Assembly (NCBI GenBank): GCA_039586795.1
Contig: JBDHJS010000001.1
Location: 48,507-112,506, forward strand
DNA length: 64,000 nucleotides
Direction of reading: 5' to 3'
Source of the DNA: Gemmatimonadota bacterium
GTDB taxonomy: Bacteria > Gemmatimonadota > Gemmatimonadetes > Palauibacterales > KS3-K002
In this document: piece after piece, positions 1 to 64,000 of the stretch
Position numbering within the stretch: position 1 is the first letter of the stretch
How the letters are laid out: each line of letters opens with the position of its first letter
Notes under the pieces: model-generated
The model's database searches: none
What the model was told of the DNA's origin: nothing
The model's input: only the letters and a program-made list of their open reading frames with translations
Program-made: the position numbers and the translations under genes

Positions 1-170
1 AGGGCCACGGTCCGTCGCTTGCGACGGCTCCACCAGTTGGCGAGGCGTTCCCGCGCACTCAGCCTGGACTCGCCTACCTCGGCTGCCGGGCCCGGCGCCT
101 GCCCAGTCGCACCGGTGTCCGCGACCGTCGTTGCTCGCCTCGGCTCCGTCACCGAACCCATGTCAGAGAA

Positions 171-434
171 TCAGGATCGGGGGTATGTGAGTATCGCCTT
201 GATCTCTTTCACGCTCGGCACCCGACCTGCAACCCTGACCCGTCCATCGACCAACAGTGCAGGCGTAAGTGTGACACCTCGTTTGGCGATCTCGGCCACT
301 TCATGCACGTACTCGACCTCGGCGTCGAGGTCCAACTCAGCTACCGCATCAAACGTGTTGCGTTTTAGAGTCTGACACCTCGAGCAGCCGGGGCCGATCA
401 CCTCAATCCTCATTTCGAGAACCTCCGACATCAT
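171..434 (-). CDS. small thioredoxin-family redox protein (MTH895/redox-active disulfide protein 2-like) at end of ars operon
   Basis: 87-aa ORF with GPGCSRC CxxC motif preceded by a beta-strand (IEVIG), typical of small thioredoxin-fold proteins found with arsC; last gene of the minus-strand ars cluster. Confidence 0.6.
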   Translation of the reverse strand: MMSEVLEMRIEVIGPGCSRCQTLKRNTFDAVAELDLDAEVEYVHEVAEIAKRGVTLTPALLVDGRVRVAGRVPSVKEIKAILTYPRS

Positions 435-443
435 TCGAATTCT

Positions 444-1157
444 CTAGGGTTCAAACAGCGCCGTGAGCCGGCGCCTGAGCTCATCGCGCACTCCGCGGAA
501 CGAGTCGAGGATCTCCTCATCGCTCCCTTCTGCGGCGGCCGGATCGGAGAGCGGCCAGTGGACACGCTGCGCTTCGCCCAGCCACACCGGACAGACCTCC
601 TCAGCGCACAGCGTGATAACAGCGTCCACGTCGGGTCCCTCGAGCTGACGGATATCGTCGATCGCTTTGGAATGCTGGAACGCAGCATCTATACCCGTTT
701 CTTCCAGCGCACGAATGGCGAAAGGGTTGACCCGGGACGGTGCCGACCCGGCGGATGAGATGACGACGGTATCCGGCGCCAGGTTCCGGGCGATTCCTTC
801 CGCCATCTGACTGCGCGCCGAGTTTGCAACGCAGAGGAAGAGCAGATGTCGTGGTTGCAGTGCGCGAAGTATGCGAGCTTCGATCAACCACTGGGGAGGT
901 ACGCCATCCCCGTCATCGTAACGGCGGCAGGCGAAGGCCGGCGGACCGACGTCGGGCCCGGCCACATCTTCGCCGTTGACCCGCACCGTGGGAGATCCGG
1001 GAAAAGCGAGTTGCTCAGCTTCCGTGACGTCTCGGATTTCCTTGTGAATGACCTCGGCATCGGGCGTCAAGAGAGCCGTCGTCTCCTGCACGAGCCGCCG
1101 TGCCGGCTCGGCATTGGGACAGTCGGGTGTGGTGAGGACTTCCAGGCGCAGGGTCAT
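444..1157 (-). CDS. arsC: arsenate reductase, LMW-PTP/thioredoxin-coupled type, with N-terminal fused thioredoxin-like domain
   Basis: C-terminal half has CX5R P-loop (LCVANSARS), the second Cys pair (LCAEEVCP) and overall similarity to B. subtilis-type ArsC; N-terminal ~95 aa form a separate thioredoxin/glutaredoxin-like domain with a single Cys (TPDCPN). Confidence 0.75.
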   Translation of the reverse strand: MTLRLEVLTTPDCPNAEPARRLVQETTALLTPDAEVIHKEIRDVTEAEQLAFPGSPTVRVNGEDVAGPDVGPPAFACRRYDDGDGVPPQWLIEARILRALQPRHLLFLCVANSARSQMAEGIARNLAPDTVVISSAGSAPSRVNPFAIRALEETGIDAAFQHSKAIDDIRQLEGPDVDAVITLCAEEVCPVWLGEAQRVHWPLSDPAAAEGSDEEILDSFRGVRDELRRRLTALFEP

Positions 1158-1160
1158 TCT

Positions 1161-2252
1161 CTACTCATCTCCTCCAGCCATTGCCGCGGCCGGGGCCGCT
1201 TCGCCAAAGAAACGACGTTTCAACCACAGCGACACTTGCACGAGGCCGATCATCACCGGCACCTCGACTAGCGGGCCGATGACCGTCGCGAAGGCCGGCT
1301 GTGACGCGATCCCGAACACGGCGATCGCCACGGCGATGGCGAGCTCGAAATCGTTGCTGGCCGCTGTGAGCGCAACCGTCGTGGTCTCCGGATACTCACC
1401 CCGCAGGAAGCGCGCGGCGAAGAAGGTGATCACGAACATCGCCACGAAATAGATGGCCAATGGAATCGCGATCCGAACCACATCATACGGAAGCTGCACG
1501 ATCAGCTCGCCCTTTAGGGAGAACATCACGACAACGGTAAACAGCAAAGCCGCCAAAGTGATTGGGCTGATGCGCGGGATGAATACCCGCTCGTACCATT
1601 CCCTTCCTTTGAGCTTCAGCAGTGAAAACCGCGTGATGAGACCCGCTAAGAACGGGATGCCCAGGTAGATGAACACGGTACGGGCGATCTCTCCCACGCT
1701 CACATGCATCTCCGCACCCTGAAACCCGAAGAGCGGCGGCAGCAGCGTGATGAAGAACCAGGCGTAGAACCCGTAGAACAGCACCTGGAAAACGGCATTA
1801 GCCGCCACCAGACCTGCCGCCAAGTCGTGGTCACCCTCTGCCAAGTCGTTCCACACCAGCACCATGGCGATACACCGCGCGAGTCCCACCAAGATCAAGC
1901 CGACGGCATAGCCCGGCATGTCGCGCAGCAACAGGACGGCTAGGAAGAACATCACCAGCGGCCCGATGACCCAGTTCTGCAACAGCGACAGCGCCAGTAT
2001 CCGCTTGTGCCGCAGGACCACCCAGAATTTCTCGTAGCGAACTTTGGCGAGCGGCGGGTACATCATCAGGATGAGGCCGATCGCAATAGGAATGGAAGTC
2101 GTCCCGATCTGGGTCGCACGATTGAGCGCCTCGACCGGCTCGGGCCACAGATAGCCGATCGCGACTCCCAAGGCCATGGCGGCGAAAATCCAGACCGTCA
2201 GATAGCGGTCGAGAAACGAAAGTCGCCGCGCTACGGAACTGTCAGCAGCCAC
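1161..2252 (-). CDS. acr3: arsenite efflux transporter, ACR3 family
   Basis: 363-aa polytopic membrane protein with strong resemblance to Acr3/ArsB(ACR3) family; 4-nt gap to arsC and a shared base with the arsR stop. Confidence 0.85.
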
Positions 2253-2638
2253 TATGAACTCACTTTCGATCTAGAAGGCGCCACCTCCCGCGGGGCCGCG
2301 GCCGGATGACAGCGCTTGGCTCTCATCTCGTCCAGTTCACCCGCGACCTCCGGAACCGGGACATCAGCCAGCACCCGCCGGAGCATCTCGAGCAGGGTCC
2401 GCTGTTCTTCGCGCGTCGGCTCCGCGGGATGGTAGTAGACCCACAGACCATCCCGACGGTCCTGCAACAACCCGGCGTTGAGCAGGTAACGAAGGTGCCG
2501 GGACGCCTTGGACTGCGAAATCTCGAGAAACCGCTCAACCTCGCAGACGCAAAGTTCCCCGTGGCGGAAGATGAGAGCGAGGATCTGAAGGCGAACGTCT
2601 TCGGAGAGCGCCTTGAACTGCTGCGTCAGCTGGAGCAT
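2252..2638 (-). CDS. arsR: ArsR/SmtB family transcriptional repressor
   Basis: wHTH with metal-binding ELCVCE motif ([32 protein letters not shown]); the track ORF extends to 2752, but the likely start is the internal Met (MLQLTQQ) at 2638, verified as CAT at 2636-2638. Confidence 0.75.
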
Positions 2639-2640
2639 GA

Positions 2641-2666
2641 TTATACCCGTGTATGCGGTTATACAT
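2641..2666 (-). promoter_or_regulatory. candidate ArsR operator, imperfect inverted repeat TTATACCCG-N7-CGGTTATAC
   Basis: Imperfect dyad (7/9 matching positions) located 3-30 nt upstream of the arsR start codon, AT-richer than surroundings. Confidence 0.3.
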
Positions 2667-2748
2667 GACAAACATACCCCAGCCTGGCCCTCGCCACAAG
2701 AACGTGGGCCGCACGCGCGGGCAATTGCAGGCACGCGCGCTCCTGGCT

Positions 2749-4479
2749 TCATTGGCTGCCGAGGCGCACTTCCATTCGCGTCATGCCGCCCTTTTCAGAA
2801 CGCACCGTAATCGAGAGACGCGGGTCACTTCCCGCCGAGCGTACCACGTACTCGAAGGTCCGGCGCGCGGCGGCTGTCCCAGTCCGGCCCTGGGTGTCCC
2901 GCGTGCCGAGAAGGTGGCCGAGGTCGGCCCGCGCCTGACCTGAGACCAGCTCTGCATCGGATAGGTCTAGAGTCACGCGGACCGGCACCGCGACATTCGC
3001 GTCCAGCGCCCGCCGTGTGATGTTCGTCGGCAGATAGCCTTCGTTCTCGACGACGCCGGTGATCTTGAACAGGCCGGAGCCCAACGACTCGGTCTCCACG
3101 TCCTTGAGAACCACCCGAGGGCTGATCTCAGCCAGCCACAGCATCCACGGCACGTACAACTCGAGCTCGCCCTTCAAGAACTGCGACGGTGGGTTCTGGC
3201 GCGTGAACTTGCTGCGCCAGCCGCCGATCTCGACCCGGCCAAGCTGGGGATGGTCGTAGGCCGTCCAATCGGCGAAGCCTTCACCGTCCAGCTCTTCCTC
3301 GTTCCATCGGTGCCGCTCGGCTTCCGAGACGTTGCCGTCATCATCGTAGTCGCGACCGAAGCCGCCCCAGAACTCGGGGACGAAGGCGACAACACCGAAG
3401 TCCCAGTACGACCACGAAATCAAAGTGCCGTAACGGTGGATGCGCGGGTTGCTGTAGCTGGGAATTGCTCGTTGCCCGGTGGTCGATTCGTACTTACGCG
3501 ACATCTCCAAGATCAAGGACTGGTCAGACAGAACGTAGTCGTCCCACGATGTAGTGGACGGGAGTCGGAACAGGAAGCCACCGGACGTGTGCCCATGGAA
3601 CACTCCGGTGATGTTGCGGTGCGAATTGAGGAACTCGATCGTCGCCCGGGTCTCGGGCTCAGACAATGGATAGGGTCCTGCACCGGTCTGCTCGAACTCC
3701 ATCCCCCAGTTGCGCGGGAAGTTACGATTCATGTCGATGCCGCCTGGCCCATCTTCGTTGAACAGGCCGTCGTCATCGTCATCGATTCCCTCTGAGTAAA
3801 CCGCGAAGAACTCGCCCTCGAAGTCCTCATCGCCGCGGCGCTCCATGATGCGCGAGTCGGACCGGTTCACCTTCCAGCGACCGTTGGCATTGGGCACACG
3901 CATCTGCGTGATGGCGCCGTCGCCGTCCAGGTCGTTCCCCGGATCCTCATCCAGTAATCCATCGCCGTCCTGGTCGTACGGGCGTGGGGTGCTCCGCAGG
4001 TTCTGCTCAGTATTCAGCGCGATGTCCGCGCCATCCGGATTGAACTTCGGCCGGACGTACAGCGTCCTCGTATCGACGAGGCGAGTGACCCGGTCATCAC
4101 TGCCGTAGTTGGAGAGGAGATACCAGGCGAAGTGAAGCGCCACCTCGGCACCGGTCAGCTCGCCGGCGTGGATATTCCCATCGTAATAGTAGCCGGGTTT
4201 CTCGCCCGCTGCGCCCGTACCCTTGTTCGTGATCTCCAGGACGAGGAGCGGCGTACCCTCCAGCGTCTCACCGATGGAGTACAGCCGGGTTAGCTGCGGA
4301 TACGCTTGCGCCCAATCCTCGAGCAACGCGTATGCCCGCTCGGTGGAGTGGTAGGTGTTCCAGCTGGGATCGCGGGGGTTCTCATCCTGGGCGAACAGCG
4401 GTACCGCCGAAGAAGGAGCGAGCACCAGGCTCCAGCAGGCGAACACAATCAGATAACGCCTAATGGCATCAGCAGGCAT
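2749..4479 (-). CDS. secreted zinc carboxypeptidase, peptidase M14 family, with Asp-rich Ca-binding-like insertions
   Basis: Signal peptide; HxxE zinc motif region (NIHAGELTGAE) and M14-like fold signature; two DxDxDG-like acidic loops (DQDGDGLLDEDPGNDLDGDG and GIDDDDDGLFNEDG). Confidence 0.7.
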   Translation of the reverse strand: MPADAIRRYLIVFACWSLVLAPSSAVPLFAQDENPRDPSWNTYHSTERAYALLEDWAQAYPQLTRLYSIGETLEGTPLLVLEITNKGTGAAGEKPGYYYDGNIHAGELTGAEVALHFAWYLLSNYGSDDRVTRLVDTRTLYVRPKFNPDGADIALNTEQNLRSTPRPYDQDGDGLLDEDPGNDLDGDGAITQMRVPNANGRWKVNRSDSRIMERRGDEDFEGEFFAVYSEGIDDDDDGLFNEDGPGGIDMNRNFPRNWGMEFEQTGAGPYPLSEPETRATIEFLNSHRNITGVFHGHTSGGFLFRLPSTTSWDDYVLSDQSLILEMSRKYESTTGQRAIPSYSNPRIHRYGTLISWSYWDFGVVAFVPEFWGGFGRDYDDDGNVSEAERHRWNEEELDGEGFADWTAYDHPQLGRVEIGGWRSKFTRQNPPSQFLKGELELYVPWMLWLAEISPRVVLKDVETESLGSGLFKITGVVENEGYLPTNITRRALDANVAVPVRVTLDLSDAELVSGQARADLGHLLGTRDTQGRTGTAAARRTFEYVVRSAGSDPRLSITVRSEKGGMTRMEVRLGSQ

Positions 4480-4558
4480 ACGTGGGCTCCTGTGAGAAAT
4501 GGGGGCTAGTCTGGGATGGCTAAAGATGCAGGCTGACCGGCCGCGCCGCGAGTGCGCG

Positions 4559-7459
4559 CTAGCGATGCTCCCGGCTGGCGAGCAGCGTCAGGCGCTCCGC
4601 CGCGTAGTCGACCAGCGGGCGAAGTTCGGGGTCGCAGTCGCGCCACAGCGCGATGAAGGTTTCGTAGTGATGGGCAGCCAGGGCATCGTCGCCCAGGCGC
4701 TCGTAGATCTCGGCGCGCTTGAGATGGGAAGGGGCCAGGTAGATCAACTCGCGCGACGAGCTGGCGGTGAACGAACTATACCAGTTGAGAGCTTCCTCTT
4801 CGCGACCGGCGGCGGCGAGCAACTCGGCCCGGGTATAGCGCTCGAAGGCCTGCGCGTAGAAGAGTGAGGCGGCCATGTTCTGGTACCAGCTTTGTACCGT
4901 CGCCTGCTCCAACTCGTGGATGGCATCCTCAGGTTCTCCCTCGGCGATAGCGACCTGAGCGCGGATCGACTGGGCGAGGTCGCCCGCCAGCTCGGTCACC
5001 TCGTCGGGTCCGTCGAGCTGCCCCAACTCCTGTGCGTACTGCAGCGCCGCGCCGCCGTCATCGAGTCGCGCGCTCAGAAGTCCCAGCAGGTAGAGCCTCA
5101 GGTGCGCGTGCGCTTCATCGTGAACGCTGGACCACGTCATGCGCGCCGCGCTCTGGCGCCACTCGTCTGACGTCCAACCCCGAAGCTCGGATCGAATGGC
5201 TTCCAGCTCCGCGTCAGTTGTACCCAGAAACGGAGTGGCGGAAAGCAGCGCCCTGTACTCGAGCGCCGAAACGGCATCAAGGGAGGACGCGATATTCAAT
5301 TCTACCCTGGCGTCCCGCCATTTCCCCTGAGCCAGGAGCAGCGATGCGCGGATCGTGTGTCCCAGCGCGCGTACATCGGAGGGGTAGGCGGGGTCGGTGA
5401 GCATGCCGACGACTCCCACGGCGCCATCCAGGTTGAGCGTGAAGACCGGGACGCTCCAACTCATGACCATCAACTGGTCGAGCTCGGCGAATCGCATCTC
5501 GGACATGACTTGCTGCTGACCCTGCTCGTCACCGATCACGAACTCCCGCAGCGCGCGAACCTCGAGCGCCCTGTCGTCGTCGGGATGAAGCGCCAGGTAA
5601 CGTTCGACCAGCTCTACCAGCTCATCCGCATCCCCTTCCAGGGCGGAAATCCGGATCAAGTGCGTTAGGGCGTGGACTTCGTTGGGCTCGAAGAACAGGA
5701 CGCGCTCGAAGGGCGCTCGGGCCTCACCGATGGAGCGACCGTAGTACGGAGCGAAGTGGAAGAGAAGCTCACCCAGCTGGATCCACGCCTCAACGTCATC
5801 CGGGTGCGTGCTGAGGATCGCGCGGTAGAGACGCTCCGACTCCCTGGGATCGCCCAGCCGGTAGGCGTGAAACGCCTCGAACAGGTCACGGTCGTGATCG
5901 GAGAGCCGACTGCTCAGGCGGTAAGCCTGTTGGGCGCTGAGTTCGACGAGATCGGAGCGCACCATCCAGTCGGCGGCGACGCCGAGGCGATACCAGGCGA
6001 GGGCGAAGGTGGTGTCGAGCTCGGTAGCGAGCTGGAACGCTTCGGCCGCCGGCGCGAAGTACCCCGCGCGAAACGCCCGCTCCCCCTCCAGGTAAGCCTT
6101 GAGCGCCGGTAGCGAGCTGGTCGTCACTTCGGCGATGCGAGTCGCGCCGCTCCCAAGGCTTTGGCCGACGAGAAGCTGCGCGGCTACCTCGTCGACGAGA
6201 TCGAAGAGACTCTCAGCACCGCCCTCGGCAGATGCGTGGGCGACGGCGTCGAGCCCCGCATTCGGATCGAACAGCGACGCGTCGAGCTTCAAGTTTCCGC
6301 GCACCTCGACGATACTGCCGAGCACGTAGAGGCCAGCGCCCAGACCGCTTGCAATACCCTGCGCCTCCTCAGGATCCGGCACGCCCAGGCCTTCTTGCTC
6401 CACCAGGCTCAGCACGGCGCGCGGGTCGGCGCTGCGCAATTCTCCCGCGCCGTCCAGCGCGGTGCTCAGCAAGTCGACCATCCCCATGCTGAGATAATCG
6501 AAGCTGCTGCTGCCACCCACCGAGAACGGCAGCACGGCGATCCGCATCTGCGAGACCGGCGGCGATCGTGGCATCCACAGGTCACGCAACCCCCAGGCGC
6601 CGCCGACGACGATCACCAGCGCGAGCGTCGCGGCCAGCGCTTTCGACAGCAGCGTGGCATGGCGTGCGGCCGATCCTTCCTGCGCTCGGTTGAGCGCAGC
6701 GCGAAAGGCGCCCGCGTCGGCCCAGCGGTCGGCCGGCTTCATGGCGAGGGCGCGCTTAAGGACTCGAGCCAGATTCTGGGGTACGCCCGTCCAGTCCGCC
6801 TCCTTGACCGGCGTGAGCATCGACCAGCGGCGGCCGGTGAGGGAGTCGTAGAGTACCATTCCGACGGCATAGAGGTCGGTTTGCGTCGTGACTTCATCAC
6901 CCGTGACCTGCTCCGGCGCCATGTGGCCCGGCGTCCCCACCCGCTGGCCCGGCTCGGTGATGGTGGAATCTCTATCGTGGTGCTTGGCGATCCCGAAGTC
7001 GCCGAGCAACGCATGGTCGTCAACGAGGAAGATGTTGCTCGGCTTGATGTCGCGATGGACGATGCCGCTCCCGTGCACCGTTTCCAGCGCCGAGAGCATG
7101 TCGTTCCCCAACTTCACCGCCTCTTCACGGGGCAGCGGGCCGCGATCCAGCCGCTCCTTCAGCGTCTCCCCTTCCACATAGTCCATGATGTAGTAGAAGG
7201 ACTCGCCGATCTCGCCGGCGTGGTAGATGGAAACGACGTTGGGATGCCGGATGCGAGCCAGGATTCGGGCTTCTTCGAGGAGACGTTTCGATGCCCGGGG
7301 GTCATCGAGATCGTGACGGTGGACCTTCACGGCGACGGTCCGGTCCAGCACCGTGTCGTGGGCCAGGAAGACCGTCCCCATCCCACCGCTCGCCAGCTCC
7401 CGCTCCACCTCGTACTGAGGCGGAAGAGCTTCGCGCAGCCGCTCGAGCAGAGAGCTCAT
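4559..7459 (-). CDS. membrane Ser/Thr protein kinase with large C-terminal TPR-like extracytoplasmic domain
   Basis: N-terminal Hanks kinase domain (GxGGMGTV, VAVK, HRDIKPSNI, DFG, APE), one TM segment (LALVIVVGGAWGL), then ~650 aa helical repeat region. Confidence 0.85.
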   Translation of the reverse strand: MSSLLERLREALPPQYEVERELASGGMGTVFLAHDTVLDRTVAVKVHRHDLDDPRASKRLLEEARILARIRHPNVVSIYHAGEIGESFYYIMDYVEGETLKERLDRGPLPREEAVKLGNDMLSALETVHGSGIVHRDIKPSNIFLVDDHALLGDFGIAKHHDRDSTITEPGQRVGTPGHMAPEQVTGDEVTTQTDLYAVGMVLYDSLTGRRWSMLTPVKEADWTGVPQNLARVLKRALAMKPADRWADAGAFRAALNRAQEGSAARHATLLSKALAATLALVIVVGGAWGLRDLWMPRSPPVSQMRIAVLPFSVGGSSSFDYLSMGMVDLLSTALDGAGELRSADPRAVLSLVEQEGLGVPDPEEAQGIASGLGAGLYVLGSIVEVRGNLKLDASLFDPNAGLDAVAHASAEGGAESLFDLVDEVAAQLLVGQSLGSGATRIAEVTTSSLPALKAYLEGERAFRAGYFAPAAEAFQLATELDTTFALAWYRLGVAADWMVRSDLVELSAQQAYRLSSRLSDHDRDLFEAFHAYRLGDPRESERLYRAILSTHPDDVEAWIQLGELLFHFAPYYGRSIGEARAPFERVLFFEPNEVHALTHLIRISALEGDADELVELVERYLALHPDDDRALEVRALREFVIGDEQGQQQVMSEMRFAELDQLMVMSWSVPVFTLNLDGAVGVVGMLTDPAYPSDVRALGHTIRASLLLAQGKWRDARVELNIASSLDAVSALEYRALLSATPFLGTTDAELEAIRSELRGWTSDEWRQSAARMTWSSVHDEAHAHLRLYLLGLLSARLDDGGAALQYAQELGQLDGPDEVTELAGDLAQSIRAQVAIAEGEPEDAIHELEQATVQSWYQNMAASLFYAQAFERYTRAELLAAAGREEEALNWYSSFTASSSRELIYLAPSHLKRAEIYERLGDDALAAHHYETFIALWRDCDPELRPLVDYAAERLTLLASREHR

Positions 7460-7615
7460 GCGCGCTCTAACCTATGGAATGGGAGAGCACGAACCCAGGT
7501 ATGGGGCCCAGGAAGGCGCAAAAGGACCGATCGCAGCGAGGACCTCCGGTGTCGGGGCGTCGTTCGGGAACTGCTGGCCGCCAAGAAGATGGGGCTTTGG
7601 GGGATTTAAGGCCAG

Positions 7616-8539
7616 TTATCCCGCACAATTCCGCCAGGCGATGCCCAGCGCGACGATCACAAGGGCGGCGACTGCTGGAAGAACCCAGGCGGGCATTCTC
7701 GAGCGCGAGCCTTCCCCTGAATTCCGGATCGACGCGGCGAACTCGCCAACGCTACCCTGCCGTTCCGCCGGGCGTTTGCTCAGCGCTTTCATCAGCGCCC
7801 CCCGCATGCCCCCGGGAACGGAGCCGGGAAGCGGCTCGGGCCTCTCGTAGATGTGCTGTTTCAGAATGTCCGAGATGTTCGCTCCCACGAACGGTGGTTG
7901 CCCGGTCAGCAACTCGTAGACCACGCAGGCCAGGCTGTAGAGATCGGTTCGCGCGTCAATCGTCTCCAACCCCGCCAACTGCTCAGGGCTGACGTAGAGC
8001 GGCGTCCCGACGATGGAGCCGGTGGCGGTAAGCGTGGCCTGATCGGCACCGCACATCGCGCGCGCCAATCCGAAGTCGGCGACGATCGCTTCGCCGTTGG
8101 AGACGAGAATGTTCTCCGGCTTTATGTCCCGATGCACGATACCCTGTTGGTGCGCGTGCTCGAGTGCCTCGGCCACATCAATAGTGAGCTTGATCGCCTC
8201 CTCCACCGGCAGCTTCCCGCGGCGTCGAATCAGGTCACGCAGCGATTCACCATCGACGAACGGCGTAACGTAGTAGGCCAAATCCCCCGCCGTCCCCGAG
8301 TCGAGGAGCGGGAGGATGTGGGGGTGCTGCAGCTTCGCGGTCACTCGAATCTCACGCTCGAATCGAGTCAGCTCGGCGCCCGAGGCAAGCTCCGGGTGGA
8401 TCACCTTGATCGCGACGGAACGTTCGTGCTTGCGATCGCGAGCGCGGAAGACCGTCCCCATGCCGCCGGCGCCGATCTCGTCCTCCAGCTCGTAGGTATC
8501 GGACAGCGCTTCGTGGATTATCTCGTGGGGATCGCCCAT
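7616..8539 (-). CDS. membrane-anchored Ser/Thr protein kinase
   Basis: Hanks kinase motifs (GAGGMGTV, AIKV, HRDIKPENI, DFG, SPE) plus a C-terminal TM anchor (VLPAVAALVIVALGIAW). Confidence 0.85.
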   Translation of the reverse strand: MGDPHEIIHEALSDTYELEDEIGAGGMGTVFRARDRKHERSVAIKVIHPELASGAELTRFEREIRVTAKLQHPHILPLLDSGTAGDLAYYVTPFVDGESLRDLIRRRGKLPVEEAIKLTIDVAEALEHAHQQGIVHRDIKPENILVSNGEAIVADFGLARAMCGADQATLTATGSIVGTPLYVSPEQLAGLETIDARTDLYSLACVVYELLTGQPPFVGANISDILKQHIYERPEPLPGSVPGGMRGALMKALSKRPAERQGSVGEFAASIRNSGEGSRSRMPAWVLPAVAALVIVALGIAWRNCAG

Positions 8540-8640
8540 GCTAGCCCGGGAGCGTGTAGTCTTTGAGGTTCAGCCGTCGCGATTGAACACCGAATGATGA
8601 CTGCAGATATCGACTCGACGCAACCGGTGCCGCTGACGCC

Positions 8641-9909
8641 TCAGGCCGCGTCGGTGCCTTCGTGATCGATGGAAGGTGGCTTGCCGTACTCCCTACTTCG
8701 TAGCGTGAGAACCGTGACCTCGGGAGGCGTGCCGATGCGAAACGGGATTCCCCAGTAGTTGGTGCCCGGGTTGATGTAGAGCAGCGATTCCCCCTGACGA
8801 TGGACTCCCATCGACAAAGCCAGGAATGGTGAGGCGGCGTTCCAGTTGCGGCTGGGAATTGCCAGCTGGCCGTAGTGGGTGTGACCGCTGAGCGTCAGGT
8901 CGACTCCGCGAGCGGCGAGTTCCGGCCACAAGGCGGGGTTGTGCGCCAGGGCGAGAACCGGCTCGCCCTTCGGAATACGAGCGAGCGTGCGATCGATATC
9001 GGGCGCCGCATTCCGACCTTCGTGATTCCACGCTCGTCCGGCGGGGTCGCCGGCACCGGCGACCCAGAGCCGGTCGCCGCCGCGCTCAACCGCAACGGCC
9101 TCGTTCACCAGCACGGTGAAGCCGCCATCCAACAGCCCCTGCCGCACCGGACCCCAACCCGCGTAAACATCGTGGTTGCCCGCGATGGCGAAAACGCCGA
9201 GCGGAGCATCCAGGTCGCTGAAGGCTTCGTTGAAGTACTCGACATCGCGTGGGAAATCGTCGACCTGGTCGCCGGTGAAGACGATGATGTCGGGATGCGC
9301 GTTCCGCGCCGCATCCGCGACACGCGTCAGGTAGCGCCGCGACGTGTGCGGACCGACATGTAGGTCGGAAATCTGGACGATACGCAGCCCATCGAAGTCG
9401 TCGGGCAAGTTTGGCAACAAAACATCGAGGTGCCGCACGACCAGTCGTCGTGATCCTAGATAACCGGCCAGCGAAACGATACCCAGCAACGCACCGACCG
9501 TCGCCAAACCCCAGCGGCCCGCCACGCCTCCTGCTCCGAACCACACACCCACGGCGGCCACCGTCACACCCGCCACGGCAAGCAGCGGCATGACCAGCAT
9601 GGCGTACCAAAACGGCCGGAGCACGAACAATCGAGTGAGCGCGGAGGGATAGGTGGCGCCGCCCAGGCCACGCACCAAGACGAACACCGGTAGGCCGCCC
9701 AGCATTGCTACGCCGGCGACCGTCACCCACCCGCCGGGCAGGACGGGTTGGAGCAACGAACCCACCACCAGCCAGGACCCGCCGAGCCATACCGCGATGA
9801 ACGTGAGCACCCGGCGAAGTGGAAACGTCCGCCTTCGCTTCACTTCAGCGCTCTGAGCGCGCTCCGATTCCGGCCGCTGGATCGTGTCCAGCGCTCTGTC
9901 TCCCGTCAC
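8641..9909 (-). CDS. membrane-bound metallophosphoesterase (calcineurin-like phosphoesterase) with N-terminal multi-TM domain
   Basis: N-terminal 4-5 hydrophobic helices, then MPE motifs: DLH, GDQVDD, GNHD, GHTH; start overlaps the copA stop by 4 nt (9906-9909). Confidence 0.75.
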
Positions 9910-12440
9910 CGGGTCGCCCCGCTGATATCGACCTTTCTGAGGCGCGCGCTGTTGCTGACGACGTTGATGGAGCTGAAAGCCATGGCGGCTTCGGCGATGG
10001 CCGGGTGGAGGAAGCCCAGAATCGCGACGGGTATCGCGATCACGTTGTAGAAGTAAGCCCAGAACAGGTTCTGTCGGATCTTGCGGAACGTGGCCCGAGA
10101 TAGACGGATCGCTTTCACAACCGCCGACAGATTGCCCTGCACGAGGGTCACGTCTGCGGCCTCGATGGCGATATCGGTGCCGGTGCCGATGGCGATACCC
10201 ACGTTCGCTTGCTTGAGCGCCGGCGCGTCGTTGATGCCATCGCCGACCATAGCGACGTCGCGGCCTTCGCTCTGCAACCGACGCACCTCGTCCACCTTCT
10301 GATCGGGCAGTACCTCGGCGATCACACGATCGATGCCGACTTCTCGGGCAATGGCGTTCGCGGTGCGTTGATTGTCGCCGGTAAGCATGACGGTCTCGAG
10401 GCCGAAGCGCTTGAGCTCCGCGATGGCTTCCTTCGAGTCGTCTTTCAGCGTATCGGCCACGGCGATCACCCCCGCAAGTCGATCGCCGACCCCAACAAAC
10501 ATTGCGGTCTTGGCCTCATCCTCCAGGCGATCCAGTTCCGTGGCCAGCTGATCGAGCGTGATATCGTGTTCCTCCATCAACCGGGCGTTCCCGACGACCA
10601 CGAGCTGCCCCTCGATCGTCGCGACGACGCCGCGACCGACGGCCGCTTCGAACCGTGATGCGCTACTGGCAGTCACACCGCGCTTCAGCGCTTCAGCCAC
10701 GATGGCGCTACCCAAAGGATGTTCGGATCCCAGCTCGGCGCCGGCAGCGTACCTGAGCACTTCGTTCGCATCTCGGCCCGCCGCCGGCACGATATCGGTC
10801 ACACCCGGTTCGCCCCTGGTGATAGTGCCTGTCTTGTCGAGGACGATCGTGTCGACCTCTTTGAGAGTTTGGATCGCCGCTCCGCTCCGGAACAACACAC
10901 CGTTCTCGGCGCCCATGCCGGTACCGACCATCAGCGCCGTAGGCGTGGCGAGGCCGAGGGCGCACGGACAGGCGATGACCAACACGGCCACTGCGGCGAA
11001 TATCGCCAGCGAAACGCGACTCAAGCTCGGGTCGACCCACGGCAGAAAGCCCGAAGCCCATTCGGCGATCGAAGCGAAGGCGCCGGGGAAGATGAGCCAG
11101 GCGAGGAACGTGGCGGTGGCAACCGCCAGAACCGTCGGAACGAAGACGGCGGTCACACGATCGGCGAACTGCTGTATCGGGACCTTCGTGCCCTGGGCCT
11201 CTTCCACCATGCGGATGACGTTGGCCAGGAAAGTGTCCTCGCCGACGCCGGTGGCCCGGACCCGAAGCAGTCCTTCTTTGTTGATCGTGGCACCGATGAC
11301 CCGGTCGCCCTCAGCCTTCTCCACCGGCATCGATTCGCCCGTAGCCAGTGACTCATCGACTGAAGAGTGGCCGCCAATCACTTCGCCGTCGGTGGGAATC
11401 TTCTCGCCGGGCCGCACGATCATCACGTCGCCGACTTCAACCTCTTCGATGGGCACCTCGACCTCGGCACCGTCCCGCTCGACGCGAGCGGTCTTCGCCT
11501 CCAACGACAGCAGCTTCTGAATCGCGGCGGACGTACGACCGCGGGCCCTGGTCTCCACGTAACGGCCGGTGAGGTGGATGGCCATGATCATTCCACCGAC
11601 GCCCGCATAGTTGAGCAGCTTGGGCGCAAAGCCCAGATCGTAAGCGACGGTGACGAAACCAGTGGCGAAGGCGACGGTGGAGCCGATGGCGATGAGGGTG
11701 TCCATCGTCGGCGTGCCGTTCACCAGACTCCGGAAGCCAGCGCGAACTGTGTCCCAGCCCCAAACGAACAGGACCGGTGCGGCGAGGACGATCATCCCGA
11801 TGTCATAGGCGAGCGCGGAGGGCCACATGACACCGAAGAACATGTGGGGGATCATCCAGGCGATGATCGGCGCGGTCAGCACCCAGGCGAAGACCATCCG
11901 GCGTTGCGCATCATCGACCTTACGCTGGTCTTCCTCGAGACGCTCCCGCTCCCGTGCCAGACGGCGCTCGGCGCCCGCGCGCTCAACAGAAGCCACGCCG
12001 TAGCCCGCGGCCTCCACCGCGGCACGCATGTCATCGACGCGAACCTGACCGGGGATGTGCGACACGGTCGCCTTGTGAGTCGCGATGTTCACAGCCGCCG
12101 AGTCCACGCCATCCAGTTCGGCCAGAGCCTTCTCTACCGCTGCCGAGCACGAGGCACAGTGCATCCCCTCAACATCGAGAACGACCGTCTGCGGCTTCGC
12201 CTTGACCTCAAAGCCCGCCTTCTCCACGGCACGGCGAAAGTCATCGAGCCCGACCTGGCCGCCGTAGTATTCAACCGTCGCCTTTTCGGTTGCCAGGTTC
12301 ACACTCGCCTGCTCCACACCGTCCAGTCCGGCCAGCGCTTTCTCCACCGCCGCGGAACACGACGCGCAGTGCATGCCGCCGATCTCGAGCGTCTCTTTCT
12401 TCAATGTTCGTTGAGCCATCATCAGATTCCGCCAAAACAA
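9906..12440 (-). CDS. copA: copper-translocating P1B-type ATPase with two N-terminal HMA domains
   Basis: Two [18 protein letters not shown] domains, [10 protein letters not shown] transmembrane metal site, DKTGTIT phosphorylation motif, [10 protein letters not shown] hinge. Confidence 0.9.
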
Positions 12441-12505
12441 CGGGCGCCGGCCCCGGAATGTTCTCCGGAGCCCACGCCCGAGTCTATTCAGTTCAGACCG
12501 CTTAC

Positions 12506-12552
12506 TGCTTAGCGCTTACCACCCACTACCTACCACCTACCACTCACCACCT
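12506..12552 (-). repeat. G-rich GGTAGG-repeat element in RNA sense immediately 3' of stop codon (CTACC repeats on plus strand)
   Basis: ccacccactacctaccacctaccactcaccacctaccg directly abuts the stop codon of the upstream minus-strand gene; related copies at 13770-13812, 21737-21776 and 21846-21881. Confidence 0.5.
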
Positions 12553-13216
12553 ACCGACCGCCACCGCCCTCTTCGTGGTGCACCCGATGCCGCATCCGCA
12601 TACCCTGCCCATCGCCCTCACCTTCCATATGCATACGCATCTGCCGCATACCCTGACGGCGAAATACCTCGGCGCCTTCCTTCCAAGTCTCGAACTTCTG
12701 GCGCTGCGCATCGTTCAGCACGCCCAACGTCTGGCGCTCCACGTCGATGAAGCTCTTGGCCTGGGCGGTGCGGAGTCGAGCCAGCTCGTCGATGGCGCTC
12801 TCCATCGCGTCGTAGTCGTCGGCTCTGCGGGCTTCGGCGAGCGCTTCGGCCTGCTTCTGCATCTGCTCGCGCATGCCGGTCATCAGCGCCTGGTGGCTGG
12901 TGTGTACGCCCTCGAGCTGAGTGACCTGCTCCTCGGAGAGCTCGAGATCGTCCTTGAGGCCGATCAGGAAATGCGGGCCGAGGTGCGCCGCTCCCATGCG
13001 GGCGCTGGTCCTCATGTGCCGCATGCCCTGCCGCATACCCCGCATGCTCATCCGGCCCTGTCGGCCCATCTGGCGCATCATGCCGCGGTGAGCGCGCCGC
13101 ATCTGCGCCGTGGTATCCTGCTCTGCTTCTTGAGCAGCGCCAACCGCAGGTAGCGCCAGGAGCGCCGCCAACGCGAGTGCTGCTGCTGCTGGGAATCGCA
13201 TATTCATCTTGCCCAA
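12551..13216 (-). CDS. periplasmic Spy/CpxP/ZraP-family protein (LTXXQ motifs) with Met- and His-rich metal-binding-like termini
   Basis: Signal peptide; LSEEQVTQL and LNDAQRQKF LTXXQ-type motifs; Met-rich N-region (MRQMGRQGRMSMRGMRQGMRHM) and MRMHMEGEG...HRVHHEE C-tail; lies between csoR and copA. Confidence 0.55.
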   Translation of the reverse strand: MGKMNMRFPAAAALALAALLALPAVGAAQEAEQDTTAQMRRAHRGMMRQMGRQGRMSMRGMRQGMRHMRTSARMGAAHLGPHFLIGLKDDLELSEEQVTQLEGVHTSHQALMTGMREQMQKQAEALAEARRADDYDAMESAIDELARLRTAQAKSFIDVERQTLGVLNDAQRQKFETWKEGAEVFRRQGMRQMRMHMEGEGDGQGMRMRHRVHHEEGGGGR

Positions 13217-13298
13217 ACCTCCATCAAAGCTGTCGGTGCCGCGTCTACAATACTGACAGCTAACGATCCGAAAACGCTAGCTGACGGTCGGCGCCCGA

Positions 13299-13601
13299 TC
13301 AGCGAACGTAGCGGCCCAACAGGTCGACGATCTCCTGCCTCACCTGCTCCGCCGCCGGACCGCCCTCCATGATGGCGTGGGCGGCGCAGCGATCCAGGTG
13401 GTTCCCCAGCAGTTCGCGCTCCACGGCCCGGAGCGCCGAATGGACGGCGGTGCACTGCTGGAGGATGTCGGGGCAGTATCGCTCTTCGTCCACCATGCGC
13501 TGAATTCCTTCCACCTGCCCGCGGACTCGGGCAAGACGCTTGAGCAGGTCGCGCTTGGTGTTGTCGGCGATACCCATTGCATGTGAGGGATTCTCTGTCA
13601 T
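13299..13601 (-). CDS. csoR: copper-sensing transcriptional repressor, CsoR/RcnR family
   Basis: DUF156-type four-helix bundle with the conserved Cys (YCPDILQQ), His (HSAL) and C-terminal Cys (DRCAAHA) ligands; start taken at internal Met (MTENPSH), verified as CAT at 13599-13601. Confidence 0.8.
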   Translation of the reverse strand: MTENPSHAMGIADNTKRDLLKRLARVRGQVEGIQRMVDEERYCPDILQQCTAVHSALRAVERELLGNHLDRCAAHAIMEGGPAAEQVRQEIVDLLGRYVR

Positions 13602-13628
13602 CCGGCAGGGCCTCCTCTGTAGAGAGTA

Positions 13629-13652
13629 TATGCTATACTGGGGTATAGTATA
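13629..13652 (-). promoter_or_regulatory. candidate CsoR operator: inverted repeat TATGCTATAC-TGGG-GTATAGTATA
   Basis: Near-perfect 10-bp arms around a G-tract, 28-50 nt upstream of the csoR start; resembles the GC-tract-centred palindromes bound by CsoR proteins. Confidence 0.45.
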
Positions 13653-13769
13653 AGAAACCCGTCCCGTCTGCAACCCCCTCCCTCCTGCTAGTGCTCACGC
13701 TCGTGACCCTGTTCAACTCTATCACGAGCAGGAGATGAAAAGAGATACGGCCGGCCCCGTGACACGAAG

Positions 13770-13812
13770 CCGACCGTCTACTGTCTACCCTCTACTGTCT
13801 ACCGTCTACCGC
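13770..13812 (-). repeat. GTAGAC/GGTAGA-repeat element (RNA sense) immediately 3' of the diheme cytochrome c gene
   Basis: gaccgtctactgtctaccctctactgtctaccgtctaccg overlaps the stop codon at 13806; same family as 12506-12552 and the 21.7-kb inverted repeats. Confidence 0.5.
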
Positions 13813-14552
13813 GCCGATCGCTCCCGTAGGTAGTTCGCGATGGCATCCGCCTCACGGTCTGTGAGCGGCGCGATATCCATGGCGTTCATCAAGCCACGCA
13901 TCCGGGCAACGATGGCGTCCCACCCGGCGGCGGTGTGTGCGCGCGGCGACGGCGGCGCGTGACAGATGGCGCACCTCTGCATGAAGAGGTCGAGGCCGGG
14001 TCCGTCCGTCAGTTCGCCGGGTTCGGCTTCCGGCAACGCGTTCCTCTGCAGGTAAGAGAGGATCGAGTCGGTCTGCTCCGGCGTCGGGTACTCGGCCGTC
14101 TCGAGTCCAGCCATCACCACGTCGCCGATCAGGCCGGTTGTGAGCGGGCCGCCTAGTCGGTACTCCAGGGTCTGAGCCCGGTAAAGCATGTTGCGCAGCA
14201 AATACGGCCATTCGGTCGCAGTATGCATCTTGGGTGACGGCAGCCAGTGGCACTGGATGCAGTAAACTTGGAGAAGGCCGGCGCCGCGCGAGCCGGGTTC
14301 GGGCAGCTGCTCCGGTGTGTAGTTGATGGGCGGCAGACCGGAACCGACGGACGCGATCAAGCGCCAGCGCGTACCGCGTTCCATGGCGGCGGTGGCGGTT
14401 CCACCGAGCTCGGCGAGCACGCTGTCGACGACGGCGATGTCGACCTCCTGGTTCGCCTGCTCCTGGACGCAGCCGGCCGCCACTACCGTGAAAGCAAGCG
14501 CGGCGAGGACACCACCCAGTCGCGACCACTTCTCCCGGCTCTGTCTGTGCAT
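13806..14552 (-). CDS. diheme c-type cytochrome lipoprotein
   Basis: Lipoprotein signal (VVAAGC); two CxxCH motifs (CIQCH, CAICH), each followed by similar ATEWP/AAGWD segments, suggesting an internal duplication. Confidence 0.7.
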   Translation of the reverse strand: MHRQSREKWSRLGGVLAALAFTVVAAGCVQEQANQEVDIAVVDSVLAELGGTATAAMERGTRWRLIASVGSGLPPINYTPEQLPEPGSRGAGLLQVYCIQCHWLPSPKMHTATEWPYLLRNMLYRAQTLEYRLGGPLTTGLIGDVVMAGLETAEYPTPEQTDSILSYLQRNALPEAEPGELTDGPGLDLFMQRCAICHAPPSPRAHTAAGWDAIVARMRGLMNAMDIAPLTDREADAIANYLRERSAR

Positions 14553-14562
14553 TCTGACTCCC

Positions 14563-15114
14563 TCACGCCTCGTTTCGTCGTTCTCTCAAGCTGGCGATGC
14601 CAGCAACCGTATAGTCTATGATCGCGATGACGGACGCCACGGCGACGACCACCACGAACAGTCCGACCTGATCCGGCGCAAAAAGCAGCACGCCCAGCGT
14701 CACGATCTGCAATACCGTGACCAGCTTGCCGCCGGGTCGGGACCGCGCCACGACATCGACGCCGATCACCTCCGCAACCAGGAATCCCAGCCCCACATAG
14801 AGGTCGCGGGAGATCAGGATCGCGAATTCCCGCCACCCTAAATAGGGTCCCGGGAGGAATGCCGCCAGAGCGATCAGCACGAACAGCTTGTCGAACAGCG
14901 GGTCGAGCAGCGCGCCGGTTCGGCTCTCCACGCCCAGCTTCCGGGCGAGCCAGCCGTCGAGAAGATCGGTGACGGCGCTCAGGAACAGCAAGATGCCGCG
15001 CCAGAGAACCGTGTTGGTCGCGAGGAAGATGAGCGCCAGGGGGAGCCGCAGAGCTGAAATCAGGCTGGGCAACGCAGCCAGCGATGAGCGACGGGCGCCT
15101 GCAGCTGCGTTCAC
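14563..15114 (-). CDS. CDP-alcohol phosphatidyltransferase family protein (PgsA-like)
   Basis: DLLDGWLARKLGVESRTGALLDPLFDK matches the D-G-x2-A-R...G-x3-D-x3-D motif; 4-5 TM helices. Confidence 0.75.
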   Translation of the reverse strand: MNAAAGARRSSLAALPSLISALRLPLALIFLATNTVLWRGILLFLSAVTDLLDGWLARKLGVESRTGALLDPLFDKLFVLIALAAFLPGPYLGWREFAILISRDLYVGLGFLVAEVIGVDVVARSRPGGKLVTVLQIVTLGVLLFAPDQVGLFVVVVAVASVIAIIDYTVAGIASLRERRNEA

Positions 15115-15268
15115 TGCTCTTCGCCTCCGCCGGACCCGCGGTCAGGTTCCCCTGCCCCGATCATACTCCCTCCTCCGCTCCTCCCTCATTCGCGATCGCT
15201 GTAGTCCAGTGCCAGAACAATACGCCCCCGTCCGCGCCGCCGCGAGACCCGGCGGTCGTATTTCGCGG

Positions 15269-16186
15269 TTACGCCTGGCGAACCCGTTGAATGACGGACC
15301 TGAAGGCCGCCGGCTCGTACCCAAAGACCTCGTGAATCGCATTGCCGGCGCCGGGCACGATGCTCTCGTGCATGAGCATCTCCAGCTGGTCCGAGGTCAG
15401 CGGAGTCGGCAGCCGCCAGCTCGAGGCGAGATCGACGAAGGGGCGGACCAGCGATACCGGAACGTGTAGGAACTTCCTGCGCACGCCATACTCCTCGCAT
15501 ACGATCTCGAGCAAGCGGTTGTAGGTCAGCTTGTGAGGCCCGCCGATGTCATAGCGCGTCCCGGCGAGGTCCGAGCGTTCGGCGGCCTGTACGAAGATGT
15601 TCGCCACATCCTCCACATCGACGGGCTGCAGCCTGTAAGTGCCGTCACCGATCACCGGAAGAACGGGCGCGTGGCGCACCAGCCGCACCAGGAGCTGAGT
15701 GAATTCGCCTTCCGGCCCAACGATGACCGACGGGCGGAAGATCACTGACGGGATCGCGGAGCGCTGTACGGACTCCTCAGCCTCGTGCTTCGTTCGCATG
15801 TATTCCGTGCCCTCTGAATCGGAGCCCAGGGCGCTCATGTGAACGAACTTTGAGACGCCTGCTCGCTCGGCTGCTTCGAGGATGCGCGCCGTACCTCTCG
15901 TGTGCACGGCCTCGAAGGTCACGTTGGGCGGTTTCTCCCTTATGATGCCCACCAGGTGAATGACCACGTCGCACCCGTCGATCGCGTCCGCGGACAACGC
16001 GCCAACGAGATCGCCCGTGACAAGCTCGACACCGAGCTCGCGAAGCTCTTCGCTGCCTGCCGGCGAGCGGACCAGCATGCGAACGCCATGGCCACGCTCC
16101 GCGAGACGCCGGACCACGTAACGGCCGACGAAGCCGGTCCCGCCGGTGAGGAATACCGTTAGCCGTCGATCCGCCGTGCCGTTCAT
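15269..16186 (-). CDS. NAD(P)-dependent epimerase/dehydratase (SDR, NmrA/CIA30-like)
   Basis: VFLTGGTGFVGRYVVRRL Rossmann motif; start taken at internal Met (MNGTADRR), verified as CAT at 16184-16186. Confidence 0.7.
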   Translation of the reverse strand: MNGTADRRLTVFLTGGTGFVGRYVVRRLAERGHGVRMLVRSPAGSEELRELGVELVTGDLVGALSADAIDGCDVVIHLVGIIREKPPNVTFEAVHTRGTARILEAAERAGVSKFVHMSALGSDSEGTEYMRTKHEAEESVQRSAIPSVIFRPSVIVGPEGEFTQLLVRLVRHAPVLPVIGDGTYRLQPVDVEDVANIFVQAAERSDLAGTRYDIGGPHKLTYNRLLEIVCEEYGVRRKFLHVPVSLVRPFVDLASSWRLPTPLTSDQLEMLMHESIVPGAGNAIHEVFGYEPAAFRSVIQRVRQA

Positions 16187-16193
16187 ATTCGGG

Positions 16194-16688
16194 TTATTTC
16201 CCCTTGGGCCGGGAAGGCGTTCGAAGCACCGTTGGTCGCCGAGGCCTCCGCAACCCGGATCGCCCCATCGCCCGACCGAGCACCTGACGCGCATTCTCGT
16301 AGGTCACTCGAGCCACCGCCTCCATCGGGTCCAGCCAGGCACACTCCCGGATCCCCTCGGCTAACTGCGGGCGCGCTTCTTCGTCCGGGTCGCCGATCAA
16401 CAAGAAGTAGTCGCAGAACTTATGCACCAACGCTTTGCTCGACCGAAAGTACCAGTCCGTAGTAGCAAGCTGATCGGCGATTTCCAGGCGTTCCAACCCG
16501 GTTTCCTCGCGACACTCGCGAAGCGCGGCGTCTCGATTCGTCTCACCGGCTTCGACGTGTCCCTTTGGAAAACCCCAGTTGCCGTAGCTGTCCTTTATCA
16601 ACAGAAATTCGATGTCCCCAGCCGCCGTCTGCCGTTGAATGACACCACCAGCACTGAACTCGATCCGCACGGGCCGCAGACCCACCAT
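16194..16688 (-). CDS. NUDIX hydrolase
   Basis: Nudix box GHVEAGETNRDAALRECREETGL. Confidence 0.8.
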   Translation of the reverse strand: MVGLRPVRIEFSAGGVIQRQTAAGDIEFLLIKDSYGNWGFPKGHVEAGETNRDAALRECREETGLERLEIADQLATTDWYFRSSKALVHKFCDYFLLIGDPDEEARPQLAEGIRECAWLDPMEAVARVTYENARQVLGRAMGRSGLRRPRRPTVLRTPSRPKGK

Positions 16689-17507
16689 TCAGACCTCCAC
16701 GAAACTGGGCGCGGGAGCCCGCTGGAGGGCGCCGAGCTCGGCGGCGCGCTTGAAGAACTCCTGGAGCCCGGCGGCGAGCTCCGCGTTCCAACCGTATTCA
16801 AGGCTTCGCCAGTAATCGAGCAGTCCCTCTGTCGTCCAACCGAACCCGGCGGCCAGACGGCCGGCGAGCTCCGGCAAGCGCTCCATCGACCAGTCGCGCG
16901 ACGCGTGCAGCGCACCGGTCAGTCGGGTCAGCTCCTCGTCGCGTTCGCGGCCCGTGGCGGTCTGCCAGAGCGCGAAGACGAAGGGGAGGCCCGTCCAATC
17001 CTGCCAGACGCTTCCCAGGTCGTGAGCGCTCAAGCCGTCTCTCGTTGACTGGCGATGCGCGATGTCGCCGATGAACAGCGCGCCGTCGGCGCCGGAGGCC
17101 AGAGGGTCTTCCGATTCCTGGTCGAACCAGGAGTACTCCGGACGGATGCCGACACGCTGCGTCAGTATTATCTTGAGCAACACCACCGAAGTGGCGGAGG
17201 ATGTGGGTATCGCGATCCGCGAGTCATCGGTCAGTTGTTCGATCGGCACTCGGGTCAGGAACTGGATCGTCCGGACCGGCCCATTCGCCGAGATCGATAG
17301 ACCCGGCAACGCGCGGTAGCGGTCGGCGTGTCTGCCGTACTCTATGCTGGATGCCGGCGCGACATCGATCGCGCCGCGCTCCAGCAGGGCGTTCAATTGG
17401 CCGGGCACACCGTGGACCAGCTGGACGGACGGCGGCGGTCCGACCTCCAACAGCTGGCCGTGCACGGGATAGCAATTGCTGTAGTTTATGTGTCCTAGCC
17501 TGAGCAT
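16689..17507 (-). CDS. menaquinone biosynthesis (futalosine pathway) MqnA/MqnD-family protein (PF02621-like)
   Basis: MLRLGHINYSNCYPV N-terminus typical of MqnA/MqnD; ~272 aa from the internal Met; the upstream 55 codons of the track ORF are probably not translated. Confidence 0.55.
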   Translation of the reverse strand: MLRLGHINYSNCYPVHGQLLEVGPPPSVQLVHGVPGQLNALLERGAIDVAPASSIEYGRHADRYRALPGLSISANGPVRTIQFLTRVPIEQLTDDSRIAIPTSSATSVVLLKIILTQRVGIRPEYSWFDQESEDPLASGADGALFIGDIAHRQSTRDGLSAHDLGSVWQDWTGLPFVFALWQTATGRERDEELTRLTGALHASRDWSMERLPELAGRLAAGFGWTTEGLLDYWRSLEYGWNAELAAGLQEFFKRAAELGALQRAPAPSFVEV

Positions 17508-17602
17508 AGTTGAGCAAGCTAAGTTGAGTCCGTGTTGGCGGGCAACGCCGATGGTGTGACGAGCCGGACAGCAGCCCGCACCGGAGAGAGGAGCCGATAC
17601 CG

Positions 17603-18544
17603 TTGTCGATGGCACACATACGTTGGTCGCAGCTCCGCATCGGGCTGTTTGTAACGGTGATCTCGATCGCATCGGCCATCGTCGTGTTCTTCATCGACCG
17701 CTTCAGCGATATGCTCTCCGAGCCCTACACGCTGTATTTTCACACCCTCACCAACCAACCGCTAGCACGGCGGGCGCCCGTATGGCTGGCCGGGCAGCCG
17801 GTTGGACACGTTCAGAGCTTGAGGCTCTTCACGCCCGAGATAGGTCAACAAGACGTGTTGAGCGTCGAGATGGCCATCGACCAGAGCGCCATGCCTTTCA
17901 TCACAGAAGGCGCCGGCGTACGGGTCACCAGCGCCGGCCTGCTGGGAGAGGCCATCGTGAACATCACGCCGGCCACGGAGCCGGGACCGCCGGTGCCGGA
18001 AGGATCGGTGCTTCCCGCCGCGTACTTCATCGACCCGCAAGAGGCAACCCACAAGTTCAGGGCGATCTCCGACTCGCTGAAGCCGGTTATCGATCGGTGG
18101 GGCGAGGTGCTTCAACTGGCGCGGCACGGAGACGGTACCCTGAGCAGGTTGATGCGCCAACCGAGTGACCTACTGGACCTACACGCCAATCTGCAGGCCG
18201 CGGCCGTGACGCTCGACACGGTGGGCCGGGTGGCGGGTGGACTGGCGGGACTATTCAGCGAACCCGACGTGCGCGGCGCGCTCGACCAACTCGGTCCCCG
18301 TCTCGAGACGCTGATGAACCGTTGGAACGACCCGACCGGAAGCGTCGGTCAATTCAGCAGCGACACGACGCTCGCCACACACCTGGAGAGCATTCAGCGC
18401 ACCGTGGCGCAGGTGAACGAGCGCCTGGAAACGGGAGACGGGACGCTGGGCCGATTCAAGTCCGATCGGGCCCTAGCCGAGGAGTTAGAGCGGACACGGG
18501 AACTACTTCAAGCCCTGCGGCGGGACCTCTCCGGGGGAGGCTAA
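17603..18544 (+). CDS. MlaD/MCE-family protein
   Basis: N-terminal TM helix followed by an MCE domain (PVWLAGQPVGHVQSLRL...VRVTSAGLLGEAIVNI) and a C-terminal helical region. Confidence 0.7.
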   Translation: MSMAHIRWSQLRIGLFVTVISIASAIVVFFIDRFSDMLSEPYTLYFHTLTNQPLARRAPVWLAGQPVGHVQSLRLFTPEIGQQDVLSVEMAIDQSAMPFITEGAGVRVTSAGLLGEAIVNITPATEPGPPVPEGSVLPAAYFIDPQEATHKFRAISDSLKPVIDRWGEVLQLARHGDGTLSRLMRQPSDLLDLHANLQAAAVTLDTVGRVAGGLAGLFSEPDVRGALDQLGPRLETLMNRWNDPTGSVGQFSSDTTLATHLESIQRTVAQVNERLETGDGTLGRFKSDRALAEELERTRELLQALRRDLSGGG

Positions 18545-18545
18545 C

Positions 18546-18592
18546 AATCCCCGAACCTCGTAATCCCCGAACCCCCGAATCCCATCACCTCC
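18546..18592. repeat. copy of dispersed CGAATCCCC/AATCCCCGAAC repeat element
   Basis: AATCCCCGAACCTCGTAATCCCCGAACCCCCGAATCCC; 24/27 identity to 46360-46402; located between convergent genes mlaD and 18585..18971. Confidence 0.5.
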
Positions 18593-18971
18593 CCCGCCGA
18601 CGCCCCCTCCTCGCCTTACCCAGATCCCCTCTCTTCGGCAGCGACCCATCAATGATGAACGTGATGTCGCCTTTGCCGTCTGAGGAGCGGGAGGTGACCA
18701 CGATCTGATCGACCTGGCTCTTCGCATCGTCCACCGTCACCTCGAAGTTGACCTTCCCGTCGGCCGATGTGATTCGCGTCCGTACTTTGTCGCCGGGATC
18801 GCGCTCGGCACAGGTCGCCGGATTCCGAAACAGCGTCTTGGTGGACTGACGGTTACCCGCCGACAGCGTGCGGGAGATCTTGATCTGCCGCAGCCAGTCG
18901 GGCTGGTAGCTGATTTTGTACTTGGCACCGTGCTGATCGATGCCTTCTCCATCGCGATTATGCCGGGCCAT
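18585..18971 (-). CDS. hypothetical protein (128 aa)
   Basis: GC3-rich codon usage consistent with coding; no recognisable motif; basic C-terminal tail. Confidence 0.4.
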   Translation of the reverse strand: MARHNRDGEGIDQHGAKYKISYQPDWLRQIKISRTLSAGNRQSTKTLFRNPATCAERDPGDKVRTRITSADGKVNFEVTVDDAKSQVDQIVVTSRSSDGKGDITFIIDGSLPKRGDLGKARRGRRRGR

Positions 18972-19087
18972 GCGGTAAGGCTCCCCCCAGGATGCGGCGC
19001 GGCGGTGTCGCCAAGAATAAAGAAAGGGCCTTCAATTTTTGCGGAGAGTCGTCGCGCGTCAAGTCACCGCGGTCTGTTTCTTCAGCC

Positions 19088-20260
19088 TCATATGCGGAAC
19101 GGAACCGGAACGAAGCAGAGCAAGAACACGATCGCCGTCGCCAGACCGACATAAGCTCTCTCTCGGTTCAGCCCCTCCCGCGCATCGAACAGCGGCGGAT
19201 GCTGGATCTTGCCGCGACCGACCGCGAAGACCAGCGCCGCCCAGACCCACCATCCGGCCCAGAGGAAGCCCAGCGGAATCAGCGCCAGGAAGAAGGTCCA
19301 GGCCAGCGCCCGCTGTCGTTGGCCCACGACCGCGTAGAGGATGTGCCCACCGTCCAGTTGCGATATGGGGAGCAAGTTCAACGCCGTGACGAACAGCCCC
19401 AGCCAGCCGGCGAAGGCGACGGGATGAAGCTCCAATACCTGGCCGGGCCCAGGGAAACCGAGCAGCGCACGGGTCATCGCGAGGAGAATCGGCGAGCCTC
19501 CCAGCCAGAAGACCTCCGTTCCCGCGAACCGTACCATCAAGAGACCGGGCAGCTCCGCCGTCACGTTGAGCACCCTACTGTGCGCCAGCCCCCACCAGAG
19601 TACGGGTATCGACACGAGGAAGCTCATCAGTGGGCCGGCGACGCCGACATCGAGCAGTTGCCGACGGCTGAGGACCGGCGATCGCAATCGAATGAACGCG
19701 CCCAGGGTTCCGATCACAGAGATGTAGGGCGGAAACGGAATGAAGAACGGAGGGGTCACGCTGATCCGGTAGTGCCGCGCAGCGAAGTAGTGACCGGCTT
19801 CGTGTAAGGCGAGGATACCTACCAGCGTGAGTCCGAACGGGAGGCCGGCCGGCAGCTGACCCAAATCGATGCCCACCGGAACCGGTATCCACCAACCGCC
19901 GAACAGCGTCAGCGCGATGAACTCAACCGGTTGATGGCCCGACAACAGACTCCCGGCTATGACCGTACTGAACAACGTAGCGAGAAAGAGCAGGCTGTGC
20001 AGCCACCAGCGCTCGCGCCGCGGCGCCGCCTGGAAGAGCAGCATTTCGTACCCGAAGGCACCTTTCCGAAAGGCGTGCGAGCCTTGCCAATCGGCAAGCA
20101 CTTCCCGAACCTCTGGCGAACGGGGGTCCAGGCCCGGCAAGAGAGTGCCAGAAACGATTCGACCCTTACGCACGGGCTCGACGCTATAGAAGGCGAGGAT
20201 CCGGGCAAGCTCGGGTAGCACTTGACCCGCTGGTGTAGGGCTGTTAGTATGCGAAGTCAC
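19088..20260 (-). CDS. site-2 protease family zinc metalloprotease (peptidase M50)
   Basis: Polytopic membrane protein with HEAGH (LHEAGHYFAA) zinc motif inside a TM helix. Confidence 0.75.
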   Translation of the reverse strand: MTSHTNSPTPAGQVLPELARILAFYSVEPVRKGRIVSGTLLPGLDPRSPEVREVLADWQGSHAFRKGAFGYEMLLFQAAPRRERWWLHSLLFLATLFSTVIAGSLLSGHQPVEFIALTLFGGWWIPVPVGIDLGQLPAGLPFGLTLVGILALHEAGHYFAARHYRISVTPPFFIPFPPYISVIGTLGAFIRLRSPVLSRRQLLDVGVAGPLMSFLVSIPVLWWGLAHSRVLNVTAELPGLLMVRFAGTEVFWLGGSPILLAMTRALLGFPGPGQVLELHPVAFAGWLGLFVTALNLLPISQLDGGHILYAVVGQRQRALAWTFFLALIPLGFLWAGWWVWAALVFAVGRGKIQHPPLFDAREGLNRERAYVGLATAIVFLLCFVPVPFRI

Positions 20261-20470
20261 CGACCAGCACCCCGCGTCACTGCGCCGCGACCAATTACTC
20301 CAGAAAACAACAGAAAGCAGCTTTCGAGTAGAGCACGTAAATCCGAGGAGTTCAATAAGTTAACCCTCTCCGCCTTTCACGTCTGGCGGTAGGTGATTCC
20401 AAGCCAGGGCCCCTATCAAAAAACGAACTCCCCAGCCTAGAAACTGAACGACCACCACACGAGAAGCATC

Positions 20471-21733
20471 ATGAGTAACTCCCTAGACATAGCCGAGCTT
20501 AAGGCCAAATCGGTACAAGACCTCCATGAGATGGCCGAGGAGCTCAACATCCAGAACTACTCCGGCCTGCGCAAGCAGGACCTGATCTTCCGCATCGAAC
20601 AGAACTTGCTCGACTCCGACGTGATCCTCCGCGCCGAAGGCGTGCTGGAGATTCTGCCGGAGGGCTACGGTTTCCTGCGCAGCCAGGACTGGAACTATCT
20701 GTACGGTCCGGATGACATCTACGTGTCTCCATCACAGATCAAGCGATTCGATCTGCGGACCGGCGATACCGTATTGGGCCAAGTGCGGCCTCCCAAAGAG
20801 GGCGAGCGATACCTGGCGCTGCTCAAGGTGGAGGTCGTCAACGGTGAGGATCCGGAGAAGTCGAAGCATCGGATCAGCTTCGACAATCTGCGGCCCCGTT
20901 ATCCGGAGGAGCGCATCACCCTGGAGCGCAAGAACGGCGACATCGCCAACCGGATCATCGATCTGGTCGCGCCCACCGGGAAGGGTCAGCGCGGCCTCAT
21001 AACCTCGCCGCCGAAGGCCGGTAAGACAATCCTCCTGCAAAAGGTCGCCAATGCGATCACCGAAAACCACCCCGACGTTCACCTCATCGTTCTGCTCATC
21101 GACGAGCGTCCGGAAGAGGTGACGGACATGGAGGAGCACGTCGATGCTGAAGTGATCGCGTCGACGTTCGATGAGCCAGCCGATCGTCACACTCAGGTCG
21201 CCGAGATGGTGATCGAGAAGGCCAAGCGTCTCGTAGAGCACAAGCACGACGTTGTGATTCTGCTCGACTCGATCACTCGATTGGCTCGCGCCTACAACGT
21301 CGTTGTGCCCCACTCGGGTAAGATCCTGTCCGGTGGTGTGGACGCCAACGCGCTTCACAAGCCGAAACGGTTCTTTGGCTCGGCGCGTAACCTGGAAGAG
21401 GGCGGCAGTCTGACGATCATCGCGACGGCGCTCATCGAGACCGGTTCCCGAATGGACGAGGTGATCTTCGAGGAATTCAAAGGCACCGGCAACATGGAGA
21501 TTGTCCTCGATCGACATATCGCCGACAAGCGCATCTTCCCCGCAATCGACATTAACCGATCCGGAACGCGCCGCGAAGAATTGCTGCTCGACGAGAAGAC
21601 TCTCAACCGGATGTACCTGCTCAGAAACTTCCTCGCCGATATGCCGCCGGCGGAGTCGATCGAGTTCTTGATTCAGAGGATGAAGCGGGCGGAGAATAAT
21701 GACGAGTTCTTGGATTCGATGCAGGAAGGGTGA
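20471..21733 (+). CDS. rho: transcription termination factor Rho
   Basis: Full-length (420 aa) match to the Rho architecture: N-terminal RNA-binding OB domain, P-loop [16 protein letters not shown] and R loops. Confidence 0.95.
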
Positions 21734-21736
21734 TTG

Positions 21737-21776
21737 GGCGTAGGGGGTTGAGGGTAGAGAGTAGAGGGTAGGAGGC
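21737..21776 (+). repeat. left arm of ~40-bp inverted repeat (GGGCGTAGGGGGTTGAGGGTAGAGAGTAGAGGGTAGG), a GTAG-repeat element 3' of rho
   Basis: Starts 4 nt after the rho stop; reverse complement matches 21846-21881 with few mismatches. Confidence 0.55.
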
Positions 21777-21803
21777 GGACGCGCAGCTGACAGTCAAAGA
21801 ACA

Positions 21804-21852
21804 GAAACGGCCGGACGTGCTTGCCGCGCGCCGGCCGTCTTCTTTCCCCCTA
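21804..21852. terminator. bidirectional rho-independent terminator candidate between convergent rho and PRT genes
   Basis: GC-rich hairpin (AAACGGCCGG...CCGGCCGT) followed by TCTTCTTTCCCCC on the plus strand and preceded by GAAACAGAAAC (T-run on the minus strand). Confidence 0.5.
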
Positions 21853-21881
21853 CTCCCTACCCTTCACCCCCTACGCCCTAC
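21846..21881 (-). repeat. right arm of inverted repeat; GTAG-repeat element 3' of the phosphoribosyltransferase gene
   Basis: CCCCCTACTCCCTACCCTTCACCCCCTACGCCC is the reverse complement of the 21737-21776 arm; abuts the stop codon at 21878. Confidence 0.55.
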
Positions 21882-22426
21882 GCGTCACCACTCTCCCCAA
21901 GCAAATCTTCATACTCCGGATTAACCACCAGCCGTCCCGACTCACTCTCAACCACCTCCCTATCCCAGGGGAAGACAACAATGCCGTCCGTGGCAAGGGC
22001 GAAGTAATCGGGCTGGTAGCCGCCTTCGCGGACCAGAGACGTGGCGGTGCGCACCTCCGTGGGCCCGACGTCGCGTACGGCGGCGAGGGCGAGGCGCATC
22101 GTGTCGCCGCTGTCACAGATTTCATCGACGAGTAGCACATTGCGGCCCGCCAGTTGCGGCGGTGCGACGGACAACACCTCCGGGCGCTGAAGCGAGCCAT
22201 CGTCGTCCTCGCGGCGGGTGATCTTTATGGCGTAGAACGGCTTCTGAAGCATGGCGGCAACGACAGCGCCGGGGATCACGCCGGCGGCGGCGATCCCGAC
22301 AACGACATCGGGCTCGAAATCGCGAGCCACGGTAATCCCGAGAACGCGGCAGAGCTCGCCGAACAACTCCCAAGAAAGCTCCAGAACGCCATCGCCGTGC
22401 AGGTCGGTGAAATCGAGTTCGGCCAC
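21878..22426 (-). CDS. phosphoribosyltransferase-family protein (PRPP-binding, HGPRT/XPRT-like)
   Basis: PRPP-binding loop VLLVDEICDSGDTM. Confidence 0.65.
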   Translation of the reverse strand: MAELDFTDLHGDGVLELSWELFGELCRVLGITVARDFEPDVVVGIAAAGVIPGAVVAAMLQKPFYAIKITRREDDDGSLQRPEVLSVAPPQLAGRNVLLVDEICDSGDTMRLALAAVRDVGPTEVRTATSLVREGGYQPDYFALATDGIVVFPWDREVVESESGRLVVNPEYEDLLGESGDA

Positions 22427-22594
22427 GCTCGCTCCTATTGTTAGAATGAAGTCGAAGATTGCCGGTTTGTAAGAGGCCAGTCAACAGATACGAAATACCC
22501 TCCCCCTGTTGGAGCGCTCGAGCATCCACTATTTTGCAGGTGTCTTCGGTGTCTCTTCGCGACACGATCTTGTAGGGGACGGGAGAGTGGTGTT

Positions 22595-25057
22595 GTGACC
22601 AAGATCGCCAGCGCTCGACGCGAGCGCATCCTGAATCGATTCCTTGAAGAAGAGCTGCGCGAGTCGTTCATCGACTATTCGATGAGCGTGATCGTGCAAC
22701 GGGCGTTGCCAGACGCGCGCGATGGGCTTAAGCCGGTTCAACGGCGCATCCTCTACGCGATGCACGAGCTGGGGCTTGCGCCCGAGAAGGGCCACAAGAA
22801 GTGCGCGACCGTCGTTGGTGACGTGCTGGGCAAGTACCACCCGCACGGCGATGCGGCGGTATACGAGACGTTAGTGCGGATGGCGCAGCCGTTCTCGATG
22901 CGCTACATGCCGGTCGACGGCCAGGGGAACTTTGGCTCGATCGACGGCGATCCGGCGGCCGCTTATCGCTATACCGAGGCGCGGTTGGCGCCGATCGCCA
23001 CCGACCTGCTCCGCGATCTCGAAAAAGACACCGTCTCCTTCAAGCCGAATTACGACGGGCGCCTCAAAGAGCCCGAAGTGTTGCCGGCGGGCTTTCCGCA
23101 GCTCCTGGTTTGCGGAACCGACGGGATCGCGGTTGGCATGGCGACAAAGATACCGCCGCACAACCTGGGCGAGATCGCCGAAGCGGCGGCGCAGATCCTG
23201 GGGCGACCCAACACATCGATGAACAAGCTGCTCGAGATCGTGAAGGGTCCTGACTTCCCGACCGGCGCCTATATCTGGGGCCGCGAAGGGATCGAGGGTG
23301 CGTATCGGACGGGCCGCGGCCGAATCATCATGCGGGCCCGCGCTCACGTCGAGCAGGGCGCCTACGGCAAACCATCACTGGTGATCACGGAGCTGCCGTA
23401 TCAGGTGAGCAAGCAGCGCGTGATCGAGAACATCGCTGACCTGGTCCGTAAAGGCACGCTGCAAGGCGTTACCGATCTGCGCGACGAAAGCGATCGGGAC
23501 GGCGTGCGAGTGGTGTTGGAGCTGAAGCGCGACGCACAACCGAGGAAGCTGTTGGAGAAGCTCTTCACCAAGACACAACTCCAGTACACCTACGGCGTGA
23601 TCGCCCTCGCCCTGGTGAACGGTGTACCGACCCAGCTCAACTTGAAAGAAGCGCTAGAAGTCTGGATCGATCATCGTCTCGACGTAATCGTGCGCCGTTC
23701 CCGCTACAACCTGGCGAAAGCCGAGGAGCGCGCCCACATAGTCGCCGGTTTGTTGATCGCTCTCGATGACATCGACGAGGTCGTGCAGATCATCAAGTCG
23801 AGCCGCACGCCGGAGACGGCAGCGAAGAACCTGCGTTCGGCACTCAAAATCACAGCGCGTCAGGCGGCGGCCATTCTGGCGATGCGATTGAGCCAACTGA
23901 CAAATCTGGAAAGCCGCAAGCTCAAGGAAGAGCTGGCGCAACTGGAGAAGCGGATCAAAACCCTGAAAGCGCTGCTGGCCGATGAGAAGAAACGTCGCGA
24001 CCTGGTGCGCAGGGAGCTGTTGACGATCGCCGAGCGCTACGGCGACGCGCGGCGAACGGAGATACTGGAGGACGGCGGTCGTTTTCCACTGCCCAGCGGC
24101 GGCGCGGAGCAGGAAATGCACGTCTTCCTCACCCATCACGGGTACATCAAAGCGCTTCCGGCGCGGAGCGCCGACAACGACGGCGGCAGAGCCGCCGCGG
24201 AGAGCCTGGAAGCGGGTCGCAAGGATTTCGTGACCCGGCTGTGGCTCTGCAAATCGGATGAGCAACTTCTGGCGTTCACGCGCGATGGTAACGTGTACGC
24301 GTCGAAGATCGGCGATTTGCCGCAAGGTACGCGATCGTCTCGGGGCCAGAAGCTAGTGGACGTGCTGGATCTCGATGAGGAGATCGCCGCCGTCCACACG
24401 GTTCGTGATTTCGCCGCCGATCGTTACGCGGTGTTCGCGACGCGAAAGGGTCGGGTGAAACGGACGGCGCTTTCCGAGTACAAGAACATCCGGAGCGGCG
24501 GGATCATCGCCACCGGTCTAGAGAAGAAGGACGAAGTCTACGACGTCTGCATCGCCGGCGGCGGCGATCAGATCGTGATGGCCACCGTCAAAGGACAGAT
24601 GATCCGCTTCGAGGAATCAGCGATCCGGCCGATGGGTCGCTCAGCTTCTGGTGTGAAGGGGATCGAGCTGGCGAAAGGCGACAGCGTGGCGGCGATCGTC
24701 GTCCCGCGACCCGGCTCCGCCACCATAGGCGCGACCGCCGGAGGCTACGCTCGCATACTCGGACACGACGAACCCCGCGTCCAGGCCCGGGGAGGCAAGG
24801 GCGTGTTGTTCCTGCCCTCCCGCATCAAATCCGGCCCAGTCATCGGCATGCTCGACCTCTTGCCCGACGACATCGTGGTTGCCATCACCGTCTCCGGCGA
24901 CGTGATCGCCATCGACCATCACGGTGGTAATGGCGGCCAGCCCGGGAAGCCGGTGCTGCTGCCGCTGCGCGGTCGCAAACTGACCGGAATAGCCCGGGCG
25001 CCCATCTGGCGGTCGGCGCCGACTTCTGGCATCGTGCAGATGAGCCTGCAGATTTAG
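22595..25057 (+). CDS. gyrA: DNA gyrase subunit A
   Basis: GTG start with GGGAGAG RBS; catalytic Tyr motif AAAYRYTE; C-terminal beta-pinwheel with GyrA box QARGGKG; 820 aa. Confidence 0.95.
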
Positions 25058-25097
25058 ATCGGGCAACAAGCACGCGAACAGATCGGAGATCCAGCTG

Positions 25098-25886
25098 ATG
25101 AGGAGAGCTCCGCAGCTCCTGCTGACCTTTTGCGCCCTGGCCATGATAGGATGCGCCACACCGGAGCCCGAGGGGACCGCACTGGCCTGGCATGATTCGG
25201 TGATGGTAGCGATGGGTGGCAAGAAGGCGTGGGAGCGAACCCGCTTCCTACAGTTCCGCTGGAACGTGATCAGAGATGGTCGAGTCGTTTCCCAACGCAT
25301 GCACTACTGGGACTTGTGGGACGGCCGCTATCGCCTGGAGACCACCTTCCAGACGGGCACGGGGCCGCAGCACGGCGGCGGCCAATCGCTAGTCGTCTAT
25401 TTCGATGTGAACACCCGAGAGGGTCAGGCCTTCATAGGCGGAATGCAGTTCGGCGGAGCCATGGGCGACACGCTGGTGAAGCGGGCCCACGCCTGGTTCG
25501 TCAACGACAGCTTCTGGCTACTGATGCCCTACAAATGGAGGGACCCGGGTGTGCTTCCGGAGTACTTGGGTAACGAAACCAACGAGCACGGCGACTGGGA
25601 AGTCGTACACCTTTCGTTCGATGAGGTCGGGCTGACACCGGGTGATCAGTACTGGGTCTACATCGACGCCGAATCGCCGCACCTGGTTCGCATGTGGCGG
25701 TACCATCTACAAGGACGCGATGACAAAGGCCCGTTCATTCGTTGGCAGAACTGGCAACAGTTCGGCGACATCCTGCTAGCGACACGGCGCGAGTCGGTGG
25801 ACGGCGGTCTCGTGATCGAGTTTTCGGACATCAAGGCGGAACGCAGCGTGGATCCAAGCGTGTTCACGCCGCCGACAACCAACTGA
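25098..25886 (+). CDS. hypothetical lipoprotein
   Basis: Lipobox LAMIGC; Trp-rich beta-type sequence; no recognisable catalytic motif. Confidence 0.5.
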   Translation: MRRAPQLLLTFCALAMIGCATPEPEGTALAWHDSVMVAMGGKKAWERTRFLQFRWNVIRDGRVVSQRMHYWDLWDGRYRLETTFQTGTGPQHGGGQSLVVYFDVNTREGQAFIGGMQFGGAMGDTLVKRAHAWFVNDSFWLLMPYKWRDPGVLPEYLGNETNEHGDWEVVHLSFDEVGLTPGDQYWVYIDAESPHLVRMWRYHLQGRDDKGPFIRWQNWQQFGDILLATRRESVDGGLVIEFSDIKAERSVDPSVFTPPTTN

Positions 25887-25893
25887 GGTACCG

Positions 25894-26847
25894 ATGCAGT
25901 ATCGACCATTGGGCAGGTCAGGAATCAAGGTCAGCACGATATCGTTGGGTAGCTGGCTCACGTTCGGGCACAAGACGGACGAGTCGGCGACGGTGAAGTG
26001 CGTGCAGCGTGCGTTCGACCTGGGGATCAACCTGTTCGACACCGCCAACGTGTACGCCGCGGGCCGCGCCGAGGAAGTGCTGGGTGCGGCGCTGGCTCCG
26101 CTTCCCCGCCACGAGTACGTGCTCGCCACCAAGGCCTACTTCCCCGTCGGGCCCGGTCCGAACGATCGGGGGTTATCGCGCAAGCACATCTTCGAGCAGG
26201 TGCACATGAGCCTGAGGCGGCTCGGCACCGATTACGTCGACCTGTTCCAGTGCCACCGCTACGACGACGAGACGCCGCTGGACGAGACGCTCCGAGCCAT
26301 CGACGACCTGATCACGCAAGGCGAGGTACTGTACGGTGGGGTGAGCATGTGGTCAGCGGAGAACATCGGCGCAGCCGTCAAACTGGGCAACGACCTCGGG
26401 CTCCGCCGCCTGATCTCGGACCAGCCCCAATACCACATGTTTCAGCCCGAAATCGAAACAAACGGCGTACTGGACGTGTGCGCCCGTGAAGGACTGGGCC
26501 TGATCGTTTACTCGCCACTGGCCAGAGGGTTACTGACCGGGAAGTACTCGTCGATCGCGGATGTACCTGACGACTCCCGCGCTGCTGACGAGATCGGGAA
26601 GACGTTCATGGGCCCCTGGTTCAGCGACGATGGGCTCCGGAAAGTCGAACGACTCAAGAGTATTGCCGACGGAGCGGGCATCACGTTGACCGAGATGGCC
26701 CTGGCCTGGTGCCTGCGACTGCCGGAGATCACATCGGCGATCATCGGCGCATCGAAGATCTCGCACGTTGAAGAGAACGCGGCCGCGTCAGGGATAGTGT
26801 TGTCCGAGGACGTGCTGGCAGCGATCGACGACGTGCTGACCGGGTGA
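25894..26847 (+). CDS. aldo/keto reductase (Kv-beta-like)
   Basis: MQYRPLGRSGIKVSTISLGSW...INLFDTANVYAAGRAEEVLG AKR signature; 317 aa. Confidence 0.85.
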   Translation: MQYRPLGRSGIKVSTISLGSWLTFGHKTDESATVKCVQRAFDLGINLFDTANVYAAGRAEEVLGAALAPLPRHEYVLATKAYFPVGPGPNDRGLSRKHIFEQVHMSLRRLGTDYVDLFQCHRYDDETPLDETLRAIDDLITQGEVLYGGVSMWSAENIGAAVKLGNDLGLRRLISDQPQYHMFQPEIETNGVLDVCAREGLGLIVYSPLARGLLTGKYSSIADVPDDSRAADEIGKTFMGPWFSDDGLRKVERLKSIADGAGITLTEMALAWCLRLPEITSAIIGASKISHVEENAAASGIVLSEDVLAAIDDVLTG

Positions 26848-26851
26848 CGGC

Positions 26852-27346
26852 TTACTCAGCTCCCCCAATCGAGGTTCCCTTACTCCTCTCAATCGACTGT
26901 AGGGCAAGGTACCCGTCCCCGTACTTCTGAATGTTCTCCACTTCGTTCGTGAACTGGTCGTGGTGGCGCTCCTCGTCGGCGACCATGTCCTCGAATAGGC
27001 GCTTGGTTGCGGAGTCCGCGTTGGCGCCGCACTCGTTGGCCCACTCGTTGTATTCTCTGGCGCTCTGCGACTCCATCGCGGCGGCCTTCTCGAGCATCTT
27101 CTTCACATCGTGAGTTTTCTCTACTTCCTCGGAGGCCTTCATCTCCACTTCGCCACCCAGGAACAGGATGCGCTCCGCCGCCCTCTCGATGTGGATCATC
27201 TCCTCGATCGCCGTCCGCCTGAACAGGCCGGCGATGAGATCGTATCCCTGATCGTCACAGTGGAAATGGAAGTACATATAGTAATGTACGGCTGACAGCT
27301 CCTCGGCGACCGTCTTGTTAAGTAGCGCGATGCTCCCCTCATGCAT
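26852..27346 (-). CDS. bfr: bacterioferritin
   Basis: Ferritin-like four-helix bundle; EExxH di-iron motifs (EEMIHIERAAERILFLGGEV, EERHHDQF); length 164 aa. Confidence 0.8.
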   Translation of the reverse strand: MHEGSIALLNKTVAEELSAVHYYMYFHFHCDDQGYDLIAGLFRRTAIEEMIHIERAAERILFLGGEVEMKASEEVEKTHDVKKMLEKAAAMESQSAREYNEWANECGANADSATKRLFEDMVADEERHHDQFTNEVENIQKYGDGYLALQSIERSKGTSIGGAE

Positions 27347-27377
27347 CTCGGGACTCCCTCCAATGAACCGGGGCTAT

Positions 27378-27698
27378 CTATCGGGGCACGAGTTCCACGA
27401 ACACTTCCATGACCCCACCGCACACGGCGGGGCTAAATGACAGGTAGTCGTCTGTGAGATCTACGCGAACCAATTTGGGCGCGCCAGTGGCGATCACTTC
27501 CTGCGCCGCGGCCAAAACCTCCGCTTCGCCGCAGCCGCCGCCGATCGTTCCGATCAGAGTGCCGTCCCCTCCGATGAGCATCTTGCTGCCGGTATCCCGC
27601 GGTGTCGAACCTTTCACGCGGACGACTGTCGCCAGAGCGACGTTTCGGTCGGTTTCGGTCCCGGCTATGAGCGCTTCATAGATCTCGCGATCATCCAT
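27378..27698 (-). CDS. XdhC/CoxI-family N-terminal domain protein (stand-alone)
   Basis: Matches the XdhC_CoxI N-domain (ATVVRVKGSTPRDTGSKMLIGGDGTLIGTIGGGCGE) but lacks the Rossmann C-domain. Confidence 0.65.
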   Translation of the reverse strand: MDDREIYEALIAGTETDRNVALATVVRVKGSTPRDTGSKMLIGGDGTLIGTIGGGCGEAEVLAAAQEVIATGAPKLVRVDLTDDYLSFSPAVCGGVMEVFVELVPR

Positions 27699-27713
27699 GT
27701 ATCAATAGACCCC

Positions 27714-28526
27714 TCAGAGCTTGCGTTTCACCTTCTCGATCACTCGTTCTTCCCGGCTAAGTTGTCCGCCGGAACCGCCGCGCCTTACGGCCACTAGTTC
27801 AGCAGCGATGGCCAGCGCGATCTCTTCCGGCGTCTCAGCCGCGATGTCGAGACCGATCGGCGCGTGCACGCTCTCGAGGCGCGCCGGATCCACACCGTCG
27901 CCGACCAGGGCCTCGAACGCCGCGCGGACCCGTCGGCGGCTGCCGATCATGCCCAGGTACGCGGGCTCCGCTTTCATCCGTAGCAGTTCGAGTATGCAAT
28001 CGTAGTCGTACTTGTGCCCGCGAGTCACCAGAACAACGTAGCTATTTTCGCTGACGCTCAGGTCGACGAACGGCTCGCCGAAATCGATGAGCACGACTTT
28101 GGTCGCCTCGGGAAAGTGCTGTCGATCGGCATACTCAGGGCGATCATCGGCTACCGTCACCCGAAAACCGAGCAAAGCGCCGAGGCGACAGAGCGGCCGC
28201 GCGATGTGACCGGCGCCGATAATCAGTAGATCGGGGACGGCCAGCTGCGGCTCGACGTAGAGCTGCCAGGCGCCGCCTTCCATCTCGAGTTCGTGGAGTC
28301 CGCGCTCTCCGTTTGCCAGTGCATCACGGGCGAGGGCTGTCGCTCGCTCATCAGGCTCGGGCGCGCCAAGTCCGCCGTCAACGGACTGTGCGGTGACAAG
28401 GATTCGTCGGCCCACGGCGCCGGCAACTGGAGCGCTCACAACCGTGACCACGACCATCGGCTCACCCCCTTCCTGAGCCGCAAGCGCCCGGCGGGCCGCG
28501 TCTACGGCACTGACGTGTTCGCTCAC
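27714..28526 (-). CDS. xdhC: XdhC-family molybdenum cofactor insertion/maturation factor
   Basis: N-domain plus Rossmann-like C-domain (LLIIGAGHIARPLCRLGALLGFRVTVADDRPE). Confidence 0.75.
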   Translation of the reverse strand: MSEHVSAVDAARRALAAQEGGEPMVVVTVVSAPVAGAVGRRILVTAQSVDGGLGAPEPDERATALARDALANGERGLHELEMEGGAWQLYVEPQLAVPDLLIIGAGHIARPLCRLGALLGFRVTVADDRPEYADRQHFPEATKVVLIDFGEPFVDLSVSENSYVVLVTRGHKYDYDCILELLRMKAEPAYLGMIGSRRRVRAAFEALVGDGVDPARLESVHAPIGLDIAAETPEEIALAIAAELVAVRRGGSGGQLSREERVIEKVKRKL

Positions 28527-29110
28527 TAGCGATCCCTCACATAGCGGTCGTAGTCGTCGGGTGTGTCCACGTCGGCAAGTACACCTGGATCGTCGATCTC
28601 GACGCCCACCGATCGGTCCGCATGGCGGCGAACCACGGTCCGAGCGCCTTCCGGAAGATCCTCGTCGAGCAGCTCGCTGAACAGCGAGGCGTCGAAAATG
28701 ACCGGGTGGCCGTGGCGTCCCTGATGGACGGGCCTGACGATGGGCGCGCCGCCTGTCTCAAATGCCTGGATCAACGCCGTCACGGTTGCGGGCCGGACAA
28801 GCGGGTGATCGACCGGGAGGACGACGGCAGCCGCGGCGGTCTCATCCACCGCTCTCAGCCCGGCACGCAAAGAGTCGATCTGCTGGGTGCCGGAGCCTCC
28901 GCCCCAGGTGGTATGTGCGGAGCCCTCAGGAACCAGTCCGGCAATCGCCGGCTCGTCCGGGTTGAGCACGACGACCACCTGCGCGCACCCTCCTTCGACC
29001 AGCGTGCGCACAGCGCGCTGCAAGAAAGTCTCGTTGTCTACAGGCAGCGATGCCTTCGGCCGGCCCATACGCTCCGAGCGGCCGCCGGTCAGGATGATAC
29101 CGACGATCAT
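28526..29110 (-). CDS. molybdenum cofactor nucleotidyltransferase (MocA/MobA-like)
   Basis: ILTGGRSERMGRPKA nucleotide-binding motif; start overlaps the xdhC stop. Confidence 0.7.
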   Translation of the reverse strand: MIVGIILTGGRSERMGRPKASLPVDNETFLQRAVRTLVEGGCAQVVVVLNPDEPAIAGLVPEGSAHTTWGGGSGTQQIDSLRAGLRAVDETAAAAVVLPVDHPLVRPATVTALIQAFETGGAPIVRPVHQGRHGHPVIFDASLFSELLDEDLPEGARTVVRRHADRSVGVEIDDPGVLADVDTPDDYDRYVRDR

Positions 29111-29158
29111 ACGTTGAAGATGAGACGCTGGGGGTGCAGCGTCAAAAGCCGAGACCCG

Positions 29159-29989
29159 TCACTCGAGAGGTAGTTCGAAAGATGGCGCTCCCTCGGTGGG
29201 ATCGGCGCTCAGAGGACCCGGGTCGCACATGCGTACGAGGGGCACGACGCGGTCGGGATCGGTTCCACCTGACAAACCGAAGAGTAGGATCGTCCGTGGA
29301 ACCCATTTGTCGCTCCCGTGGATGCCCAGTCGGATTTCTCCCGCGTCGTCCTGGGCTTCCTTCTTGGTGAACGGGCGATCGACGGGTACCTCGTAGATAT
29401 TCGCCGTGTTGATCTCCAGGTCAGCTTGAGGCGTGTCACTGATCGTTTGATGAACGGCGGGACCATCTGGCGTGACGACGCGTAGCCAGATCGGGTCGTC
29501 CGTCCCCGCATAAGGCGCAGCATACGTGACGACGACGAGCAGTAGCTTTTCGATGGGCGTATTAGCGTCGCCCTTGGAAACGTATCGGATATGACCCGAG
29601 CTAACCCCTTCTCGCGGGTCGAGACTCAACGTGAAAGTCGGGCTCATGTCCAGCGCTAGCGGGATGGTCTTCTTCTCCCGCGACCAACCCCAGACCATGA
29701 TCAAGTCGGGCCGCCAAAGGTCCGTCGACGTGGTCACCAGCCTGACGTAGAGTTCACCGGGGTCGACCTGATCGTCGGCCAGCTCCGTCTTCGGCATATC
29801 TCTGAGCGAGTGCATCGTGTAGATCGATTGCCCCCGCTTCAGCTCGCCTACGGTCGTAGGCGCGAAGAGCGGGCAGTTGACCCGGTCGGCGCCCCGCTGA
29901 TTGACGACGAGCCAGGGTCGGGCACCGGTTCCGCTGAAACGCTCATTGGCGGTGCGGATAGCGACGGATAGAGAGGCGAACGCGCCCAT
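29159..29989 (-). CDS. hypothetical protein (276 aa), first gene of the mocA-xdhC-bfr run
   Basis: Coding-like composition, beta-rich, no signal peptide, no motif I recognise. Confidence 0.5.
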   Translation of the reverse strand: MGAFASLSVAIRTANERFSGTGARPWLVVNQRGADRVNCPLFAPTTVGELKRGQSIYTMHSLRDMPKTELADDQVDPGELYVRLVTTSTDLWRPDLIMVWGWSREKKTIPLALDMSPTFTLSLDPREGVSSGHIRYVSKGDANTPIEKLLLVVVTYAAPYAGTDDPIWLRVVTPDGPAVHQTISDTPQADLEINTANIYEVPVDRPFTKKEAQDDAGEIRLGIHGSDKWVPRTILLFGLSGGTDPDRVVPLVRMCDPGPLSADPTEGAPSFELPLE

Positions 29990-30225
29990 TCTGGTCCCCT
30001 TTCAGAGATACAAGCCGACGCGACAGAGCAAGTCGCTGTACGGCACTGAGCCGTCAGGATCAGGGGACGACATTGCGGGCAAGAGACGGCGTCGATCGGC
30101 CCGCCAGGGATGGGCCCCAATAGTGGGATGTTGCCTTGGCCGAGGCCTCACGAGAGCGACGCAACGTCGGTCCGGCCTCAACCTGTCTGCCCGCGATGTA
30201 GCAAATATAGAGCGCCAGCGTCTGT

Positions 30226-30248
30226 GGCGACACAACTGGTGTGTCGCC
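30226..30248 (-). terminator. stem-loop 20 nt downstream of the fprA stop (GGCGACACA-actgg-TGTGTCGCC)
   Basis: Perfect 9-bp stem, 5-nt loop; no strong U-tract (common in high-GC genomes). Confidence 0.4.
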
Positions 30249-30267
30249 GGAATCTTGACCAAACCGG

Positions 30268-31665
30268 TCAGCGGCCGAGCGCCGTCAGCATCTCCTCGAC
30301 CGAGGCGATCTTGACCCGCGGGCGGCCCTGCTGGGCGCCGTTCGCGTCTTCCAGGTCCTTTATCCGCTGCCAATCCTGCCAGGTCACGAGATCGGGCTGC
30401 GCCTGACGGACGAAGCTCTCCGTGGCCGCCGGATCTGCGTTCGCCGGCTCGAGGACCCTACCCTTCGCCACGTCCTCCAGCATGCACTCGACGGTCTCTA
30501 CGGCGCATGCCTTGTTCGTGCCGATCACGCCGGACGGCCCGCGCTTGATCCAGCCGGCGACATAGAGGCCCGGCACGGGTTCGCCGGTCTCGGTGTCGGT
30601 GACACGGCCGTTCTGGTTGGGGATCACACCCCAACTATCATGGAAGGGCACATCGGGCACGGCGACACCGCGGTAGCCGACCGAACGAAAGACGATATCG
30701 ACATCGATCTCCTCGGTTTCGTCGGTCGCCCTTGGCCTCAGCGAACCGTCGTCGCTCTTGTACAACTCGTTCTTGACGATCTTCATGTTGCCGACGCCGC
30801 CCGCTCCGTCGTCGTGGAGCTCGACGGGCGAGACGAGGAAGCGCATGTGGAGCTTCTTGGGCTTTCCGGCGGCCTCGGCGCCGACGAAAGCGTTGAGGAT
30901 GTCGATCTTCTTCAGATCTTCCTTGGACGCGGACTCGAACTGCTCGGCGCTTAACGCATCGAGCTCGATCTCGTCCGCCACGACTTCGAGGTCGGCTCCG
31001 GCGAGCTCGCCCAGCTCCTTGAGCTCGGGATTGGTGAACTTGGCCTGGAGCGGTCCCCGGCGACCGAGGATATAGACTTCTTTTATGTTCGAGTTGGCGA
31101 GCGCCTCTAGGGCATGGTCGGCGATGTCCGTGGTCACCAGCTCGTCCCGGGTCCGACACAGAATGCGGGCAACATCGGCGGCGACGTTGCCGACGCCAAC
31201 GACGGCAGCCTTCTCAACCGACAGATCGAATTCGTAATCCTTGTAGTCAGGGTGGCCGTTGTACCAGGCGACGAACTCGGTCGCGGGGTGACTACGATGG
31301 AGATCCTCGCCCGGGATCCCCATCAAGCGATCGGTTTGGGCGCCGGTGGTGAAGCAGACCTCGTGGTAGTGGCTCTGGAGATCGGCGACCGTGATGTCTT
31401 TGCCGACGTCGACGTTTCCGAAGAACCGGAACCCCGGGTTCGCGGCGATCTTCTCGTAGACCCGCGTGACGTTCTTAATCTTCTCGTGGTCGGGGGCCAC
31501 GCCGAACCGGACCAGCCCGAATGGGACCGGTAGACGGTCATACATGTCGACCTGAACCGAGACATCCTGTTGCTTGAAGAGCTTCTCGGCGGCGTAGAAG
31601 CCGGCGGGTCCGGAGCCGACGATCGCCACACGTATAGGTTGAGACTCGCTGCCCAGCTGGGTCAT
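30268..31665 (-). CDS. fprA: NADPH:adrenodoxin/ferredoxin oxidoreductase, FprA family
   Basis: End-to-end similarity to mycobacterial FprA (IAIVGSGPAGFYAA, GNVDVG, VGYRGVAVPD, GWIKRGPSGVIGTNK); start at internal Met with AGGAGG RBS, verified as CAT at 31663-31665. Confidence 0.85.
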   Translation of the reverse strand: MTQLGSESQPIRVAIVGSGPAGFYAAEKLFKQQDVSVQVDMYDRLPVPFGLVRFGVAPDHEKIKNVTRVYEKIAANPGFRFFGNVDVGKDITVADLQSHYHEVCFTTGAQTDRLMGIPGEDLHRSHPATEFVAWYNGHPDYKDYEFDLSVEKAAVVGVGNVAADVARILCRTRDELVTTDIADHALEALANSNIKEVYILGRRGPLQAKFTNPELKELGELAGADLEVVADEIELDALSAEQFESASKEDLKKIDILNAFVGAEAAGKPKKLHMRFLVSPVELHDDGAGGVGNMKIVKNELYKSDDGSLRPRATDETEEIDVDIVFRSVGYRGVAVPDVPFHDSWGVIPNQNGRVTDTETGEPVPGLYVAGWIKRGPSGVIGTNKACAVETVECMLEDVAKGRVLEPANADPAATESFVRQAQPDLVTWQDWQRIKDLEDANGAQQGRPRVKIASVEEMLTALGR

Positions 31666-31830
31666 CCGATGCGCCTCCTGAGGGCTGAAAAGGGACTTGT
31701 CGCCGCGAGGATCGGCGCCGAAATGATAAGCTACGAGGGGCCAGCGGGCGACCCCGTTGCCGCCAGCCCGGCCCTTCCCTAGCATTCCTTCGCCCTACCA
31801 CCATCACCCAGCGAACCGGAGGCCCGCACC

Positions 31831-33210
31831 ATGATCCGCACGAAACGGCTGCTTCTTCCTATCGCCATCGGTGTAATGCTCGTACTCGGCACCACGCCAG
31901 CTGCGCTGTCGGGACAGGAACGCCCCCTGGGCACGCTCCGCGACCAGGCGCGGATCGAGCAAAGTTGGCTCGAGCTGCGACTCGAGCGCGTGCTGCCCCG
32001 CTTGATGCGCGAGTACGACGTCGACATGTGGATCATCCCGATGCGGGAGTACAACGAGGATCCGGTCTTCGTCGGCCTCGTGTCGCCCACTACGTTCGCG
32101 GCGCGGCGCCGCACGATCTACGCGTTCTGCGATCGAGGAGTTGAAGAAGGCATCGATCGCATCGCCGTCGGCGGTAGCTCCCAAGGCGGCCTGTACCGCG
32201 TGGTTCGCGATCCAAATGCAGCGACCGGCGCCGCCGCGGGCCAGAATCGCCAGGCCGAGCCCTGGGGCCCGGATCAGTGGAACCTGCTTCCGCCGATCAT
32301 CGAGGCCTGCGACCCGGACAGGATCGCCGTGAATATCTCGCACACGTTCGCCTTCTCGGATGGTCTGTCGGCGGGCGAATGGGAGCAGATGTCGGCCGCG
32401 ATACCCGAGATGTACAAGGATCGAGTCGTACGAAGCGAGCAGCTCGCCCTCGACTACATCTCGGAGCGACTACCCGAGATGCTGCCGATCTACATCGAGA
32501 TGATGGAGATCGCCCACGAGATCATCGCGACGGCGTTCTCGAATGAGGTGATTACACCCGGCGTCACTCGAACCCAGGATGTGGTCTGGTGGATGCGTCA
32601 GCGTCTGAACGACTTGGGGCTGGGCACATGGTTCCAGCCATCGGTCGATGTGCAACGCCGCGGTGGATTGGGCGACGACGCAGGGAACCCAGTCATCATC
32701 CACGGCGACGTCCTGCATTGTGATTTTGGCGTCACGGCGCTGGGACTCAACACCGACACGCAGCACATGGGCTACGTGTTGCGGCCGGGTGAATCAGATG
32801 CACCCGCCGGTTTATATGCCGCGCTGGCCAACAGCAATCGAATGCAGGACATCACGATGGACGAGCTGGAGCCGGGGCGAACGGGGAACGAGGTATTGGA
32901 GCGGTCGCTACGGCGGATGAGAGACGAAGGCATTGATGGAACGCTCTACAGCCATCCGGTGGGCGATCACGGGCATGGTGCCGGTCCGCTGGTCGGGTTG
33001 TGGGACCGGCAGGACGGCGTGCCGGGTCGCGGCGATGTGCCGGTGAAGGTGAACACGTGGTATTCCATCGAGCTGCAGTCGGGGACGCCGGTGCCGGAGT
33101 GGGATGATCAGGTGGTGCGGATGGCTTTGGAGGAGGACGCGTATATCGATGGTGAGGGGAAGCGGCATTGGGTTTTGTCGCGGCAGGAGAGGTTTCATCT
33201 GGTGAAGTAG
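31831..33210 (+). CDS. secreted M24-family metallopeptidase (Xaa-Pro aminopeptidase/creatinase-like)
   Basis: Signal peptide; pita-bread fold metal-ligand context HGDVLHCDFG, HPVGDHGHG. Confidence 0.7.
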   Translation: MIRTKRLLLPIAIGVMLVLGTTPAALSGQERPLGTLRDQARIEQSWLELRLERVLPRLMREYDVDMWIIPMREYNEDPVFVGLVSPTTFAARRRTIYAFCDRGVEEGIDRIAVGGSSQGGLYRVVRDPNAATGAAAGQNRQAEPWGPDQWNLLPPIIEACDPDRIAVNISHTFAFSDGLSAGEWEQMSAAIPEMYKDRVVRSEQLALDYISERLPEMLPIYIEMMEIAHEIIATAFSNEVITPGVTRTQDVVWWMRQRLNDLGLGTWFQPSVDVQRRGGLGDDAGNPVIIHGDVLHCDFGVTALGLNTDTQHMGYVLRPGESDAPAGLYAALANSNRMQDITMDELEPGRTGNEVLERSLRRMRDEGIDGTLYSHPVGDHGHGAGPLVGLWDRQDGVPGRGDVPVKVNTWYSIELQSGTPVPEWDDQVVRMALEEDAYIDGEGKRHWVLSRQERFHLVK

Positions 33211-33285
33211 AGTGGGAATTGTCGAAGAGGATTCAACGATTCACTCATTCTGGATTGGAGTTTGGAGTGGCATGAGGGGTGAGCT

Positions 33286-34410
33286 GTGAGGCGCAGAGCG
33301 GTCTGGGCGGGCGTCGGTACTGCTGCGTTGGTGCTGGTTTATTTCCTGGCGTGGCCGGTGCCGATCGATCCGGTGGAGTGGGAGGCGCCGGTGAACCCGG
33401 GGTATACAGGCGCGTTTGAGGTTAACGAGAGGTTGGCGCAGGTCGAGACGTTCTCGATTGGGGATAATGTTGGGCCGGAGGCGGTGGCGGTCGATGGTGA
33501 AGGACGTGTTTACGTCTCGACGAAAGACGGGTGGATCGTGCGGTTGCAGTCGGATGGGTCAGCGGCGGAGAACTGGGCGAATACCGACGGCCGACCGCTG
33601 GGGATGGAGTTTGACGCCGCCGGCAACCTGATCGTCGCCGACGCCCATCACGGTTTGCTTTCGGTCGCGCCAGACGGAAGCGTCAGCTTGCTGGTGATGG
33701 AGGCCGACGGGATACCGATCCGTTTCGCCAACGATCTGGACGTCGCGCCCGACGGCCGGATCTACTTCACGGACTCGTCCACCAAGTTTGCGCCCATCGA
33801 TTGGGAAGGAACCACAGCGGCGGCGTTACTCGAGCTGATGGAACATGGCGGCAATGGACGCCTGCTGGTCTACGACCCCGAGATCGGGAGCGCCACGGCG
33901 GTGATCGACGGCCTCAGTTACGCCAATGGAGTCGCGGTCGCTCACGATGGATCGTTCGTGCTGGTGAACGACATGGGGAGTTACAGAGTGCTTCGCGTCT
34001 GGCTCAGAGGACCCTACACGGGATCCAGCGAACCACTCATCGAGGAGCTGCCCGGTTTCCCGGACAACCTGTCCCGTGGCCTGGACGGCCGGTACTGGGT
34101 GGCGTTCATCTCGCCGCGCAATTCGCTTGTCGACGCGCTCTCTGACAATCCATTCCTTCGCAAAGTGGTGCAGCGACTCCCCGCGTTCCTTCGACCCGCC
34201 GCGACCCACTACGGTCATATCATCGCCGTGGATCATAGCGGTCGAGTGATAGAAGACCTGCAAGACCCGAGGGGAGCGCTACCGATGATCAGCGGCGTGC
34301 GCGAGACCGAAGACTTCCTTTGGTTGGGGAATGTGGAGTCACCGGTGGTGGGACGGATCAATAAGACGCAGGTTCAATGCTGCAAAGCAGCTCTCACGGA
34401 CCACGAGTAG
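33286..34410 (+). CDS. strictosidine synthase-like / SMP-30-gluconolactonase-LRE family beta-propeller protein
   Basis: N-terminal TM/signal, repeated GPE/A.DG motifs (GPEAVAVDGEGRVY, PLGMEFDAAGNLIVADA, NDLDVAPDGRIYFTDS). Confidence 0.6.
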   Translation: MRRRAVWAGVGTAALVLVYFLAWPVPIDPVEWEAPVNPGYTGAFEVNERLAQVETFSIGDNVGPEAVAVDGEGRVYVSTKDGWIVRLQSDGSAAENWANTDGRPLGMEFDAAGNLIVADAHHGLLSVAPDGSVSLLVMEADGIPIRFANDLDVAPDGRIYFTDSSTKFAPIDWEGTTAAALLELMEHGGNGRLLVYDPEIGSATAVIDGLSYANGVAVAHDGSFVLVNDMGSYRVLRVWLRGPYTGSSEPLIEELPGFPDNLSRGLDGRYWVAFISPRNSLVDALSDNPFLRKVVQRLPAFLRPAATHYGHIIAVDHSGRVIEDLQDPRGALPMISGVRETEDFLWLGNVESPVVGRINKTQVQCCKAALTDHE

Positions 34411-34442
34411 CCTACGAAAACAAACCGCTAGGAGAACGACCG

Positions 34443-35537
34443 ATGCCCGGAATCACACGACGCTCCTTTTTCAGGAATAGCATCCTAGCTGGCGCCGGCG
34501 CCGCCGTCTGGCAGAGACTCACCCCATCCGCCCAGGCGAGCGCGCCCGCCCCGACGTTTGGCCGAAAGTCAGCCACCACGCCGATGGTCGTCACAAGCCA
34601 TCCGAACGACACCGGGCGCCGGGCGCTGGAGATCGCCTGGGAGATCCTTGCGGATGGTGGTACTGCGCTGGATGCGGTCGAGAAGGCGACGAACCACATC
34701 GAGTTGGACCCGAACGACTGGAGCGTAGGGTATGGTGGCCTTCCCAACGAGCGCGGTGTGGTACAACTCGACGCTTCGATCATGGACGGCAAAACATACA
34801 GCGCCGGATCGGTCGCATCTCTGGAGAACATCGTGCATCCATCATCGGTGGCGCGACTGGTTATGGAGCGCACCGACCACGTGATGTTGGTGGGCCCCGG
34901 CGCTCTCGAGTTCGCCACGTCCTGGGGCTTCGAGGAGCAAGAGCTGCTCACAGAACGGGCGCGGGAGCGTTGGCTGCAGTGGCGTGAAGAACACAGCGAG
35001 CGGGACGACTACGGTCCGCCCGACCATGTCAAGACGGGCAGCGACGAGCGCGGAGCTTCCCTCCCCGGTAGCGATCCCGAGACGTATGGGACGGTTAACG
35101 TGCTGGCGGTCGACAACAACGGTGATGTCGCCGGGATCACGAGCACCAGCGGTTTGTCGTGGAAGATCCACGGCCGTATCGGCGATTCGCCAATCATCGG
35201 CGCCGGTCTCTATGTGGACAACGATGTCGGCGCCGCCGGCGCCACCGGTCGCGGCGAAGACGTGATCAAGGCCTGCTCGTCGTACTACATCGTCATGCGG
35301 ATGCGTGAGGGTCGGTCACCGCAGGAGGCGTGCGAAGACGCGCTCCACTACATCGCCGACCGCTACCGGTCGGTGGGGCTGGACTACCTCCCGGGCGAGA
35401 AGTTCGTGGCAATGAACCGGGACGGCGAGGTAGGCTGCGCCCAGACGTTCGGGCGGAATGCCCCGAGGATGACGGTGGCAGGCGGATCCGGGATCGAGGT
35501 TTATTCCGGGGAGACGGTCTTCAGCCGGGAAGACTGA
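34443..35537 (+). CDS. Tat-exported asparaginase-2 family Ntn hydrolase (isoaspartyl peptidase/glycosylasparaginase-like)
   Basis: Twin-arginine signal (TRRSFFRNSILAGAGAAVW) from the ATG at 34443 with AGGAGAA RBS; Ntn-hydrolase motifs GTVNVLAVDNNGDVAGITSTSG and GAGLYVDNDVGAAGATGRGE. Confidence 0.75.
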   Translation: MPGITRRSFFRNSILAGAGAAVWQRLTPSAQASAPAPTFGRKSATTPMVVTSHPNDTGRRALEIAWEILADGGTALDAVEKATNHIELDPNDWSVGYGGLPNERGVVQLDASIMDGKTYSAGSVASLENIVHPSSVARLVMERTDHVMLVGPGALEFATSWGFEEQELLTERARERWLQWREEHSERDDYGPPDHVKTGSDERGASLPGSDPETYGTVNVLAVDNNGDVAGITSTSGLSWKIHGRIGDSPIIGAGLYVDNDVGAAGATGRGEDVIKACSSYYIVMRMREGRSPQEACEDALHYIADRYRSVGLDYLPGEKFVAMNRDGEVGCAQTFGRNAPRMTVAGGSGIEVYSGETVFSRED

Positions 35538-35539
35538 TG

Positions 35540-35610
35540 ATTCGGGGATTCGCTCAGCCAATCGCCGAAGCCGCGAATCTGGTGACCCCCGAATCGCTCC
35601 AATCCCTCCG
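35540..35610. repeat. CGAATCCCC/GGGGATTCG motif cluster (ATTCGGGGATTCGC ... CCCCCGAATCGC)
   Basis: Same motif family as 18546-18592, 46262-46402 and 60420-60460. Confidence 0.4.
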
Positions 35611-35660
35611 AGTAGACGTGGCGGGCCGTATATAGTTATATTTAGATATAGGCATTATAA

Positions 35661-35900
35661 ATGACAGTAACCCATAGAGAGATAAACACTTTGCCTACAT
35701 ACGATTACGTTTGCCTTGAGTGTGGCCGGCAGTTCGACGTGAGGGCCTCGATTTCCGCCTACTCGGCCGGTCTTTCGCCCCACTGCCCGGACTGTGGATC
35801 GGACAACGCGGATCGGAGGTTCTCCTCAGTGAACGTGCTCACGGGGTCGCAGGAGTCGGCAGGCTCGCCGCCGAATTGCGGTCCATCGGGCTTCAGTTGA
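35661..35900 (+). CDS. FmdB-family zinc-ribbon putative regulatory protein
   Basis: LPTYDYVCLECG...CPDCGS: the FmdB N-terminus (M-P-T-Y-x-Y-x-C-x-x-CG); the real start is probably the TTG at 35691 (GAGAG RBS), the ATG at 35661 being an upstream alternative. Confidence 0.65.
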   Translation: MTVTHREINTLPTYDYVCLECGRQFDVRASISAYSAGLSPHCPDCGSDNADRRFSSVNVLTGSQESAGSPPNCGPSGFS

Positions 35901-36179
35901 GTGAACTGAAGCCGCCCAGGTTGGGCGGAGATCGAGCATGTCACGGGTCAGCCCTGTGGCTGGCCCGTCGTGCATCTGCGATGCGGCGCCGGGGTAGTTG
36001 GATCTCAGCCTCGTGTGAGGTATCCTATTAGCATCATCAGTCGCGCTGACCGAGCTGTTCCGTAGCCCATCACCGAGGTGGGCGGCTTGGGAAAGAGCAG
36101 CCGCCGCTCCAGACTCCGAACTCAAAGGCGAGCAGACCAAGGTGCGGGCAAGCGCACGAGTGGCCGTCGGAGGTTCAGA

Positions 36180-36551
36180 ATGCCGATAGAGACGCGGATC
36201 GACTCAGCCGCGGGCTTGAGGACGCACATAGTCAGCGGAGAGATGGACTTTGACGCTCTCTCTTCCACGCTCGAGGGCGTCTATTCGGACCCGGACTTTC
36301 TTCCCGACCTCAACGTGTTGTGGGATCTTCGAGACGCGATCCTGACGGTGTTTTCTTCCGGGGACGTCAGCCGAGTTGTTGACGTGGTGAAGGGGAACTG
36401 GACGGGGGCCCGGGCGGCGCTTGTGGTTGGGCGCGACGCCGACTTTGGAATGGCACGAATGTACGAGCTGCAGCACGATACATCGTCATCGGGCGAAGTG
36501 CGTGTGTTCCGAGATTTCGAAGAGGCGACGGCATGGGTAATGGAGAAGTAG
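36180..36551 (+). CDS. small protein of unknown function, paralog A (possible divergent STAS/anti-sigma-antagonist-like fold)
   Basis: Start at internal Met with GGAGG RBS (MPIETRID); homologous to 36992..37414 along its whole length; C-terminal GMARMYEL...VRVFRDFEEATAWV. Confidence 0.55.
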   Translation: MPIETRIDSAAGLRTHIVSGEMDFDALSSTLEGVYSDPDFLPDLNVLWDLRDAILTVFSSGDVSRVVDVVKGNWTGARAALVVGRDADFGMARMYELQHDTSSSGEVRVFRDFEEATAWVMEK

Positions 36552-36991
36552 CTCGGATGCGCAGTTTCCGTCTTCTTGCACTCGTTCCAGTATCGCTATT
36601 CCTGTTCGGCGTGCCAGCGATCTTCTCCAAACAACAGCTCAACCGCTCACGCACCACTCAGATGCAAGGATCGACGATTGGCGTACGATGAGAAGCTAGC
36701 TCAACGGATCCGGGACGTTCTCGGTGACCGGAGGCCTGATCTACAGAGTACGGCCAGTCAAACGTCGAGCGAGCGACGAACGTCACCCACGAGATGGCAA
36801 ACGCGAGGCCGAGGTAAAGCCAAACCTGTTTGGAGATACGGTCTTCCTCTTTGATCATCGCTCGTACGTGAAAACGGACGACTGGCGTTCCCGCCGCTCG
36901 AATCTCCCTGCTGCTTGACGCTAAGCTCAAGCTCGGCTTACGATTATGGGTTAATATGACCTGCCGGCGCCATCCATAGGACGCCGATCGG

Positions 36992-37414
36992 TTGACTCGA
37001 AAGCCCCAGGATACGAGCGGAAGCACTGTGCCGTTCAGTTACGAGATTGACAGGGGCCGCGACTTCGTCTCGATAGTCGCAAGCGGCAAGATCACGACCG
37101 AAGAAGCGTTGGCGACTTTCGACGCGATCGTCGGTGAACCCGGCTTTCATCCCGGAATGAAGATCCTGAGCGATCACCGGGACCTGGAGACGGTAGTACC
37201 GATAGCGTTCATAAAGGCGTGGATCAGCCGTATCGAGGAGGCCGGCAAGCTGTTTCGGGGGACGCGGGCGGCGCTGGTCGAGTCGGGGACCGTGAGATAC
37301 GGAATGGCGCGCATGGCATCGATTCTCACAGAGCCGACGGCGATCGAGATGCGCGTGTTTCGCGACGTCGAGGAAGCCCGGAACTGGCTCGAGTCACCGG
37401 CGGTCTTGTTATAA
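36992..37414 (+). CDS. small protein of unknown function, paralog B
   Basis: Shares a clear collinear motif pattern with paralog A (..IVASG.., GMARMASI...MRVFRDVEEARNWL); stop overlaps the RBS of the molybdoenzyme small subunit. Confidence 0.55.
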   Translation: MTRKPQDTSGSTVPFSYEIDRGRDFVSIVASGKITTEEALATFDAIVGEPGFHPGMKILSDHRDLETVVPIAFIKAWISRIEEAGKLFRGTRAALVESGTVRYGMARMASILTEPTAIEMRVFRDVEEARNWLESPAVLL

Positions 37415-37425
37415 GAGGCATCGAT

Positions 37426-37920
37426 TTGATCGAGGCTATAGAACTTACGGTAAACGGAGATACCCGCGAGCTTGGCGTCCCGAGTCATTACACGCTCCTC
37501 GAGACGCTGCGCTATGTGCTGGGGTACACCGGATCCAAACAAGGCTGTGACAAGGGCGACTGCGGAGCCTGCACGGTACTGCTGGACGGAGTACCCACCC
37601 TCTCCTGCATACTCCCAGTCCAGGAAGCGATCGGAAGAGAGATCACAACGATCGAGGGACTAGCAGAAGCCGACGGGCTTCACCCGCTTCAGGATTTCTT
37701 TGATGTCACAGGCGGTGCGCAGTGCGGGTTCTGTACGTCTGGAATCATCATGTCGGCGGCGGCCTTGTTGTCGGAGAACGACGATCCAACGCGAGATGAG
37801 ATTCGGGCGGCGCTGTCCGGGAATCTGTGTCGCTGCACGGGTTACACGAAGATCTTCGAGGCCATCGAGCTAGCCGCGCGCTCGCTACGTGAGAGCGCGG
37901 CGGAGAGTGTGGAATCGTGA
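37426..37920 (+). CDS. (2Fe-2S)-binding small subunit of xanthine dehydrogenase-family molybdoenzyme (CoxS/HcrC-like)
   Basis: CDKGDCGACTV plant-type and CGFCTSG...CRCTGY second 2Fe-2S motifs; TTG start at 37426 with AAGAGG RBS (the in-frame upstream part of the track ORF is unlikely to be translated). Confidence 0.85.
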   Translation: MIEAIELTVNGDTRELGVPSHYTLLETLRYVLGYTGSKQGCDKGDCGACTVLLDGVPTLSCILPVQEAIGREITTIEGLAEADGLHPLQDFFDVTGGAQCGFCTSGIIMSAAALLSENDDPTRDEIRAALSGNLCRCTGYTKIFEAIELAARSLRESAAESVES

Positions 37921-40349
37921 AGCTTGAGGACTTCCGTGAGAGGCAAGCGGCGGCCGCGCTGAGCGAGGAAGAAATCCGCGCAGCCGTCGAGCGCGAGTTC
38001 CAGGTGATCGGGCGTCGACTGCGCCGAACCGATGGCATCGCCAAGTCCACGGGACGAGCAGTCTACACTGACGACATCACACTCCCTGGGATGCTGCACG
38101 GCAAGATCCTGCGCAGCCCTCACGCACACGCCCGTATCATGTCCATCGACGTATCGAGAGCCCTGCAGCTCGAGGGCGTGCACGCGGTGATCACCGGCAG
38201 CGACATGCCAGAACTTTACGGGATCATTCCGTGGTCACGGGACGAATACGCGCTGTGCGTAGACGTGGTGCGTTACATCGGCGACGGGGTGGCGGCGGTA
38301 GCGGCCATCGACGAAGAGACGGCGAACGCGGCGCTCGACCTAATCGAAGTGGAGTACGAGGTCCTTCCCCACTTTCTGGATCCGAAAGAAGCGCTAACGA
38401 ACGCGGATACGCCGATCCACGAGCCGAAGAAGCCGGGCGAGAACGGGAACATCTCGAAGCGTGTGCAGCTGGAGTTCGGCAGCGTCGATGCGAAGATGGC
38501 GGCGTCGGATGTAGTGGTCAAAGACGATTACTTCTTCGAAGGAACGACGCACACGGCGATCGAACCGCACTGCGCCATCGGCTATTGCGACGCAGGCGGC
38601 AAACTGACGGTTTGGTCGGCCACTCAGGTACCGCACTACCTGCACCGCGAGCTGGCGCGAGTGCTCGATCTGGATGTCGCCAAGGTCAGGGTCGTGCAGC
38701 CACCCATCGGTGGGGCGTTCGGCGGCAAATCGGAGCCGTTCGACCTGGAGTTCTGCGTAGCGAAGCTGGCGATGATCACCGGCCGCCCGGTGAAGATCCT
38801 TTATACTCGCGAGGAGGTATTCTACGCTCACCGCGGTCGGCACCCGATGTTCATGCGTTACGAGACCGGGGCCGACGCCAACGGACGAATCAAGGCCGTG
38901 CACGCGCGGACGATTCTGGACGGTGGCGCCTACTCCTCGTTCGGCCTGGTCACGACGTACTACTCGGGACAGTTGATCACGGCGCCGTACGCGATGGAGT
39001 CGTACCGATTCGACTCGATCCGAGTTTACACGAACAAGCCGTGCTGCGGGCCGAAGCGAGGGCACGGGTCGGTGCAGCCGCGGTTCGCGATCGAGGTCCA
39101 GCTGGACAAGATCGCCGAACAGCTCGAGATGGATCCGATCGAACTTCGTCGTCGCAACATCATCGGCTCGGGCTCGCGGACCGTGAACGAGTTTCGCATC
39201 ACGTCCAACGGCTTCGCGGAGTGTCTGGCCGAAGTCGAGAAAGCATCGGACTGGAAGAACAAGCACCGACGTTTGCCTTACGGCCGCGGCGTAGGCGTCG
39301 CCGGCTCGTGCTACATCTCCGGAACCAACTATCCGATCTACCCCAACGAAATGCCGCAGTCTGCAGTCCAGCTGCAGGTCGACCGGTCGGGGAGGGTCGC
39401 TGTGTTCAGTGGCGCATCCGAGATCGGCCAGGGCTCCGACTCGATGCTCGCCTACATCGTGTCAGAGGAACTGGGTGTTCCCCTCGACTACGTTCGAATA
39501 CTGTCGGCGGACACCGATCTGACGCCCGTGGATCTGGGCGCCTACTCGTCGCGGGTCACGTTCATGAACGGCAACGCTTGCATCGACGCGGCCCGCAAGA
39601 TCAAGACGCAAGTACAGCAAGCGGTTGCCGATCAATGGCTCTGCAAGCCCAAGCATGTGATGCTGGTGGGCGGCTGGGCGTTCTACGGCCTGGACACCGA
39701 GACAAAGATGCCGATCTCGGAGGCGTTCAACCTGGCCGAGGCGAAATACGGCGCCCTGGGCGCTACCGGGTCCTATAACACGCCGAAGGATATCCACGGC
39801 GAGTATCGGGGCGGGACGATCGGCTCGTCGCCGGCGTACTCCTTCACGGCCCACGTGGCCGAAGTGGAGGTCGATCCGGAGACCGGATTCGTCGAGGTGC
39901 AGAAGATCTGGATCGCCCACGATTGCGGCCGGGCGCTGAACCCGGTGCTGGTGGAAGGCCAGATGGAAGGCTCGGCCTACATGGGCTTTGCCGAGGCGAT
40001 CATGGAGGCGCATGTCTTCAAGGAGACGGGTCTGCACAACGCGCCTTCGCTGCTCGACTACAAGATCCCGACCAGCCTGGACACACCCGAGATGCGCTCG
40101 CTCATCGTCGAGTCGATCGATCCAGAGGGCCCCTACGGGGCAAAGGAAGCAGGGGAAGGCCCGCTGCATCCGTCCATACCGGCTATCGCGAACGCGATCT
40201 ACGATGCGGTGGGCGTGCGCATGGACCGCATGCCGTTCGCACCGCCAGCCGTCTGGAAGGCGATACGAGCACGCGCCGAACGGGAGCGCTCAGGTGGTTT
40301 GACGCCGTGGAAGAGAGACGACGCGTCTCTCGCAGCGGCGGGAGATTAG
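37917..40349 (+). CDS. molybdopterin-binding large subunit of xanthine dehydrogenase-family enzyme (CoxL/HcrA-like)
   Basis: GTG start overlapping the upstream stop (GTGA); GGAFGGK motif (PPIGGAFGGKSEPFD) and XDH-family domain order; 810 aa. Confidence 0.9.
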   Translation: MKLEDFRERQAAAALSEEEIRAAVEREFQVIGRRLRRTDGIAKSTGRAVYTDDITLPGMLHGKILRSPHAHARIMSIDVSRALQLEGVHAVITGSDMPELYGIIPWSRDEYALCVDVVRYIGDGVAAVAAIDEETANAALDLIEVEYEVLPHFLDPKEALTNADTPIHEPKKPGENGNISKRVQLEFGSVDAKMAASDVVVKDDYFFEGTTHTAIEPHCAIGYCDAGGKLTVWSATQVPHYLHRELARVLDLDVAKVRVVQPPIGGAFGGKSEPFDLEFCVAKLAMITGRPVKILYTREEVFYAHRGRHPMFMRYETGADANGRIKAVHARTILDGGAYSSFGLVTTYYSGQLITAPYAMESYRFDSIRVYTNKPCCGPKRGHGSVQPRFAIEVQLDKIAEQLEMDPIELRRRNIIGSGSRTVNEFRITSNGFAECLAEVEKASDWKNKHRRLPYGRGVGVAGSCYISGTNYPIYPNEMPQSAVQLQVDRSGRVAVFSGASEIGQGSDSMLAYIVSEELGVPLDYVRILSADTDLTPVDLGAYSSRVTFMNGNACIDAARKIKTQVQQAVADQWLCKPKHVMLVGGWAFYGLDTETKMPISEAFNLAEAKYGALGATGSYNTPKDIHGEYRGGTIGSSPAYSFTAHVAEVEVDPETGFVEVQKIWIAHDCGRALNPVLVEGQMEGSAYMGFAEAIMEAHVFKETGLHNAPSLLDYKIPTSLDTPEMRSLIVESIDPEGPYGAKEAGEGPLHPSIPAIANAIYDAVGVRMDRMPFAPPAVWKAIRARAERERSGGLTPWKRDDASLAAAGD

Positions 40350-40353
40350 CATC

Positions 40354-41358
40354 GTGCTCAGGCTCCACCCTTATCACTACCATCGCCCGGCCACCCTGAA
40401 GGAGGCCCTGGGTCTGCTGAAGCAGCACACCGGCGATGTGATGGCGATCGCGGGTGGCACGGACCTGGTCCCCAACATGAAGCACAGGCTCTTCACGCCC
40501 AGCCACCTTGTCGCGTTGAAAGACCTCGCGGAGCTTCAGGGGATCGAAGAGCGGGACGGTGAACTGGTCATTGGCGCCGCGGAGAGCCTGACCAGCGTGG
40601 CGACGCATCCGCTGGTGAAGAAGCACCTCCCCGCGCTGGCGGATGCCGCCGCCGCCATAGCCCATCCGATGATTCGCAATCAGGGCACGATCGGCGGCAA
40701 CATCTGCCTGGACACGCGGTGCACGTACTACAACCAGACGCATTTCTGGCGAAAGGCGCTGGGATACTGCCTGAAGAAGGACGGCGACGTCTGCCACGTG
40801 GTGAAGGGTGGCACCAAGTGCGTCGCCGCGCACTCGGCGGACACACCGCCGATCCTCATGGCGTTGGGCGCATCGATCGACATCGCCTCGGCGGATCGGG
40901 AGCGGAAGTTGCCGCTGGAAAGTTTCTTTGTCGCTGATGGTATTTGGAACAAAATGATGGCGCAGTACGAGCTAGTGACTCGCGTTCGCGTACCTCTCCC
41001 GCCGCCAGGGCAGCGTGCGGTCTATGTGAAGGTTCGGGAGCGCAATGCAGTGGACTTCCCGCTACTCAGCATCGGGTTGGCGGTCGAACTGGACGAGACC
41101 GACTCGTTGGCGCAGAGAATCTCGCTGGTAGTCGCCGCGCTTGGCGCCAAGCCTCGGGTCATCGGCGGCCTCGACAAGATCACGGACGGAAAGAAGCTCA
41201 CGTCTGATGTGATCGAGGAGATCGCACAACAGGCGTTCCGTCAGTGCAATCCCCTCGAGAATATCATCGTCGAGCTGGAGTGGCGGCGCGCTATGGTTCC
41301 GGTCTATGTGCGCCGCGCTTTCAAGCAGCTGCTCGCTCAGCCGCGGGCCGTCGCGTAG
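40354..41358 (+). CDS. FAD-binding medium subunit of XDH-family molybdoenzyme with Cys-rich insertion (HcrB-like putative [4Fe-4S] loop)
   Basis: AGGTDL FAD motif; insertion CLDTRCTYYNQTHFWRKALGYCLKKDGDVCHVVKGGTKC containing C-x16-C-x8-C-x9-C; GTG start with GGAGA RBS. Confidence 0.85.
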   Translation: MLRLHPYHYHRPATLKEALGLLKQHTGDVMAIAGGTDLVPNMKHRLFTPSHLVALKDLAELQGIEERDGELVIGAAESLTSVATHPLVKKHLPALADAAAAIAHPMIRNQGTIGGNICLDTRCTYYNQTHFWRKALGYCLKKDGDVCHVVKGGTKCVAAHSADTPPILMALGASIDIASADRERKLPLESFFVADGIWNKMMAQYELVTRVRVPLPPPGQRAVYVKVRERNAVDFPLLSIGLAVELDETDSLAQRISLVVAALGAKPRVIGGLDKITDGKKLTSDVIEEIAQQAFRQCNPLENIIVELEWRRAMVPVYVRRAFKQLLAQPRAVA

Positions 41359-42348
41359 CTAGCCCCCGACGACGGACTCCGCGAAGATCTCGACCGGCTC
41401 GACTATCGCATCCATCGGACTGAACTTCCATACTAGCACTTCGTCATCGCGTTCGTGCGCGTTCGACGTGATGATCCGACCCGGCATCCTCAGCCGGAAA
41501 TGGATCTCCGTGCTGCCCGCAACGTTCAGACCGTCCAGCTTGTCATCGATGAAGTCGCCAAGCCTGTCCGCCTCGTCATCGTAGATCTCGGCGAGCATGG
41601 CCCTGAGGAATTCTTCATCAGCGTCCGGGTAGCTGCGGCGCACGATGCGGGTCGCCTGCCTGGCTGTCCGGTCGACAACCTGCTCGAGCATCCGATCCTC
41701 CTCCTCGCCGCTGAGCTCGAATAGGCCCTGGTCGATAGCGGCCCACGCCTGCCCTCTAGCAGTACCTATGATCTCAGCGACGGCCTCATCCGAGAGATCC
41801 GGGTATTCCGTCACGACTCGCGCTTCGACGAGGCTCATCATGTATTCGACGAGAGCATCGAGGGCGTTCTCCCATTCGAAGCTCTCTCGATAGGTGAATG
41901 ACGTCGCGTCGCCGACACGGCCTGTCTCGACCTTTACCGTGTTCCAGAAGTGAACTTCGCCCAGCCTGACGTACCCGACTTTCGTGTCTACGTTGGCCCT
42001 GGTGGCGCCGGCAAAGTGCATGCTACGAGTGACATCTTCCCAGCCGGACAGGTTCCTGACACGAGTCTGGCGTGTGAACACCTCGGTGGTGTCCGTGCCG
42101 TCCACTTCGATCTCGTGGGCCCAACCGCGCTGGCCCGTGACGACACCCGTGACTTCTTGAAACTCGCCGATCGAGATTTCGAATCCCGGGCTGTCGGCAT
42201 CTGAAACAACCATCTTCTCGCTGCGAACACCACTGCCATCGGCATTCAGGGTGGTCTCTACCGTGTACTCGATGCAGCCGCCCAAGCCGAAGGCCGCAAA
42301 CGCCAACCCGGCAAGACCGACACGTTTTCCGCTCTTTATCCACTTCAT
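41359..42348 (-). CDS. hypothetical lipoprotein downstream of the ECF sigma/anti-sigma pair
   Basis: Start at internal Met (MKWIKSGKRV) with GAGGTGA RBS, verified as CAT at 42346-42348; lipobox GLGGC. Confidence 0.55.
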   Translation of the reverse strand: MKWIKSGKRVGLAGLAFAAFGLGGCIEYTVETTLNADGSGVRSEKMVVSDADSPGFEISIGEFQEVTGVVTGQRGWAHEIEVDGTDTTEVFTRQTRVRNLSGWEDVTRSMHFAGATRANVDTKVGYVRLGEVHFWNTVKVETGRVGDATSFTYRESFEWENALDALVEYMMSLVEARVVTEYPDLSDEAVAEIIGTARGQAWAAIDQGLFELSGEEEDRMLEQVVDRTARQATRIVRRSYPDADEEFLRAMLAEIYDDEADRLGDFIDDKLDGLNVAGSTEIHFRLRMPGRIITSNAHERDDEVLVWKFSPMDAIVEPVEIFAESVVGG

Positions 42349-42386
42349 GGTCCTCACCTCTCTATGACCAGTACACTCTCGACGTC

Positions 42387-43169
42387 TCACGACCGGACGC
42401 TTGCATCAGATAGCGCAAGCAGTCGAGCCACGGGAATCTGCAACTCTGGATCGAGCGCCAGGGCGTCCAGCAGACGAACCAACTCTGCCACCTGCACACC
42501 ATCCGCACCGCGCAGCTCATCCAGTGCTGTACTCCGGCCGGCAAGCGCCCAGAAAGGGGCACCTGCGAGCAGGCTTTCCAGCCTGGCAGCATCGACGATG
42601 GTCGTGCTGGGAGGCAACCGCTCCAGCATGCTAATCAGTTCAGCGACGCTCACGCTTTCGCGCCGGGAAAGCGTACGCTCCCACGCTCTTCGCCCCACCA
42701 ACCCGGTCGCCACGGACGATGTTGTGACCTCCAGGCTGGCGAGCCGCTGCTCGTGCTCGGCAATTCGTTGCACGAGGAGCTCTTCGCGTCCACGCAGCTC
42801 GCCCAGCTCACCGAGCAAGAAGCCAGTGGCGACAAGGAGCAGCACGGAAGCGGCGGCGAGGGACGGTGCCAACCAGCGCGATGATCCCCAGCCTCGCGGG
42901 CGCGTGATATGTCGTGCCTCCTGAATCGCGATCTCGGCCTGAACCGAATCCCACATCGACGCTACATAGACATCGGGCACCTCCACCTCGAGATCCTCTA
43001 GAGACGGCAAGGCGAGGTGTTCGTGCATGCGCAGAATCGCGTCGCACTCGACGCAGGCCTCGGCGTGAAGCTGAAGCTGGGCCATGCCGTCCTCGCCAAG
43101 TCTTCCCTGTTTGAGCGAGTCCAGCTGGTCCTGGAAAACCTCACAGTCGATGTTCTTCTTCACGTTCAA
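42387..43169 (-). CDS. membrane anti-sigma factor (zinc-finger HxxxCxxC type)
   Basis: HAEACVECDAIL zinc motif, central TM (AAASVLLLVATGFLL); start overlaps the stop of the sigma gene by 4 nt. Confidence 0.65.
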   Translation of the reverse strand: MNVKKNIDCEVFQDQLDSLKQGRLGEDGMAQLQLHAEACVECDAILRMHEHLALPSLEDLEVEVPDVYVASMWDSVQAEIAIQEARHITRPRGWGSSRWLAPSLAAASVLLLVATGFLLGELGELRGREELLVQRIAEHEQRLASLEVTTSSVATGLVGRRAWERTLSRRESVSVAELISMLERLPPSTTIVDAARLESLLAGAPFWALAGRSTALDELRGADGVQVAELVRLLDALALDPELQIPVARLLALSDASVRS

Positions 43170-43792
43170 TTCTCCGTGCTGCTGAGCGCCGCGGCCAGCC
43201 GCTTGCGCGCGAAATGTAGCGTTGCCCTGAGCGTGCCATTCTTGATTCCGAGCTCGCGCGCCACGTCCTTCTGCTCTCTCTGCTCCATATCAACCCTCAC
43301 GAAAACCTGGCGCTGGCTCTCGCTCAACTCGTCGAGCGCGACCAACAGGCGCTGGTGGAACTCGCGACGCTCGAGCTCCTCTTCTGGCCCAATATCTACG
43401 GAGGCGATCTCAAGTATGCCCATTTGCTCGTCATCGTTGGGGGTCATTTCGCGTTTGACCCAAGCTTTGCGCAGGTGACTGAGACAGCCGTTCCGGTGGA
43501 CGGTGAGGAGCCAGCCGCGGAAGGAGCGATCCGGGTCGTAGCTGTCGATCCGGCTGTGGACCCTGACCCACGTTTCCTGTGTCAGGTCGCGTGCCCACTC
43601 CCAATCCGCGGTGTAGCGGTAGGCGACGGCGATCAGCGTCCGGGTCAGCGACTCGACCAGGGTCCGAAATGCCCGCTGATCTCCGCCCTTCACGGCTACC
43701 GCGAGTGCTCTCAGCTGCTTCTCGTCCAAGCGCGATTTCCTCCGTCGTATTCGCGCCAATGCGCTTCCTCTTGGTATACGCAACAACCACAA
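43166..43792 (-). CDS. RNA polymerase sigma-70 factor, ECF subfamily
   Basis: Region 2 (DLTQETWVRVH) and region 4 HTH (QRQVFVRVDMEQREQKDVARELGIKNGTLRATLHFARKRL). Confidence 0.85.
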   Translation of the reverse strand: MWLLRIPRGSALARIRRRKSRLDEKQLRALAVAVKGGDQRAFRTLVESLTRTLIAVAYRYTADWEWARDLTQETWVRVHSRIDSYDPDRSFRGWLLTVHRNGCLSHLRKAWVKREMTPNDDEQMGILEIASVDIGPEEELERREFHQRLLVALDELSESQRQVFVRVDMEQREQKDVARELGIKNGTLRATLHFARKRLAAALSSTEN

Positions 43793-43885
43793 GATGTGCT
43801 TATGGGAAAGAATCGGAAATCGTGATTGGAAATAGGAACTGTTATCGGGATTCGCGAGACCGGGATCCTGAACTGGGGAATAAAA

Positions 43886-43919
43886 GACGCCGCCGGCCTT
43901 CCCTCAGCCCGGCGGCGTC
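43886..43919 (-). terminator. rho-independent terminator of the sigma/anti-sigma/PDZ operon
   Basis: 11-bp perfect stem GACGCCGCCGG/CCGGCGGCGTC, 12-nt loop, followed on the minus strand by TTTTATTCC; 20 nt after the PDZ gene stop. Confidence 0.55.
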
Positions 43920-43938
43920 TCTTCTTGTTGATTCCCGA

Positions 43939-44892
43939 CTAAGGTTCGCGGGTGCGTATTCCGAAGGCGCCGCCGAAGAAGTTCTCAGGGACCTTTCCGG
44001 TCACGGTTCGCGACCGTTTCTGCCGGTAGATCTGGAACGTGACCTCTTCATCTTCCTCGTAGGAACGGAGGATGCGCATCGCGTGACTAGGGCTCTGTAC
44101 CGCGCGGCCGTCGATCGCCTGAATCACGTCGCCGGCAATGAGGCCCAACTCACTGTCTTCGGGAGCGCTGAGGACCAGCAGGCCTTCGTCTGTGCCAAAG
44201 TACTCGCCGAGATCCGGATTGAGCTCGACAAGCTCTAATCCCGGGACGCGCTCGCCGATGGCGATGGCGAAATTGCGGGGCGCCTGGATCTGAACCTCGG
44301 GAAGTTCGCGCAGGCGGTATGACAGCGTGCGGAACCGATCGCTCATCGAGTCGTTGAATTCGCTGGTCCAGCCGATGGCGTAACCCTCAAAATCACCAAC
44401 GACCAACTCCGCGGTGTGCTCGTCCCCGTCACGCCGGTACTTGACGGTAACCGTGTCGCCCATCTCCAGCTCCCGGGCAAGCGCCGATAGCCGCTGTCCC
44501 GGACCGGAGAGCTCCTGACCCGGAGCGCCTTCCAGGTCGTAGTCCTCGAATCCCTCGAGCACGCTGTTGCCGTCGAGCTCGATGATGATATCGCCGGCGC
44601 GAATGCCTGCCTTGTCGGCGGGGCCATCCTCGCTCACGTCATCGATCAACGCGCCGTAACGGTCGGTCTCCGGGTTGGCTTCGGTGTGGATGTAGACGCC
44701 CAGCCGAGCCCGCTGCCCGAAGTAGAAGACGTTGCGCCCGGCATCGCCCAGGCGGGGAGCGACATAAACGCCGCCCACGTTGACGCGGGGGCAAACGCAG
44801 TCCTGATCTCTGTCTTCATCCTGCGCTTGCGCCGGCACCGACGTCGCCGTGGCTATCAGCGCTCCCACGAGTAGAAACTGTACCCACCTCAT
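43939..44892 (-). CDS. secreted PDZ-domain protein (two PDZ domains)
   Basis: Signal peptide from the internal Met (MRWVQFLL) with AGGAGG RBS, verified as CAT at 44890-44892; PDZ signatures GIRAGDIIIELDGNSV and GLIAGDVIQAIDGRAV. Confidence 0.7.
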   Translation of the reverse strand: MRWVQFLLVGALIATATSVPAQAQDEDRDQDCVCPRVNVGGVYVAPRLGDAGRNVFYFGQRARLGVYIHTEANPETDRYGALIDDVSEDGPADKAGIRAGDIIIELDGNSVLEGFEDYDLEGAPGQELSGPGQRLSALARELEMGDTVTVKYRRDGDEHTAELVVGDFEGYAIGWTSEFNDSMSDRFRTLSYRLRELPEVQIQAPRNFAIAIGERVPGLELVELNPDLGEYFGTDEGLLVLSAPEDSELGLIAGDVIQAIDGRAVQSPSHAMRILRSYEEDEEVTFQIYRQKRSRTVTGKVPENFFGGAFGIRTREP

Positions 44893-44951
44893 CTCGTTCT
44901 GCCTCCTGTCATGTATGCGCTTCATACTTGACCCTGTGTTCGTCTCTCGGC

Positions 44952-45635
44952 CTATCGCCAGACCGAAGTGGATGTTTGAACCGGTGTGTCCACCGGTCGC
45001 GCTTCACCTAACTGGATGCCGACAAGGGTCTCAAGCGTCGCAGTGCGCTCGTTCCACAGATTGACAAGGACGCGGCGGTCAACGCCGAGCTGGCGGCTTT
45101 CATGGATCATGCCGTCGAGAATCAGGATCCGATCCTCGAGCGCGGAAACGGCGATCGCCGTCGGCGCGTCGTAGACGCGGTACTGCGTCGGGTACGTTTG
45201 GAGAAGTGTTTCAAGCTCACGCGAGCGGTTGATGTACAGCTCGAGGTCGGGAGTCGCTTCGGCCACCCGGCCCTCCTCAACCGGGGCAACGGTTCCGTCC
45301 ACGACGGGACCCGGTGTAATCGGTTCGCCGCCACGCAGCAAGATGAAGCCGGTCAACGCGGCTGCTGCAGCGAGCCCAACCGTTCCGGCGCCCCACCAGC
45401 GACGCTTTCGCCGCTGGCTCACATCGGCGGCAACGTTCGTCCACAAGTCTCGCGGCGGCGTGAACGCGGGTAGCGCCTTCAGTTCCGCCCTGACTCTGAA
45501 GAGGCGCTCCAGTTCGCGCCGGCAATCCTCGCACGACTCCAGATGCGTCTGAGCATGCGCCGACCCCTCACCATCTCTCTCGGCCAGCAGTTCGTGCATC
45601 TCCAGATGTCGCAAGTTTACCATCAGTCCAACCAC
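44952..45635 (-). CDS. membrane anti-sigma factor (zinc-finger HxxxCxxC type)
   Basis: HLESCEDCRREL motif, TM (TVGLAAAAALTGFILL); immediately downstream of and overlapping the ECF sigma gene. Confidence 0.6.
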   Translation of the reverse strand: MVGLMVNLRHLEMHELLAERDGEGSAHAQTHLESCEDCRRELERLFRVRAELKALPAFTPPRDLWTNVAADVSQRRKRRWWGAGTVGLAAAAALTGFILLRGGEPITPGPVVDGTVAPVEEGRVAEATPDLELYINRSRELETLLQTYPTQYRVYDAPTAIAVSALEDRILILDGMIHESRQLGVDRRVLVNLWNERTATLETLVGIQLGEARPVDTPVQTSTSVWR

Positions 45636-46159
45636 TCCCGCAGACGTTTGTGCGCTCTCGATAGCTGTGACTTCGAGAAGCTGGCTGTCTTGCCCATCAT
45701 CTCGCCAATCTCTTCGTGCGTGTAGCCTTCCACGTCATGCAGCCAGAGCACCGAACGGGTCACCGGAGTCAAACGCCCCAGGGCGGCCTCCAGATCGATC
45801 GGTCCCGTCGGCTCCGGTGGATTCGTGCCGATCAATTCCAAGCTAATCACCTCGCCAGAGACCGTGCGTCGCGAACGGTTCCGTTCGCGACGCAGCAGCA
45901 TGAGCGCCTTGCTGACCGCCACCTGGCGGATCCAGCCCCAGAGGGAGCCGTCACCGCGATAGCGCCTGATGGACCGACACACCTCGACAAACGTGTCCTG
46001 CAGCACATCTTCCGCATCCTCTTCGTTGCCACAGATTCGGCGCCCCAGGTTGTAGACCTGGGTTCGATAGGCGCGGTAGACGCTCTCCAGGGCCTCGAGG
46101 TCCCCAGCCCGGGCGCGCGCCACCAGGGCATCGGCCAGCACTAAAGCATCGCTGCTCAT
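45623..46159 (-). CDS. RNA polymerase sigma-70 factor, ECF subfamily
   Basis: Region 2 (DVLQDTFVEV) and region 4 (VLWLHDVEGYTHEEIGEMMGKTASFSKSQLSRAHKRL). Confidence 0.85.
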   Translation of the reverse strand: MSSDALVLADALVARARAGDLEALESVYRAYRTQVYNLGRRICGNEEDAEDVLQDTFVEVCRSIRRYRGDGSLWGWIRQVAVSKALMLLRRERNRSRRTVSGEVISLELIGTNPPEPTGPIDLEAALGRLTPVTRSVLWLHDVEGYTHEEIGEMMGKTASFSKSQLSRAHKRLREWLD

Positions 46160-46261
46160 TCCACCCTGTATAGATGCGTGAAGGGCCCAAACCGTCGCCC
46201 CTATATAGGTGAAGTTTCGCCCTATGTCCCGAGCACCTAGTTTTTAGGGGTCCCAAGCCCT

Positions 46262-46402
46262 GACCGGGGGGATTCCGGGTTTCGTGGGTTACAAGGCTCG
46301 GGGATTCGGGGGGAATCGGGGATTGCTTCGCAGGCGGTCCAGGTTTCCCCGGATAATCCCAGAATCTCGTAAGCCCCTAATCCCAGAATCCCCGAATCTT
46401 CA
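46262..46402. repeat. cluster of CGAATCCCC/GGGGATTCG repeat units in both orientations in a 290-bp divergent intergenic region
   Basis: GGGGGGATTCCGGG, CGGGGATTCGGGGGGAATCGGGGATTG, AATCTCGTAAGCCCCTAATCCCAGAATCCCCGAATC. Confidence 0.45.
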
Positions 46403-46451
46403 GGGCGTGTGACCTTCGCGACCGTTCATCCCCCGACGGGAGGGCCGTCAA

Positions 46452-48368
46452 ATGGGTCTCGACGCCAAAGCCGAGCGCGAGCCGGAAGCCATCCGGGAAT
46501 TCACCCGCAGCATGCTGAAGGATCTTCGCGCGCTGGAGCGGATCATCGACGAGGGGATGATCGAGTCCGGCGTGCGACGAATCGGCATGGAGCAGGAGAT
46601 GTTCCTCGTGGACAGCGGATACCGGCCGGCCCCGGTCGCATTGGAGGTCTTGGCCAGGTTGGGCGAGGGCGGAGCGTATACGACCGAGCTGGCGCGGTTC
46701 AACCTGGAGGTGAACCTGGCGCCGCTGGACCTGCAGGCCGACTGTTTCTCACAAATGGAGAACGAGCTCTCGCGGCACGTGGAGGAAGTGCGTGAGGCGG
46801 CGCGCAAGGAGGGCGCCGAGATCTTATTGACGGGAATTCTTCCCAGTCTGGCCAAGTCCGATCTCAGCCTCGAGAACATCACGCCCAAGGATCGCTACTA
46901 CGCCCTGAACGAGTCGATGACGCGCCTGCGGGGCGGGCCGATGCAGCTACAGATCCTGGGGATTGATGAGGTGAACATCGAACACGACTCGGTGATGTTG
47001 GAGGCATGTAACACCAGTTGTCAGGTCCATTTGCAGGTCGCGGCGGACGAGTTCGCCCGTTTTCACAATGCCGCCCAGGCGGTACTCGGCCCGGTGTTGG
47101 CAGCCTGCACCAACTCTCCGCTGTTGTTCGGTCGTCGGCTGTGGTACGAGACGCGCATCGCGCTTTTTCAGCAGTCGGTGGATACGCGGAGCGCGCTGTC
47201 GCACCTTCGCGACCAGACTCCCCGGGTCCGATTCGGCGATGCCTGGGTGAAGGATTCGGTATTGGAGCTCTTTCAGGAGGATATCGTCCGCTTCCGAGCA
47301 TTGATGCCGATGGTTCCGGACAAAGACCCGTTGGCCGAATTGGACGAGGGCCGAATCCCCGAACTGTCGGCACTACAGTTGCATAACAGCACGGTGTACC
47401 GCTGGAACCGTCCCTGCTACGGGCTGTCGAACGGGACGCCGCATCTGCGCATCGAGTGTCGGGCGATTCCGGCCGGCCCAACAATCGCTGATGAGGTGGC
47501 GAATGCCGCGCTCTGGATCGGAGCGGTTATCGGTATCGTCAACGAGTTCGGCGATGTGACCGAATACCTGGAGTTCGATGACGCTAAGGCGAATTTCCTA
47601 GCCGCCGCGCGTCGCGGCCTGAACGCCGTCCTCACCTGGACGAACGATGATTCCGTGGATGCGACGGAACTGGTCATCGAGCGGCTGATTCCCATCGCCC
47701 GGGCCGGCCTGGAAGAAGTCGGCGTGAGCGGTGGAGACATAGAAAAGTATCTGGGAGTAGTACGTGACCGAGTCGATTCGGGCGGCACCGGAGCGCAGTG
47801 GATGCTACGATCGCTGCAGAACATGAAGGACGTGGGGACGCGCCCGGAGCGGCTGGCGGCGCTGGCCGGCGCCATAGCCGAACGACAATACAGCGGGAAG
47901 CTAGGGCACGAATGGAAGCCAGCCGAGCTGGCCGAAGCCGGAGGCTGGCGTAGAAATTACCTGCGGGTCGATCAGTACATGACAACCGAACTGTTTACGG
48001 TTCACGAGGATGAGTTGATCGACCTGGTTGCGTTCGTGATGGACAAGAAGAACATACGCCACGTTCTCGTGGAGGATGACGATCACCAGATCGTTGGTCT
48101 GGTATCGTATCGATCGTTGATCAGGCTACTGACGCGGGGACAGATCGGCGAACCGGGGATCACCGTTCCCGTGAAGGACGTCATGGTCAAGGATCCGATC
48201 ACGATATCGCCAGAGACGCCGACCACGGAGGCGATCGAGCTGATGCACAAGCATCGCTGCTCGGTTCTGCCGGTCGTGAAGGGTGGCAAGTTGGTTGGCA
48301 CCGTCGGCGAGCGCGATTTCATGCCTATAGCCCGCCATTTCCTGGAAGAGAAATTGAGGGAAGAGTGA
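46452..48368 (+). CDS. glutamate-cysteine ligase family 2 (GCS2, carboxylate-amine ligase) fused to C-terminal tandem CBS domains
   Basis: GCS2-type core (~500 aa; MEQEMFLVD, ECRAIPAGP) followed by a CBS pair (residues ~505-630); GGGAGGG RBS. Confidence 0.7.
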   Translation: MGLDAKAEREPEAIREFTRSMLKDLRALERIIDEGMIESGVRRIGMEQEMFLVDSGYRPAPVALEVLARLGEGGAYTTELARFNLEVNLAPLDLQADCFSQMENELSRHVEEVREAARKEGAEILLTGILPSLAKSDLSLENITPKDRYYALNESMTRLRGGPMQLQILGIDEVNIEHDSVMLEACNTSCQVHLQVAADEFARFHNAAQAVLGPVLAACTNSPLLFGRRLWYETRIALFQQSVDTRSALSHLRDQTPRVRFGDAWVKDSVLELFQEDIVRFRALMPMVPDKDPLAELDEGRIPELSALQLHNSTVYRWNRPCYGLSNGTPHLRIECRAIPAGPTIADEVANAALWIGAVIGIVNEFGDVTEYLEFDDAKANFLAAARRGLNAVLTWTNDDSVDATELVIERLIPIARAGLEEVGVSGGDIEKYLGVVRDRVDSGGTGAQWMLRSLQNMKDVGTRPERLAALAGAIAERQYSGKLGHEWKPAELAEAGGWRRNYLRVDQYMTTELFTVHEDELIDLVAFVMDKKNIRHVLVEDDDHQIVGLVSYRSLIRLLTRGQIGEPGITVPVKDVMVKDPITISPETPTTEAIELMHKHRCSVLPVVKGGKLVGTVGERDFMPIARHFLEEKLREE

Positions 48369-49537
48369 CGTTAGAGCCGGCTCAATCGGGCGGTGCGGCG
48401 TTGGAGGAAAGCGAGGAGCAGAAGCGCGTATTAGGTGTCGTGGTCGGTGACCAGCCCGGTCCGACCCTTGTTTGCATAGGCGGTGTCCACGGAAACGAAC
48501 CGGAGGGTATCGCCGCATTGGAGCGCGTCTTCGAATCGTTGTCAGAGCATCCTCAGCAGCTGCACGGTGAATTCGTAGGATTGGCAGGCAACCTTCCGGC
48601 GCTGTCTAAAGGACTTCGCTACATCGATGTGGACCTGAACCGCCGCTTCCTTTATGGGAAGGCGAATACAGATGCGGCGGACCCAACGAGCGAAGATCGA
48701 CAGCGCAACGAGCTGGCCCGCGAGTTGGAGTCCATCTTCTGCAGGGCAACAGATGGCGTGTTCGTCATAGACCTGCACACAACATCTGGTAACAGCGTGC
48801 CGTTCGTCGTGATGGGAGACACGCTGGCCAATCGTTCATTCGCCTGGAACTTCCCTATCCCTTTCACACTAGGACTCGAAGAGCATCTGGACGGCACACT
48901 GAGCGAATATCTAACCATCCTGGGGCACACGTCGTTGACGATCGAGGCCGGCCAACAGAACTCTTCCGCCGCGGTGGACAACGCCGAGGCGGCGATCTGG
49001 CTCGGCCTGGCCGCGGCAGGTCTGATTCAAGAGCATAACGCCCCGCGTGTGCGTCGTTCGCGCGAGATACTGGCGCGCACGGCAAGCTCTCTACCACGGG
49101 TGATGGAGGTATACTACCGGCAGCCTATCCTCCCGGATGACGATTTCAGAATGGAGCCGGGCTTCGACAACTTCGATAGGATCGCGCCGGGGCGACTCCT
49201 GGCCCGCAATCGAAGCGGTGAGATCCGCTCGCGCTGGTACGGACGCTTACTGATGCCGCTGTATCAGCAACAGGGTAGCGATGGCTTCTTCGTCGTCCGC
49301 GAGCTTCGCACCGAGTGGCTGGCGCTCTCAGCCGTGCTCCGGCGTCTCCACATTGATGCGATCGTTCACTGGCTACCCGGTGTGACGCGCCACCCGACAA
49401 GACCTGAAACTCTGGTCGTGGACCGTCGGGTTGCCCGCTGGTATTCGGTGGAGGTGTTGCACCTACTCGGCTTCCGTCGCAGGCGCTCGATTGGAGGTGT
49501 TCTGATGGTCAGCCGCCGGAGGCGGGGAGGAAACTGA
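48365..49537 (+). CDS. succinylglutamate desuccinylase/aspartoacylase (AstE/AspA) family zinc deacylase
   Basis: GGVHGNEPEG zinc-binding motif, HTTSG; GTG start overlapping the upstream stop (GTGA). Confidence 0.75.
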   Translation: MTLEPAQSGGAALEESEEQKRVLGVVVGDQPGPTLVCIGGVHGNEPEGIAALERVFESLSEHPQQLHGEFVGLAGNLPALSKGLRYIDVDLNRRFLYGKANTDAADPTSEDRQRNELARELESIFCRATDGVFVIDLHTTSGNSVPFVVMGDTLANRSFAWNFPIPFTLGLEEHLDGTLSEYLTILGHTSLTIEAGQQNSSAAVDNAEAAIWLGLAAAGLIQEHNAPRVRRSREILARTASSLPRVMEVYYRQPILPDDDFRMEPGFDNFDRIAPGRLLARNRSGEIRSRWYGRLLMPLYQQQGSDGFFVVRELRTEWLALSAVLRRLHIDAIVHWLPGVTRHPTRPETLVVDRRVARWYSVEVLHLLGFRRRRSIGGVLMVSRRRRGGN

Positions 49538-49559
49538 ACCCGGAGGCCGCCTGATTATT

Positions 49560-49587
49560 CCTGATGTAGCGGCAGGCTGTCATCAGG
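49560..49587. terminator. weak hairpin between convergent genes (CCTGATG-N14-CATCAGG)
   Basis: 7-bp stem; no clear U-tract. Confidence 0.3.
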
Positions 49588-49610
49588 CAGACGACGCTCC
49601 GGGTCGCAGA

Positions 49611-52600
49611 TTAGAAGCCGGGCGAGAAGCCGAACTGCCAGAACCAACCTTTGCTGGGCCGGCTGAGCGGGCGCACGAAGTCGACCTCCAACAGCAAGAC
49701 GCCGAACAGGTTGATTCGGGAGGCGATGCCGACGGAAGCGATAGGGCTCCAGGGGTCGATGTTCCCGCCGATCCTCGCTGCCGCGGACTGGCTCCACCAC
49801 GCCGCACCGACGTCGAAGAAGAAAGCCATGGTGAACGGCGGCAGACTGCCCGGAGCACGCCAACCGAAAACTTGCGGGATCGGCATGCGCAGCTCGAAGT
49901 TCGCCATCAGCATCCTGCTGCCGAACAACTGATCGTATACCGGGCAACCGGCATTGTTATTCGGGTCAAAGAAGCTGTCGTTCCCCTGGAGCTGATCGGC
50001 GCACTCGCGACTGGAGAAGCTACCAGGGTCGTAACCCCGGAGTAGCTGCTGGTAGCCGATGAACAATGGGGTGAGCCTGAAGTCCTCCCCGTCTTTGCCG
50101 AAGCGGCCGAACTGGAGCAAACGCCCGGCGAAAGTGATGTTGCGGAACGGCATGAAGTAGCGGCGGTAGTCAAACAGGGTACCGATGTAATTCAACGACC
50201 CACCGGTGGGCGCTACCTCGACGCGGTAGCGCTGTCCAAGCACGGGCCCCGTGAAGCCGAAGATGGTATTGTCGTAGACCATCGCCGCCGTACCCGACGC
50301 CAGGTTCAGGGCCGGCTGGTTGCAGAACGGATCAGTTGGATCATCGCTACAAGACGGAAAATCCTGTCTCTCATCACCGATCTGCTGGCCGCTGGCCGTG
50401 AACGTGCGAGTTCTGATCTCCGTCTCGAACGAGATGTTGCGAGCCCTGGCGGTGAACTCGATCCGCTGCGCGCGGCTGAGTGGATACGTAACCAGAGCTT
50501 GTATTTCGCGGCTGGTCTGCCGGAAACGCAGCTCCTGTTCTACGAGGTTACCGTTGTCGTCGATGCCGACGGCGAAATTCTGCGTCACGATCGGAAATTG
50601 AGATACGGCGGCCCCCCAATTCCAACGGGACTTGCGGTTCTCGTAGCTAACCAGCGCCGCGATGTCCTTGATGCTGCCGTTGACCTGGAGCATGGTGGCC
50701 AGGTTGTGCTCACCGAGAATGTCGCTCCAGAACAGGGAGGTACCGCCGCCAACGAACGTGCCGTAGCGATCGCTCCCGACAGCTACGTTGGGTGGCGCGA
50801 TGTAGTCCAGCGAAAGACCAGCCTTGTAAGGTGCCGACTCGAAATCGTACGCCGTCCTCGGCAACCCGAGGTCAGGGTTGTTGACCAGGGCCATCACATC
50901 ACCCACAGCCCGATCGGCGGGCGGAAGAACCGCCGGGCTGATGGCGCTGATCGGACGAGCTATCGGCTCCCCTGCGAGGACCTCCTCAGACTCGATGGAA
51001 TAGAGGGAGTACTGATTGCCCTCGAAGGCGCTGAATACCATGCGCTGCCCGTTCGCGGATAGCGTGATGGCTGGACTCAGGTCGGTTATACCGCTGACAC
51101 CCGTCGTGAGGTGGGTGATCTGGCGAATCTCGCCGCTGTCAAGCCAGACTCTGTATACGTTGCTGATACCGTTCTGGTCCGACAGAAAGAAAACGCTCTC
51201 ACCGTCAGCCGCCCACTGGGGATTGATGTTCTTCGCACCATCGAAGCCCGGGACGTGGGTGACGGTACCGGTCTCAATATCGAGCAGGCCGAGTTCGTAG
51301 GCCCCCCACTCCAGTCGTTCCATGTTCGTGGAAAAACGGTCCGTGACGAAGACGACGTAACGTCCGTCAGGGGACCAGACGGGCTGGAGGTCAGCGTAGG
51401 GATCTTCTGTGAGCCGCGTGACCTCACGGGTCTCAACGTCGATGTAGAAGAGGTCCATCAGGCCACCGACGCTGGCCGAGAAGACGATCTTACTGCCATC
51501 GGCAGAAAACGTGGGGTTGAAGATCTCACCTACTTCGTCCACGCGATGCTCGACAATGGTCTTGCCGCGTTCGGTGTCTATCACGGTCAGGCTTGGAACG
51601 CCTCTTACGACACCGGCAAAGACGAATTCCCTGCTATTCGGATGGAAACTGCCCGCCGAGTTGATGAATTGAAGACTCTCGTAGTGCGGGTCTGACGCGG
51701 TCTTGACGAGCTTCTTTCCAATCTCGCCGGTCTCGGCATCGGCCGAGAACATCTCGATATGGAAGTAGTCCTTCTCCGTGAGAAAGACGAGATTGGAACC
51801 ATCGGGACTGATCGCCGGCGCTACGTTGTAGAAACCGCTTCCCTGCTGCTTCGAGATGAGCATGCGCCCATAGTCGAGCGGACCGCCGGTCTCGGACAGA
51901 ACATCTTGATAAGCTTCGTCGATCGCCGCCTGCCAGTCGGCGATCAGCTGATCCGGCGCAATCTCGAGCACCGTAGCAAGGGCGTGCCCCGGATCGCCGG
52001 TCATCGATGCCGCCTTGAGGATTTCTCCGACCGCAGGGTCACCCCAGCGACCGCCGACGTAGGCCCAGAAGGCGTGTCCGTACCGATAGGGATTGTAAAC
52101 CGGGTTATAGAGCTGGGCGTAGGACGGCAGCTTAGCGCGGCGAGCCGCGTCGTGCATCCACATGGCGGTCAGCGTGTACTCTGGACCGAGGGACAGGTAC
52201 TCGGCCATCCCCTCGATGAACCAGAGGGGCATAGCGAGGGCGATCGGAAAACCACCGCCGACCGCGGAGCGCGAGGCCGTCGTGATGTCGAACTGGAAGG
52301 CGTGAACGAGCTCGTGGCCGAGCACGTGGTCGGTCTCTTTGAGCGAGCCGGCCATCGGCAAGACGACACGTCGTTTGAACGCCTCGGTCACACCCCCGGT
52401 GCCTTCATCGATAGCTCCCATGAGAGCCGTCGTCTGCTCGAAATCGGGGTGGTCCGCATACAGAATGATTATCTGGCGGCCGCTGAGCTCGTGATTGAAG
52501 ATCCGACTGAGGCGGGCATACCAGCGCTCCGCCATGCGTCCCGCTTCCTCAACGGCTTCACGCGCCTCAGGGTAGTAGTGGATATCGAAATGTTCGGTCT

Positions 52601-52745
52601 TCAGTACCTGGAAATCGAAGTTCTCGTACTGGACCTTGTTGCGACCGAAGTACTGAGCTTCGGCCGGCTGCGGCAGTAGTGTTGACCCGAGCGTCGCTGA
52701 TACCAGAATTCCACCCGCTACCACTCGGGCACGATCAAGTCGCAT
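49611..52745 (-). CDS. large outer-membrane-associated protein: N-terminal HExxH metallopeptidase-like domain, TolB-like PD40 beta-propeller repeats, C-terminal Omp85-like beta-barrel
   Basis: Signal peptide; HELVHAF zinc-like motif; at least five xSPDG repeats (ISPDGSNLVF, FSADGSKIVF, WSPDGRYVVF, WAADGESVFF); C-terminus alternates hydrophobic residues and ends in Phe (FGFSPGF); GGAGGT RBS. Confidence 0.6.
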   Translation of the reverse strand: MRLDRARVVAGGILVSATLGSTLLPQPAEAQYFGRNKVQYENFDFQVLKTEHFDIHYYPEAREAVEEAGRMAERWYARLSRIFNHELSGRQIIILYADHPDFEQTTALMGAIDEGTGGVTEAFKRRVVLPMAGSLKETDHVLGHELVHAFQFDITTASRSAVGGGFPIALAMPLWFIEGMAEYLSLGPEYTLTAMWMHDAARRAKLPSYAQLYNPVYNPYRYGHAFWAYVGGRWGDPAVGEILKAASMTGDPGHALATVLEIAPDQLIADWQAAIDEAYQDVLSETGGPLDYGRMLISKQQGSGFYNVAPAISPDGSNLVFLTEKDYFHIEMFSADAETGEIGKKLVKTASDPHYESLQFINSAGSFHPNSREFVFAGVVRGVPSLTVIDTERGKTIVEHRVDEVGEIFNPTFSADGSKIVFSASVGGLMDLFYIDVETREVTRLTEDPYADLQPVWSPDGRYVVFVTDRFSTNMERLEWGAYELGLLDIETGTVTHVPGFDGAKNINPQWAADGESVFFLSDQNGISNVYRVWLDSGEIRQITHLTTGVSGITDLSPAITLSANGQRMVFSAFEGNQYSLYSIESEEVLAGEPIARPISAISPAVLPPADRAVGDVMALVNNPDLGLPRTAYDFESAPYKAGLSLDYIAPPNVAVGSDRYGTFVGGGTSLFWSDILGEHNLATMLQVNGSIKDIAALVSYENRKSRWNWGAAVSQFPIVTQNFAVGIDDNGNLVEQELRFRQTSREIQALVTYPLSRAQRIEFTARARNISFETEIRTRTFTASGQQIGDERQDFPSCSDDPTDPFCNQPALNLASGTAAMVYDNTIFGFTGPVLGQRYRVEVAPTGGSLNYIGTLFDYRRYFMPFRNITFAGRLLQFGRFGKDGEDFRLTPLFIGYQQLLRGYDPGSFSSRECADQLQGNDSFFDPNNNAGCPVYDQLFGSRMLMANFELRMPIPQVFGWRAPGSLPPFTMAFFFDVGAAWWSQSAAARIGGNIDPWSPIASVGIASRINLFGVLLLEVDFVRPLSRPSKGWFWQFGFSPGF

Positions 52746-53112
52746 CTGTACCTCCGTAGTGCCTGATCACACCAAAACCGACGCCAGGCACCGTTTTTAG
52801 GCGGTTCACTCCGGTGAGGCACGATTGCCGCTGGCGGCCCGATTGCAGGTGCTTGAACAAGCGCTAGGGACTGAAGATACGCTTGGTAGGCGACCTGCGC
52901 GACCCGTGAGAGAGCGGAAATCGGCATCGCCGAATGGCCCAGCGGAGTGCGTAATCGTCGGTATATGTTAGAACGCCTCAGCGACCCCATAGTTCCGTTT
53001 TGGAGGGCGATTGCCGCCCCGGCGGCCCCCAGCTAGAATCCTCTCTTACCGGGACGATCCAATTCCGTAAATGCGAGCTGATTTCACATATAGGACAGCA
53101 GGTTGATGCGAT

Positions 53113-54324
53113 TTGTTAAGACGCGGCTCGCTGAGAGTGTGGACACGACATCCGAGCGCCGGGGACGACAGCCGCAAGAGGCGTCAGGTCGCCATGCCTA
53201 AGGTCAGGCGACATATGTCCGGGCGACTCATCGCTGGCGAGCCCATGACACCGTTGGCCGAGCCGGTACTGACATCGCACCCGATGACGCTGGCCGAGGC
53301 GCTAAGACCGTTCTTTTTCCGGTTCTGTTTGGCGATCGCCTATTTCCTCGTCGTGTTCCTGATCGGCATGACCGGCTACATGATCATCGAGCGGTGGGCA
53401 TGGCATGACGCGCTGTATATGGCGGTGACCACCGTAACGTCGGTCGGCTACATGGAGGTGTACGCGCTATCCGAAGTAGGCCGGACCTTCACGATGGGGC
53501 TCATATTCCTGGGCGTCTCTGGGCTCGGGGTCTGGTGGGCCTTAACAACCGCGCTGATCGTGGAACTCGACCTCGGTGGCGTTCTGCGGAGACGTCGAAT
53601 CATGAAGAACATCGAACAGCTATCCGAGCACTTCATCGTCTGCGGCGCCGGTCGCATGGGGCGTGTGGTGATCGGTGAAATGGTGGCCGCCGGCCGTTCA
53701 TTCGTGGTCATAGAAAACCAGCCGGCCCGCATCGCGCAGGTGCAAGAGAGCTATCCGAACTTGCTGGTCATCGAAGCCGATGCGACCCGCGAGCAGACAT
53801 TGCTCAGCGCCGGCGTCGAACGCGCCAGCGGACTGGCGACTTGTCTGGCGGATGATGCCGACAACCTGCTGGTGTGTCTCACAGCGCGAGAATTGAACGA
53901 CGTGATCCCAACGGTCGCGCGCGCCTACAACGAGGAATCGGTGGAGAAGCTCCGCCGAGCCGGCGCCGACCATGTCATCTCGCCCAACCAGACAGGAGGC
54001 GTCCGCATGGCCTTCACGCTGCTGAGGCCAGCGGTGATCAGCTTCCTGGATGCGGCGATAACCGATGCAGGAATCGAAATGCGGCTCGAACAGGCGTCGA
54101 TCCCAGCGAGCTCGCACCTGGTCGGTCAGACACTGGCCGAGGCTCAGATTCCACAGCAGACAGGACTGATCGTCCTCGCTCTGCGCCGAGGCATCGCCGG
54201 ACCGCCGCTGTACAACCCAGGTCCCGAGACGCACCTCGAGGCGGGTGATGTGATGATACTCATCGGCGCATCGGATCAGGTTGAGCGACTCCGGAACTAT
54301 GCGGAAGTCGAGGTGACTCTGTAG
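53113..54324 (+). CDS. potassium-channel-like protein with TrkA-N/TrkA-C (RCK) cytoplasmic domain; non-canonical selectivity filter
   Basis: Two TM helices plus pore helix; filter TSVGYME in place of TVGYGD; FIVCGAGRMGRVV Rossmann motif of the RCK domain; start codon uncertain (several in-frame Met). Confidence 0.65.
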   Translation: MLRRGSLRVWTRHPSAGDDSRKRRQVAMPKVRRHMSGRLIAGEPMTPLAEPVLTSHPMTLAEALRPFFFRFCLAIAYFLVVFLIGMTGYMIIERWAWHDALYMAVTTVTSVGYMEVYALSEVGRTFTMGLIFLGVSGLGVWWALTTALIVELDLGGVLRRRRIMKNIEQLSEHFIVCGAGRMGRVVIGEMVAAGRSFVVIENQPARIAQVQESYPNLLVIEADATREQTLLSAGVERASGLATCLADDADNLLVCLTARELNDVIPTVARAYNEESVEKLRRAGADHVISPNQTGGVRMAFTLLRPAVISFLDAAITDAGIEMRLEQASIPASSHLVGQTLAEAQIPQQTGLIVLALRRGIAGPPLYNPGPETHLEAGDVMILIGASDQVERLRNYAEVEVTL

Positions 54325-54390
54325 TGAAGAAAGAAGCTCGGCGATTCCCACCGCCGAGCTTCCAATCAGCCCATCCGATAGACGTCGTGC

Positions 54391-56808
<2,418 letters not shown>

Positions 56809-56812
<4 letters not shown>

Positions 56813-57939
56813 GCTCGTGATACCCGTCCGGCCGCAACCCGGTATTCGGTCAAGCCGTCGCCCATGAGAGCGAACTCGTTGGGCTTCGGCGACGTCACCA
56901 AGACCTGACCCCATTCTTCCGCCGCGAGTAGATCCACCACCCGCTCCGATCGCAGTGGGTCGAGCTCGGCGAAAACATCATCGAGCATGACGATCGGTTT
57001 TCTCCCGCGAGTCGCACGCAGGGTATCGGCTTCCACCATCCGCAACGCGACCGCGGCCGTGCGTTGTTGCCCCGCAGAGCCGAAACTGCGGAGTTGTACT
57101 GGCTCGGCGCTGCCGTCAACCCAAAAACTTAGATCGTCTCTGTGCGGTCCGGCGAGCGTCAAACCGCGTCTTCGCTCTCGGTCGACCAGGCGCTCTAGCT
57201 CGAGACGGAACGAATCCGCCCACCGATCTCGAGATGGTGGACTACCATCATCGTCAGGTCTCGGAAGGGACGGTGCATACTCCAGCTTCGCTGCCTGGCC
57301 ACCGGATACCGCTTCGTAGTAGCGGGCGAAGCCCGCCTGTTGGGCCGCGACCCATCGCGCACGGGCCTCGACGATCGCGCTCCCCTCTTCGACCAACCCC
57401 CTGTTCCAGGCCGCCAGCTCCTCTGCGTTCGCTCCGTCGCGCAGGAGCCCATTGCGCTGCGAGAGGATATGCCGGTAGCGCTGCAAGGCCGCTAGGTAGC
57501 CCGGCTCAACCAGCGAAAGCGTGATGTTAAGGAAACGCCGTCGCGCACCGGGGCCACCAGCCACGATCTCCACATCGCTGGCAGTGAAGACGATTGCGCC
57601 GACCTTCCCGATGGCTTCGCCCACGCGAGCCGGCTCCCGAGCGTCCAGCGTGACCTTCTTACGGCGACCTTCACGTGTGTATGCGGCCGCCACCTCCACC
57701 TCGCCACCACCCCCCATGAGATGCCCTACCACACGAAAGTGCTCGCCGCCGAAAGTGACCAACTGGTCGTCGCGAGCGCCTCGGAATGAGCGGAATATCT
57801 CGAGGTAGTAGACAGCCTCCAGCAGGTTTGTCTTGCCCTGACCGTTGTCACCGATCAGCGCCGCGCCGCGCTCCGGAAACTCCACGGTCTCGTCATCGAA
57901 ATTCCGGAAATGCCGGAGCCTGATCCGCTGGAGAAACAC
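56809..57939 (-). CDS. recF: DNA replication and repair protein RecF
   Basis: Walker A GDNGQGKTNLLEA, SMC-like signature, Walker B; 376 aa. Confidence 0.9.
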
Positions 57940-58047
57940 GCCTAAAAATAACCCGAAAGGGGGCGATTCTCAAGGCCGAACGGCGACTGTAAGATATTGT
58001 CGTACAATGAGTTACGTTGCACGGGGCTCAGGGTCGCGGCGAATCGC

Positions 58048-58506
58048 TCACTGGCATCTGAACGGCTCGATGTCGCAGTCCACGACGGTGACCGGCACGA
58101 TCTCGGCCTCCGTTCTTTGGCCGATCAGGTTCTCGGCGAAACCGCGGATCTGAACGGACGAGCCGCTGATCAGGGTGGGCAGCTGGACGACGAATTGTTC
58201 CTGCACGAACTCTTCCGGCGGCTCGTAGACCCTTCGTCCTGTCGCTACGGTATCGACGACGGGGTTCACGCTGATCATGATGAACTCCACCGCCTGAATC
58301 AGACCGAGGGCTTCGATCTCGATGACGGCGGAGGAATCGGAGAACAGGACGGCGTTGGACAGAGGGGAGCGCACGCTAACCTCGGTGGGCGGCACCGGAA
58401 TATCGAGACCGGTGGGTCGCTCCCGTGAGTCGTCACAACCCGCTCCCAGGCTGAAGCTGGCGGCGATGACAGTGCAGGCGACCATCTGCTTCACGGTAAA
58501 CTCCAT
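58048..58506 (-). CDS. hypothetical lipoprotein
   Basis: Lipobox SLGAGC. Confidence 0.5.
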   Translation of the reverse strand: MEFTVKQMVACTVIAASFSLGAGCDDSRERPTGLDIPVPPTEVSVRSPLSNAVLFSDSSAVIEIEALGLIQAVEFIMISVNPVVDTVATGRRVYEPPEEFVQEQFVVQLPTLISGSSVQIRGFAENLIGQRTEAEIVPVTVVDCDIEPFRCQ

Positions 58507-58514
58507 AGGTGCAA

Positions 58515-59315
58515 CTAGAACAGATCCCGCCAGGAAGGGCGAGGAGCCTCGAGCGTTTCACCGTGCTCGAGTCGGTCGAGCAGGCCATCCAGGATCAGTC
58601 TCATCTTCTCCATCGAGCGGGAGTAACCTGCCCGGGCCAGCACAACCGAAGCCGCGAGCACAGCGGGCGCCGCAACCGCGGCGACGATTGGCAGCCCTGC
58701 TGCAAGGACCAGCGTCGTGCCGACTCCTCCAGCGGTGCTGACGCCAGCGGCGAATCCAAGACCCCAGAACCACCCCGACCTTTCGCTTCCGAGGTCGGCG
58801 ACCAGGGTCACCCGACACTCCTCTTCGCCCAGCGGTACGACCCGGACCTCGACGGCGCTGGAGTTCTTCGCCAGTTGGTACCCCCGCCCCTTGATGTCCA
58901 TGGAGCGAACCAACGACGCAAGGACGCCGGATTCCGGCTCCCAAAGCGAGCCAGTCTTGAGTCGTCGGACCAACCGCAGGCTCTCGTTGGCTCTGAAATG
59001 GTCTTCGAGCAATGTGAGCGTGTCGTCAGCAGATCTCGGCACGAGTCGACTGGAGCTAACCAGGGCCGGCCCACAGAGGCGCGAAGCCCAACCACGCTCC
59101 CTGAGCAACGCCTCCGTGTTGGCGTCCGCAAGGTGCTCGGCTAGAGCCTGTCGTACGTTACTCTCCGATAAGCCGACCTCACCGCCAATGCGGACGACAT
59201 CGTCCTCGGTGAGATCGAGCGCATCGCTTCCGTAGGCGGCTTCGAGCTCAGCCGCCCTACGTATGACAACCTCTAGGTCCTGTCGGTTCAGCCGTGAAGG
59301 AGTGAGCTCGTTCAT
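58515..59315 (-). CDS. hypothetical membrane protein co-transcribed with the stomatin-like gene
   Basis: Soluble N-domain followed by two C-terminal TM helices; 11-nt gap to the SPFH gene. Confidence 0.45.
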   Translation of the reverse strand: MNELTPSRLNRQDLEVVIRRAAELEAAYGSDALDLTEDDVVRIGGEVGLSESNVRQALAEHLADANTEALLRERGWASRLCGPALVSSSRLVPRSADDTLTLLEDHFRANESLRLVRRLKTGSLWEPESGVLASLVRSMDIKGRGYQLAKNSSAVEVRVVPLGEEECRVTLVADLGSERSGWFWGLGFAAGVSTAGGVGTTLVLAAGLPIVAAVAAPAVLAASVVLARAGYSRSMEKMRLILDGLLDRLEHGETLEAPRPSWRDLF

Positions 59316-59326
59316 GTGCGAAACCG

Positions 59327-60217
59327 CTACTCCTCCTTCTTCTTCTTCTTTTCGGCCTCGACTGTCTCACCCGCCGCTAGCATCCCCGGCAGATCGTTTG
59401 CCGATGGCAGCTCGGGCACTTCCTCCTCTTCCCCGACCTCTTCATCATCCAGTGCGGACTCGGCTGCTTTGTCCACAGCGCGCATGAGCGGCCGGAAGAG
59501 CTCCATGGGGATCGGGAACAGGGTGGTCGAGTTGTTCTCGGCGGCTATTTCCGATACGGTCTGGAGGAAGCGAAGCTGCAGAGAAGCCGGATCACCACTC
59601 ATGATCTTTGCCGCCTGCACGAGTTTCCTCGACGCCTGGAACTCGCCCATCGCGTTGACGACCTTGGCGCGTCGCTCGCGCTCGGCCTCAGCCTGCCTGG
59701 CCATGGCACGCTTCATCTCCTGCGGTAGATCGATGTCCTTGACTTCGACGGCCGTGACCTCGATGCCCCACATATCGGTTTGCTCATCGATGATCGTGCG
59801 CAGCATATCGTTGTACTTCTCCCGCTCGGCGAGCAGGTCATCGAGCTCGGCCTGGCCGATAACGGACCTCAGCGTTGTCTGGGCCAGCTGCGACGTGGCG
59901 AACAGAAAGTCTTCGACCTCGACAATCGCCTTAACCGGGACGTTGACCCGGAAGTAGAGCACCGCATTCACCTTCACTGACACGTTGTCACGGGTGATGA
60001 CATCCTGGGGAGGGATGTCCATGGCAACGATTCGCAGGCTGACCCGCTGCATCCGCTCGATACCAAACGGAACGAGAAAGATCAGGCCCGGCCCACGAGC
60101 GCTGCGAAGTCGGCCGAGACGAAAGACGACGCCTCGTTCGTATTCCCAGAGTATTCTCAAACTGGTGGCGAGCGCTGTCGCACCCGCAACCGCCAGTCCC
60201 GCCAGTAGAACCTCCAC
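59327..60217 (-). CDS. SPFH/band-7 (stomatin-like) protein
   Basis: N-terminal TM, SPFH domain ([34 protein letters not shown]), coiled coil, Lys/Glu tail. Confidence 0.8.
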
Positions 60218-60426
60218 GGTGTTACCCCTCGGTTCAGATTCCCGAATGCCATGGCTGGCCTGGCCCGACGCCGGCCGGCCAGAGGCGTCAAACCGATGCC
60301 CAACCGGCCGGAACCGGGCGTCGGTGAACGCCTCAAACAGGTGCTATTTGCAGGCTAAAGTTAGCGGCTACGGAGAAGGTGCGCGAGCAGCGGCGGGGGG
60401 CTCGACAGGGTTGAGCAATAATGCGA

Positions 60427-60459
60427 ATCCCCCGGTTCTCGACCGAGAGTCCGGGGGAT
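60427..60459 (-). terminator. terminator hairpin downstream of the cytochrome c gene (ATCCCCCGG-N15-CCGGGGGAT)
   Basis: 9-bp GC-rich stem with inner CTCG/CGAG pairing, about 25 nt after the stop codon; also carries the CGAATCCCC motif. Confidence 0.5.
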
Positions 60460-60483
60460 CTACACCTAGCAGGAAGCTACTTC

Positions 60484-60930
60484 TTAGCCCTTCAGCGTCA
60501 GAACGTAGGCCGCTACCGCCCTAGCCTGGTCGTCTGTGATGCCGCTGCCGCCCTTGGGAGGCATCGGTGTCCCGGTGGAGGACGCGCTGGTATCTACACC
60601 GTTCATCACCGTCTGGACGATGCCCTCGAAGGAGCCGTCGCTGTGGAGCCACTCTTCGTCAGCGAGGTTGGCGCCGAGGTTCGCCACGCCCTCGCCCATG
60701 GCGCCGTGGCACGTGTAGCAGAGACCGGCGCCGGCGTAGATGTCCTTGCCCTGGTTCACCATTTCCATCGTGACGCCCTCAGGCAGGTCCACCTGCTGCT
60801 GCGCTTCGCTCGGGCTCGCTGCCGCGGGCGTCTCCGTCTCACCGGAGGCCGCCTGCTGGCTCTCGCCGCCACCGCAGCCAACCATGGCCACCAGCCCCAG
60901 GGCCGCGCCCAATGCCATCAACCTGCTCAT
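60484..60930 (-). CDS. class I c-type cytochrome lipoprotein
   Basis: Lipobox VAMVGC; CYTCH heme motif; distal Met (MPPKGG); start taken at the internal Met with GGAGGG RBS. Confidence 0.75.
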   Translation of the reverse strand: MSRLMALGAALGLVAMVGCGGGESQQAASGETETPAAASPSEAQQQVDLPEGVTMEMVNQGKDIYAGAGLCYTCHGAMGEGVANLGANLADEEWLHSDGSFEGIVQTVMNGVDTSASSTGTPMPPKGGSGITDDQARAVAAYVLTLKG

Positions 60931-61087
60931 GTTGCCCTCCATTTGGGTTGTAACTGCCGCTCGCTCTTGCCGATAGGTGGTCGGTTCTCTCCATAGCCCT
61001 CACGGGGCCCACGACCGCAGCGAGCCTGCATCTGAACTCGTTTGGTTGAGATTACGGGGCCGATAATACCCGAGGCATGGGGGCGCG

Positions 61088-61789
61088 TCAAGGCGAACCG
61101 ACGCTACGATCCTCACGCTGCCGTCCACATTCCGGGCAGAAGACCCAGGTCGGATCGAGCATGGCGCCGCAGCCCACGCACGTGCCGGGAACGACTCGGG
61201 CACCACAATACGGACAGTAGGATGAGCCGCCGGGAACCACGGCCGAACAGACAGGGCAGTTCACTGGCTCAGCCGTTTCATCCGGCAGGTGCTCGACCTC
61301 TTCGGGATCGGTCTCGTCCGGCTCGAGCTCGCCGATGCTAGATCCGCTGTCCGCGCCGGCACTCGCGTCCAGCGAGCCCTCGGCCGCTTCGGTCGTCGCC
61401 TCCACTAGCTCGACACGTTCTCTCACCTCGGGTGGCGCGTATCGTATGTGACCGGGCGGCGGAATAAGCGCCGGGTTGAGCGACACGCGCGCATCGGAGA
61501 ACGCACGGTAGCGTCGAATTTCAGGCAGCTTTGCTTCCAGCCCGACGCGCAGCTCCTCTTGCATAGCGCCGTCACCGTCCAGATACCCGCGCTCTCCAGA
61601 GAGCAGACGTGTGAGGGCGGCTTCATAGTCATCGTTGGAGCGGAGTCCAGCCGCGTCGCGGACCCGGCGGTACGGGATGAGCTGATCGCACAGTTCTGCT
61701 ACGCTGAGTGGATCGGTAAGCGCGGTCTGTCGGTCACTCCGCATGATCTCTACGAATTCAACATACAGGCGATCAAGGTCATCCATCAC
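61088..61789 (-). CDS. hypothetical protein with C-terminal double zinc ribbon
   Basis: Four CxxC pairs in the last 60 aa (CPVC, CPYCG, CVGCG, CPECG); acidic linker. Confidence 0.5.
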   Translation of the reverse strand: MMDDLDRLYVEFVEIMRSDRQTALTDPLSVAELCDQLIPYRRVRDAAGLRSNDDYEAALTRLLSGERGYLDGDGAMQEELRVGLEAKLPEIRRYRAFSDARVSLNPALIPPPGHIRYAPPEVRERVELVEATTEAAEGSLDASAGADSGSSIGELEPDETDPEEVEHLPDETAEPVNCPVCSAVVPGGSSYCPYCGARVVPGTCVGCGAMLDPTWVFCPECGRQREDRSVGSP

Positions 61790-61847
61790 GCCACCTCAGA
61801 GTAGGCGGTCGTAGCGTAGCGGCTTCCACAGACCACTCGTCACTGCC

Positions 61848-62939
61848 TCAAGGTCGCTCGAACACGTAGGCACTGTCCTCGTGTCGATTGCCGCTTGCGT
61901 CGCAGACGGCGAAGTTTCTTCCGGACCAGATGGCGGCCGCGCCGTAGTCGCCGTTCTTATTGACCGCATAGAAGTTGACGTTGAAGTTAGGTTTCCCGTC
62001 ATCGTTCAGAAGCCGCTTTTCAGTCGTGTAATGCACTATGCGCTCCAGAGCTTCCAAGCAGGCGTCTTTGGGATGCTTACCGCGTCTCATCTCCTCCACG
62101 ACCAACATCGATCCGCACGACTTTATCACAGCCTCGCCCCGGCCTGTCGAGCCTACGGCGCCGACATCGTTATCGACGTAGAGACCTGCCCCGATTATCG
62201 GGCTATCCCCAACGCGACCCGGTACCTTGAAAGCAAGCCCGGAGGTTGTCGTCACTCCTGAGATGTCTCCGTTAGCATCCACGGCGCAGCAATTGATCGT
62301 ACCGTAGTGCCTGCTCCCTTCCCAAGCATCAATGAGCCCGAACTCGGTCCACCCCTCCTCCGACTGGTCGGCTGTAAGATAGTCATCGTCGAGATTGAGG
62401 CTGGCGCGCCAGCTCAGCCACTCGCGTCGAGCGCGGTCGGTAAGCAGGTCTTCCTCTGTGAAACCGTACTCTCGGGCAAATCGCGCGGCGCCTGCGCCAA
62501 CAAGAAGCACGTGATCCGTGTACTTCATCACCGCCATGGCAATCTGAGCTGGATGCATGAAGCCCTCCAGCGAAGCCACCGCGCCGGCGCCCCGTGTGGG
62601 TCCGTGCATGACCGAAGAATCGAGCTGTACCACGCCTAACGCGTTGGGCAGGCCTCCATAGCCGACGGTCGTGTCTTCCGGATCCGCCTCGACCAATGCG
62701 ACACCCGAGACCACGGCGTCGAGCGTATCGCCTCCGTCGCGCAGAATCTCCATCGCGCGCTCGGTGGCCGGGAGTCCATTGCGGCTGGAGATAACCACGG
62801 GTCTCCCCTGGCCAGCCGTCGGCGTGGGTCGTGGCGCGTCCGCCTTGGCGGGCCTGGCACCGATGAGGTCCGCACCGAGGGCGCCCAGTCCGGCGAGCGC
62901 TCCGGCCTTCACGAAATCACGACGCGTACGTTCAGCCAT
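61848..62939 (-). CDS. Tat-exported asparaginase-2 family Ntn hydrolase (paralog of 34443..35537)
   Basis: Tat motif (RRDFVKAGALAGLGALGA); GTINCCAVDANGDISGVTTTSG and GAGLYVDNDVGAVGSTGRGE. Confidence 0.75.
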   Translation of the reverse strand: MAERTRRDFVKAGALAGLGALGADLIGARPAKADAPRPTPTAGQGRPVVISSRNGLPATERAMEILRDGGDTLDAVVSGVALVEADPEDTTVGYGGLPNALGVVQLDSSVMHGPTRGAGAVASLEGFMHPAQIAMAVMKYTDHVLLVGAGAARFAREYGFTEEDLLTDRARREWLSWRASLNLDDDYLTADQSEEGWTEFGLIDAWEGSRHYGTINCCAVDANGDISGVTTTSGLAFKVPGRVGDSPIIGAGLYVDNDVGAVGSTGRGEAVIKSCGSMLVVEEMRRGKHPKDACLEALERIVHYTTEKRLLNDDGKPNFNVNFYAVNKNGDYGAAAIWSGRNFAVCDASGNRHEDSAYVFERP

Positions 62940-63011
62940 GTCTCCAATGCCTCCGAATACCGCAGTGGTTGTGTACGAGCTCGGGCGGACGGATCACCCG
63001 TGGGAGGTGGG

Positions 63012-64000
63012 TCAGGTTGGCCCGGGACCGTCCGCCGTTCTCACCAGGCGAACCGACCTGACGCGACGCTCATCAACGCGATCGACGACGAGCCTGGCGC
63101 CTGGCACCTGTACGGCATCGCCGTGCTTGGGGACGTGTCCCAGCTCGCCGAGAATGAAGCCGCCGAGTGTGTCATATTCCTCTTCCGGCAGCTCGAGACC
63201 GAATTGTTCGTTCACCTCGTCCAGCGGAACGCCGCCGTCGATCAACGGCTCACCGCGTGGTGTGGTGCTGAACATGGGCCGCGCGACATCATGTTCGTCA
63301 TAGATCTCGCCGACGATCTCTTCGATCAGATCTTCAAGTGTCACGAGGCCATCTGTGCCGCCGAACTCGTCGACGACGATAGCCATGTGAATCTTGAGCC
63401 GTAGGAACTCAGCGAGCAGATCGTCAACCGGCTTCGAATCGGGTACGAAGTAGGGTTCCCGCATGATCCGTGTAGCGTCGAAATCGGCCACATCACCGGA
63501 CGCAGCAAGCTGCAACAGATCTTTCACCAGCGCGACTCCGACGACGCTATCCAGACTTTCTTCGTAGACCGGCAGACGTGAGAAGCCGGATCGGTTCATG
63601 GTGGCGATCAACTCGTCGAACCCAACATCAGACGGAACCGCCACGATGTCGGGGCGCGGAGTCATCACTTCTCGCGCGATCGTCCGGGTCAAATCGAACA
63701 CGCCGGAGATCATCTCTTTTTCCTCGACATCGACGACACCGTGCTCCTCGCTGCGGCGGACGAGCATGACGATCTCTTCCGGCTTGTGCACCATCTCGGC
63801 CTCGGAAGGGAGCCGAACGCCGAGGAATTTCAGCAAGCCGTTGGCGGATTCGTTGATCCACCAGATGAGCGGACTCAGCAGTCGGGTGAACCAGATCAGC
63901 GGGCTAGCCAGCCATCGCGCGACTTGTTCGGGGTGGAAGATGGCGAGGGCCTTGGGCGCCACTTCTCCGAGCACGACGTGCAGGTAGGTGATGATCGTGA
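63012..64000 (-). CDS. HlyC/CorC (CNNM) family transporter, 5' end truncated at the window edge
   Basis: DUF21 C-terminal part, CBS pair, CorC_HlyC domain; the reading frame continues past 64000 (ITYLHVVLGEVAPK). Confidence 0.8.
   Translation of the reverse strand, partial: TIITYLHVVLGEVAPKALAIFHPEQVARWLASPLIWFTRLLSPLIWWINESANGLLKFLGVRLPSEAEMVHKPEEIVMLVRRSEEHGVVDVEEKEMISGVFDLTRTIAREVMTPRPDIVAVPSDVGFDELIATMNRSGFSRLPVYEESLDSVVGVALVKDLLQLAASGDVADFDATRIMREPYFVPDSKPVDDLLAEFLRLKIHMAIVVDEFGGTDGLVTLEDLIEEIVGEIYDEHDVARPMFSTTPRGEPLIDGGVPLDEVNEQFGLELPEEEYDTLGGFILGELGHVPKHGDAVQVPGARLVVDRVDERRVRSVRLVRTADGPGPT

Follow-up and report, generated by a model that had tools for sequence, protein, structure and literature searches.

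A copper-efflux cassette, a membrane metallophosphoesterase and a pair of Hanks-type kinases juxtaposed in a Gemmatimonadota bacterium

The window analysed here, a 64,000-nucleotide stretch of DNA from a Gemmatimonadota bacterium, contains a copper-efflux cassette ending in copA, followed by genes for a membrane metallophosphoesterase (MPE) and two Ser/Thr protein kinases (STPK1 and STPK2), all on the minus strand. Gene calls and profile matches agree with the positions and common orientation given for copA, MPE and both kinases in an earlier note made from the sequence alone. Further downstream of STPK2 (444..4479, minus strand) are genes for an M14 carboxypeptidase (2749-4479), ArsR (2252-2752), ACR3 (1161-2252) and an ArsC-like LMWP (444-1157). 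The gene order of the locus is present on three independently assembled contigs, which excludes an assembly chimera.

The copper cassette and the element preceding copA

The cassette consists of csoR, an LTXXQ gene and copA. The csoR gene (13299..13601, minus strand), two genes upstream of copA and annotated in the source MAG with a length of 100 aa, encodes a Cu(I)-type metal-sensing repressor (PF02583, 92 bits), with a C...H-x3-C ligand pattern provided by the Cys in RYCPD and the H-x3-C in NHLDRC. Upstream of csoR (13630..13673, minus strand), TTGCAG and TACTAT separated by 17 nt form a putative promoter, assigned by consensus match, and overlap the CsoR operator ATACTATACCCCAGTATAGCAT (13651-13630), which carries the inverted repeat CTATAC/GTATAG. 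In six related lineages the operator block does not vary, while its flanks diverge. The LTXXQ (CpxP/Spy-like) gene (12551..13207, minus strand; PF07813, 24.8 bits), found between csoR and copA in all seven lineages that have the cassette, encodes a secreted, Met/His-rich protein with a signal-like hydrophobic segment at residues 10-28, probably a periplasmic copper-binding partner. The copA gene (9906..12422, minus strand) encodes a P1B-type ATPase that exports Cu(I) and carries two HMA domains at its N-terminus (TIGR01525, 652 bits; TIGR01511, 562 bits), and orthologues with 77-91% identity were found in Gemmatimonadota. With a CsoR-family repressor bearing Cu(I) ligands, an adjoining Cu-ATPase and a conserved operator, the locus has the make-up of a csoR-regulated copper-efflux operon, as had been proposed, in which copper would release CsoR from the invariant operator.

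The arrangement resembles the CsoR-regulated copZA/ctpV-type operons of Bacillus subtilis and Mycobacterium tuberculosis, in which a CsoR-family repressor with C-H-C ligands is likewise encoded upstream of a P1B-type Cu(I) ATPase, a pseudo-palindromic operator overlaps the promoter and the repressor gene is autoregulated. Those operons have the cytoplasmic CopZ, whereas the cassette described here instead has the secreted LTXXQ protein. It also differs in that an element resembling a terminator or attenuator immediately precedes copA (12433..12555, minus strand). In it, a heptamer array (12517-12555; period 7, 5.6 copies by TRF) that puts stop codons in every reading frame precedes a GC-rich hairpin (12480-12441) and a TTGTTTTG tract. 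The hairpin folds with an energy of -51 kcal/mol (z = -3.5 relative to shuffled sequences). Seven lineages have it, with the stem in one or the other of two versions, and a T-rich tract comes next in every case. Because this conserved structure lies between the LTXXQ gene and copA, the CsoR promoter would reach copA and the genes downstream only by read-through, and the hairpin would probably set the ratio of the upstream transcript to the copA transcript.

The metallophosphoesterase and its junction with copA

The MPE gene (8641..9909, minus strand) encodes a 422-aa protein with four TM helices predicted by hydropathy (34-52, 61-79, 100-124 and 134-152), in agreement with the AF2 model, thus settling the four to five suggested earlier at four. 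These are followed by a C-terminal YaeI/LpxG-like domain (PF00149, residues 175-346, 60.7 bits against a cut-off of 21.5) that is predicted to lie on the cytoplasmic side. The metal-binding motifs D182-x-H184, G213-D214, G244-N245-H246-D247, H323 and G342-H343-x-H345 do not vary among 29 homologues, and the AF2 model (pLDDT 87.7) shows the MPE sandwich fold. The best curated models are LpxG (105.7 bits, in two aligned stretches, best over residues 141-248) and YaeI (89.1 bits, residues 166-403 against profile positions 41-270, nearly the whole catalytic domain), both scores falling far under the NCBIfam equivalog cut-offs of 350 and 188 bits.

YaeI is a phosphodiesterase of E. coli. In the literature searched, no paper combined ‘YaeI’ and ‘metallophosphoesterase’. 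LpxG is the UDP-2,3-diacylglucosamine pyrophosphatase of Chlamydia (PMC4807358). Both have in common with MPE the calcineurin-like core with its motifs DxH, GDxxD, GNHD and hydrophobic-GHxH, and in all of them membrane association is provided by N-terminal helices. MPE differs in having four conserved TM helices, compared to the single helix of LpxG, and in having Asp in place of the Arg in the GDxxDR motif. No close solved homologue was found by sequence, the best E-value being 0.02 (to Mre11), and the Foldseek neighbours are phosphodiesterases and nucleotidases (MPPED2, 5'-nucleotidase, Mre11, SoxB and Rv0805). From sequence and modelled fold, MPE appears to be a YaeI/LpxG-type enzyme, a stand-alone, housekeeping-type membrane phosphodiesterase or pyrophosphatase, and the four conserved TM helices together with the active site on the cytoplasmic face point to a substrate (lipid or nucleotide) associated with the membrane. 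The family is a well-defined and widely distributed group of uncharacterised 4-TM metallophosphoesterases, the delineation of which may be of modest use.

The earlier note had pointed to PrpE-type protein phosphatases, an assignment that the data do not support. With PrpE and the PPP-family Ser/Thr phosphatases, MPE has in common only the general metallophosphoesterase superfamily fold. Its motifs DLHVG, GDQVDD and GNHD (AGNHD) depart from the PPP signature GDxHG, GDxVDRG and GNHE, with Asp at both the Arg position of motif II and the Glu position of motif III, the PPP, PrpE and ApaH NCBIfam families give no match even at E<=10, and no PPP structure occurs among the 50 best Foldseek PDB matches or among the PDB sequence matches.

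The start codon of MPE (GTG, 9909-9907) overlaps the stop codon of copA (TGA, 9908-9906). The reported overlap is thus real and 4 nt long, with the sequence GTGA rather than ATGA, and the GTG start is backed by N-terminal homology to the MPE homologue P0002, MTGDGALEPIQRPE. The sequence is homologous to copA of the relative L102 as far as GATATCAGCGGG, and to the MPE gene of L083 from about the start codon onwards, so that no 5' region of its own is left to MPE. A rearrangement in this lineage alone would have fused MPE, stripped of its 5' region, to the end of the copA coding sequence. Because of this loss and the 4-nt overlap, MPE is likely to be co-transcribed with copA in this lineage, judging from sequence features, and may also be translationally coupled to it. 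The junction, too, may be of modest use, as a clear case of capture into an operon through loss of the gene's own 5' region. Neither a consensus scan nor folding detected a terminator directly after copA in the window, and in GC, GC3 and codon usage MPE and the kinases resemble the neighbouring genes, giving no indication of a recent foreign origin.

The kinase pair

STPK1 (7616..8539, minus strand) is a tail-anchored kinase of 307 aa without a sensor domain, consisting of a Pkinase domain (PF00069, 178.6 bits) and a single TM helix at 284-302, as expected of the C-terminally anchored kinase described earlier. Its motifs VAIK, HRDIKPEN, DFG and SPE are those of Hanks-type kinases, as are VAVK, HRDIKPSN, DFG and APE in STPK2 (4559..7459, minus strand). 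The latter is a 966-aa protein with a Pkinase domain (PF00069, 148.9 bits), a TM helix at 270-288 and an extracytoplasmic sensor module of about 680 aa with TPR matches, in good accord with the TPR ectodomain of ~650 aa that had been claimed. STPK2 resembles the Hanks-type membrane kinases with TPR sensors that are expanded in Gemmatimonadota, Acidobacteriota and Myxococcota, which also have a cytoplasmic N-terminal kinase, a single TM helix and a large extracytoplasmic repeat sensor, the sensor module being common to adenylate cyclases and other outputs; that of STPK2 recurs in other proteins, where its output partners are adenylate cyclase, CHAT and BTAD domains. Unlike other such kinases, STPK2 is immediately preceded by the gene for a tail-anchored kinase that lacks a sensor, and at least three genomes keep the two together.

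The kinase genes follow MPE on the same strand, as noted earlier, but the gaps then described as short measure 101 nt (MPE-STPK1) and 156 nt (STPK1-STPK2), leaving room for promoters. The STPK1-STPK2 gap (7460..7615, minus strand) contains conserved blocks (TAACTGGC, CCCCATCTT and GCCCCnACAnCGGAGnnCCTCGyTGCG) that are kept in the window, L088, L100 and L095 whatever gene lies upstream, and among 109 loci the motif is confined to these four. The region is probably a promoter or operator belonging to STPK2, an assignment made for a phylum in which the promoter consensus is not established. An RNA element was considered and rejected (RNAalifold -6.7 kcal/mol, with almost no covariation), the blocks being treated as DNA-level signals, and Rfam gave no match over 4000-14500 at E<=1. 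A small ORF or N-terminal extension was likewise rejected, as an in-frame TAG lies five codons ahead of the ATG and the substitutions are not 3-periodic. When a conserved promoter was sought upstream of STPK1, only a short CGGTGTTC block proved common to the window and L088, and it is absent from L100.

Folding of the MPE-STPK1, STPK1-STPK2 and STPK2-M14 gaps gave no terminator better than shuffled sequences (z = -0.13, +1.49 and +2.09, respectively), a consensus scan of the same gaps found no minus-strand terminator, and in L100 and L095 the DNA following copA likewise showed no terminator-like structure. Since no such structure was found between them, there is scope for read-through from copA into the kinases.

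Neighbourhoods in relatives and the relationship between the units

The comparison covers a small sample of seven cop lineages with an orthologous cassette (copA 79-91% identical) and four orthologous kinase loci, mostly from one set of metagenomes. The genes after copA are MPE, STPK1 and STPK2 in the window, STPK1 and STPK2 in L100, STPK2 only in L095, a convergent SBF transporter in L102, LMWPc, ArsR and more genes with M14 last in L103/104, and a DUF6364-PIN pair (PIN toxin–antitoxin) in L105 and in L106-109. Kinases thus follow three of the seven cassettes, all in one clade and in three different arrangements, and MPE follows only that of the window. In the copA tree, L102 is the nearest relative (91% copA identity) and has no kinases, whereas they are present in L100, which is more distant, and in L095, which is basal. 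In L088 and L100, an STPK1 orthologue (69-70% identity) immediately precedes that of STPK2. The L088 pair (70% and 73% identity) is preceded by genes for MacB, a beta-lactamase and a hypothetical protein, with neither copA nor MPE at the locus, and no copA accompanies the STPK2 homologues of 49-61% identity (L089, L090 and L101). In most relatives, the cop cassette has ars genes no more than about 10 kb away.

The neighbourhood of MPE was surveyed in 80 other species, drawn from several phyla, at loci whose MPE orthologues have 50-68% identity to it; 71 of these loci form the informative set with at least 500 nt upstream of MPE. Neither copA, csoR nor the LTXXQ gene occurs near MPE (up to 10 kb a side) at any of the 80, no neighbour family is common to more than 11 of them, and P0002 and P0003, which are the nearest homologues, each stand alone in other surroundings. 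No kinase adjoins MPE at any of these loci; any kinase at all is found within up to 10 kb a side in seven, the nearest at 1.7-2.3 kb. In L085, MPE is divergent from an Nramp metal importer. The description of these genes as hard-wired to copA therefore applies to the physical joining of MPE in this genome and does not extend to a conserved design, as copA adjoins MPE at 0/71 informative loci and in one of seven cop lineages, and the copA-MPE-STPK1-STPK2 cluster does not recur across independent lineages.

The region is best explained, with good though not full confidence, as three evolutionarily independent units placed side by side, the stretch after the conserved copper cassette being a variable zone. 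STPK1 and STPK2 would form a conserved tandem pair of a sensor-less tail-anchored kinase and a TPR-sensor kinase, whose position after copA would be an ancestral synteny of a narrow Gemmatimonadota clade, repeatedly lost or replaced, and we infer that the pair is expressed independently of copA. Same-strand adjacency after copA is in this clade no evidence of function, since the junction is variable and also accommodates ars genes and toxin–antitoxin modules. On the comparative data, a conserved copper-signalling system at the locus is unlikely; the earlier proposal, if true, would link eukaryote-like kinase signalling with metal efflux in a phylum that has been little studied.

A more specific version, in which the kinase pair is tied to metal stress through a retained ancestral copA-STPK1-STPK2 order, copper-induced read-through raising the kinases and envelope or metal-homeostasis targets being phosphorylated, could draw on the window, L100 and L095, which span the clade on the copA tree and in which STPK genes come directly after copA and between cop and ars genes, and on the lack of a detected terminator after copA or MPE. 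We regard it as improbable, because four of the seven cop lineages, including the closest relative, have no kinases, L088 has the pair without copA, the more distant STPK2 homologues never adjoin copA, STPK2 retains a conserved upstream region of its own, and no paper in the literature searched links Hanks kinases to CsoR/CopA. Were that order between copper and arsenic genes functional, it would be the first link of a CsoR/CopA operon with Hanks-type signalling; the fuller scenario, in which MPE has here also been recruited to copper-inducible expression, is quite unlikely. Decidedly unlikely, too, is an adaptive capture of MPE by the cop operon, whereby copper would affect its dinuclear metal centre or membrane substrate and co-expression would compensate mis-metallation or remodel the envelope under copper stress: the precise removal of the MPE 5' region, the stability of the arrangement across three assemblies and the Nramp-linked orthologue are compatible with it, but it concerns a single lineage, MPE has no recurrent association with any metal gene at the 80 loci, and neutral rearrangement fits the data equally well.

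Some MPE-superfamily enzymes are protein phosphatases, and the adjacent same-strand genes, together with the predicted placement of the MPE catalytic domain and both kinase domains on the cytoplasmic side (by inferred topology), could suggest that MPE is the cognate phosphatase of STPK1 and STPK2, making up the kinase/kinase/phosphatase set proposed earlier. This is very improbable and already largely refuted by the comparative data: L088 and L100 have the kinase pair without MPE, orthologues of MPE in 80 species have no adjoining kinase, and MPE lacks the PPP motifs, matches no PPP, PrpE or ApaH model and has no PPP structure among its 50 best fold matches. The cognate phosphatases of bacterial Hanks kinases are, moreover, normally of the PP2C type. 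Juxtaposition of independent units remains the preferred reading. The occurrence of kinases after copA in three lineages spanning the base of the clade, between cop and ars resistance genes, represents more persistence than would be expected of a purely random neighbour.

Gene order from csoR to the ars genes

Every gene between 444 and 16294 of the window lies on the minus strand. Pfam and NCBIfam assignments give, in transcription order, csoR (13601-13299), a gene for a secreted, Met/His-rich LTXXQ protein (13207-12551), the Cu(I)-exporting ATPase gene copA (12422-9906), a membrane metallophosphoesterase (MPE, 9909-8641), the Ser/Thr kinases STPK1 (307 aa, 8539-7616) and STPK2 (966 aa, 7459-4559), and an M14 carboxypeptidase (4479-2749), followed by ArsR, the arsenite carrier ACR3 (1161-2252) and an ArsC-like protein. 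Gaps of 101 nt and 156 nt separate MPE from STPK1 and STPK1 from STPK2. The identical arrangement occurs on three separately assembled Gemmatimonadota MAG contigs, and is therefore not a chimera. The genes of the copA-MPE-kinase-kinase stretch are real, as judged by the Pfam and NCBIfam matches, with small corrections to an earlier note: the copA/MPE overlap, given there as ATGA, reads GTGA, in which the start of MPE overlaps the stop of copA. This GTG start is credible because MPE residues 1-33 are homologous to the N-terminus of one of its two closest homologues (P0002), which has ATG at the same place.

Family and neighbourhoods of the metallophosphoesterase

Hydropathy and an AlphaFold2 model (pLDDT 87.7) both give MPE four TM helices. 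A basic N-terminal tail leads into the TM region and further basic residues come after it; because of these flanking charges the catalytic domain is predicted to face the cytoplasm. The suggestion that MPE might be a PrpE-type protein phosphatase does not hold: in an NCBIfam profile search, the PrpE, ApaH and PPP models gave no match even at E<=10, and the MPE motifs (DLHVG, GDQVDD, GNHD and SGHTH) differ from the PPP signature. The top curated models were LpxG, at 105.7 bits against a cut-off of 350, and YaeI, at 89.1 bits against one of 188. LpxG is an Mn-dependent, membrane-anchored pyrophosphatase of the lipid-A pathway, and shares its motif pattern with MPE (PMC4807358). A PDB sequence search found no solved structure close to MPE in sequence; the Foldseek neighbours of the model (MPPED2, 5'-nucleotidase, Mre11, SoxB, TT1561 and Rv0805) are phosphodiesterases or nucleotidases, with no protein phosphatase among them. 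Across Gemmatimonadota, Acidobacteriota, Verrucomicrobiota, Rhodothermales and Chloroflexota the family retains 50-70% identity, TM helices included, and is apparently either mobile or strongly constrained. Based on the profile scores, motifs, Foldseek neighbours, likeness to LpxG and family conservation, MPE is read as a putative membrane-directed phosphodiesterase or pyrophosphatase, rather than a protein phosphatase. The family, represented by the window gene (8641-9909) and loci L003-L082 from other species, has invariant residues within its TM helices: W41, GGW 59-61, YP 87-88 and RPFWY 98-102.

The surroundings of MPE were surveyed in 80 orthologue loci of other species, taking in as much as 10 kb per side (1.18 Mb in total). 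Neither copA, csoR nor the LTXXQ gene was present in any of the 80, 71 of which include at least 500 nt upstream of MPE. A Ser/Thr kinase occurs anywhere in the flanking DNA of only seven loci, the nearest lying 1.7-2.3 kb away, and none of the 80 has a kinase directly adjoining MPE. Clustering of all flanking ORFs revealed no conserved neighbour, with no family present in more than 11 of the 80 loci. Both of the closest homologues stand alone, one beside sugar-metabolism genes and the other divergent from an Nramp gene. In the sequences compared, MPE adjoins copA in the window's lineage only, and it does not partner the kinases. In one close relative (L085, 6610-9365) the MPE orthologue diverges from a neighbouring gene for an Nramp metal importer, a single case with no such pattern among the 80 loci.

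The kinase pair and the zone downstream of copA

STPK1 carries a single TM helix near its C-terminus (residues 284-302 of 307), and STPK2 a TM helix at 270-288 followed by about 680 residues with TPR hits; the catalytic motifs are intact in both. Three other genomes carry an STPK2 orthologue (68-73% identity), and all of them lack MPE at the locus. In L088, the pair follows MacB, beta-lactamase and hypothetical genes, without copA; in L100, the order is csoR, LTXXQ gene, copA, a 227-nt gap, STPK1, STPK2 and ACR3; and in L095, it is cytc, csoR, LTXXQ gene, copA, a 124-nt gap and STPK2, without STPK1. No copA was found near STPK2 homologues of 49-61% identity. Conserved non-coding blocks accompany STPK2 on its 5' side irrespective of the upstream neighbour (window 7460-7615; L088 7846-8000; L100 4472-4626; L095 7877-8000), and include a GCCCCA element repeated about 36 nt apart. 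The blocks occur nowhere else in the 109 loci, and neither RNA structure support nor an Rfam match was found for them; most simply, they would represent a putative promoter or operator of STPK2 itself. The two kinase genes form a unit of their own, and its place after copA is a clade-restricted synteny that has been repeatedly broken. Together with the type of MPE and its place beside copA here only, this gives no support to the proposal of a kinase/kinase/phosphatase set hard-wired to copA.

A search from the copA side found four further lineages with an orthologous cop cassette and no kinase downstream. Downstream of their copA lies a convergent SBF transporter (L102, 91% copA identity), a series of LMWPc, ArsR, AHSA1, further genes and lastly M14 (L103/104, 82%), or a DUF6364-PIN toxin–antitoxin pair (L105, 82%; L106-109, 81%). 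Since the lineages differ in the genes after copA, this zone is variable, against a stable upstream synteny from M50 through cytc, csoR, the LTXXQ gene and copA. In the copA tree, the window's sister is L102, which lacks the kinases; they are present in L100 and in L095, the basal lineage. The simplest history would start from an ancestral order copA-STPK1-STPK2, with the kinases lost or replaced in at least two branches, STPK1 deleted in L095, and MPE inserted in the window's lineage. The deletion is suggested by two features: in all four genomes the conserved sequence 5' of STPK2 begins exactly at the stop codon TAACTGGC, and the C-terminal tail of the copA in L095 (…AELGRASSGAGGDKTSG; 7800-7876) is aberrant, unlike that of the other lineages, and ends in TAACTGGC as STPK1 does elsewhere. 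This tail looks like the scar of a deletion that removed STPK1. A functional meaning of the ancestral cop-kinase-ars order is improbable. The ACR3 carriers of the window (1161-2252) and L105 (15549-16337) share 97% protein identity, and copA of the same two genomes is only 80% identical, which suggests recent exchange of the ars genes between these lineages.

Transcription signals and short repeats

Six lineages share an unchanged CsoR operator, ATACTATACCCCAGTATAGCAT, which overlaps a promoter-like site, TTGCAG-17-TACTAT. The interval from the LTXXQ stop to the copA start contains a heptamer array, which carries stops in all frames, and a strong hairpin with TTGTTTTG after it. The hairpin (12433-12484; stem about 16 bp, z = -3.5) is terminator-like, and all seven lineages keep it, with one or the other of two stem versions. 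It lies about 20 nt from the copA ATG, and copA must therefore depend on read-through for its expression. The element probably acts as an attenuator or 3'-end stabiliser, implying attenuation or read-through control within the cop operon. Homology limits indicate that MPE lacks its own 5' region in the window, homology to L102 copA stopping at GATATCAGCGGG and homology to L083 MPE starting at about the start codon, and co-transcription with copA is therefore most likely. A fold test and consensus scan detected no terminator-like folds in the gaps before STPK1 and STPK2, and none was found after copA in L100 or L095; transcriptional read-through into the kinases may occur.

The tandem heptamer arrays (13773-13811, GGTAGAC; 12517-12555, GGTGGTA; about 5.6 copies each) immediately follow the stop codons of the genes for cytochrome c and the LTXXQ protein, put TAG/TAA into all three frames, and each precede a GC-rich hairpin and its T tract. 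At a TRF score of 45 or above, the 64 kb contain no other period-7 array; L100 has GTAGACR repeats (~940-980) in the corresponding position. Short repeats of the CCCCGAA(T/C)CCCCG type, present at 18546-18583 and upstream of csoR in L103, L105 and L106, recur in intergenic regions of the relatives and of the window.

Follow-up and report, generated by a model that had tools for sequence, protein, structure and literature searches.

Four G-rich heptanucleotide arrays at gene ends in a 64,000-nt stretch of a Gemmatimonadota genome (here, the window) belong to the G-rich, ORF-abutting class of repeats described in Xanthomonas and Nostoc; the unit here is GGT-purine-purine-purine-N. We consider it probable that these arrays are heptanucleotide microsatellites generated by slippage, that their polarity is kept by selection, and that they constitute fast-evolving, tolerated filler. 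On this reading, the arrays are not a conserved element recognized by its own sequence, and they are perhaps mildly useful filler with strict polarity.

RESULTS

Four arrays of a 7-nt unit lie at gene ends in the window

The four arrays (A1 to A4; Table 1) have a period of 7 nt and the core GT(A/G)R. Tandem Repeats Finder placed period 7 at 12517-12555, 13773-13811, 21740-21771, and 21848-21883, with 4.6 to 5.6 head-to-tail copies of the unit at all four sites, and detected a decayed tail at 12497-12520; A1 extends as far as 12498 via GTAAGCG/CTAAGCA units. The pattern GTAGN3GTAGN3GTAG with at most one mismatch has 8 matches in the window versus 0.09 expected, and GTAGRNNGTAGR has 9 exact matches versus 0.07 expected. 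All nine of these two-unit matches lie within A1-A4 and none elsewhere in the 64 kb, and therefore no gene of the window contains one. The identities of the genes near A1 and A2 (CopA, LTXXQ, a CsoR-type repressor, and a cytochrome c with two CxxCH motifs) were confirmed.

Table 1. Repeat arrays and adjacent hairpins in the window
Feature	Position	Strand	Context
Array A1	12498..12555	-	3' of LTXXQ/Spy-like gene; stop TAG 12551-12553 is the first TAG of the array
Array A2	13770..13810	-	3' of dihaem cytochrome c gene; stop TAG 13806-13808 is the first TAG of the array
Array A3	21738..21775	+	3' of rho (TGA 21731-21733); begins 6 nt past the TGA
Array A4	21846..21882	-	3' of hypoxanthine phosphoribosyltransferase gene; stop TAG 21878-21880 inside first unit
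GC-rich hairpin GGGCGUGGGCUCCGGA...UCCGGGGCCGGCGCCC with GUUGUUUUGG tail	12432..12479	-	Between A1 and copA start; from folding
Terminator-like hairpin ACGGUCGGCUUCGUGUCACGGGGCCGGCCGU with AUCUCUUUUC	13737..13777	-	3' of cytochrome c array A2
Central bidirectional terminator-like hairpin ACGGCCGG...CCGGCCGU	21795..21847		Between A3 and A4; U-rich tails on both strands
GGGGATTC-type array, period 8	18546..18584	-	Occupies the entire spacer between convergent MlaD gene and 128-aa ORF
GGGGATTC-type inverted pair	35539..35597	+	G-rich arm first; begins ~1 base past the TGA of asparaginase-like gene
GGGGATTC-type inverted pair	46268..46401		Between divergent ECF sigma factor gene and GCS2/CBS gene; G-rich arm first on each strand

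In the mRNA sense, A1 reads GGTAGGT GGTGAGT GGTAGGT GGTAGGT AGTGGGT GGTAAGC GCTAAGC AGTAAGC, A2 reads GGTAGAC GGTAGAC AGTAGAG GGTAGAC AGTAGAC GGTCGG, and A4 reads CGTAGGG CGTAGGG GGTGAAG GGTAGGG AGTAGGG GG; the sequence of A3 is GCGTAGGGG GTTGAGG GTAGAGA GTAGAGG GTAGGAG G. The two repeat sequences quoted in the first-pass annotation are correct, and its assignment of the four arrays to one family is borne out: GT is invariant, the next positions are purines, and the 3-nt spacer is specific to each array. All four arrays are G-rich and C-poor in the mRNA sense, with 19 to 30 G versus 3 to 7 C per array (30 and 7 in a 67-nt A1 stretch) and with 51% G and 7% C in the units overall. All begin 0 to 6 nt after a stop. 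The narrower distance of 0 to 5 nt proposed earlier holds for A1, A2, and A4, in which the first unit furnishes the TAG stop of the gene itself, and fails for the rho array, which starts at 6 nt. Every array, including the 67-nt A1 stretch, contains stops in all three frames, and a TAG, TAA, or TGA triplet in the same phase is present in 21 of the 24 units, double substitutions from TAG to TGA included. The arrays contribute 35 to 60 nt of RNA, which is predicted to be unstructured in A1 and A2, the two that were folded together with their terminators; A1 is unstructured in the centroid fold.

Terminator hairpins follow the arrays in this lineage

Downstream of each of A1-A4 lies a GC hairpin that ends in a U-rich tail, so each array is located in the short spacer between stop and terminator. 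Judged from its predicted fold, the hairpin downstream of A1 looks like an intrinsic terminator or attenuator. At the cytochrome c gene, the terminator stem takes its 5' arm from the final A2 unit. Where rho and hpt converge, the bidirectional terminator is enclosed in a compound hairpin whose outer arms are A3 and A4; these arms are 38 nt long, 84% complementary, and separated by 67 nt, and the whole structure folds at -100.7 and -101.1 kcal/mol (z -8.1 and -8.4). Its core hairpin is single-copy in the window and has an orthologous hairpin in the relative locus L208. A simple terminator scan did not call this hairpin at 21.8 kb, though it is visible by folding, and a scan against Rfam returned only generic long-hairpin (miRNA precursor) matches, all far below the gathering thresholds. 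In a multi-phylum set, the succession of stop, array, and hairpin with U tract was present at 3 of 38 arrays that abut a stop, a frequency matching the control. The stop-array-terminator order is local anatomy of this lineage and not general.

The window also contains a second G-rich family, of period 8 (Table 1). Read in the direction of the minus-strand ORF, the array at 18.5 kb is G-rich; read in that of MlaD, it is C-rich. Among relatives, this array is present in L125 and absent in L124 and L126. The pair at 46.3 kb exemplifies placement on the antisense strand upstream of a gene start.

Array polarity extends across loci and phyla

A scan of genome contigs, which indicates distribution and not counts, detected GTAG heptamer arrays in at least 15 phyla among the matches listed. 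For analyses of polarity, genes were called with a home-made codon-usage caller in which arrays were treated as barriers. In a set of 120 loci covering many phyla, 38 of 57 cases on the G-sense side had a gene end within 25 nt; on the C-sense side, this was so for 5 of 45 (Fisher p = 8e-9). The claim that four of four window arrays are oriented with the G-rich strand in the mRNA sense is correct, and the orientation bias generalizes. In the multi-phylum loci, the nearer ORF was the one 5' of the G-strand in 77 versus 23 cases (p = 5.5e-8), and gene starts were also nearer on that side (median 46 versus 133 nt). Where arrays of opposite skew were adjacent, the G-rich arm came first in 18 of 19 pairs. 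In array-bearing loci totaling 938 kb, period 7 was the dominant class of short tandem repeat (294 period-7 and 71 period-14 rows).

An unbiased 417-kb Gemmatimonadota-centered sample contained 10 arrays at gene ends in the G-sense and 4 to 5 in antisense upstream of starts; with the exception of one shared spacer, no C-sense array was found at a gene end in this sample. No array lay within a called gene in either the window or the 417-kb sample. A naive longest-ORF caller placed 24 arrays "inside" antisense ORFs, which we rejected as shadow or over-extended ORFs.

These GTAG arrays obey the polarity rule published for GGGAATC/GGGGACT heptamers, i.e., the 5' end of the G-strand abuts the nearest ORF. 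In practice, an array is located on the sense strand right after a stop (within 50 bp in the published rule) or on the antisense strand right before a start (PMC4692102). The proposal that the arrays are a dedicated 3'-UTR element is supported only in part: this repeat class also sits in antisense just upstream of gene starts (PMC4692102) and is thus not specific to 3' UTRs.

Arrays turn over at fixed sites in relatives

The 3' flank of the cytochrome c gene contains GGTAGAC units in the window, GGTGAGC/GGTAAGC/GGTAGAC in L124, GGTAGGT/GGTGAGT in L125, GTGGGTC in L126, and AGTGAAS in L127. The units at a given site differ in relatives with 69-88% protein identity, and more distant orthologues have none, with gene ends unchanged: about 45 of 50 cytochrome c orthologues are without a heptamer array, and the C terminus YLRERAxR, directly before the stop, is conserved. 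Similarly, the array was missing from all distinct LTXXQ orthologues recovered (~12), with the terminator hairpin kept, and one of five hpt-rho spacers was without an array. In the hpt-rho spacer, the unit type varies among relatives, yet it is common to both arms within each locus. Unit type and number differed in every relative compared at the cytochrome c site and the hpt-rho spacer, and similar units, e.g., GGTAGAC, recur across several loci and genomes. Four contigs from a single population, 99.9% identical, showed no difference in copy number. The first-pass annotation had itself named absence from orthologous loci with unchanged gene ends as evidence against its proposal, and this is what we observed at most orthologous sites, where the same protein C terminus and the terminator are present. 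A "treadmilling" model with older units at the 3' end was unsupported, with 289 decayed units lying 5' versus 257 lying 3'.

Comparison with known repeats

The G-rich heptameric simple sequence repeats GGGAATC of Xanthomonas and GGGGA(C/T)T of Nostoc follow a polarity rule that includes overlap with stop codons, and no function was found for them (Rehm 2015, PMC4692102). A1-A4 have the properties of this class, i.e., tandem 7-nt units, an excess of G over C, intergenic location, ORF-abutting polarity, and variation between relatives. As in the repeats of Rehm 2015, one strand is G-rich, the array is always nearer to the ORF on its 5' side, inverted pairs occur, and length as well as sequence vary between close relatives (PMC4692102). 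A further resemblance is the GGGGATTC-type family at 18.5, 35.5, and 46.3 kb of the window. The window arrays differ from them in the unit (GGT plus purines, as GTAG, GTGA, or GTAA), in having stop triplets in all frames, in the host, a Gemmatimonadota MAG, and in the spread of the GTAG type over at least 15 phyla. Because the G-tracts of the window arrays are short, G-quadruplex (G4) potential is not general.

Heptamers are the most abundant class of long simple sequence repeats (5-11 nt), for which slippage has been proposed (Mrazek 2007, as cited in PMC4679880 and PMC4692102). So far as those two articles relate it, that work describes large G+C-rich genomes of nonpathogens, a heptamer bias, intergenic location, and an origin by slippage, all resembling the situation here, and is a census that does not address polarity relative to ORFs. 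The TAACTGA repeats of Beggiatoaceae, Cyanobacteria, and Bacteroidetes are likewise heptamers with stops in every frame in one orientation, a property that limits their overlap with coding sequence, and have a similarly scattered phyletic distribution (MacGregor 2015, PMC4679880); they contrast in position with the window arrays, which follow stops or, reversed, are upstream of starts. Heptamer variable-number repeats of Xanthomonas (among them GGGATTT/GGGAATC and CGATTCC) serve as typing loci for MLVA and have strain-variable copy numbers (PMC8002079); the window arrays share the 7-bp unit, but copy number did not vary among the four contigs at 99.9% identity. Literature searches for GTAGGGA-type units and on Gemmatimonadota repeats returned nothing relevant and nothing, respectively.

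The STRR heptamers of cyanobacteria include CCCCAGT, TTGGTCA, and CAACAGT, and STRR1 is the GGGGACT repeat. They resemble the window arrays as tandem heptanucleotides dispersed in intergenic DNA (in part as described in PMC4692102), but the window units are GT(A/G)R and their host, judged from the names of homologues, is Gemmatimonadota.

The HutP site in the Bacillus hut terminator consists of three XAG motifs with 4-nt spacers, single-stranded and 5' of a GC-rich stem (PMC2425495). UAG-N4 repeats precede the hairpins at all four of our sites; The HutP system, however, requires another XAG site beyond the stem, on its 3' side, as well as a HutP protein, and A1-A4 have no such further site. 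The U-rich tails of the A1 and A2 hairpins lead into the copA start or the csoR promoter, and at 21.7 kb, the hairpin is followed by a C-rich CCUAC array. In addition, the window arrays have 5 to 8 units, some are located between convergent genes, and they are not conserved, unlike HutP sites. We rejected the analogy to HutP on the two-site requirement.

DISCUSSION

In the slippage account, which we favor, replication slippage would create and homogenize the arrays, and paired arms would probably be homogenized by template switching or conversion between the inverted repeats. Selection would filter the site and orientation in which arrays persist: in the G-sense orientation, a gain or loss of 7 nt could never lengthen an ORF, the outgoing RNA would be a poor Rho substrate, and the C-rich complement would confront transcripts arriving from downstream. 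Some observations fit this account less well. Pure slippage from random seeds leaves the invariant GT and the purines of four independent arrays unaccounted for. Stop triplets are present in most window units and in nearly all units of the unbiased lineage sample; their expectation from the letter composition of the units is ~45%, a hand estimate on the 417-kb sample. All five close relatives still have an array at the cytochrome c site, and this retention could be a sign of function and not of inertia. Finally, the proposed filter on orientation (Rho, ORF extension) does not obviously explain arrays upstream of starts.

It is possible, though in our estimate unlikely, that the arrays are functional polar insulators at ORF boundaries, opposing outgoing G-rich RNA to an incoming C-rich complement. 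The RNA leaving the gene would resist Rho because it is G-rich and C-poor; it may also be a barrier to 3'-exonucleases, and RNA polymerase may be slowed ahead of the terminator by stable RNA:DNA hybrids that this RNA forms. The C-rich, G-poor complement would be a good Rho-loading site, so that antisense or read-through transcription would be stopped. Strict polarity on both strands of convergent pairs, with the G-rich arm nearly always first, is consistent with such a role, as are the location of all of A1-A4 directly upstream of terminator hairpins, the near absence of C from the sense strand of three arrays, and the fact that five relatives still have an array at the cytochrome c site although its units have been completely replaced. 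However, most orthologous sites are without an array and have an intact terminator, and across phyla a canonical hairpin with U tract follows stop-abutting arrays no more often than in the control. Moreover, typical Rho-loading regions are longer than these arrays of 35-60 nt. The same polarity also places C-rich repeats in 5' leaders, where a use in Rho loading is not obvious (PMC4692102).

More broadly, and in our view doubtfully, the GT-purine heptamers and the GGGGATTC type would together be a pan-bacterial polarity mark at ORF boundaries that is read by a general machine and tunes termination and antisense insulation, with copy number as an evolvable dial. Under such a mark, an outgoing transcript would read the G-rich strand of the array at the ORF boundary and an incoming one the C-rich strand. 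The reader would most plausibly be Rho on the C-rich strand or an undiscovered ring-shaped binder of XAG-N4.

The arrays might alternatively act as a translational backstop, in which a stop triplet per 7 nt, in all frames, catches read-through and frameshifted ribosomes. All-frame stops in every window array, the same-phase stops of their units, and orthologous arrays with TGA and TAA units (GGTGAGC, GGTAAGC, AGTGAAG) argue for this function, and GTGGGTC is the only stop-less unit in the unbiased lineage sample. Several lines of evidence nevertheless make it improbable. Decayed units across phyla show no preference for keeping a stop: in 232 GTAG arrays with 393 non-TAG triplets, TGG (70), AAG (68), GAG (53), and CAG (45) dominate, and TAA (19) and TGA (2) are not enriched. 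In decayed flanking units, T is the least conserved position (0.57). Stops in G-rich, C-poor heptamers are largely compositional, GGGAATC and GGGGACT are stop-less and follow the same positional rule (PMC4692102), the cytochrome c site of L126 contains the stop-less GTGGGTC, and arrays upstream of starts have their stops on the strand where these are useless.

We find it decidedly improbable that the arrays are RNA elements recognized via structure or protein, either as G4s or as an XAG-N4 platform for a ring-shaped, HutP-like protein. HutP site I has the same arrangement, UAG-N4 periodicity directly ahead of a GC-rich terminator stem (PMC2425495), and conservation in decayed units (G, 0.89; A, 0.67; first base, 0.57) resembles XAG. 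Against such a platform, the same strand has no further XAG site downstream of the stem, and antitermination would serve no purpose at the two arrays located between convergent genes. The HutP family belongs to the Firmicutes, and the phyletic range of the arrays is wider. With G-quadruplexes enabled, ViennaRNA predicts G4s for A1, A3, and A4, including a three-quartet G4 in A4, and related heptamers form G4s in vitro (PMC4692102). G4 potential, an idea of the first-pass annotation, does not hold as a shared property: A2 lacks such a prediction and several orthologous arrays lack G-tracts. Orthologous arrays without AG (GTGGGTC) or without G-tracts (AGTGAAS, GGTAGAC) mean that neither the XAG nor the G4 feature is conserved, and the Rfam matches are likewise no more than generic long hairpins far below gathering thresholds.

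Remnants or termini of a small MITE-like mobile element inserted at gene ends are very improbable: the 21.7-kb structure does resemble terminal inverted repeats around a core, and similar units do occur at several loci and genomes, but its core is single-copy in the window and corresponds to the orthologous terminator in L208, so that the idea fails; A1 and A2 are unpaired direct repeats and not part of many dispersed 30-300 nt copies with terminal inverted repeats as in MITE/REP-like elements, the arms are themselves tandem heptamers variable in number and type, no target-site duplication was obvious on reading the sequence by eye, and heptamers were found without association to mobile elements (Rehm 2015, PMC4692102).

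In many bacterial genomes, no long microsatellites are more common than heptanucleotide repeats. To their description, our analyses add a very widespread unit type (GTAG/GTGA/GTAA), evidence for polarity from inverted pairs that is independent of gene callers, and a clean comparative series of turnover at fixed sites in which paired arms change in concert. Also new are the finding that decayed units across phyla show no preferential retention of stops and the finding that G4 potential is not common to the arrays of this lineage. If Rho or an RNA-binding protein does read the polarity, the arrays would represent a general, previously unrecognized layer of transcription-unit insulation. Because the arrays provide genes with their actual stop codons, and because several relatives have contigs that break off close to arrays, they matter for the annotation of gene ends and for MAG assembly.

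Four period-7 arrays adjoin gene ends in the window

In the 64-kb window (G+C content of 62%), Tandem Repeats Finder detected four period-7 arrays, A1 to A4, which follow the LTXXQ/Spy-like gene, the cytochrome c gene, rho, and the phosphoribosyltransferase gene hpt, respectively. The array sequences quoted in the first-pass annotation were confirmed on re-reading. GTAGN3GTAGN3GTAG with at most one mismatch occurs 8 times in the window versus 0.09 times expected, and GTAGRNNGTAGR has nine exact matches (0.07 expected), all within the four arrays. GT is invariant in all arrays and is followed by purines, while the last three unit positions are array-specific; unit composition is 51% G versus 7% C, and stop triplets occur in each of the three frames in every array. 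The arrays had been described as starting 0 to 5 nt from a stop codon, and this holds for three of them, in which the first TAG is itself the stop codon of the LTXXQ, cytochrome c, and hpt genes, but not for rho, which ends in TGA with the array starting 6 nt further on.

The arrays lengthen the spacer before the terminator; downstream of each lies a GC-rich hairpin ending in a U-rich tail. Between the convergent rho and hpt genes at 21.7 kb, the arrays constitute 38-nt arms of 84% complementarity that, with the central hairpin, are predicted to fold into a compound hairpin of approximately −100 kcal/mol on either strand (z of approximately −8). When A1 and A2 were folded with their downstream hairpins, the array was unstructured in the centroid. 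An Rfam scan returned only generic hairpin noise.

The lineage-specific C-terminal tail of the LTXXQ protein is encoded by G-rich GGCGGTGGCGGTCGG, which continues directly into A1, while orthologues have different protein ends (e.g., ...HQPPGNG); this gene end may have been the seed of the A1 repeat or may have been reshaped by it.

Features of the window, with array units in mRNA sense
Feature	Coordinates	Strand	Remarks
copA	9906-12440	minus	
GC-rich hairpin, U-rich tail	12442-12479		after A1, just before copA
A1	12517-12555 (Tandem Repeats Finder; decayed units continue to 12498)		GGTAGGT GGTGAGT GGTAGGT GGTAGGT AGTGGGT GGTAAGC GCTAAGC AGTAAGC
LTXXQ/Spy-like Met-rich gene	12551-13216	minus	
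GGCGGTGGCGGTCGG	12553-12575		encodes ...EEGGGGR
csoR-type repressor gene	13299-13673	minus	
Promoter-like match	13620-13649	plus	opposite csoR, overlaps palindrome
AT-rich palindrome TATACTATACCCCAGTATAGCATATA	13627-13652		immediately upstream of csoR-type gene
GC-rich hairpin, U-rich tail	13747-13777		after A2, before csoR promoter
A2	13773-13811		GGTAGAC GGTAGAC AGTAGAG GGTAGAC AGTAGAC GGTCGG
Two-CxxCH cytochrome c gene	13806-14552	minus	
GGGGATTC/GGGGAATC repeat	18546-18584		occupies whole convergent MlaD/128-aa spacer
Rho/hpt arrays	21740-21771, 21848-21883		A3: GCGTAGGGG GTTGAGG GTAGAGA GTAGAGG GTAGGAG; A4: CGTAGGG CGTAGGG GGTGAAG GGTAGGG AGTAGGG
GC-rich hairpin, U-rich tail	21807-21838		between rho and hpt
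GGGGATTC/GGGGAATC repeat	35539-35597		starts ~1 base past TGA of asparaginase-like gene
GGGGATTC/GGGGAATC pair	46268-46325, 46355-46401		G-rich arm first; between divergent ECF sigma factor and GCS2/CBS genes
gyrB	54391-56478	minus	
gyrB 15-nt/45-nt tandem repeat	56330-56448		in frame

G-rich heptamer arrays are widespread and polar

A search for four GTAGR units in a row, with each species represented by a single genome, yielded at least 120 loci. The matches listed come from Cyanobacteria, Acidobacteriota, Bacteroidota, Planctomycetota, Verrucomicrobiota, Gemmatimonadota, Chloroflexota, Fibrobacterota, Proteobacteria, Bacillota, CPR phyla, and others, and period 7 predominates among all short tandem repeats at their loci. 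Thus, GTAG heptamers are not restricted to this genome.

In this multi-phylum set, which was seeded on GTAG and comprises the matches listed, gene ends and starts were called with a home-made codon-usage gene caller. Within 25 nt of the array, a gene end was present on the G-sense side (G-rich strand in mRNA sense) in 38 of 57 cases versus 5 of 45 on the C-sense side (p = 8e-9), and in 10 of these 38 the stop was inside the array. In 77 cases versus 23, the nearer ORF flanked the 5' side of the array's G strand (p = 5.5e-8), and gene starts were also nearer on this side (median of 46 versus 133 nt; p = 3e-5). In a test independent of gene calls, 19 pairs of neighboring period-7 runs with opposite G/C skew were compared, and the G-rich run came first in 18. 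In an unbiased 417-kb sample, picked via the cytochrome c gene and not via repeats, 10 skewed period-7/8 arrays adjoin gene ends in G-sense and 4 to 5 precede gene starts, the G strand being in antisense; except for one spacer common to convergent genes, this sample had no C-sense arrays at gene ends. Exactly the same polarity rule was reported for G-rich heptamers by Rehm et al. 2015 (PMC4692102). Position, polarity, and stop-codon supply are established properties of the arrays.

In many phyla (loci L063-L123, e.g., L013, L021, L039, L101, L107, and L114), two inverted heptamer arrays make up the entire hairpin, with a 4- to 20-nt loop and without a separate GC stem. Similarly, the 63-nt hpt-rho spacer of L210, from the lineage studied here, consists of two arms only.

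Arrays differ between close relatives

Homologues of the cytochrome c and phosphoribosyltransferase genes carry Gemmatimonadota or Gemmatimonadales names, which places the window in a Gemmatimonadota MAG, and JGI metagenomes 3300041024, 3300041075, and 3300041087 contain contigs 99.9% identical to the window. In all orthologues, cytochrome c ends in the conserved sequence YLRERAxR*; thus, the native stop is where the array begins, and the protein has been neither shortened nor lengthened. All five close relatives (69 to 100% identity) have a period-7 G-rich array at this site, each with different units (GGTAGAC; GGTGAGC/GGTAAGC/GGTAGAC; GGTAGGT/GGTGAGT; GTGGGTC, which lacks stop triplets; and AGTGAAS). 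A heptamer array is absent after the gene in approximately 45 more distant orthologues, two of which have GGGGATTC-type inverted pairs in its place. In approximately 12 distinct orthologues of the LTXXQ gene, the terminator hairpin is retained without a heptamer array.

In the hpt-rho spacer, arrays flank the terminator on both sides in relatives of 88% (same terminator; GGGGTAG/GGAGTCG) and 79% identity (GTAGACA/GGTAGAC); the 78% relative has only two G-first arms (GGGTAAG/GGTGGTG type), the 80% relative one array, in G-sense for rho, and the 76% relative none, while Rho ends in ...MQEG* in every relative compared. Paired arms have a common unit type within a locus that differs between loci, a case of concerted evolution. 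Judged from these comparisons, the arrays turn over fast and are often absent in relatives. The first-pass annotation named array absence at orthologous loci with unaltered gene ends as an outcome refuting its proposal of a dedicated 3'-UTR element, and this outcome is what the comparisons show.

Contigs of relatives end soon after the heptamer array (L124, 307 nt; L125, 155 nt; L127, 51 nt; L209, 54 nt), which suggests that arrays, or inverted pairs of them, break short-read assemblies. In L126, a C-rich period-7/14 array (6869-6896; reverse complement GGTGGTGAGTGGTGGGTGGTGACTGGTG) precedes the csoR start by ~85 nt, an upstream-antisense placement of the unit type found after the LTXXQ gene in the window.

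Origin and possible functions of the arrays

The arrays probably belong to the known class of G-rich, ORF-abutting heptanucleotide microsatellites (Mrazek 2007, as cited in PMC4679880 and PMC4692102; Rehm 2015, PMC4692102); Xanthomonas heptamers are variable typing loci (PMC8002079). They would arise and be homogenized by slippage, and paired arms by inverted-repeat template switching, while selection would impose an orientation filter. We favor a filter combining safety against ORF extension with a Rho-related asymmetry, but hold it loosely because the class upstream of gene starts is not clearly explained. A real polar function (insulation, exonuclease blocking, protein binding, etc.) is less likely than not, with all functional readings combined.

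Selection for stop codons as the reason for the arrays fits with stops in 21 of 24 units of the window arrays (~45% expected from composition by hand estimate) and with TGA and TAA units in lineage relatives. However, among the matches listed, TGG, AAG, GAG, and CAG account for most of the 393 non-TAG triplets, without enrichment of TAA (19) or TGA (2), and decayed flanking units are least conserved at T; moreover, stop-free heptamers obey the same positional rule (PMC4692102). We consider this explanation unlikely and the three-frame stops a real consequence of the repeat.

A1, A3, and A4 are predicted to form the suggested G-quadruplex; A2 is not, and some orthologous arrays cannot form it. 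The arrays share with HutP site I a UAG-N4 periodicity and a location 5' of a GC stem, and decayed units among the matches listed are XAG-like (conservation G > A > first base); a HutP-like platform was rejected based on the absence of the obligatory second site, the presence of two arrays between convergent genes, and the lack of conservation. A general role as terminator accessory was dismissed, as 3 of 38 stop-abutting arrays among the matches listed precede a hairpin with a U tract, equal to the control; the array-plus-terminator arrangement is local anatomy only. A MITE was rejected, as the core of the 21.7-kb structure is single copy in the window.

A second G-rich repeat family and other features

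A second G-rich short-period family, GGGGATTC/GGGGAATC (period 7-8), is present in the window at 18.5, 35.5, and 46.3 kb. It is essentially the GGGAATC motif known from Xanthomonas and follows the same polarity rule as the GTAG arrays. The family is absent from relatives L124 and L126 and present in L125 and, after the cytochrome c gene, in L140/L142.

The palindrome TATACTATACCCCAGTATAGCATATA is likely a CsoR operator. Through the gyrB repeat, GyrB carries a Lys/Ala-rich extension at its N terminus, which weakly matches histone H1-like HC2 and is an unusual basic tail for a gyrase subunit.

Follow-up and report, generated by a model that had tools for sequence, protein, structure and literature searches.

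Introduction

Cyanobacterial STRR heptamers are heptanucleotide simple-sequence repeats of prokaryotes. According to earlier work cited in PMC4679880, no long simple repeats are more abundant than heptamers in most prokaryotes. TAACTGA repeats lie mostly just upstream of start codons (MacGregor 2015, PMC4679880). In Geobacter metallireducens, paired tandem heptanucleotides are drawn as palindromic pairs with five tandem heptamers (PMC2700814). The GGGNATC heptamers of Xanthomonas and Nostoc form G-quadruplexes (G4s) in vitro, are transcribed, and vary in length and sequence at the same locus between close relatives, and their function is unexplained (Rehm 2015, PMC4692102). They are found up to 50 bp past stop codons, on the coding strand, and are rare between divergent ORFs (PMC4692102). 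A REP unit forms a stem-loop of 20-40 bp, recurs in many nearly identical copies, and is associated with a RAYT transposase (Di Nocera et al. 2013, PMC3733652; Ton-Hoang et al. 2012, PMC3333891).

Here, we describe a G-rich inverted repeat between the convergent genes for rho and a phosphoribosyltransferase (PRT) in a Gemmatimonadota MAG. The stretch of DNA analysed is 64 kb long and is called the window below. The rho/PRT inverted repeat is made up of two runs of a simple 7-base repeat, GTAGGGG, which mirror each other on either side of a hairpin that is likely to be an ordinary two-way terminator.

Results

The Inverted Repeat between rho and PRT

The features of the locus are as follows.

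20471-21733, plus strand: rho gene (ORF), 420 aa, stop codon TGA at 21731-21733; Pfam Rho_N, Rho_RNA_bind, and ATP-synt_ab on the identical gene in locus L001
21736-21773, plus strand: left arm of the inverted repeat, about five degenerate heptamers, GGGC GTAGGGG GTTGAGG GTAGAGA GTAGAGG GTAGGAG, sense in the rho 3' UTR
21796-21807, plus strand: A-rich tract AAAGAACAGAAA, which on the minus strand is the T-rich run past the hairpin
21807-21838, either strand: GC-rich hairpin ACGGCCGGACGTGC-TTGCC-GCGCGCCGGCCGT, a likely bidirectional intrinsic terminator of rho and PRT
21839-21845, plus strand: T-rich run CTTCTTT, after the hairpin
21841-21878, minus strand: right arm of the inverted repeat, GTAGGGC GTAGGGG GTGAAGG GTAGGGA GTAGGGG, sense in the PRT 3' UTR
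21878-22426, minus strand: PRT gene (ORF), 182 aa, Pfam Pribosyltran

The spacer sequence is identical in three independent assemblies, which rules out an assembly artefact. The two arms are 38 nt each, 84% complementary (32/38), and separated by 67 nt. The window was scanned for inverted repeats with at least 32 of 38 complementary positions and a span of up to 230 nt, and the rho/PRT spacer was the single locus that passed. None of 20 dinucleotide-preserving shuffles reached 32/38; the best one reached 27. For the 171-nt region, the predicted fold has an energy of -102 kcal/mol (z = -8.3), and none of 200 shuffles was equally stable. The G-rich inverted-repeat pair, first pointed out in an earlier note on this DNA, is thus present as described, with two corrections of position. 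The distance from the rho TGA to the start of the left arm is 2 nt, not 4 nt. The right arm, said to be a near-exact reverse complement abutting the PRT stop, is indeed complementary, but it overlaps the stop by one base. The PRT stop TAG, the reverse complement of 21878-21880, is the first TAG of the right heptamer array.

TRF reported period 7 with 4.6 copies in the left arm, and period 7 (5.1 copies) together with period 21 in the right arm. Lag-7 identity is 0.76 and 0.65, respectively, against about 0.3-0.45 at other lags. Both arms are head-to-tail arrays of 7-nt units with at least three copies, and this places them in the broad heptamer class. A degenerate unit sits at the same mirrored position in both arms. 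On the plus strand, the right arm is C-rich and nearly G-free. The earlier note did not mention the period-7 tandem structure.

The Inner Hairpin

The hairpin at 21807-21838 is likely to be a bidirectional intrinsic terminator common to rho and PRT, with termination predicted from its structure. It folds at -24.9 kcal/mol on the plus strand and -24.2 kcal/mol on the minus strand. The runs past it are CTTCTTT (plus) and TTTCTGTTCTTT (minus), and both T-runs are interrupted. Sequence and folding agree with the earlier description of a GC-rich hairpin between the arms with a T-rich run on each strand. A consensus terminator scan gave no call at this hairpin. L003, the closest relative, has a conserved stem but a different loop and different arms.

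Other Arrays in the Window

Two further arrays of this type were observed in the window.

12497-12555, minus strand: second instance, a GTAG-anchored array (GGTAGGT GGTGAGT GGTAGGT ...) starting at the stop of the gene at 12551-13216 (minus strand)
13773-13811, minus strand: third instance, a (GGTAGAC/AGTAGAC)x5 array starting at the stop of the gene at 13806-14552 (minus strand)

After the array at 12497-12555, a hairpin and a T-run come next, ahead of the following gene. The array at 13773-13811 is followed by a hairpin and then by the run ATCTCTTTTC. The layout of stop, heptamer array, and hairpin is therefore seen at two genes besides rho/PRT. Additional copies at gene ends had been raised as a possibility, and copies of the repeat type do occur directly past stop codons. 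For the arm sequence itself, a window search with GGGCGTAGGGGGT allowing up to two mismatches returned the two arms and chance-level matches, with no dispersed copies. GGGTAGRG showed no enrichment in the window.

Repeats of the GGGGATTC/GGGAATC type are also present in the window and match the published GGGNATC motif. Those at 18545-18584 and 46266-46398 fit GGGGATT/GGGAATC.

The Orthologous Spacer in Relatives

The repeats in the rho/PRT spacer differ between relatives. The spacer of L003 has the GTAGGGG unit and folds at -87.4 kcal/mol. L250 has GGTGCGG/GGTGAGT plus GTAGGGG opposite ATTCGGGG, and its arms are non-complementary. L004 has (CGGTAGN)x3, L249 has a period-8 AATAGAAC pair, and L006 has a short G/C hairpin. 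No repeat was found in the spacers of L005 and L248. Variation in copy number and sequence at one locus is thus evident between related genomes, in the form of different units, different lengths, or no repeat at all. It indicates rapid turnover of the arms, in contrast to the hairpin stem, which the window and L003 have conserved. In nearly all spacers with repeats, it is the G- or purine-rich strand that reads in sense with the neighbouring gene. Strong G4 potential was seen in three of the eight relatives' spacers.

Heptamer Arrays and Their Strand Polarity

Collection scans detected GTAG heptamer arrays in many phyla. In ~1.7 Mb of fetched loci, which were picked by pattern and are not an unbiased genome sample, period 7 was by far the commonest tandem period (515 TRF rows), followed by period 14 (157). 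The period-7 arrays comprise many different units.

Mirrored pairs are polar. The G-rich array came first in 27 mirrored GTAG pairs against none in one scan, and in eight against one in the other. Mirrored heptamer pairs of any unit number 49, and 48 of them lead with the G-rich array; the lone exception is a eukaryote-type telomere repeat. The polarity is the same in tandem and divergent gene contexts. The G-rich strands of mirrored pairs point toward each other whatever the orientation of the flanking genes. The two arrays of a pair have variant units in common at mirrored positions, and the centres of the pairs are mostly unrelated.

Of the two neighbouring ORFs, the 5' one is the nearer for single arrays (86:29), and the median distance from the stop codon to the start of a sense array is 0-5 nt. 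In tandem contexts, single arrays are not strictly sense: the ratio of sense to antisense is just 21:16 in the genome scan and 18:8 in that of metagenomes. Genes in the fetched loci were called crudely, by longest ORF. These context counts are therefore approximate, and the contexts of GTAG arrays are skewed to "sense", as TAG ends any same-strand ORF.

Three sources of the polarity were considered: hairpin asymmetry in folding energy, stop-codon enrichment, and directional growth. None of them held up. In 99 single arrays, the best 45-nt folding energy was upstream in 49 and downstream in 50. A strict hairpin-plus-T-run rule, which misses bulged stems, gave weak support, with 15 downstream against three upstream. 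There was no purity gradient along the arrays either, degeneracy being higher at the 5' third of 38 arrays and at the 3' third of 36.

The idea that pair centres are terminators in general was also rejected. Only 11 of 33 centres had z < -2, and their A/T-rich ends are inconsistent. The strict hairpin-plus-T-run rule found none in 35 pair centres, again missing bulged stems.

Discussion

Proposed Role of the Hairpin and the Arms

The reading we favour on balance is that the inner hairpin is the working part of the rho/PRT element. The arms are probably hypermutable GTAGGGG heptamer arrays of a widespread prokaryotic class with a modulatory role at most. Such arrays would arise and change via replication slippage. 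The two arms would stay mutual copies through inverted duplication or templated repair inside the palindrome, and 7-nt repeats of this class would accumulate beside ORF ends. Between its stop codon and the terminator, each terminated mRNA would then have an unpaired stretch with the capacity to form a G4. In a read-through transcript, the arms would zip into a helix with 38-nt arms around the terminator. In its orientation, in which the 5' arm is the G-rich strand and reads in sense with the neighbouring gene, the element would obey the general rule of the repeat class. We infer that any role of the arms in expression is weak, non-essential, and at most modulatory.

A purely neutral by-product model is insufficient for the 48/49 polarity and for the persistent G or purine richness of the sense strand, including that in L250. 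The polarity and the persistence of sense G or purine richness through several independent repeat replacements look like the result of selection or of a strand-specific mechanism.

A Possible G-Quadruplex or Protein Site in the 3' UTR

It is possible, with lower probability, that the G-rich arrays are selected 3'-UTR RNA elements. A G4 or a protein site recognizing GUAG or G-tracts upstream of the terminator would protect the 3' end or tune expression. The arm positions bear out the earlier statement that both converging mRNAs have the G-rich repeat in sense orientation directly upstream of the common hairpin. In silico, the left arm has a G4Hunter score of 1.72 and a canonical G4 motif from 21728. 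The right arm scores 2.24, the top score in the window, and also has a canonical motif. The G4 propensity suspected earlier is therefore high in both arms, and folding of the terminated mRNAs predicts that the G-rich arm is largely unpaired. These predicted folds leave the left arm of the rho mRNA and the first 30 nt of the right arm of the PRT mRNA unpaired. The candidate G4 RNA sequences are GGGCGUAGGGGGUUGAGGGUAGAGAGUAGAGGGUAGG and GGGCGUAGGGGGUGAAGGGUAGGGAGUAGGGGG.

The spacing of UAG in the arrays is every 7 nt. Bacillus HutP binds (UAGNNNN)x3, a period-7 UAG motif, and this resemblance is consistent with a protein site. Sites of the HutP/TRAP type combine at least three UAG triplets, evenly and closely spaced, with a ring-shaped cognate protein that binds RNA. 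The precedent of GGGNATC heptamers, which form G4s in vitro and favour the coding strand past stops (PMC4692102), also fits. So does the excess of sense over antisense (18 to 8) among single (GTAGGGR)n arrays in tandem gene contexts, although the two scans together give just 39 sense against 24 antisense arrays among singles in tandem contexts.

Comparison across genomes weakens this explanation. Strong G4 capacity is limited to three of the eight relatives' spacers, and in two of them the repeat is absent altogether. G-tracts are lacking in most GTAG arrays at other loci, such as those of GTAGACA and GTAGCCG. This lack of conservation across orthologous spacers, together with the inability of most arrays of the wider class to form a G4, argues against an essential G4 role. 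The polarity of pairs is unchanged in tandem and divergent contexts, where one arm is outside any 3' UTR, and there is no match to an Rfam family. On the other hand, sense G or purine richness recurs in relatives and is kept at the orthologous site of L250 despite its non-complementary arms, which argues that the strand matters.

A known RNA family was rejected as an explanation. At the gathering threshold, Rfam 15 gave no match in the window and none in 16 related loci.

A Possible Strand-Polar Boundary Module

A more doubtful proposal is that mirrored arrays, in which the 5' arm is always the G-rich strand, mark the boundaries of bacterial transcription units as a strand-polar module under selection. 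Such a module would be re-created at the same gene ends from any available heptamer. For example, whichever side a polymerase came from, the RNA that it made first would be G-rich and would give rise to a G4, an R-loop, or a barrier with bound protein. If this is true, the rho/PRT element would be one case of a widespread, undescribed regulatory principle.

A Possible Joint Fail-Safe against Read-Through

The arms could also act jointly once the terminator is passed. Paired with each other, they would give a long double-stranded stem that RNase III would cut or that would work as a second hairpin for termination; alternatively, the C-rich arm would be a Rho entry site. In both cases, antisense transcription into the convergent gene would be blocked. 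The stability of the complete element (-102 kcal/mol, z = -8.3) suits such a stem, and the arms stay complementary within each genome although the window and L003 (-87.4 kcal/mol) differ. We regard this as improbable, because the arms at the same site in L250 are non-complementary and because the helix would be identical for either polarity, which leaves the 48/49 polarity unexplained. There is also no T-run past the outer stem. A significantly stable hairpin is found in 11 of 33 pair centres, but two thirds are without one. The near absence of G in the C-rich arm would suit Rho entry, but a usual Rho loading site is ~60-80 nt, and the 38-nt arm is short for this.

Unlikely Readings: Mobile Palindrome and Stop Barrier

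The suggestion of a MITE-like palindromic insertion was not borne out, and a MITE- or REP/BIME-like mobile palindrome inserted between rho and PRT is very unlikely. Inverted termini of 38 nt between convergent genes do recall such an element. GTAG also marks the REP superfamily, in which termini often give flanking ORFs their TAG stops and head-to-head dimers occur (PMC3733652). Short similar ends were seen in a few Pyrinomonadaceae pair centres. Against this, the 64 kb contain no second copy of the 38-nt arm, and no target-site duplication was found, the flanks TGATT and TACGC not being direct repeats. The centres of analogous pairs are mostly unrelated, and the orthologous site shows fast, in-place turnover of repeat units, not one element present or absent. 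The arms are tandem heptamers with no self-folding. They are G-rich on one strand and unpaired without the partner, and are thus distinct from the 20-40-bp self-palindromic unit of REP/BIME.

A MITE with a conserved core was rejected. When 33 pair centres were compared by blastn-short, only four short matches appeared, including that between the orthologous window and L003 centres.

It is just as hard to credit that the arrays are all-frame stop barriers, in which TAG every 7 nt puts a stop in each frame within 21 nt and halts read-through or frameshifted ribosomes before the terminator: the spacing is as required, the gene's stop is the first TAG in three of the four window arrays, some degenerate window units have TGA or TAA in register, and the same property is noted for TAACTGA repeats (PMC4679880), but stops on the G-rich strand of 172 non-GTAG arrays number 81 against 85.3 expected from composition-matched shuffles, stop-free mirrored non-GTAG pairs show the same polarity, and in a hand count of degenerate units of mirrored pairs the stop was kept in 5 of 12, about the single-substitution expectation. 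Stop-codon seeding was rejected along with the all-frame stop array, given no enrichment and stop retention at the neutral rate.

Implications

The rho/PRT locus thus comes down to what is probably an ordinary terminator, shared by the two genes and flanked by simple repeats, and annotation of the element as a mobile element or a new RNA is unwarranted. The scans extend the heptamer class to Gemmatimonadota, Acidobacteriota, and other phyla. They also sharpen the G-rich-first rule of mirrored pairs (48/49), and at one conserved gene pair the polarity outlasts replacement of the repeat unit. The interest of the element lies mainly in this unexplained strand-polarity rule. If the rule results from selection or from a strand-specific mutational mechanism, it could bear on the interplay of G-rich repeats, terminators, and palindromes in bacteria.

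Comparison with Known Systems

A full-text literature search for the exact arrays found no paper. The central part of the element resembles known bidirectional intrinsic terminators in its GC-rich hairpin with an A-rich tract 5' and a T-rich tract 3', placed between converging stops. Ordinary bidirectional terminators have no 38-nt repeat arms outside the A/T tracts, whereas the rho/PRT element has them.

GTAG-tagged REP/BIME sequences are similar in the GTAG motif, the location after genes, and a terminus that often supplies a TAG stop. Their head-to-head dimers, 20-100 bp apart, resemble the rho/PRT pair. In contrast to REP/BIME, the arms here are tandem heptamers that do not pair with themselves, are unique in the window, and are variable at one locus between relatives.

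The TAACTGA, Geobacter, and STRR repeats share with the rho/PRT arms the period of 7, a mostly intergenic location, many occurrences per genome, and a phylogenetically scattered distribution. Their units are different, and the reports on them describe neither GTAG-anchored units nor a fixed G-rich-first mirrored polarity.

The GGGNATC heptamers (Rehm 2015) are the closest precedent. They are tandem G-tract 7-nt units, about four or more in number, intergenic, and noted in inverted arrangements. The unit here is GTAGGGG and GTAG-anchored, and departs from the consensus GGGNATC or GGGGA(C/T)T. The phylum here is Gemmatimonadota, the arrays are a mirrored pair around a probable bidirectional terminator, and the G4 is an in silico prediction. 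As in the class of Rehm 2015, both arrays adjoin stops and are G-rich in sense: the rho arm lies 2 nt past TGA and the PRT array includes the TAG. The rho/PRT element is a fresh example of the broad, known class of bacterial heptamer repeats, and most likely neither a unique device nor a mobile element.

Structure of the rho/PRT Spacer

The rho gene and a phosphoribosyltransferase gene (PRT) converge on a 144-nt spacer, in which two G-rich inverted repeats enclose a predicted hairpin. The components are as follows.

20471-21733, plus strand: rho
21736-21773: rho-side arm; units GGGC GTAGGGG GTTGAGG GTAGAGA GTAGAGG GTAGGAG
21807-21838, both strands: inner hairpin of the predicted fold, ACGGCCGGACGTGC-TTGCC-GCGCGCCGGCCGT
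21841-21878: PRT-side arm; units in minus-strand reading GTAGGGC GTAGGGG GTGAAGG GTAGGGA GTAGGGG
21878-22426, minus strand: PRT

The repeat search gave arms of 38 nt, 84% complementary and separated by 67 nt. In a dedicated scan of the 64-kb window (32 or more complementary positions out of 38, span up to 230 nt), this was the sole locus. The best of 20 dinucleotide-preserving shuffles attained 27 complementary positions, short of the required 32. The 171-nt region containing both arms has a predicted fold of -102 kcal/mol (z = -8.3). The repeat region is identical in three independent assemblies. The element described in the earlier note matches the window sequence, but its borders need correction. 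The first arm starts 2 nt past the rho TGA, not 4 nt after the stop, and the second arm does not abut the PRT stop but overlaps the stop codon TAG by one base. This TAG is the first TAG of the PRT-side array.

The arms are mirrored heptamer arrays. Each comprises about five degenerate heptamers in tandem, with lag-7 identities of 0.76 and 0.65 and a TRF period of 7. A degenerate unit occupies the matching mirrored position in both arms (GTTGAGG on the rho side, GTGAAGG on the PRT side), indicating that the arms are copies of one another and not separate expansions. In silico, both arms have a high propensity for G-quadruplexes (G4), as had been suspected, with canonical G4 motifs and G4Hunter scores of 1.72 and 2.24; the latter is the top score within the window.

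At the center of the spacer lies a stable predicted hairpin (plus strand -24.9 kcal/mol, minus strand -24.2 kcal/mol). The tracts AAAGAACAGAAA before it and CTTCTTT after it provide each strand with a T-rich run 3' of the hairpin. A simple consensus terminator scan did not call it because the stem is bulged and the T-runs are interrupted. In the folds predicted for mRNAs with this hairpin at their 3' end, hardly any of the G-rich arm is paired.

Orthologous Sites in Related Genomes

The window derives from a Gemmatimonadota MAG. Spacers of the PRT/rho locus were compared from eight relatives with PRT identities of 76-88%.

L003 (closest, 88%): layout and hairpin stem as in the window; arms differ, being (GGTAGGG)n-type and mutually complementary; spacer fold -87.4 kcal/mol
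L250: rho side with long G-rich arrays 3' of the stop, GGTGCGGTGGTGAGT x5 then GTAGGGG x3, then a hairpin; PRT side with (ATTCGGGG)n in PRT sense
L247: (ATTCGGGG)n on the PRT side, then contig end
L004: 23-nt spacer with (CGGTAGN)x3 as the sole repeat
L249: mirrored period-8 pair (AATAGAAC)n, purine-rich first
L006: short hairpin, G-rich/C-rich
L005 and L248: plain spacers, repeat absent

The arms turn over fast and have been replaced by unrelated units. Despite the replacement, strand polarity is retained in nearly every arm among the eight relatives. The arms of L250 are non-complementary, although each has its G-rich strand in sense to the gene it follows. The repeat of L004 is sense for rho, and thus antisense as read by PRT. 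The hairpin stem is conserved only in the closest pair, the window and L003, and strong G4 capacity is confined to three of the eight relatives. The L247 contig breaks off 45 nt beyond the PRT stop codon, the L250 contig at that of rho. Such contig ends in or beside arrays suggest that the arrays break short-read assemblies.

Heptamer Arrays in the Window and Across Bacteria

All 3' intergenic regions of the window were listed after GC3-based gene calling. GTAG-anchored heptamer arrays are present in four of the about 32 usable regions, each with its G-rich strand in sense. They follow rho, PRT and two minus-strand genes, 12551-13216 and 13806-14552.

12497-12555, minus strand: GGTAGGT/GGTGAGT/GGTAAGC array, beginning at the TAG stop of gene 12551-13216
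13773-13811, minus strand: GGTAGAC array, beginning at the TAG stop of gene 13806-14552

In both cases a hairpin and a T-run lie between the array and the next gene. The degenerate units of the 12497-12555 array retain TGA or TAA in register.

A second G-run repeat type, GGGGATTC/GGGAATC with period 7-8, is found at 18545-18584, about 35538-35610 and 46266-46398, and agrees with the published quadruplex-forming motif GGGNATC/GGGGAYT. The first copy lies 3' of the stop of a 128-aa gene and is G-rich in its sense. The second is a G-first/C-second pair directly 3' of the stop of gene 34377-35537. The third, located between divergent genes, is a mirrored pair, 46266-46325 and 46369-46398, with the G-rich array leading. 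A 15-nt/45-nt tandem repeat, CTTCTTGGCGGCCGC, is located at 56330-56448 within the minus-strand gene 54391-56478; its coding strand would give Ala/Lys-rich repeats near the N-terminus.

Four GTAG units spaced 7 nt apart served as a generic pattern for scanning a genome collection, and metagenomes were scanned with (GTAGGGR)n. Fetched loci are pattern-selected, not random; several pairs share one genome, and gene contexts are crude longest-ORF calls. Among the genome matches listed, GTAG arrays occur in Acidobacteriota (chiefly Pyrinomonadaceae), Gemmatimonadota, Cyanobacteria, Bacteroidota, Planctomycetota, Chloroflexota, Elusimicrobiota and other phyla. In the TRF census of these listed loci, period 7 is dominant (515 rows), followed by period 14 (157). 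Even in listed loci picked for a GTAG array, other heptamer arrays are about equally many (211 vs. 264). The rho/PRT arrays are part of a widespread, fast-evolving repeat class. At L064, a Bacteroidales MAG locus, more than ten GTAG heptamer arrays are crowded on a single strand over ~3.4 kb (1115-4493); this cluster was left out of the statistics.

Among the matches listed, single arrays read in G-strand orientation are nearer to the ORF on the 5' side by 86 to 29, reproducing the 5'-neighbor observation of Rehm et al. For sense arrays among them, the median distance between stop codon and array start is 0-5 nt. For the same listed arrays, the sense bias in tandem gene contexts is mild (21:16 and 18:8); positions between convergent genes are common (19 and 14) and those between divergent genes rarer (4 and 8).

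Polarity of Mirrored Pairs

In genome loci, a GTAG array is followed by a CTAC array within 300 nt in all 27 of the listed pairs, and the reverse order is never seen among them. In the listed metagenome matches, the ratio is 8 to 1; in the single opposite case the arrays differ in unit and thus do not mirror each other. For mirrored period-7 pairs of any unit, the G-rich array comes first in 48 of the 49 listed. The lone exception, (CCCTAAA)n...(GGTTTAG)n at L232 19-1997, consists of long arrays of a plant-type telomere repeat, and L232 is presumably a eukaryotic contig within the metagenome collection. G-rich-first polarity is general among mirrored pairs: on either strand the 5' arm is the G-rich one, whatever the orientation of flanking genes. 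Genes around the listed pairs are convergent, tandem or divergent.

Variant units are common to both arms at mirrored positions (L007, L050 and L121). The centers of the listed pairs are mostly unrelated, and only 11 of 33 contain a significantly stable hairpin. In six Pyrinomonadaceae/Acidobacteriota loci (L050, L115, L121, L042, L062 and L101), the centers of (GTAGACA)n pairs measure 57-60 nt, and their ends (GCYCCGCG ... GAAGGYTTTT) resemble each other from locus to locus and between species. Some pairs there may therefore be copies of a dispersed element.

As causes of the polarity, hairpin asymmetry by folding energy, stop-codon enrichment and a purity gradient, a sign of directional array growth, were all without support. 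A strict terminator rule for single G-arrays placed the hairpin on the 3' side in 15 cases versus 3, which is weak support. The polarity is partly a corollary of the 5'-neighbor observation.

Discussion

It is fairly probable that the rho/PRT element consists of mirrored, slippage-born heptamer arrays around a shared terminator. The inner hairpin would terminate both rho and PRT. The arrays would arise by slippage, the two arms would stay alike through inverted duplication or templated repair, and their effect on expression would be modulatory at most.

The main rival, a selected RNA-level role of the G-rich 3' UTR segment as a G4 or protein site, is unlikely. In its favor, sense-strand G richness persists at the rho/PRT site, especially in L250; against it, most arrays of the class are without G-tracts, and arrays are absent from some orthologues. 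A fail-safe role of the long stem or the C-rich arm is improbable, as it fits the data more poorly than slippage-born arrays around a terminator. A mobile element and an all-frame stop barrier both fit more poorly as well, and each is very improbable. Of the earlier interpretation, the observation, the G-rich sense arms and the G4 propensity hold, whereas the mobile-element reading fits less well.

According to the summaries in PMC4679880 and PMC4692102, heptanucleotides outnumber all other long simple repeats in most prokaryotic genomes, and polymerase slippage is the proposed cause. Rehm et al. 2015 (PMC4692102) reported G-rich GGGNATC heptamers in Xanthomonas and Nostoc, which form G4 in vitro, with four units preferred, and are transcribed. 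They lie on the coding strand, no more than 50 bp from stop codons, and are almost always nearer to the 5' neighboring ORF, rare between divergent ORFs, different between close relatives and occasionally inverted, with no function known. TAACTGA repeats, described by MacGregor 2015 (PMC4679880), place a stop in each of the three frames. The Geobacter metallireducens genome paper (PMC2700814) lists tandem heptanucleotides in paired sets of five. According to Di Nocera et al. 2013 (PMC3733652), TAG stop codons are often provided by GTAG-tagged REPs, which also occur as head-to-head dimers. In a Nostoc preprint (10.1101/2022.06.06.494920), upstream heptamer repeats had modest regulatory effects, with no mechanism given. 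The full-text literature search found no occurrence of the exact rho/PRT arrays.

The interest of these arrays is moderate and stems from the G-rich-first polarity rule, not from the rho/PRT locus. The element, with the unit GTAGGGG and from Gemmatimonadota, is a further case of a known kind, a G-rich heptamer repeat around an ordinary shared predicted terminator.

Follow-up and report, generated by a model that had tools for sequence, protein, structure and literature searches.

The region between fmdB and the molybdoenzyme genes appears to be a place where two ordinary transcription units meet in a variable spot of the chromosome, and the 1.8-kb stretch is probably not one system (we put the probability of this reading at roughly 0.6). 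The first unit would consist of fmdB and probably parA, and the second of parB followed by the enzyme genes S, L, and M. The DNA comes from a Gemmatimonadota bacterium (GCA_039586795.1, contig JBDHJS010000001.1, positions 48,507-112,506 of the forward strand), and these 64,000 nt are called the window here. Promoter calls are consensus matches, and the support from conservation comes from 2-5 related sequences. The features of the region are as follows; L numbers designate related loci.

35613..35655, + strand: P1, promoter-like site; TAGACG at 35613-35618, 18-nt spacer, TATATT at 35637-35642, near-palindromic core TATATTTAGATATAGGCAT at 35637-35655
35691..35900, + strand: fmdB, 69-aa FmdB-family zinc-ribbon protein (CxxC...CxxC) with a TTG start; PF09723, TIGR02605
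35912-35928 and 35936-35973, + strand: two GC-rich hairpins 3' of fmdB, stems conserved in L008
36180..36551, + strand: parA, 123-aa single-domain protein of predicted STAS/SpoIIAA fold, 'LWDLR' subfamily; GGAGG ribosome binding site (RBS) 8 nt upstream
36558..36692, + strand: 44-aa hydrophobic micro-ORF, probable signal-peptide stub of a secreted-protein gene
36678..36731, + strand: TfoX_N stub, first 18 codons only (LAYDEKLAQRIRDVLGDR), from its match to the intact L010 gene
36736..36858, - strand: Rce1-like/CPBP protease stub, start and about 41-44 codons (first TM helix), from L010 homology
36915..36965, + strand: P2, promoter-like site of parB-S-L-M; TTGACG at 36915-36920, 18-nt spacer, TACGAT at 36939-36944, conserved box TGACCTGCC at 36957-36965
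37028..37414, + strand: parB, 128-aa single-domain protein of predicted STAS/SpoIIAA fold, 'LSDHR' subfamily; GTG as start codon, leading cistron of the operon
37412..37428, + strand: parB/S junction; TAA stop at 37412-37414 overlapping the AAGAGG RBS at 37413-37418, 7 nt before TTG 37426
37426..41358, + strand: S (2Fe-2S subunit, 37426-37920), L (37917-40349), and M (40354-41358), xanthine dehydrogenase family molybdoenzyme of the 4-hydroxybenzoyl-CoA reductase (4-HBCR) type

All sequence features described in an earlier note on this DNA are present. What does not hold is its picture of a tandem pair of paralogs jointly leading into the molybdoenzyme operon. parA lies in the separate upstream unit, and in relatives the two genes are not adjacent: several genes, some of them on the opposite strand, stand between parA and parB, or the two are on different contigs. 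As a block, the arrangement FmdB-A-B-S-L-M is not conserved; only sub-blocks of it are, and only in close relatives. parB alone belongs to the molybdoenzyme operon, and this in a narrow lineage only.

The AT-rich island reported to precede an FmdB-family gene was borne out both by a GC scan of the 64 kb and by matches to PF09723 and TIGR02605 above their cut-offs. The string quoted for it begins at 35629. Over 40 nt the GC content drops to 0.20, where the window averages 0.624 (sd 0.072); this is the lowest value in the 64 kb, unmatched by any other stretch of 40, 70, or 100 nt. The P1 hexamers and the 19-nt core are retained in L008 despite divergence of the surrounding intergenic DNA, and the window contains no second copy of the core (chance expectation 0.01 matches). 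P1 thus has the features of a putative sigma-70-like promoter ahead of fmdB. A horizontally acquired AT-rich islet was also considered and rejected: low GC is confined to about 40 nt, and the core is conserved, promoter-like, and unique in the window.

The fmdB product is an ordinary member of its family with no notable difference from it. It scores 51 bits against PF09723 (cut-off 34.4; E = 1.4e-13) and 52.4 bits against TIGR02605 (cut-off 31.3; E = 4.2e-14), and it shares the two CxxC pairs (CLEC and CPDC in the translation) and the typical M-P-x-Y-x-Y-x-C-x-x-C-G start. Translation likely begins at TTG 35691 rather than ATG 35661 because the Pfam profile begins at the same residue, and because L008 has GTG at the homologous codon and an in-frame stop just upstream. 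The L008 orthologue is 81% identical, with a dN/dS of 0.115. Downstream of the gene, both hairpin stems are kept in L008, with changes in the loops and in one stem base (two sequences compared). Folding of the 133-nt hairpin region gives z = -2.46, a value that 4 of 200 shuffles also reached; it has no reading frame conserved in L008 and no Rfam match. The hairpins are possibly an attenuator or a processing site between fmdB and parA. A consensus scan of 35400-37600 gave P1 and P2 as the only sigma-70-like matches, thus none between fmdB and parA, and it gave no terminator-like sites in the region. P1 would then drive fmdB, and transcription would probably read through both hairpins into parA. 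Co-transcription of fmdB and parA is a guess; the hairpins could terminate transcription instead.

Upstream of the second unit the genes vary among the window, L006, L007, L010, and L001, yet both P2 hexamers are identical in all five. The same architecture immediately precedes S in L034/L048, which are devoid of parB; similar sites are present in L033 and L035. P2 would drive parB, S, L, and M. No significant structure was obtained for the parB 5'UTR (z = +0.7), nor any Rfam match. An Rfam search at E <= 1 over 35400-37600 returned zero matches, and a riboswitch upstream of the operon, whether for Moco or of another kind, was therefore rejected.

It had been claimed that the parB stop codon lies within the RBS of S and that both paralogs are consequently co-expressed with the enzyme. 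The overlap is read directly from the sequence, and parB is tightly joined to S in relatives behind a conserved promoter; the claim is not supported for parA, which belongs to the separate upstream unit. parB immediately precedes S in L001/L002, L006, L007, and L010, with a 4-nt overlap in L007, L010, and L001, and a short gap in L006, as in the window. Being the first cistron, parB would be co-produced with the enzyme in members of this lineage.

The enzyme resembles HcrCAB of Thauera aromatica (PDB 1rm6) in its gamma-alpha-beta subunit order and in the Cys-rich insert of the FAD (beta) subunit, which holds an additional [4Fe-4S] cluster. The best NCBIfam models for S, L, and M are 4-HBCR gamma, alpha, and beta, respectively, and all three proteins score below the equivalog cut-offs (180.6 against 257.8, 864.8 against 994.55, and 273.3 against 404.55). 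M aligns to 1rm6_B with E = 4e-54, gapless across the insert CLDTRCTYYNQ...GYCLKKDGDVCHVV...KCVA, and the cysteines are conserved.

parA and parB are homologous, as had been proposed (32% identity, E = 3e-17), and the shared GMARM...VFRD..EA..W signature is real; it is moreover family-wide. Paralog B had been given as 140 aa. The 128-aa version starting at GTG 37028 is more likely than the TTG version because homologues start M/V-P-F, the DNA upstream has indels of lengths not divisible by three, and the gene is publicly annotated with 128 aa. A recent tandem duplication was rejected as the origin of the pair: identity is only 32%, far closer homologues of each exist elsewhere, and the two are non-adjacent in relatives. 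To judge from their sequences, they are old paralogues. With dN/dS values of 0.13-0.18 for parA and 0.13-0.15 for parB, both genes, like fmdB, are under purifying selection and are real genes.

The guess of a STAS fold turned out right: both proteins are modelled confidently as STAS/SpoIIAA folds (predicted structures, Foldseek). The best Foldseek match of each is 2q3l, with a SpoIIAA-like alpha/beta fold; the parB model has a pLDDT of 84 and matches at E = 3.3e-5. parB matches PF11964 with 32.2 bits (gathering threshold 25; E = 1.8e-7) over profile positions 2-106 of 106, whereas parA reaches 16.5 bits (E = 0.014) over the C-terminal half only, and about half of the sampled relatives are likewise below the Pfam threshold. 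PF11964 is matched at E < 0.01 by 24 of 49 sampled family members. Relatives number 16,036 cluster representatives at E <= 1e-3 and 6,037 at E <= 1e-10 (clusters at 50% identity). The family is a very large uncharacterised divergent branch of Pfam PF11964/DUF3478. Every member checked by name in cluster look-ups is annotated 'hypothetical protein'. NCBIfam has no family for parA or parB, Pfam STAS and STAS_2 are unmatched by parA, parB, and 49 relatives, a profile of the family alignment found no significant relative among PDB sequences, and a literature search on PF11964 found nothing.

The nearest structural comparison is with the DUF3478 proteins of Shewanella (YP_749275.1 and YP_001095227.1; PDB 2ook and 2q3l), which have been proposed to be membrane-associating carriers of small non-polar ligands such as flavins and quinones (PMC2954212). 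Size (about 125 aa), single-domain organization, and alpha/beta fold are shared. Of the conserved clusters described by Kumar et al., the second comprises Ala/Gly in beta4, Phe in beta5, and Ala-x-x-Trp-Leu in alpha4 (PMC2954212). When matched by secondary-structure element, it is present in the parA/parB family as A80 (99%), F110 (99%), A116 (99%), W119 (99%), and L120 (80%), and the G-x-L-T at beta2/alpha1 is present as G20-x-L-T23. The switch-region cluster includes His6, Gly27-x-Leu-Thr-His, Tyr34, and AAWDD in alpha2, with His31 also listed (PMC2954212). Its residues His6, His31, Tyr34, and AAWDD are not conserved in the parA/parB branch, which has its own invariant residues instead: D49, R51, and (F/Y)GMARM. 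From the secondary-structure positions, the probable binding face would be formed by D49, R51, and (F/Y)GMARM at the end of beta3 and the start of alpha3. parA and parB would most likely work as other STAS modules without phosphorylation do, by reversible binding of either a partner protein or a small hydrophobic ligand.

How the two units came together may be read from the spacer between parA and parB. It had been described as a low-GC spacer of 440 bp; it measures 476 bp (36552-37027) and is low in GC only mildly (0.563). L010 has the intact order: a lipoprotein gene and TfoX_N come first, followed by CPBP and NHL-TPR genes, both on the opposite strand, and finally by parB. In L001 an intact TfoX_N gene lies directly upstream of the parB orthologue. 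The TfoX_N stub shares 61% identity (E = 2e-6) with the beginning of the intact gene in L010, whose 109-aa product matches PF04993 at 1.3e-18. The CPBP stub is 53% identical over 38 aa (E = 2e-10) to residues 7-44 of a 268-aa L010 protein, in which PF02517 matches residues 128-221, a region missing from the window stub. The minus-strand 66-aa ORF that holds this stub runs from ATG 36858 down to 36658 and continues through the antisense of the TfoX stub. L006 has the same CPBP stub with an in-frame stop, and the segment 36660-36740 is wholly absent from it. Pfam finds no TfoX_N or CPBP match among the spacer ORFs because the stubs are too short, and neither gene retains an intact domain-length frame there. 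Their homology is visible only against the intact genes of related contigs. The public annotation lists the 44-aa micro-ORF as a gene. The micro-ORF occupies the position of the gene that follows parA in L008 and matches it weakly (9 of 15 residues, E = 0.002); it is unlike the L006 lipoprotein and has no Pfam match. It is probably the signal-peptide stub of that secreted-protein gene. On comparison with these contigs, the spacer is a deletion scar. About 1.06 kb (relative to L010) would have been lost between TfoX_N codon 18 and codon 44 of the convergent CPBP gene, and parA and parB would have become neighbours through deletions that left two 5' stubs and a probable signal-peptide stub.

The spacer ORFs had previously been taken as possible small-protein genes. 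The ORFs exist, and both are open in the window with a hydrophobic helix each, the 44-aa one with public annotation besides. That they are real genes, and the spacer a source of functional small membrane proteins or an sRNA, is scarcely credible all the same: the 66-aa ORF is homologous only to a short N-terminal part of a protease and its tail is antisense TfoX, the L006 copy is interrupted by a stop and lacks part of the segment, the 44-aa ORF has no conserved counterpart save the weak signal-peptide match, and Pfam and Rfam are negative. A phosphorylatable anti-sigma-factor antagonist is another way to read parA, and perhaps the wider family, possibly one that feeds a nearby ECF sigma/anti-sigma module. 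SpoIIAA, RsbV, RsbS, and RsfB share the STAS fold with the paralogs, and Ser59 and Ser60 of parA stand at the N-terminus of the predicted alpha2 helix (60-71), a likeness of position in predicted secondary structure only. In the SpoIIAA structures, the phospho-serine Ser58 sits at this place. Among 154 family members this position is S in 46%, T in 29%, D in 8%, and P in 5% (S/T 75%); a Ser/Thr kinase gene precedes one parB homologue, and an ECF sigma operon is convergent to the enzyme operon. It is noteworthy that S, T, D, and P are also typical helix-capping residues. The idea of a phospho-serine loop does not extend to paralog B: Pro58 occupies the canonical site, ahead of the alpha2 helix at 59-71, so parB would not be switchable by serine phosphorylation there, and its 58-60% identical homologues have Asp. 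Nor is there a relation to SpoIIAA at the level of sequence. hhalign of the family against B. subtilis SpoIIAA found no similarity (probability 0.09), the Pfam STAS models are unmatched, and the conserved motifs differ from those of SpoIIAA/RsbV-type antagonists. No cognate kinase/anti-sigma or PP2C gene lies nearby: Pfam annotations from about 10.5 to 58.4 kb of the window (about 48 kb) contain no SpoIIAB/RsbW-type HATPase_c and no PP2C, and the sole HATPase_c belongs to GyrB. The putative anti-sigma beside the neighbouring ECF sigma gene (260 aa) is unmatched in Pfam and thus does not resemble a kinase-type anti-sigma. Altogether, an antagonist role for parA is very unlikely.

With regard to the enzyme, parB most likely derives from a general Gemmatimonadota gene, as a copy that has moved to this place, rather than being a core or obligatory component. 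Operons with an 82-85% identical L subunit (L033, L034/L048, and L035) begin directly with S and have no parB, and homologues of parB occur in unrelated contexts: downstream of nadE in five MAGs (50-57% identical), downstream of a NAGPA gene (58-60%), and downstream of a Pkinase-TPR gene (65%). These neighbourhoods come from a sample of about 30 family loci, and all named ones are Gemmatimonadota. The opposite reading makes parB a genuine accessory that serves the 4-HBCR-type enzyme in this lineage. It would have been recruited to a place between S and the promoter of the operon, and it would act as a STAS/SEC14-like carrier of the hydrophobic aromatic substrate or as a tethering or regulating adaptor. 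This reading is favoured by the place of parB as first cistron behind the ancestral promoter of the operon, by a parB stop that lies in the S RBS or overlaps S by 4 nt in five contigs diverged to dS 0.8-1.8, by the low dN/dS of parB, and by the ligand-carrier role proposed for DUF3478 proteins (PMC2954212). The MlaFEDB ABC transporter complex is reported to contain MlaB, a component with a STAS domain (PMC7367683); as a bound regulatory subunit, MlaB would exemplify the kind of binding-partner mechanism suggested for parB, with a resemblance in fold and concept only. The sister operons and the unrelated contexts speak against the accessory role. So does the confinement of the linkage to one shallow clade, in which it may persist simply by descent, and a text search of the literature turned up neither a xanthine-dehydrogenase-family operon reported to have a STAS-fold cistron nor a paper mentioning both a STAS domain and that family. 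We regard a role of parB as an accessory as possible, if rather unlikely, next to its reading as a relocated general gene. The tight parB/S junction, its retention on five contigs at dS > 1, and the purifying selection have the look expected of a real functional link, so parB may yet be enzyme-specific.

Taken by itself, the region is of small intrinsic importance: ordinary promoters, an ordinary FmdB gene, a catalogued fold family, and pseudogene debris. Its spacer is a clear caution for small-protein discovery pipelines, in that hydrophobic micro-ORFs can be 5' stubs of deleted genes. The operon of parB and the 4-HBCR-type enzyme is one of few places where a member of the (F/Y)GMARM branch is tightly coupled to an assayable enzyme, and a functional test is therefore possible in this clade. 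It is unlikely that parB is the first STAS/SEC14-like single-domain working partner of a xanthine-dehydrogenase-family enzyme, whether by carrying a substrate or ligand, by tethering the enzyme to a membrane, or as its allosteric adaptor. If it were, the pairing of parB with the enzyme would provide the first functional handle on about 16,000 uncharacterised sequence clusters.

The interval between the Asparaginase_2 gene and the molybdoenzyme operon of the xanthine dehydrogenase family is made up of ordinary parts, namely two predicted promoters, an FmdB gene, pseudogene stubs and two genes (parA and parB) from a fold family that is known but uncharacterised. The window, which groups with Gemmatimonadota, matches contig JBDHIY010000008.1 of NCBI assembly GCA_039587195.1 (JGI sample 3300041024). 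The earlier note had observed this interval correctly, and its interpretation was right in part. The elements are as follows.

34377-35537, + strand: Asparaginase_2 gene, first in order
153-bp gap before fmdB, + strand: contains the AT-rich island, ~35629-35670
35613-35642: P1, promoter-like site within the AT-rich island, TAGACG-18-TATATT
From 35691 (likely start), + strand: fmdB, followed by a 279-bp gap
36180-36551, + strand: parA, followed by a 476-bp spacer
36678-36731, + strand: TfoX_N stub, first 18 codons
36858-36736, - strand: CPBP stub, start codon and ~41 codons
36915-36944: P2, promoter-like site with a sigma-70-like match, TTGACG-18-TACGAT
37028-37414, + strand: parB
37426-37920, 37917-40349 and 40354-41358, + strand: S (2Fe-2S subunit), L and M, the enzyme subunit genes

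The AT-rich island is as striking as had been described: GC falls to 0.20 in its lowest 40 nt, the window averaging 0.624, and a GC scan of the window found no second such stretch in 64 kb. The gene that follows is indeed an FmdB zinc-ribbon gene, exceeding both the PF09723 and TIGR02605 cut-offs. It likely starts at TTG 35691 (69 aa), since the Pfam profile begins there and the related contig L008 has GTG at the same codon and a stop just upstream. The dN/dS values of fmdB (0.115), parA (0.13-0.18) and parB (0.13-0.15) are low against orthologues diverged to dS ~0.8-1.8; therefore, all three are taken to be real genes.

P1 and P2 are the sole sigma-70-like matches in a consensus scan of 35400-37600. 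Both hexamers of P1 and a 19-nt near-palindromic core, TATATTTAGATATAGGCAT (35637-35655), are identical in L008, whereas the flanking intergenic DNA differs. The core occurs once in the window and extends past the -10 hexamer; such conservation beyond the -10 points to an operator or to an element at the start site. Both hexamers of P2 and a downstream box, TGACCTGCC (36957-36965, ~13-16 nt 3' of the -10 element of this operon promoter), are invariant in the window and in contigs L006, L007, L010 and L001, whichever gene lies upstream. All five parB-containing contigs have the box and the parB-less operon of L034 lacks it; it could mark a start site or serve as an operator. A riboswitch before parB is unlikely, since the 5'UTR is without significant structure or Rfam match. 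Two GC-rich hairpins lie directly 3' of fmdB (35912-35973; folding z = -2.46). In the two sequences compared, L008 retains both hairpins, with changes in the loops and in a stem base. The window and L008 share no reading frame across this stretch, and Rfam gives no match; the hairpins might act as a terminator or attenuator lacking a U-tract, or stabilise the RNA.

The spacer between parA and parB is only mildly low in GC (0.563), and its content identifies it as a deletion scar. The comparison is with L010, a Gemmatimonadota MAG (parB 75% identical to that of the window), which has four genes upstream of parB: one for a lipoprotein, an intact 109-aa TfoX_N gene, a convergent gene for a 268-aa Rce1-like/CPBP protease, and an NHL-TPR gene. 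The window retains the beginnings of the TfoX_N gene (E = 2e-6 against the L010 gene) and of the CPBP gene (E = 2e-10 against the L010 protein), separated by 4 nt; measured on L010, it has lost ~1.06 kb between TfoX codon 19 and CPBP codon 45, along with the NHL-TPR gene. The 66-aa single-membrane-span ORF that had been proposed on the minus strand is the CPBP stub, its frame continuing through antisense TfoX sequence. L006 (parB 83% identical) has this CPBP stub as well, there with a stop in frame, and lacks the TfoX piece. The proposed 44-aa micro-ORF on the plus strand is probably also a stub, less certainly than the other two: it starts 7 nt 3' of parA, at the place of a longer secreted-protein gene in L008, and matches that gene weakly and in the signal peptide only (E = 0.002). 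It has no match to the L006 lipoprotein.

A conserved arrangement running from FmdB through both paralogs to S-L-M had been suggested for checking; it does not hold, as the Asparaginase_2-to-S interval differs in every relative and is a variable spot. For example, L001 has DUF1232, TfoX_N and parB; L008 has fmdB, parA and a secreted-protein gene; L006 has a lipoprotein gene, the CPBP stub and parB; and L024 has parA 12 nt 3' of the asparaginase gene, without fmdB. L024 and L010 belong to one MAG, so that genome has parA on one contig and parB on another. The two genes thus come from two old subfamilies ('LWDLR' and 'LSDHR', respectively) and became neighbours secondarily, by deletion.

The two proteins are homologous, as claimed (32% identity, E = 3e-17). 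The size given for parA (123 aa) stands; that for parB (140 aa, from TTG 36992) does not, the most likely start being GTG 37028 (128 aa). The idea of a STAS fold is borne out by confident AlphaFold2 models built on 21-sequence alignments (pLDDT 84.2 and 86.0, pTM 0.80), both of which run beta-beta-alpha-beta-alpha-beta-alpha-beta-alpha, the order of STAS domains. parB matches PF11964 (SpoIIAA-like, formerly DUF3478) above threshold and parA matches it weakly. In a 49-member family sample, half match PF11964 and a few match DUF7793. An exhaustive profile search gave 16,036 cluster representatives at E <= 1e-3, of which 6,037 reach E <= 1e-10; nearly all of the best 150 of the 16,036 matches are stand-alone proteins of ~125 aa. 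The source names looked up for family members are all 'hypothetical protein', and the named lineages among relatives of the two proteins are Gemmatimonadota MAGs in 17 of 17 cases (species-representative genomes). Near-invariant residues are, in parA numbering, D49, R51, A80, (F/Y)89-G-M-A-R-M94, F110, A116 and W119. The A in beta4, the F in beta5, the A..WL in alpha4 and a G-x-L-T motif correspond, by secondary-structure element, to reported conserved clusters of DUF3478, whereas the His, Tyr and AAWDD residues of its 'switch-region' are not found in this family (PMC2954212). DUF3478 proteins have been proposed to carry small non-polar ligands or to act at membranes (PMC2954212). Close pairs of family members occur in other genomes too: L023, a single 2.8-kb contig, carries two parA-type copies (45-416 and 2043-2423; 44-45% identical to parA) flanking a gene of ~600 aa.

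The likeness drawn between a parA segment, DLRDAILTVFSSGDV, and the phospho-serine loop of anti-sigma-factor antagonists fares less well. S59 and S60 sit at the N-terminal end of helix alpha2 as predicted, which is where the SpoIIAA structures have Ser58. Of 154 family members, 75% have S or T in the alpha2-start column and most of the rest D or P, with Pro in parB and Asp in its 58-60% homologues; S, T, D and P are also the usual helix-capping residues. Alignment by hhalign to SpoIIAA (sequence identical to 1auz) found no sequence relation (probability 0.09), Pfam STAS models match neither parA, parB nor the 49-member sample, and genes for an RsbW/SpoIIAB-type kinase or a PP2C phosphatase are absent from window positions ~10.5-58.4 kb. 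Together these exclude a phospho-switch at the canonical site of parB, and one at S59/S60 of parA is unsupported. Contig L030 encodes a 716-aa Hanks-type Ser/Thr kinase with TPR repeats (1437-4027); 63 nt downstream is a 65%-identical parB homologue with Thr-Pro at the start of helix alpha2.

As had been read, the parB stop codon (TAA) overlaps the AAGAGG ribosome-binding site of S, and we infer that parB is co-expressed with S-L-M here. The best matches of S, L and M are the gamma, alpha and beta subunits of 4-hydroxybenzoyl-CoA reductase (4-HBCR), all three below the NCBIfam equivalog cut-offs. M, the FAD subunit, aligns with the Thauera enzyme (1rm6_B, E = 4e-54) through the Cys-rich [4Fe-4S] insert, whose cysteines are conserved. 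S-L-M is thus assigned, by similarity below equivalog cut-offs, as a 4-HBCR-type enzyme in a Gemmatimonadota MAG. Genes for XdhC_CoxI, XdhC_C and NTP_transf_3 (MocA-like) domains lie ~8 kb upstream of the operon (~27378-29110, - strand) and likely encode its molybdenum-cofactor maturation factors. Convergent to the operon (41359-43792, - strand) are an ECF sigma gene and genes of 260 and 343 aa without Pfam matches. The latter two also adjoin the operon in L001, L007, L010 and L033, and the sigma gene does so in L001; in the window this group is followed by another ECF sigma gene and one for a PDZ-domain protein. The window also holds rho, gyrA, gyrB, dciA and a recF-like SMC_N gene (~20471-25057 and 54391-57939), so the region may be near the chromosomal replication origin.

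A further question is whether parB serves this enzyme. A parB orthologue (69-83% identical) stands directly before S in L001/L002, L006, L007 and L010, with a 4-nt overlap or a short gap as in the window, which would fit an accessory of the 4-HBCR-type enzyme. Nevertheless, scanning metagenomes with the L subunit turned up operons (L033, L034/L048 and L035; L 82-85% identical) that begin with S and have no parB. L034/L048 carries the same CTTGACG-N17-GGTTACGAT promoter ~115 nt before S, so only in this clade does parB sit between the ancestral operon promoter and S. Elsewhere, parB-type homologues at 50-57% identity come straight after the gene for glutamine-dependent NAD synthetase (CN_hydrolase and NAD_synthase) in five Gemmatimonadota MAGs (L012, L015, L017, L018 and L026, ~5.7-8.4 kb in each), the most recurrent neighbour of the subfamily among the loci looked at. 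Homologues at 58-60% lie 3' of an NAGPA gene, and one at 65% lies 3' of a Pkinase-TPR gene. An accessory role is therefore regarded as unlikely, though it is the main rival; that parB is a general Gemmatimonadota STAS-fold gene, present here as a relocated copy, is more likely than that it is a subunit dedicated to the enzyme. The sole lead singled out for testing is a possible interaction of parB with the 4-HBCR-type enzyme.
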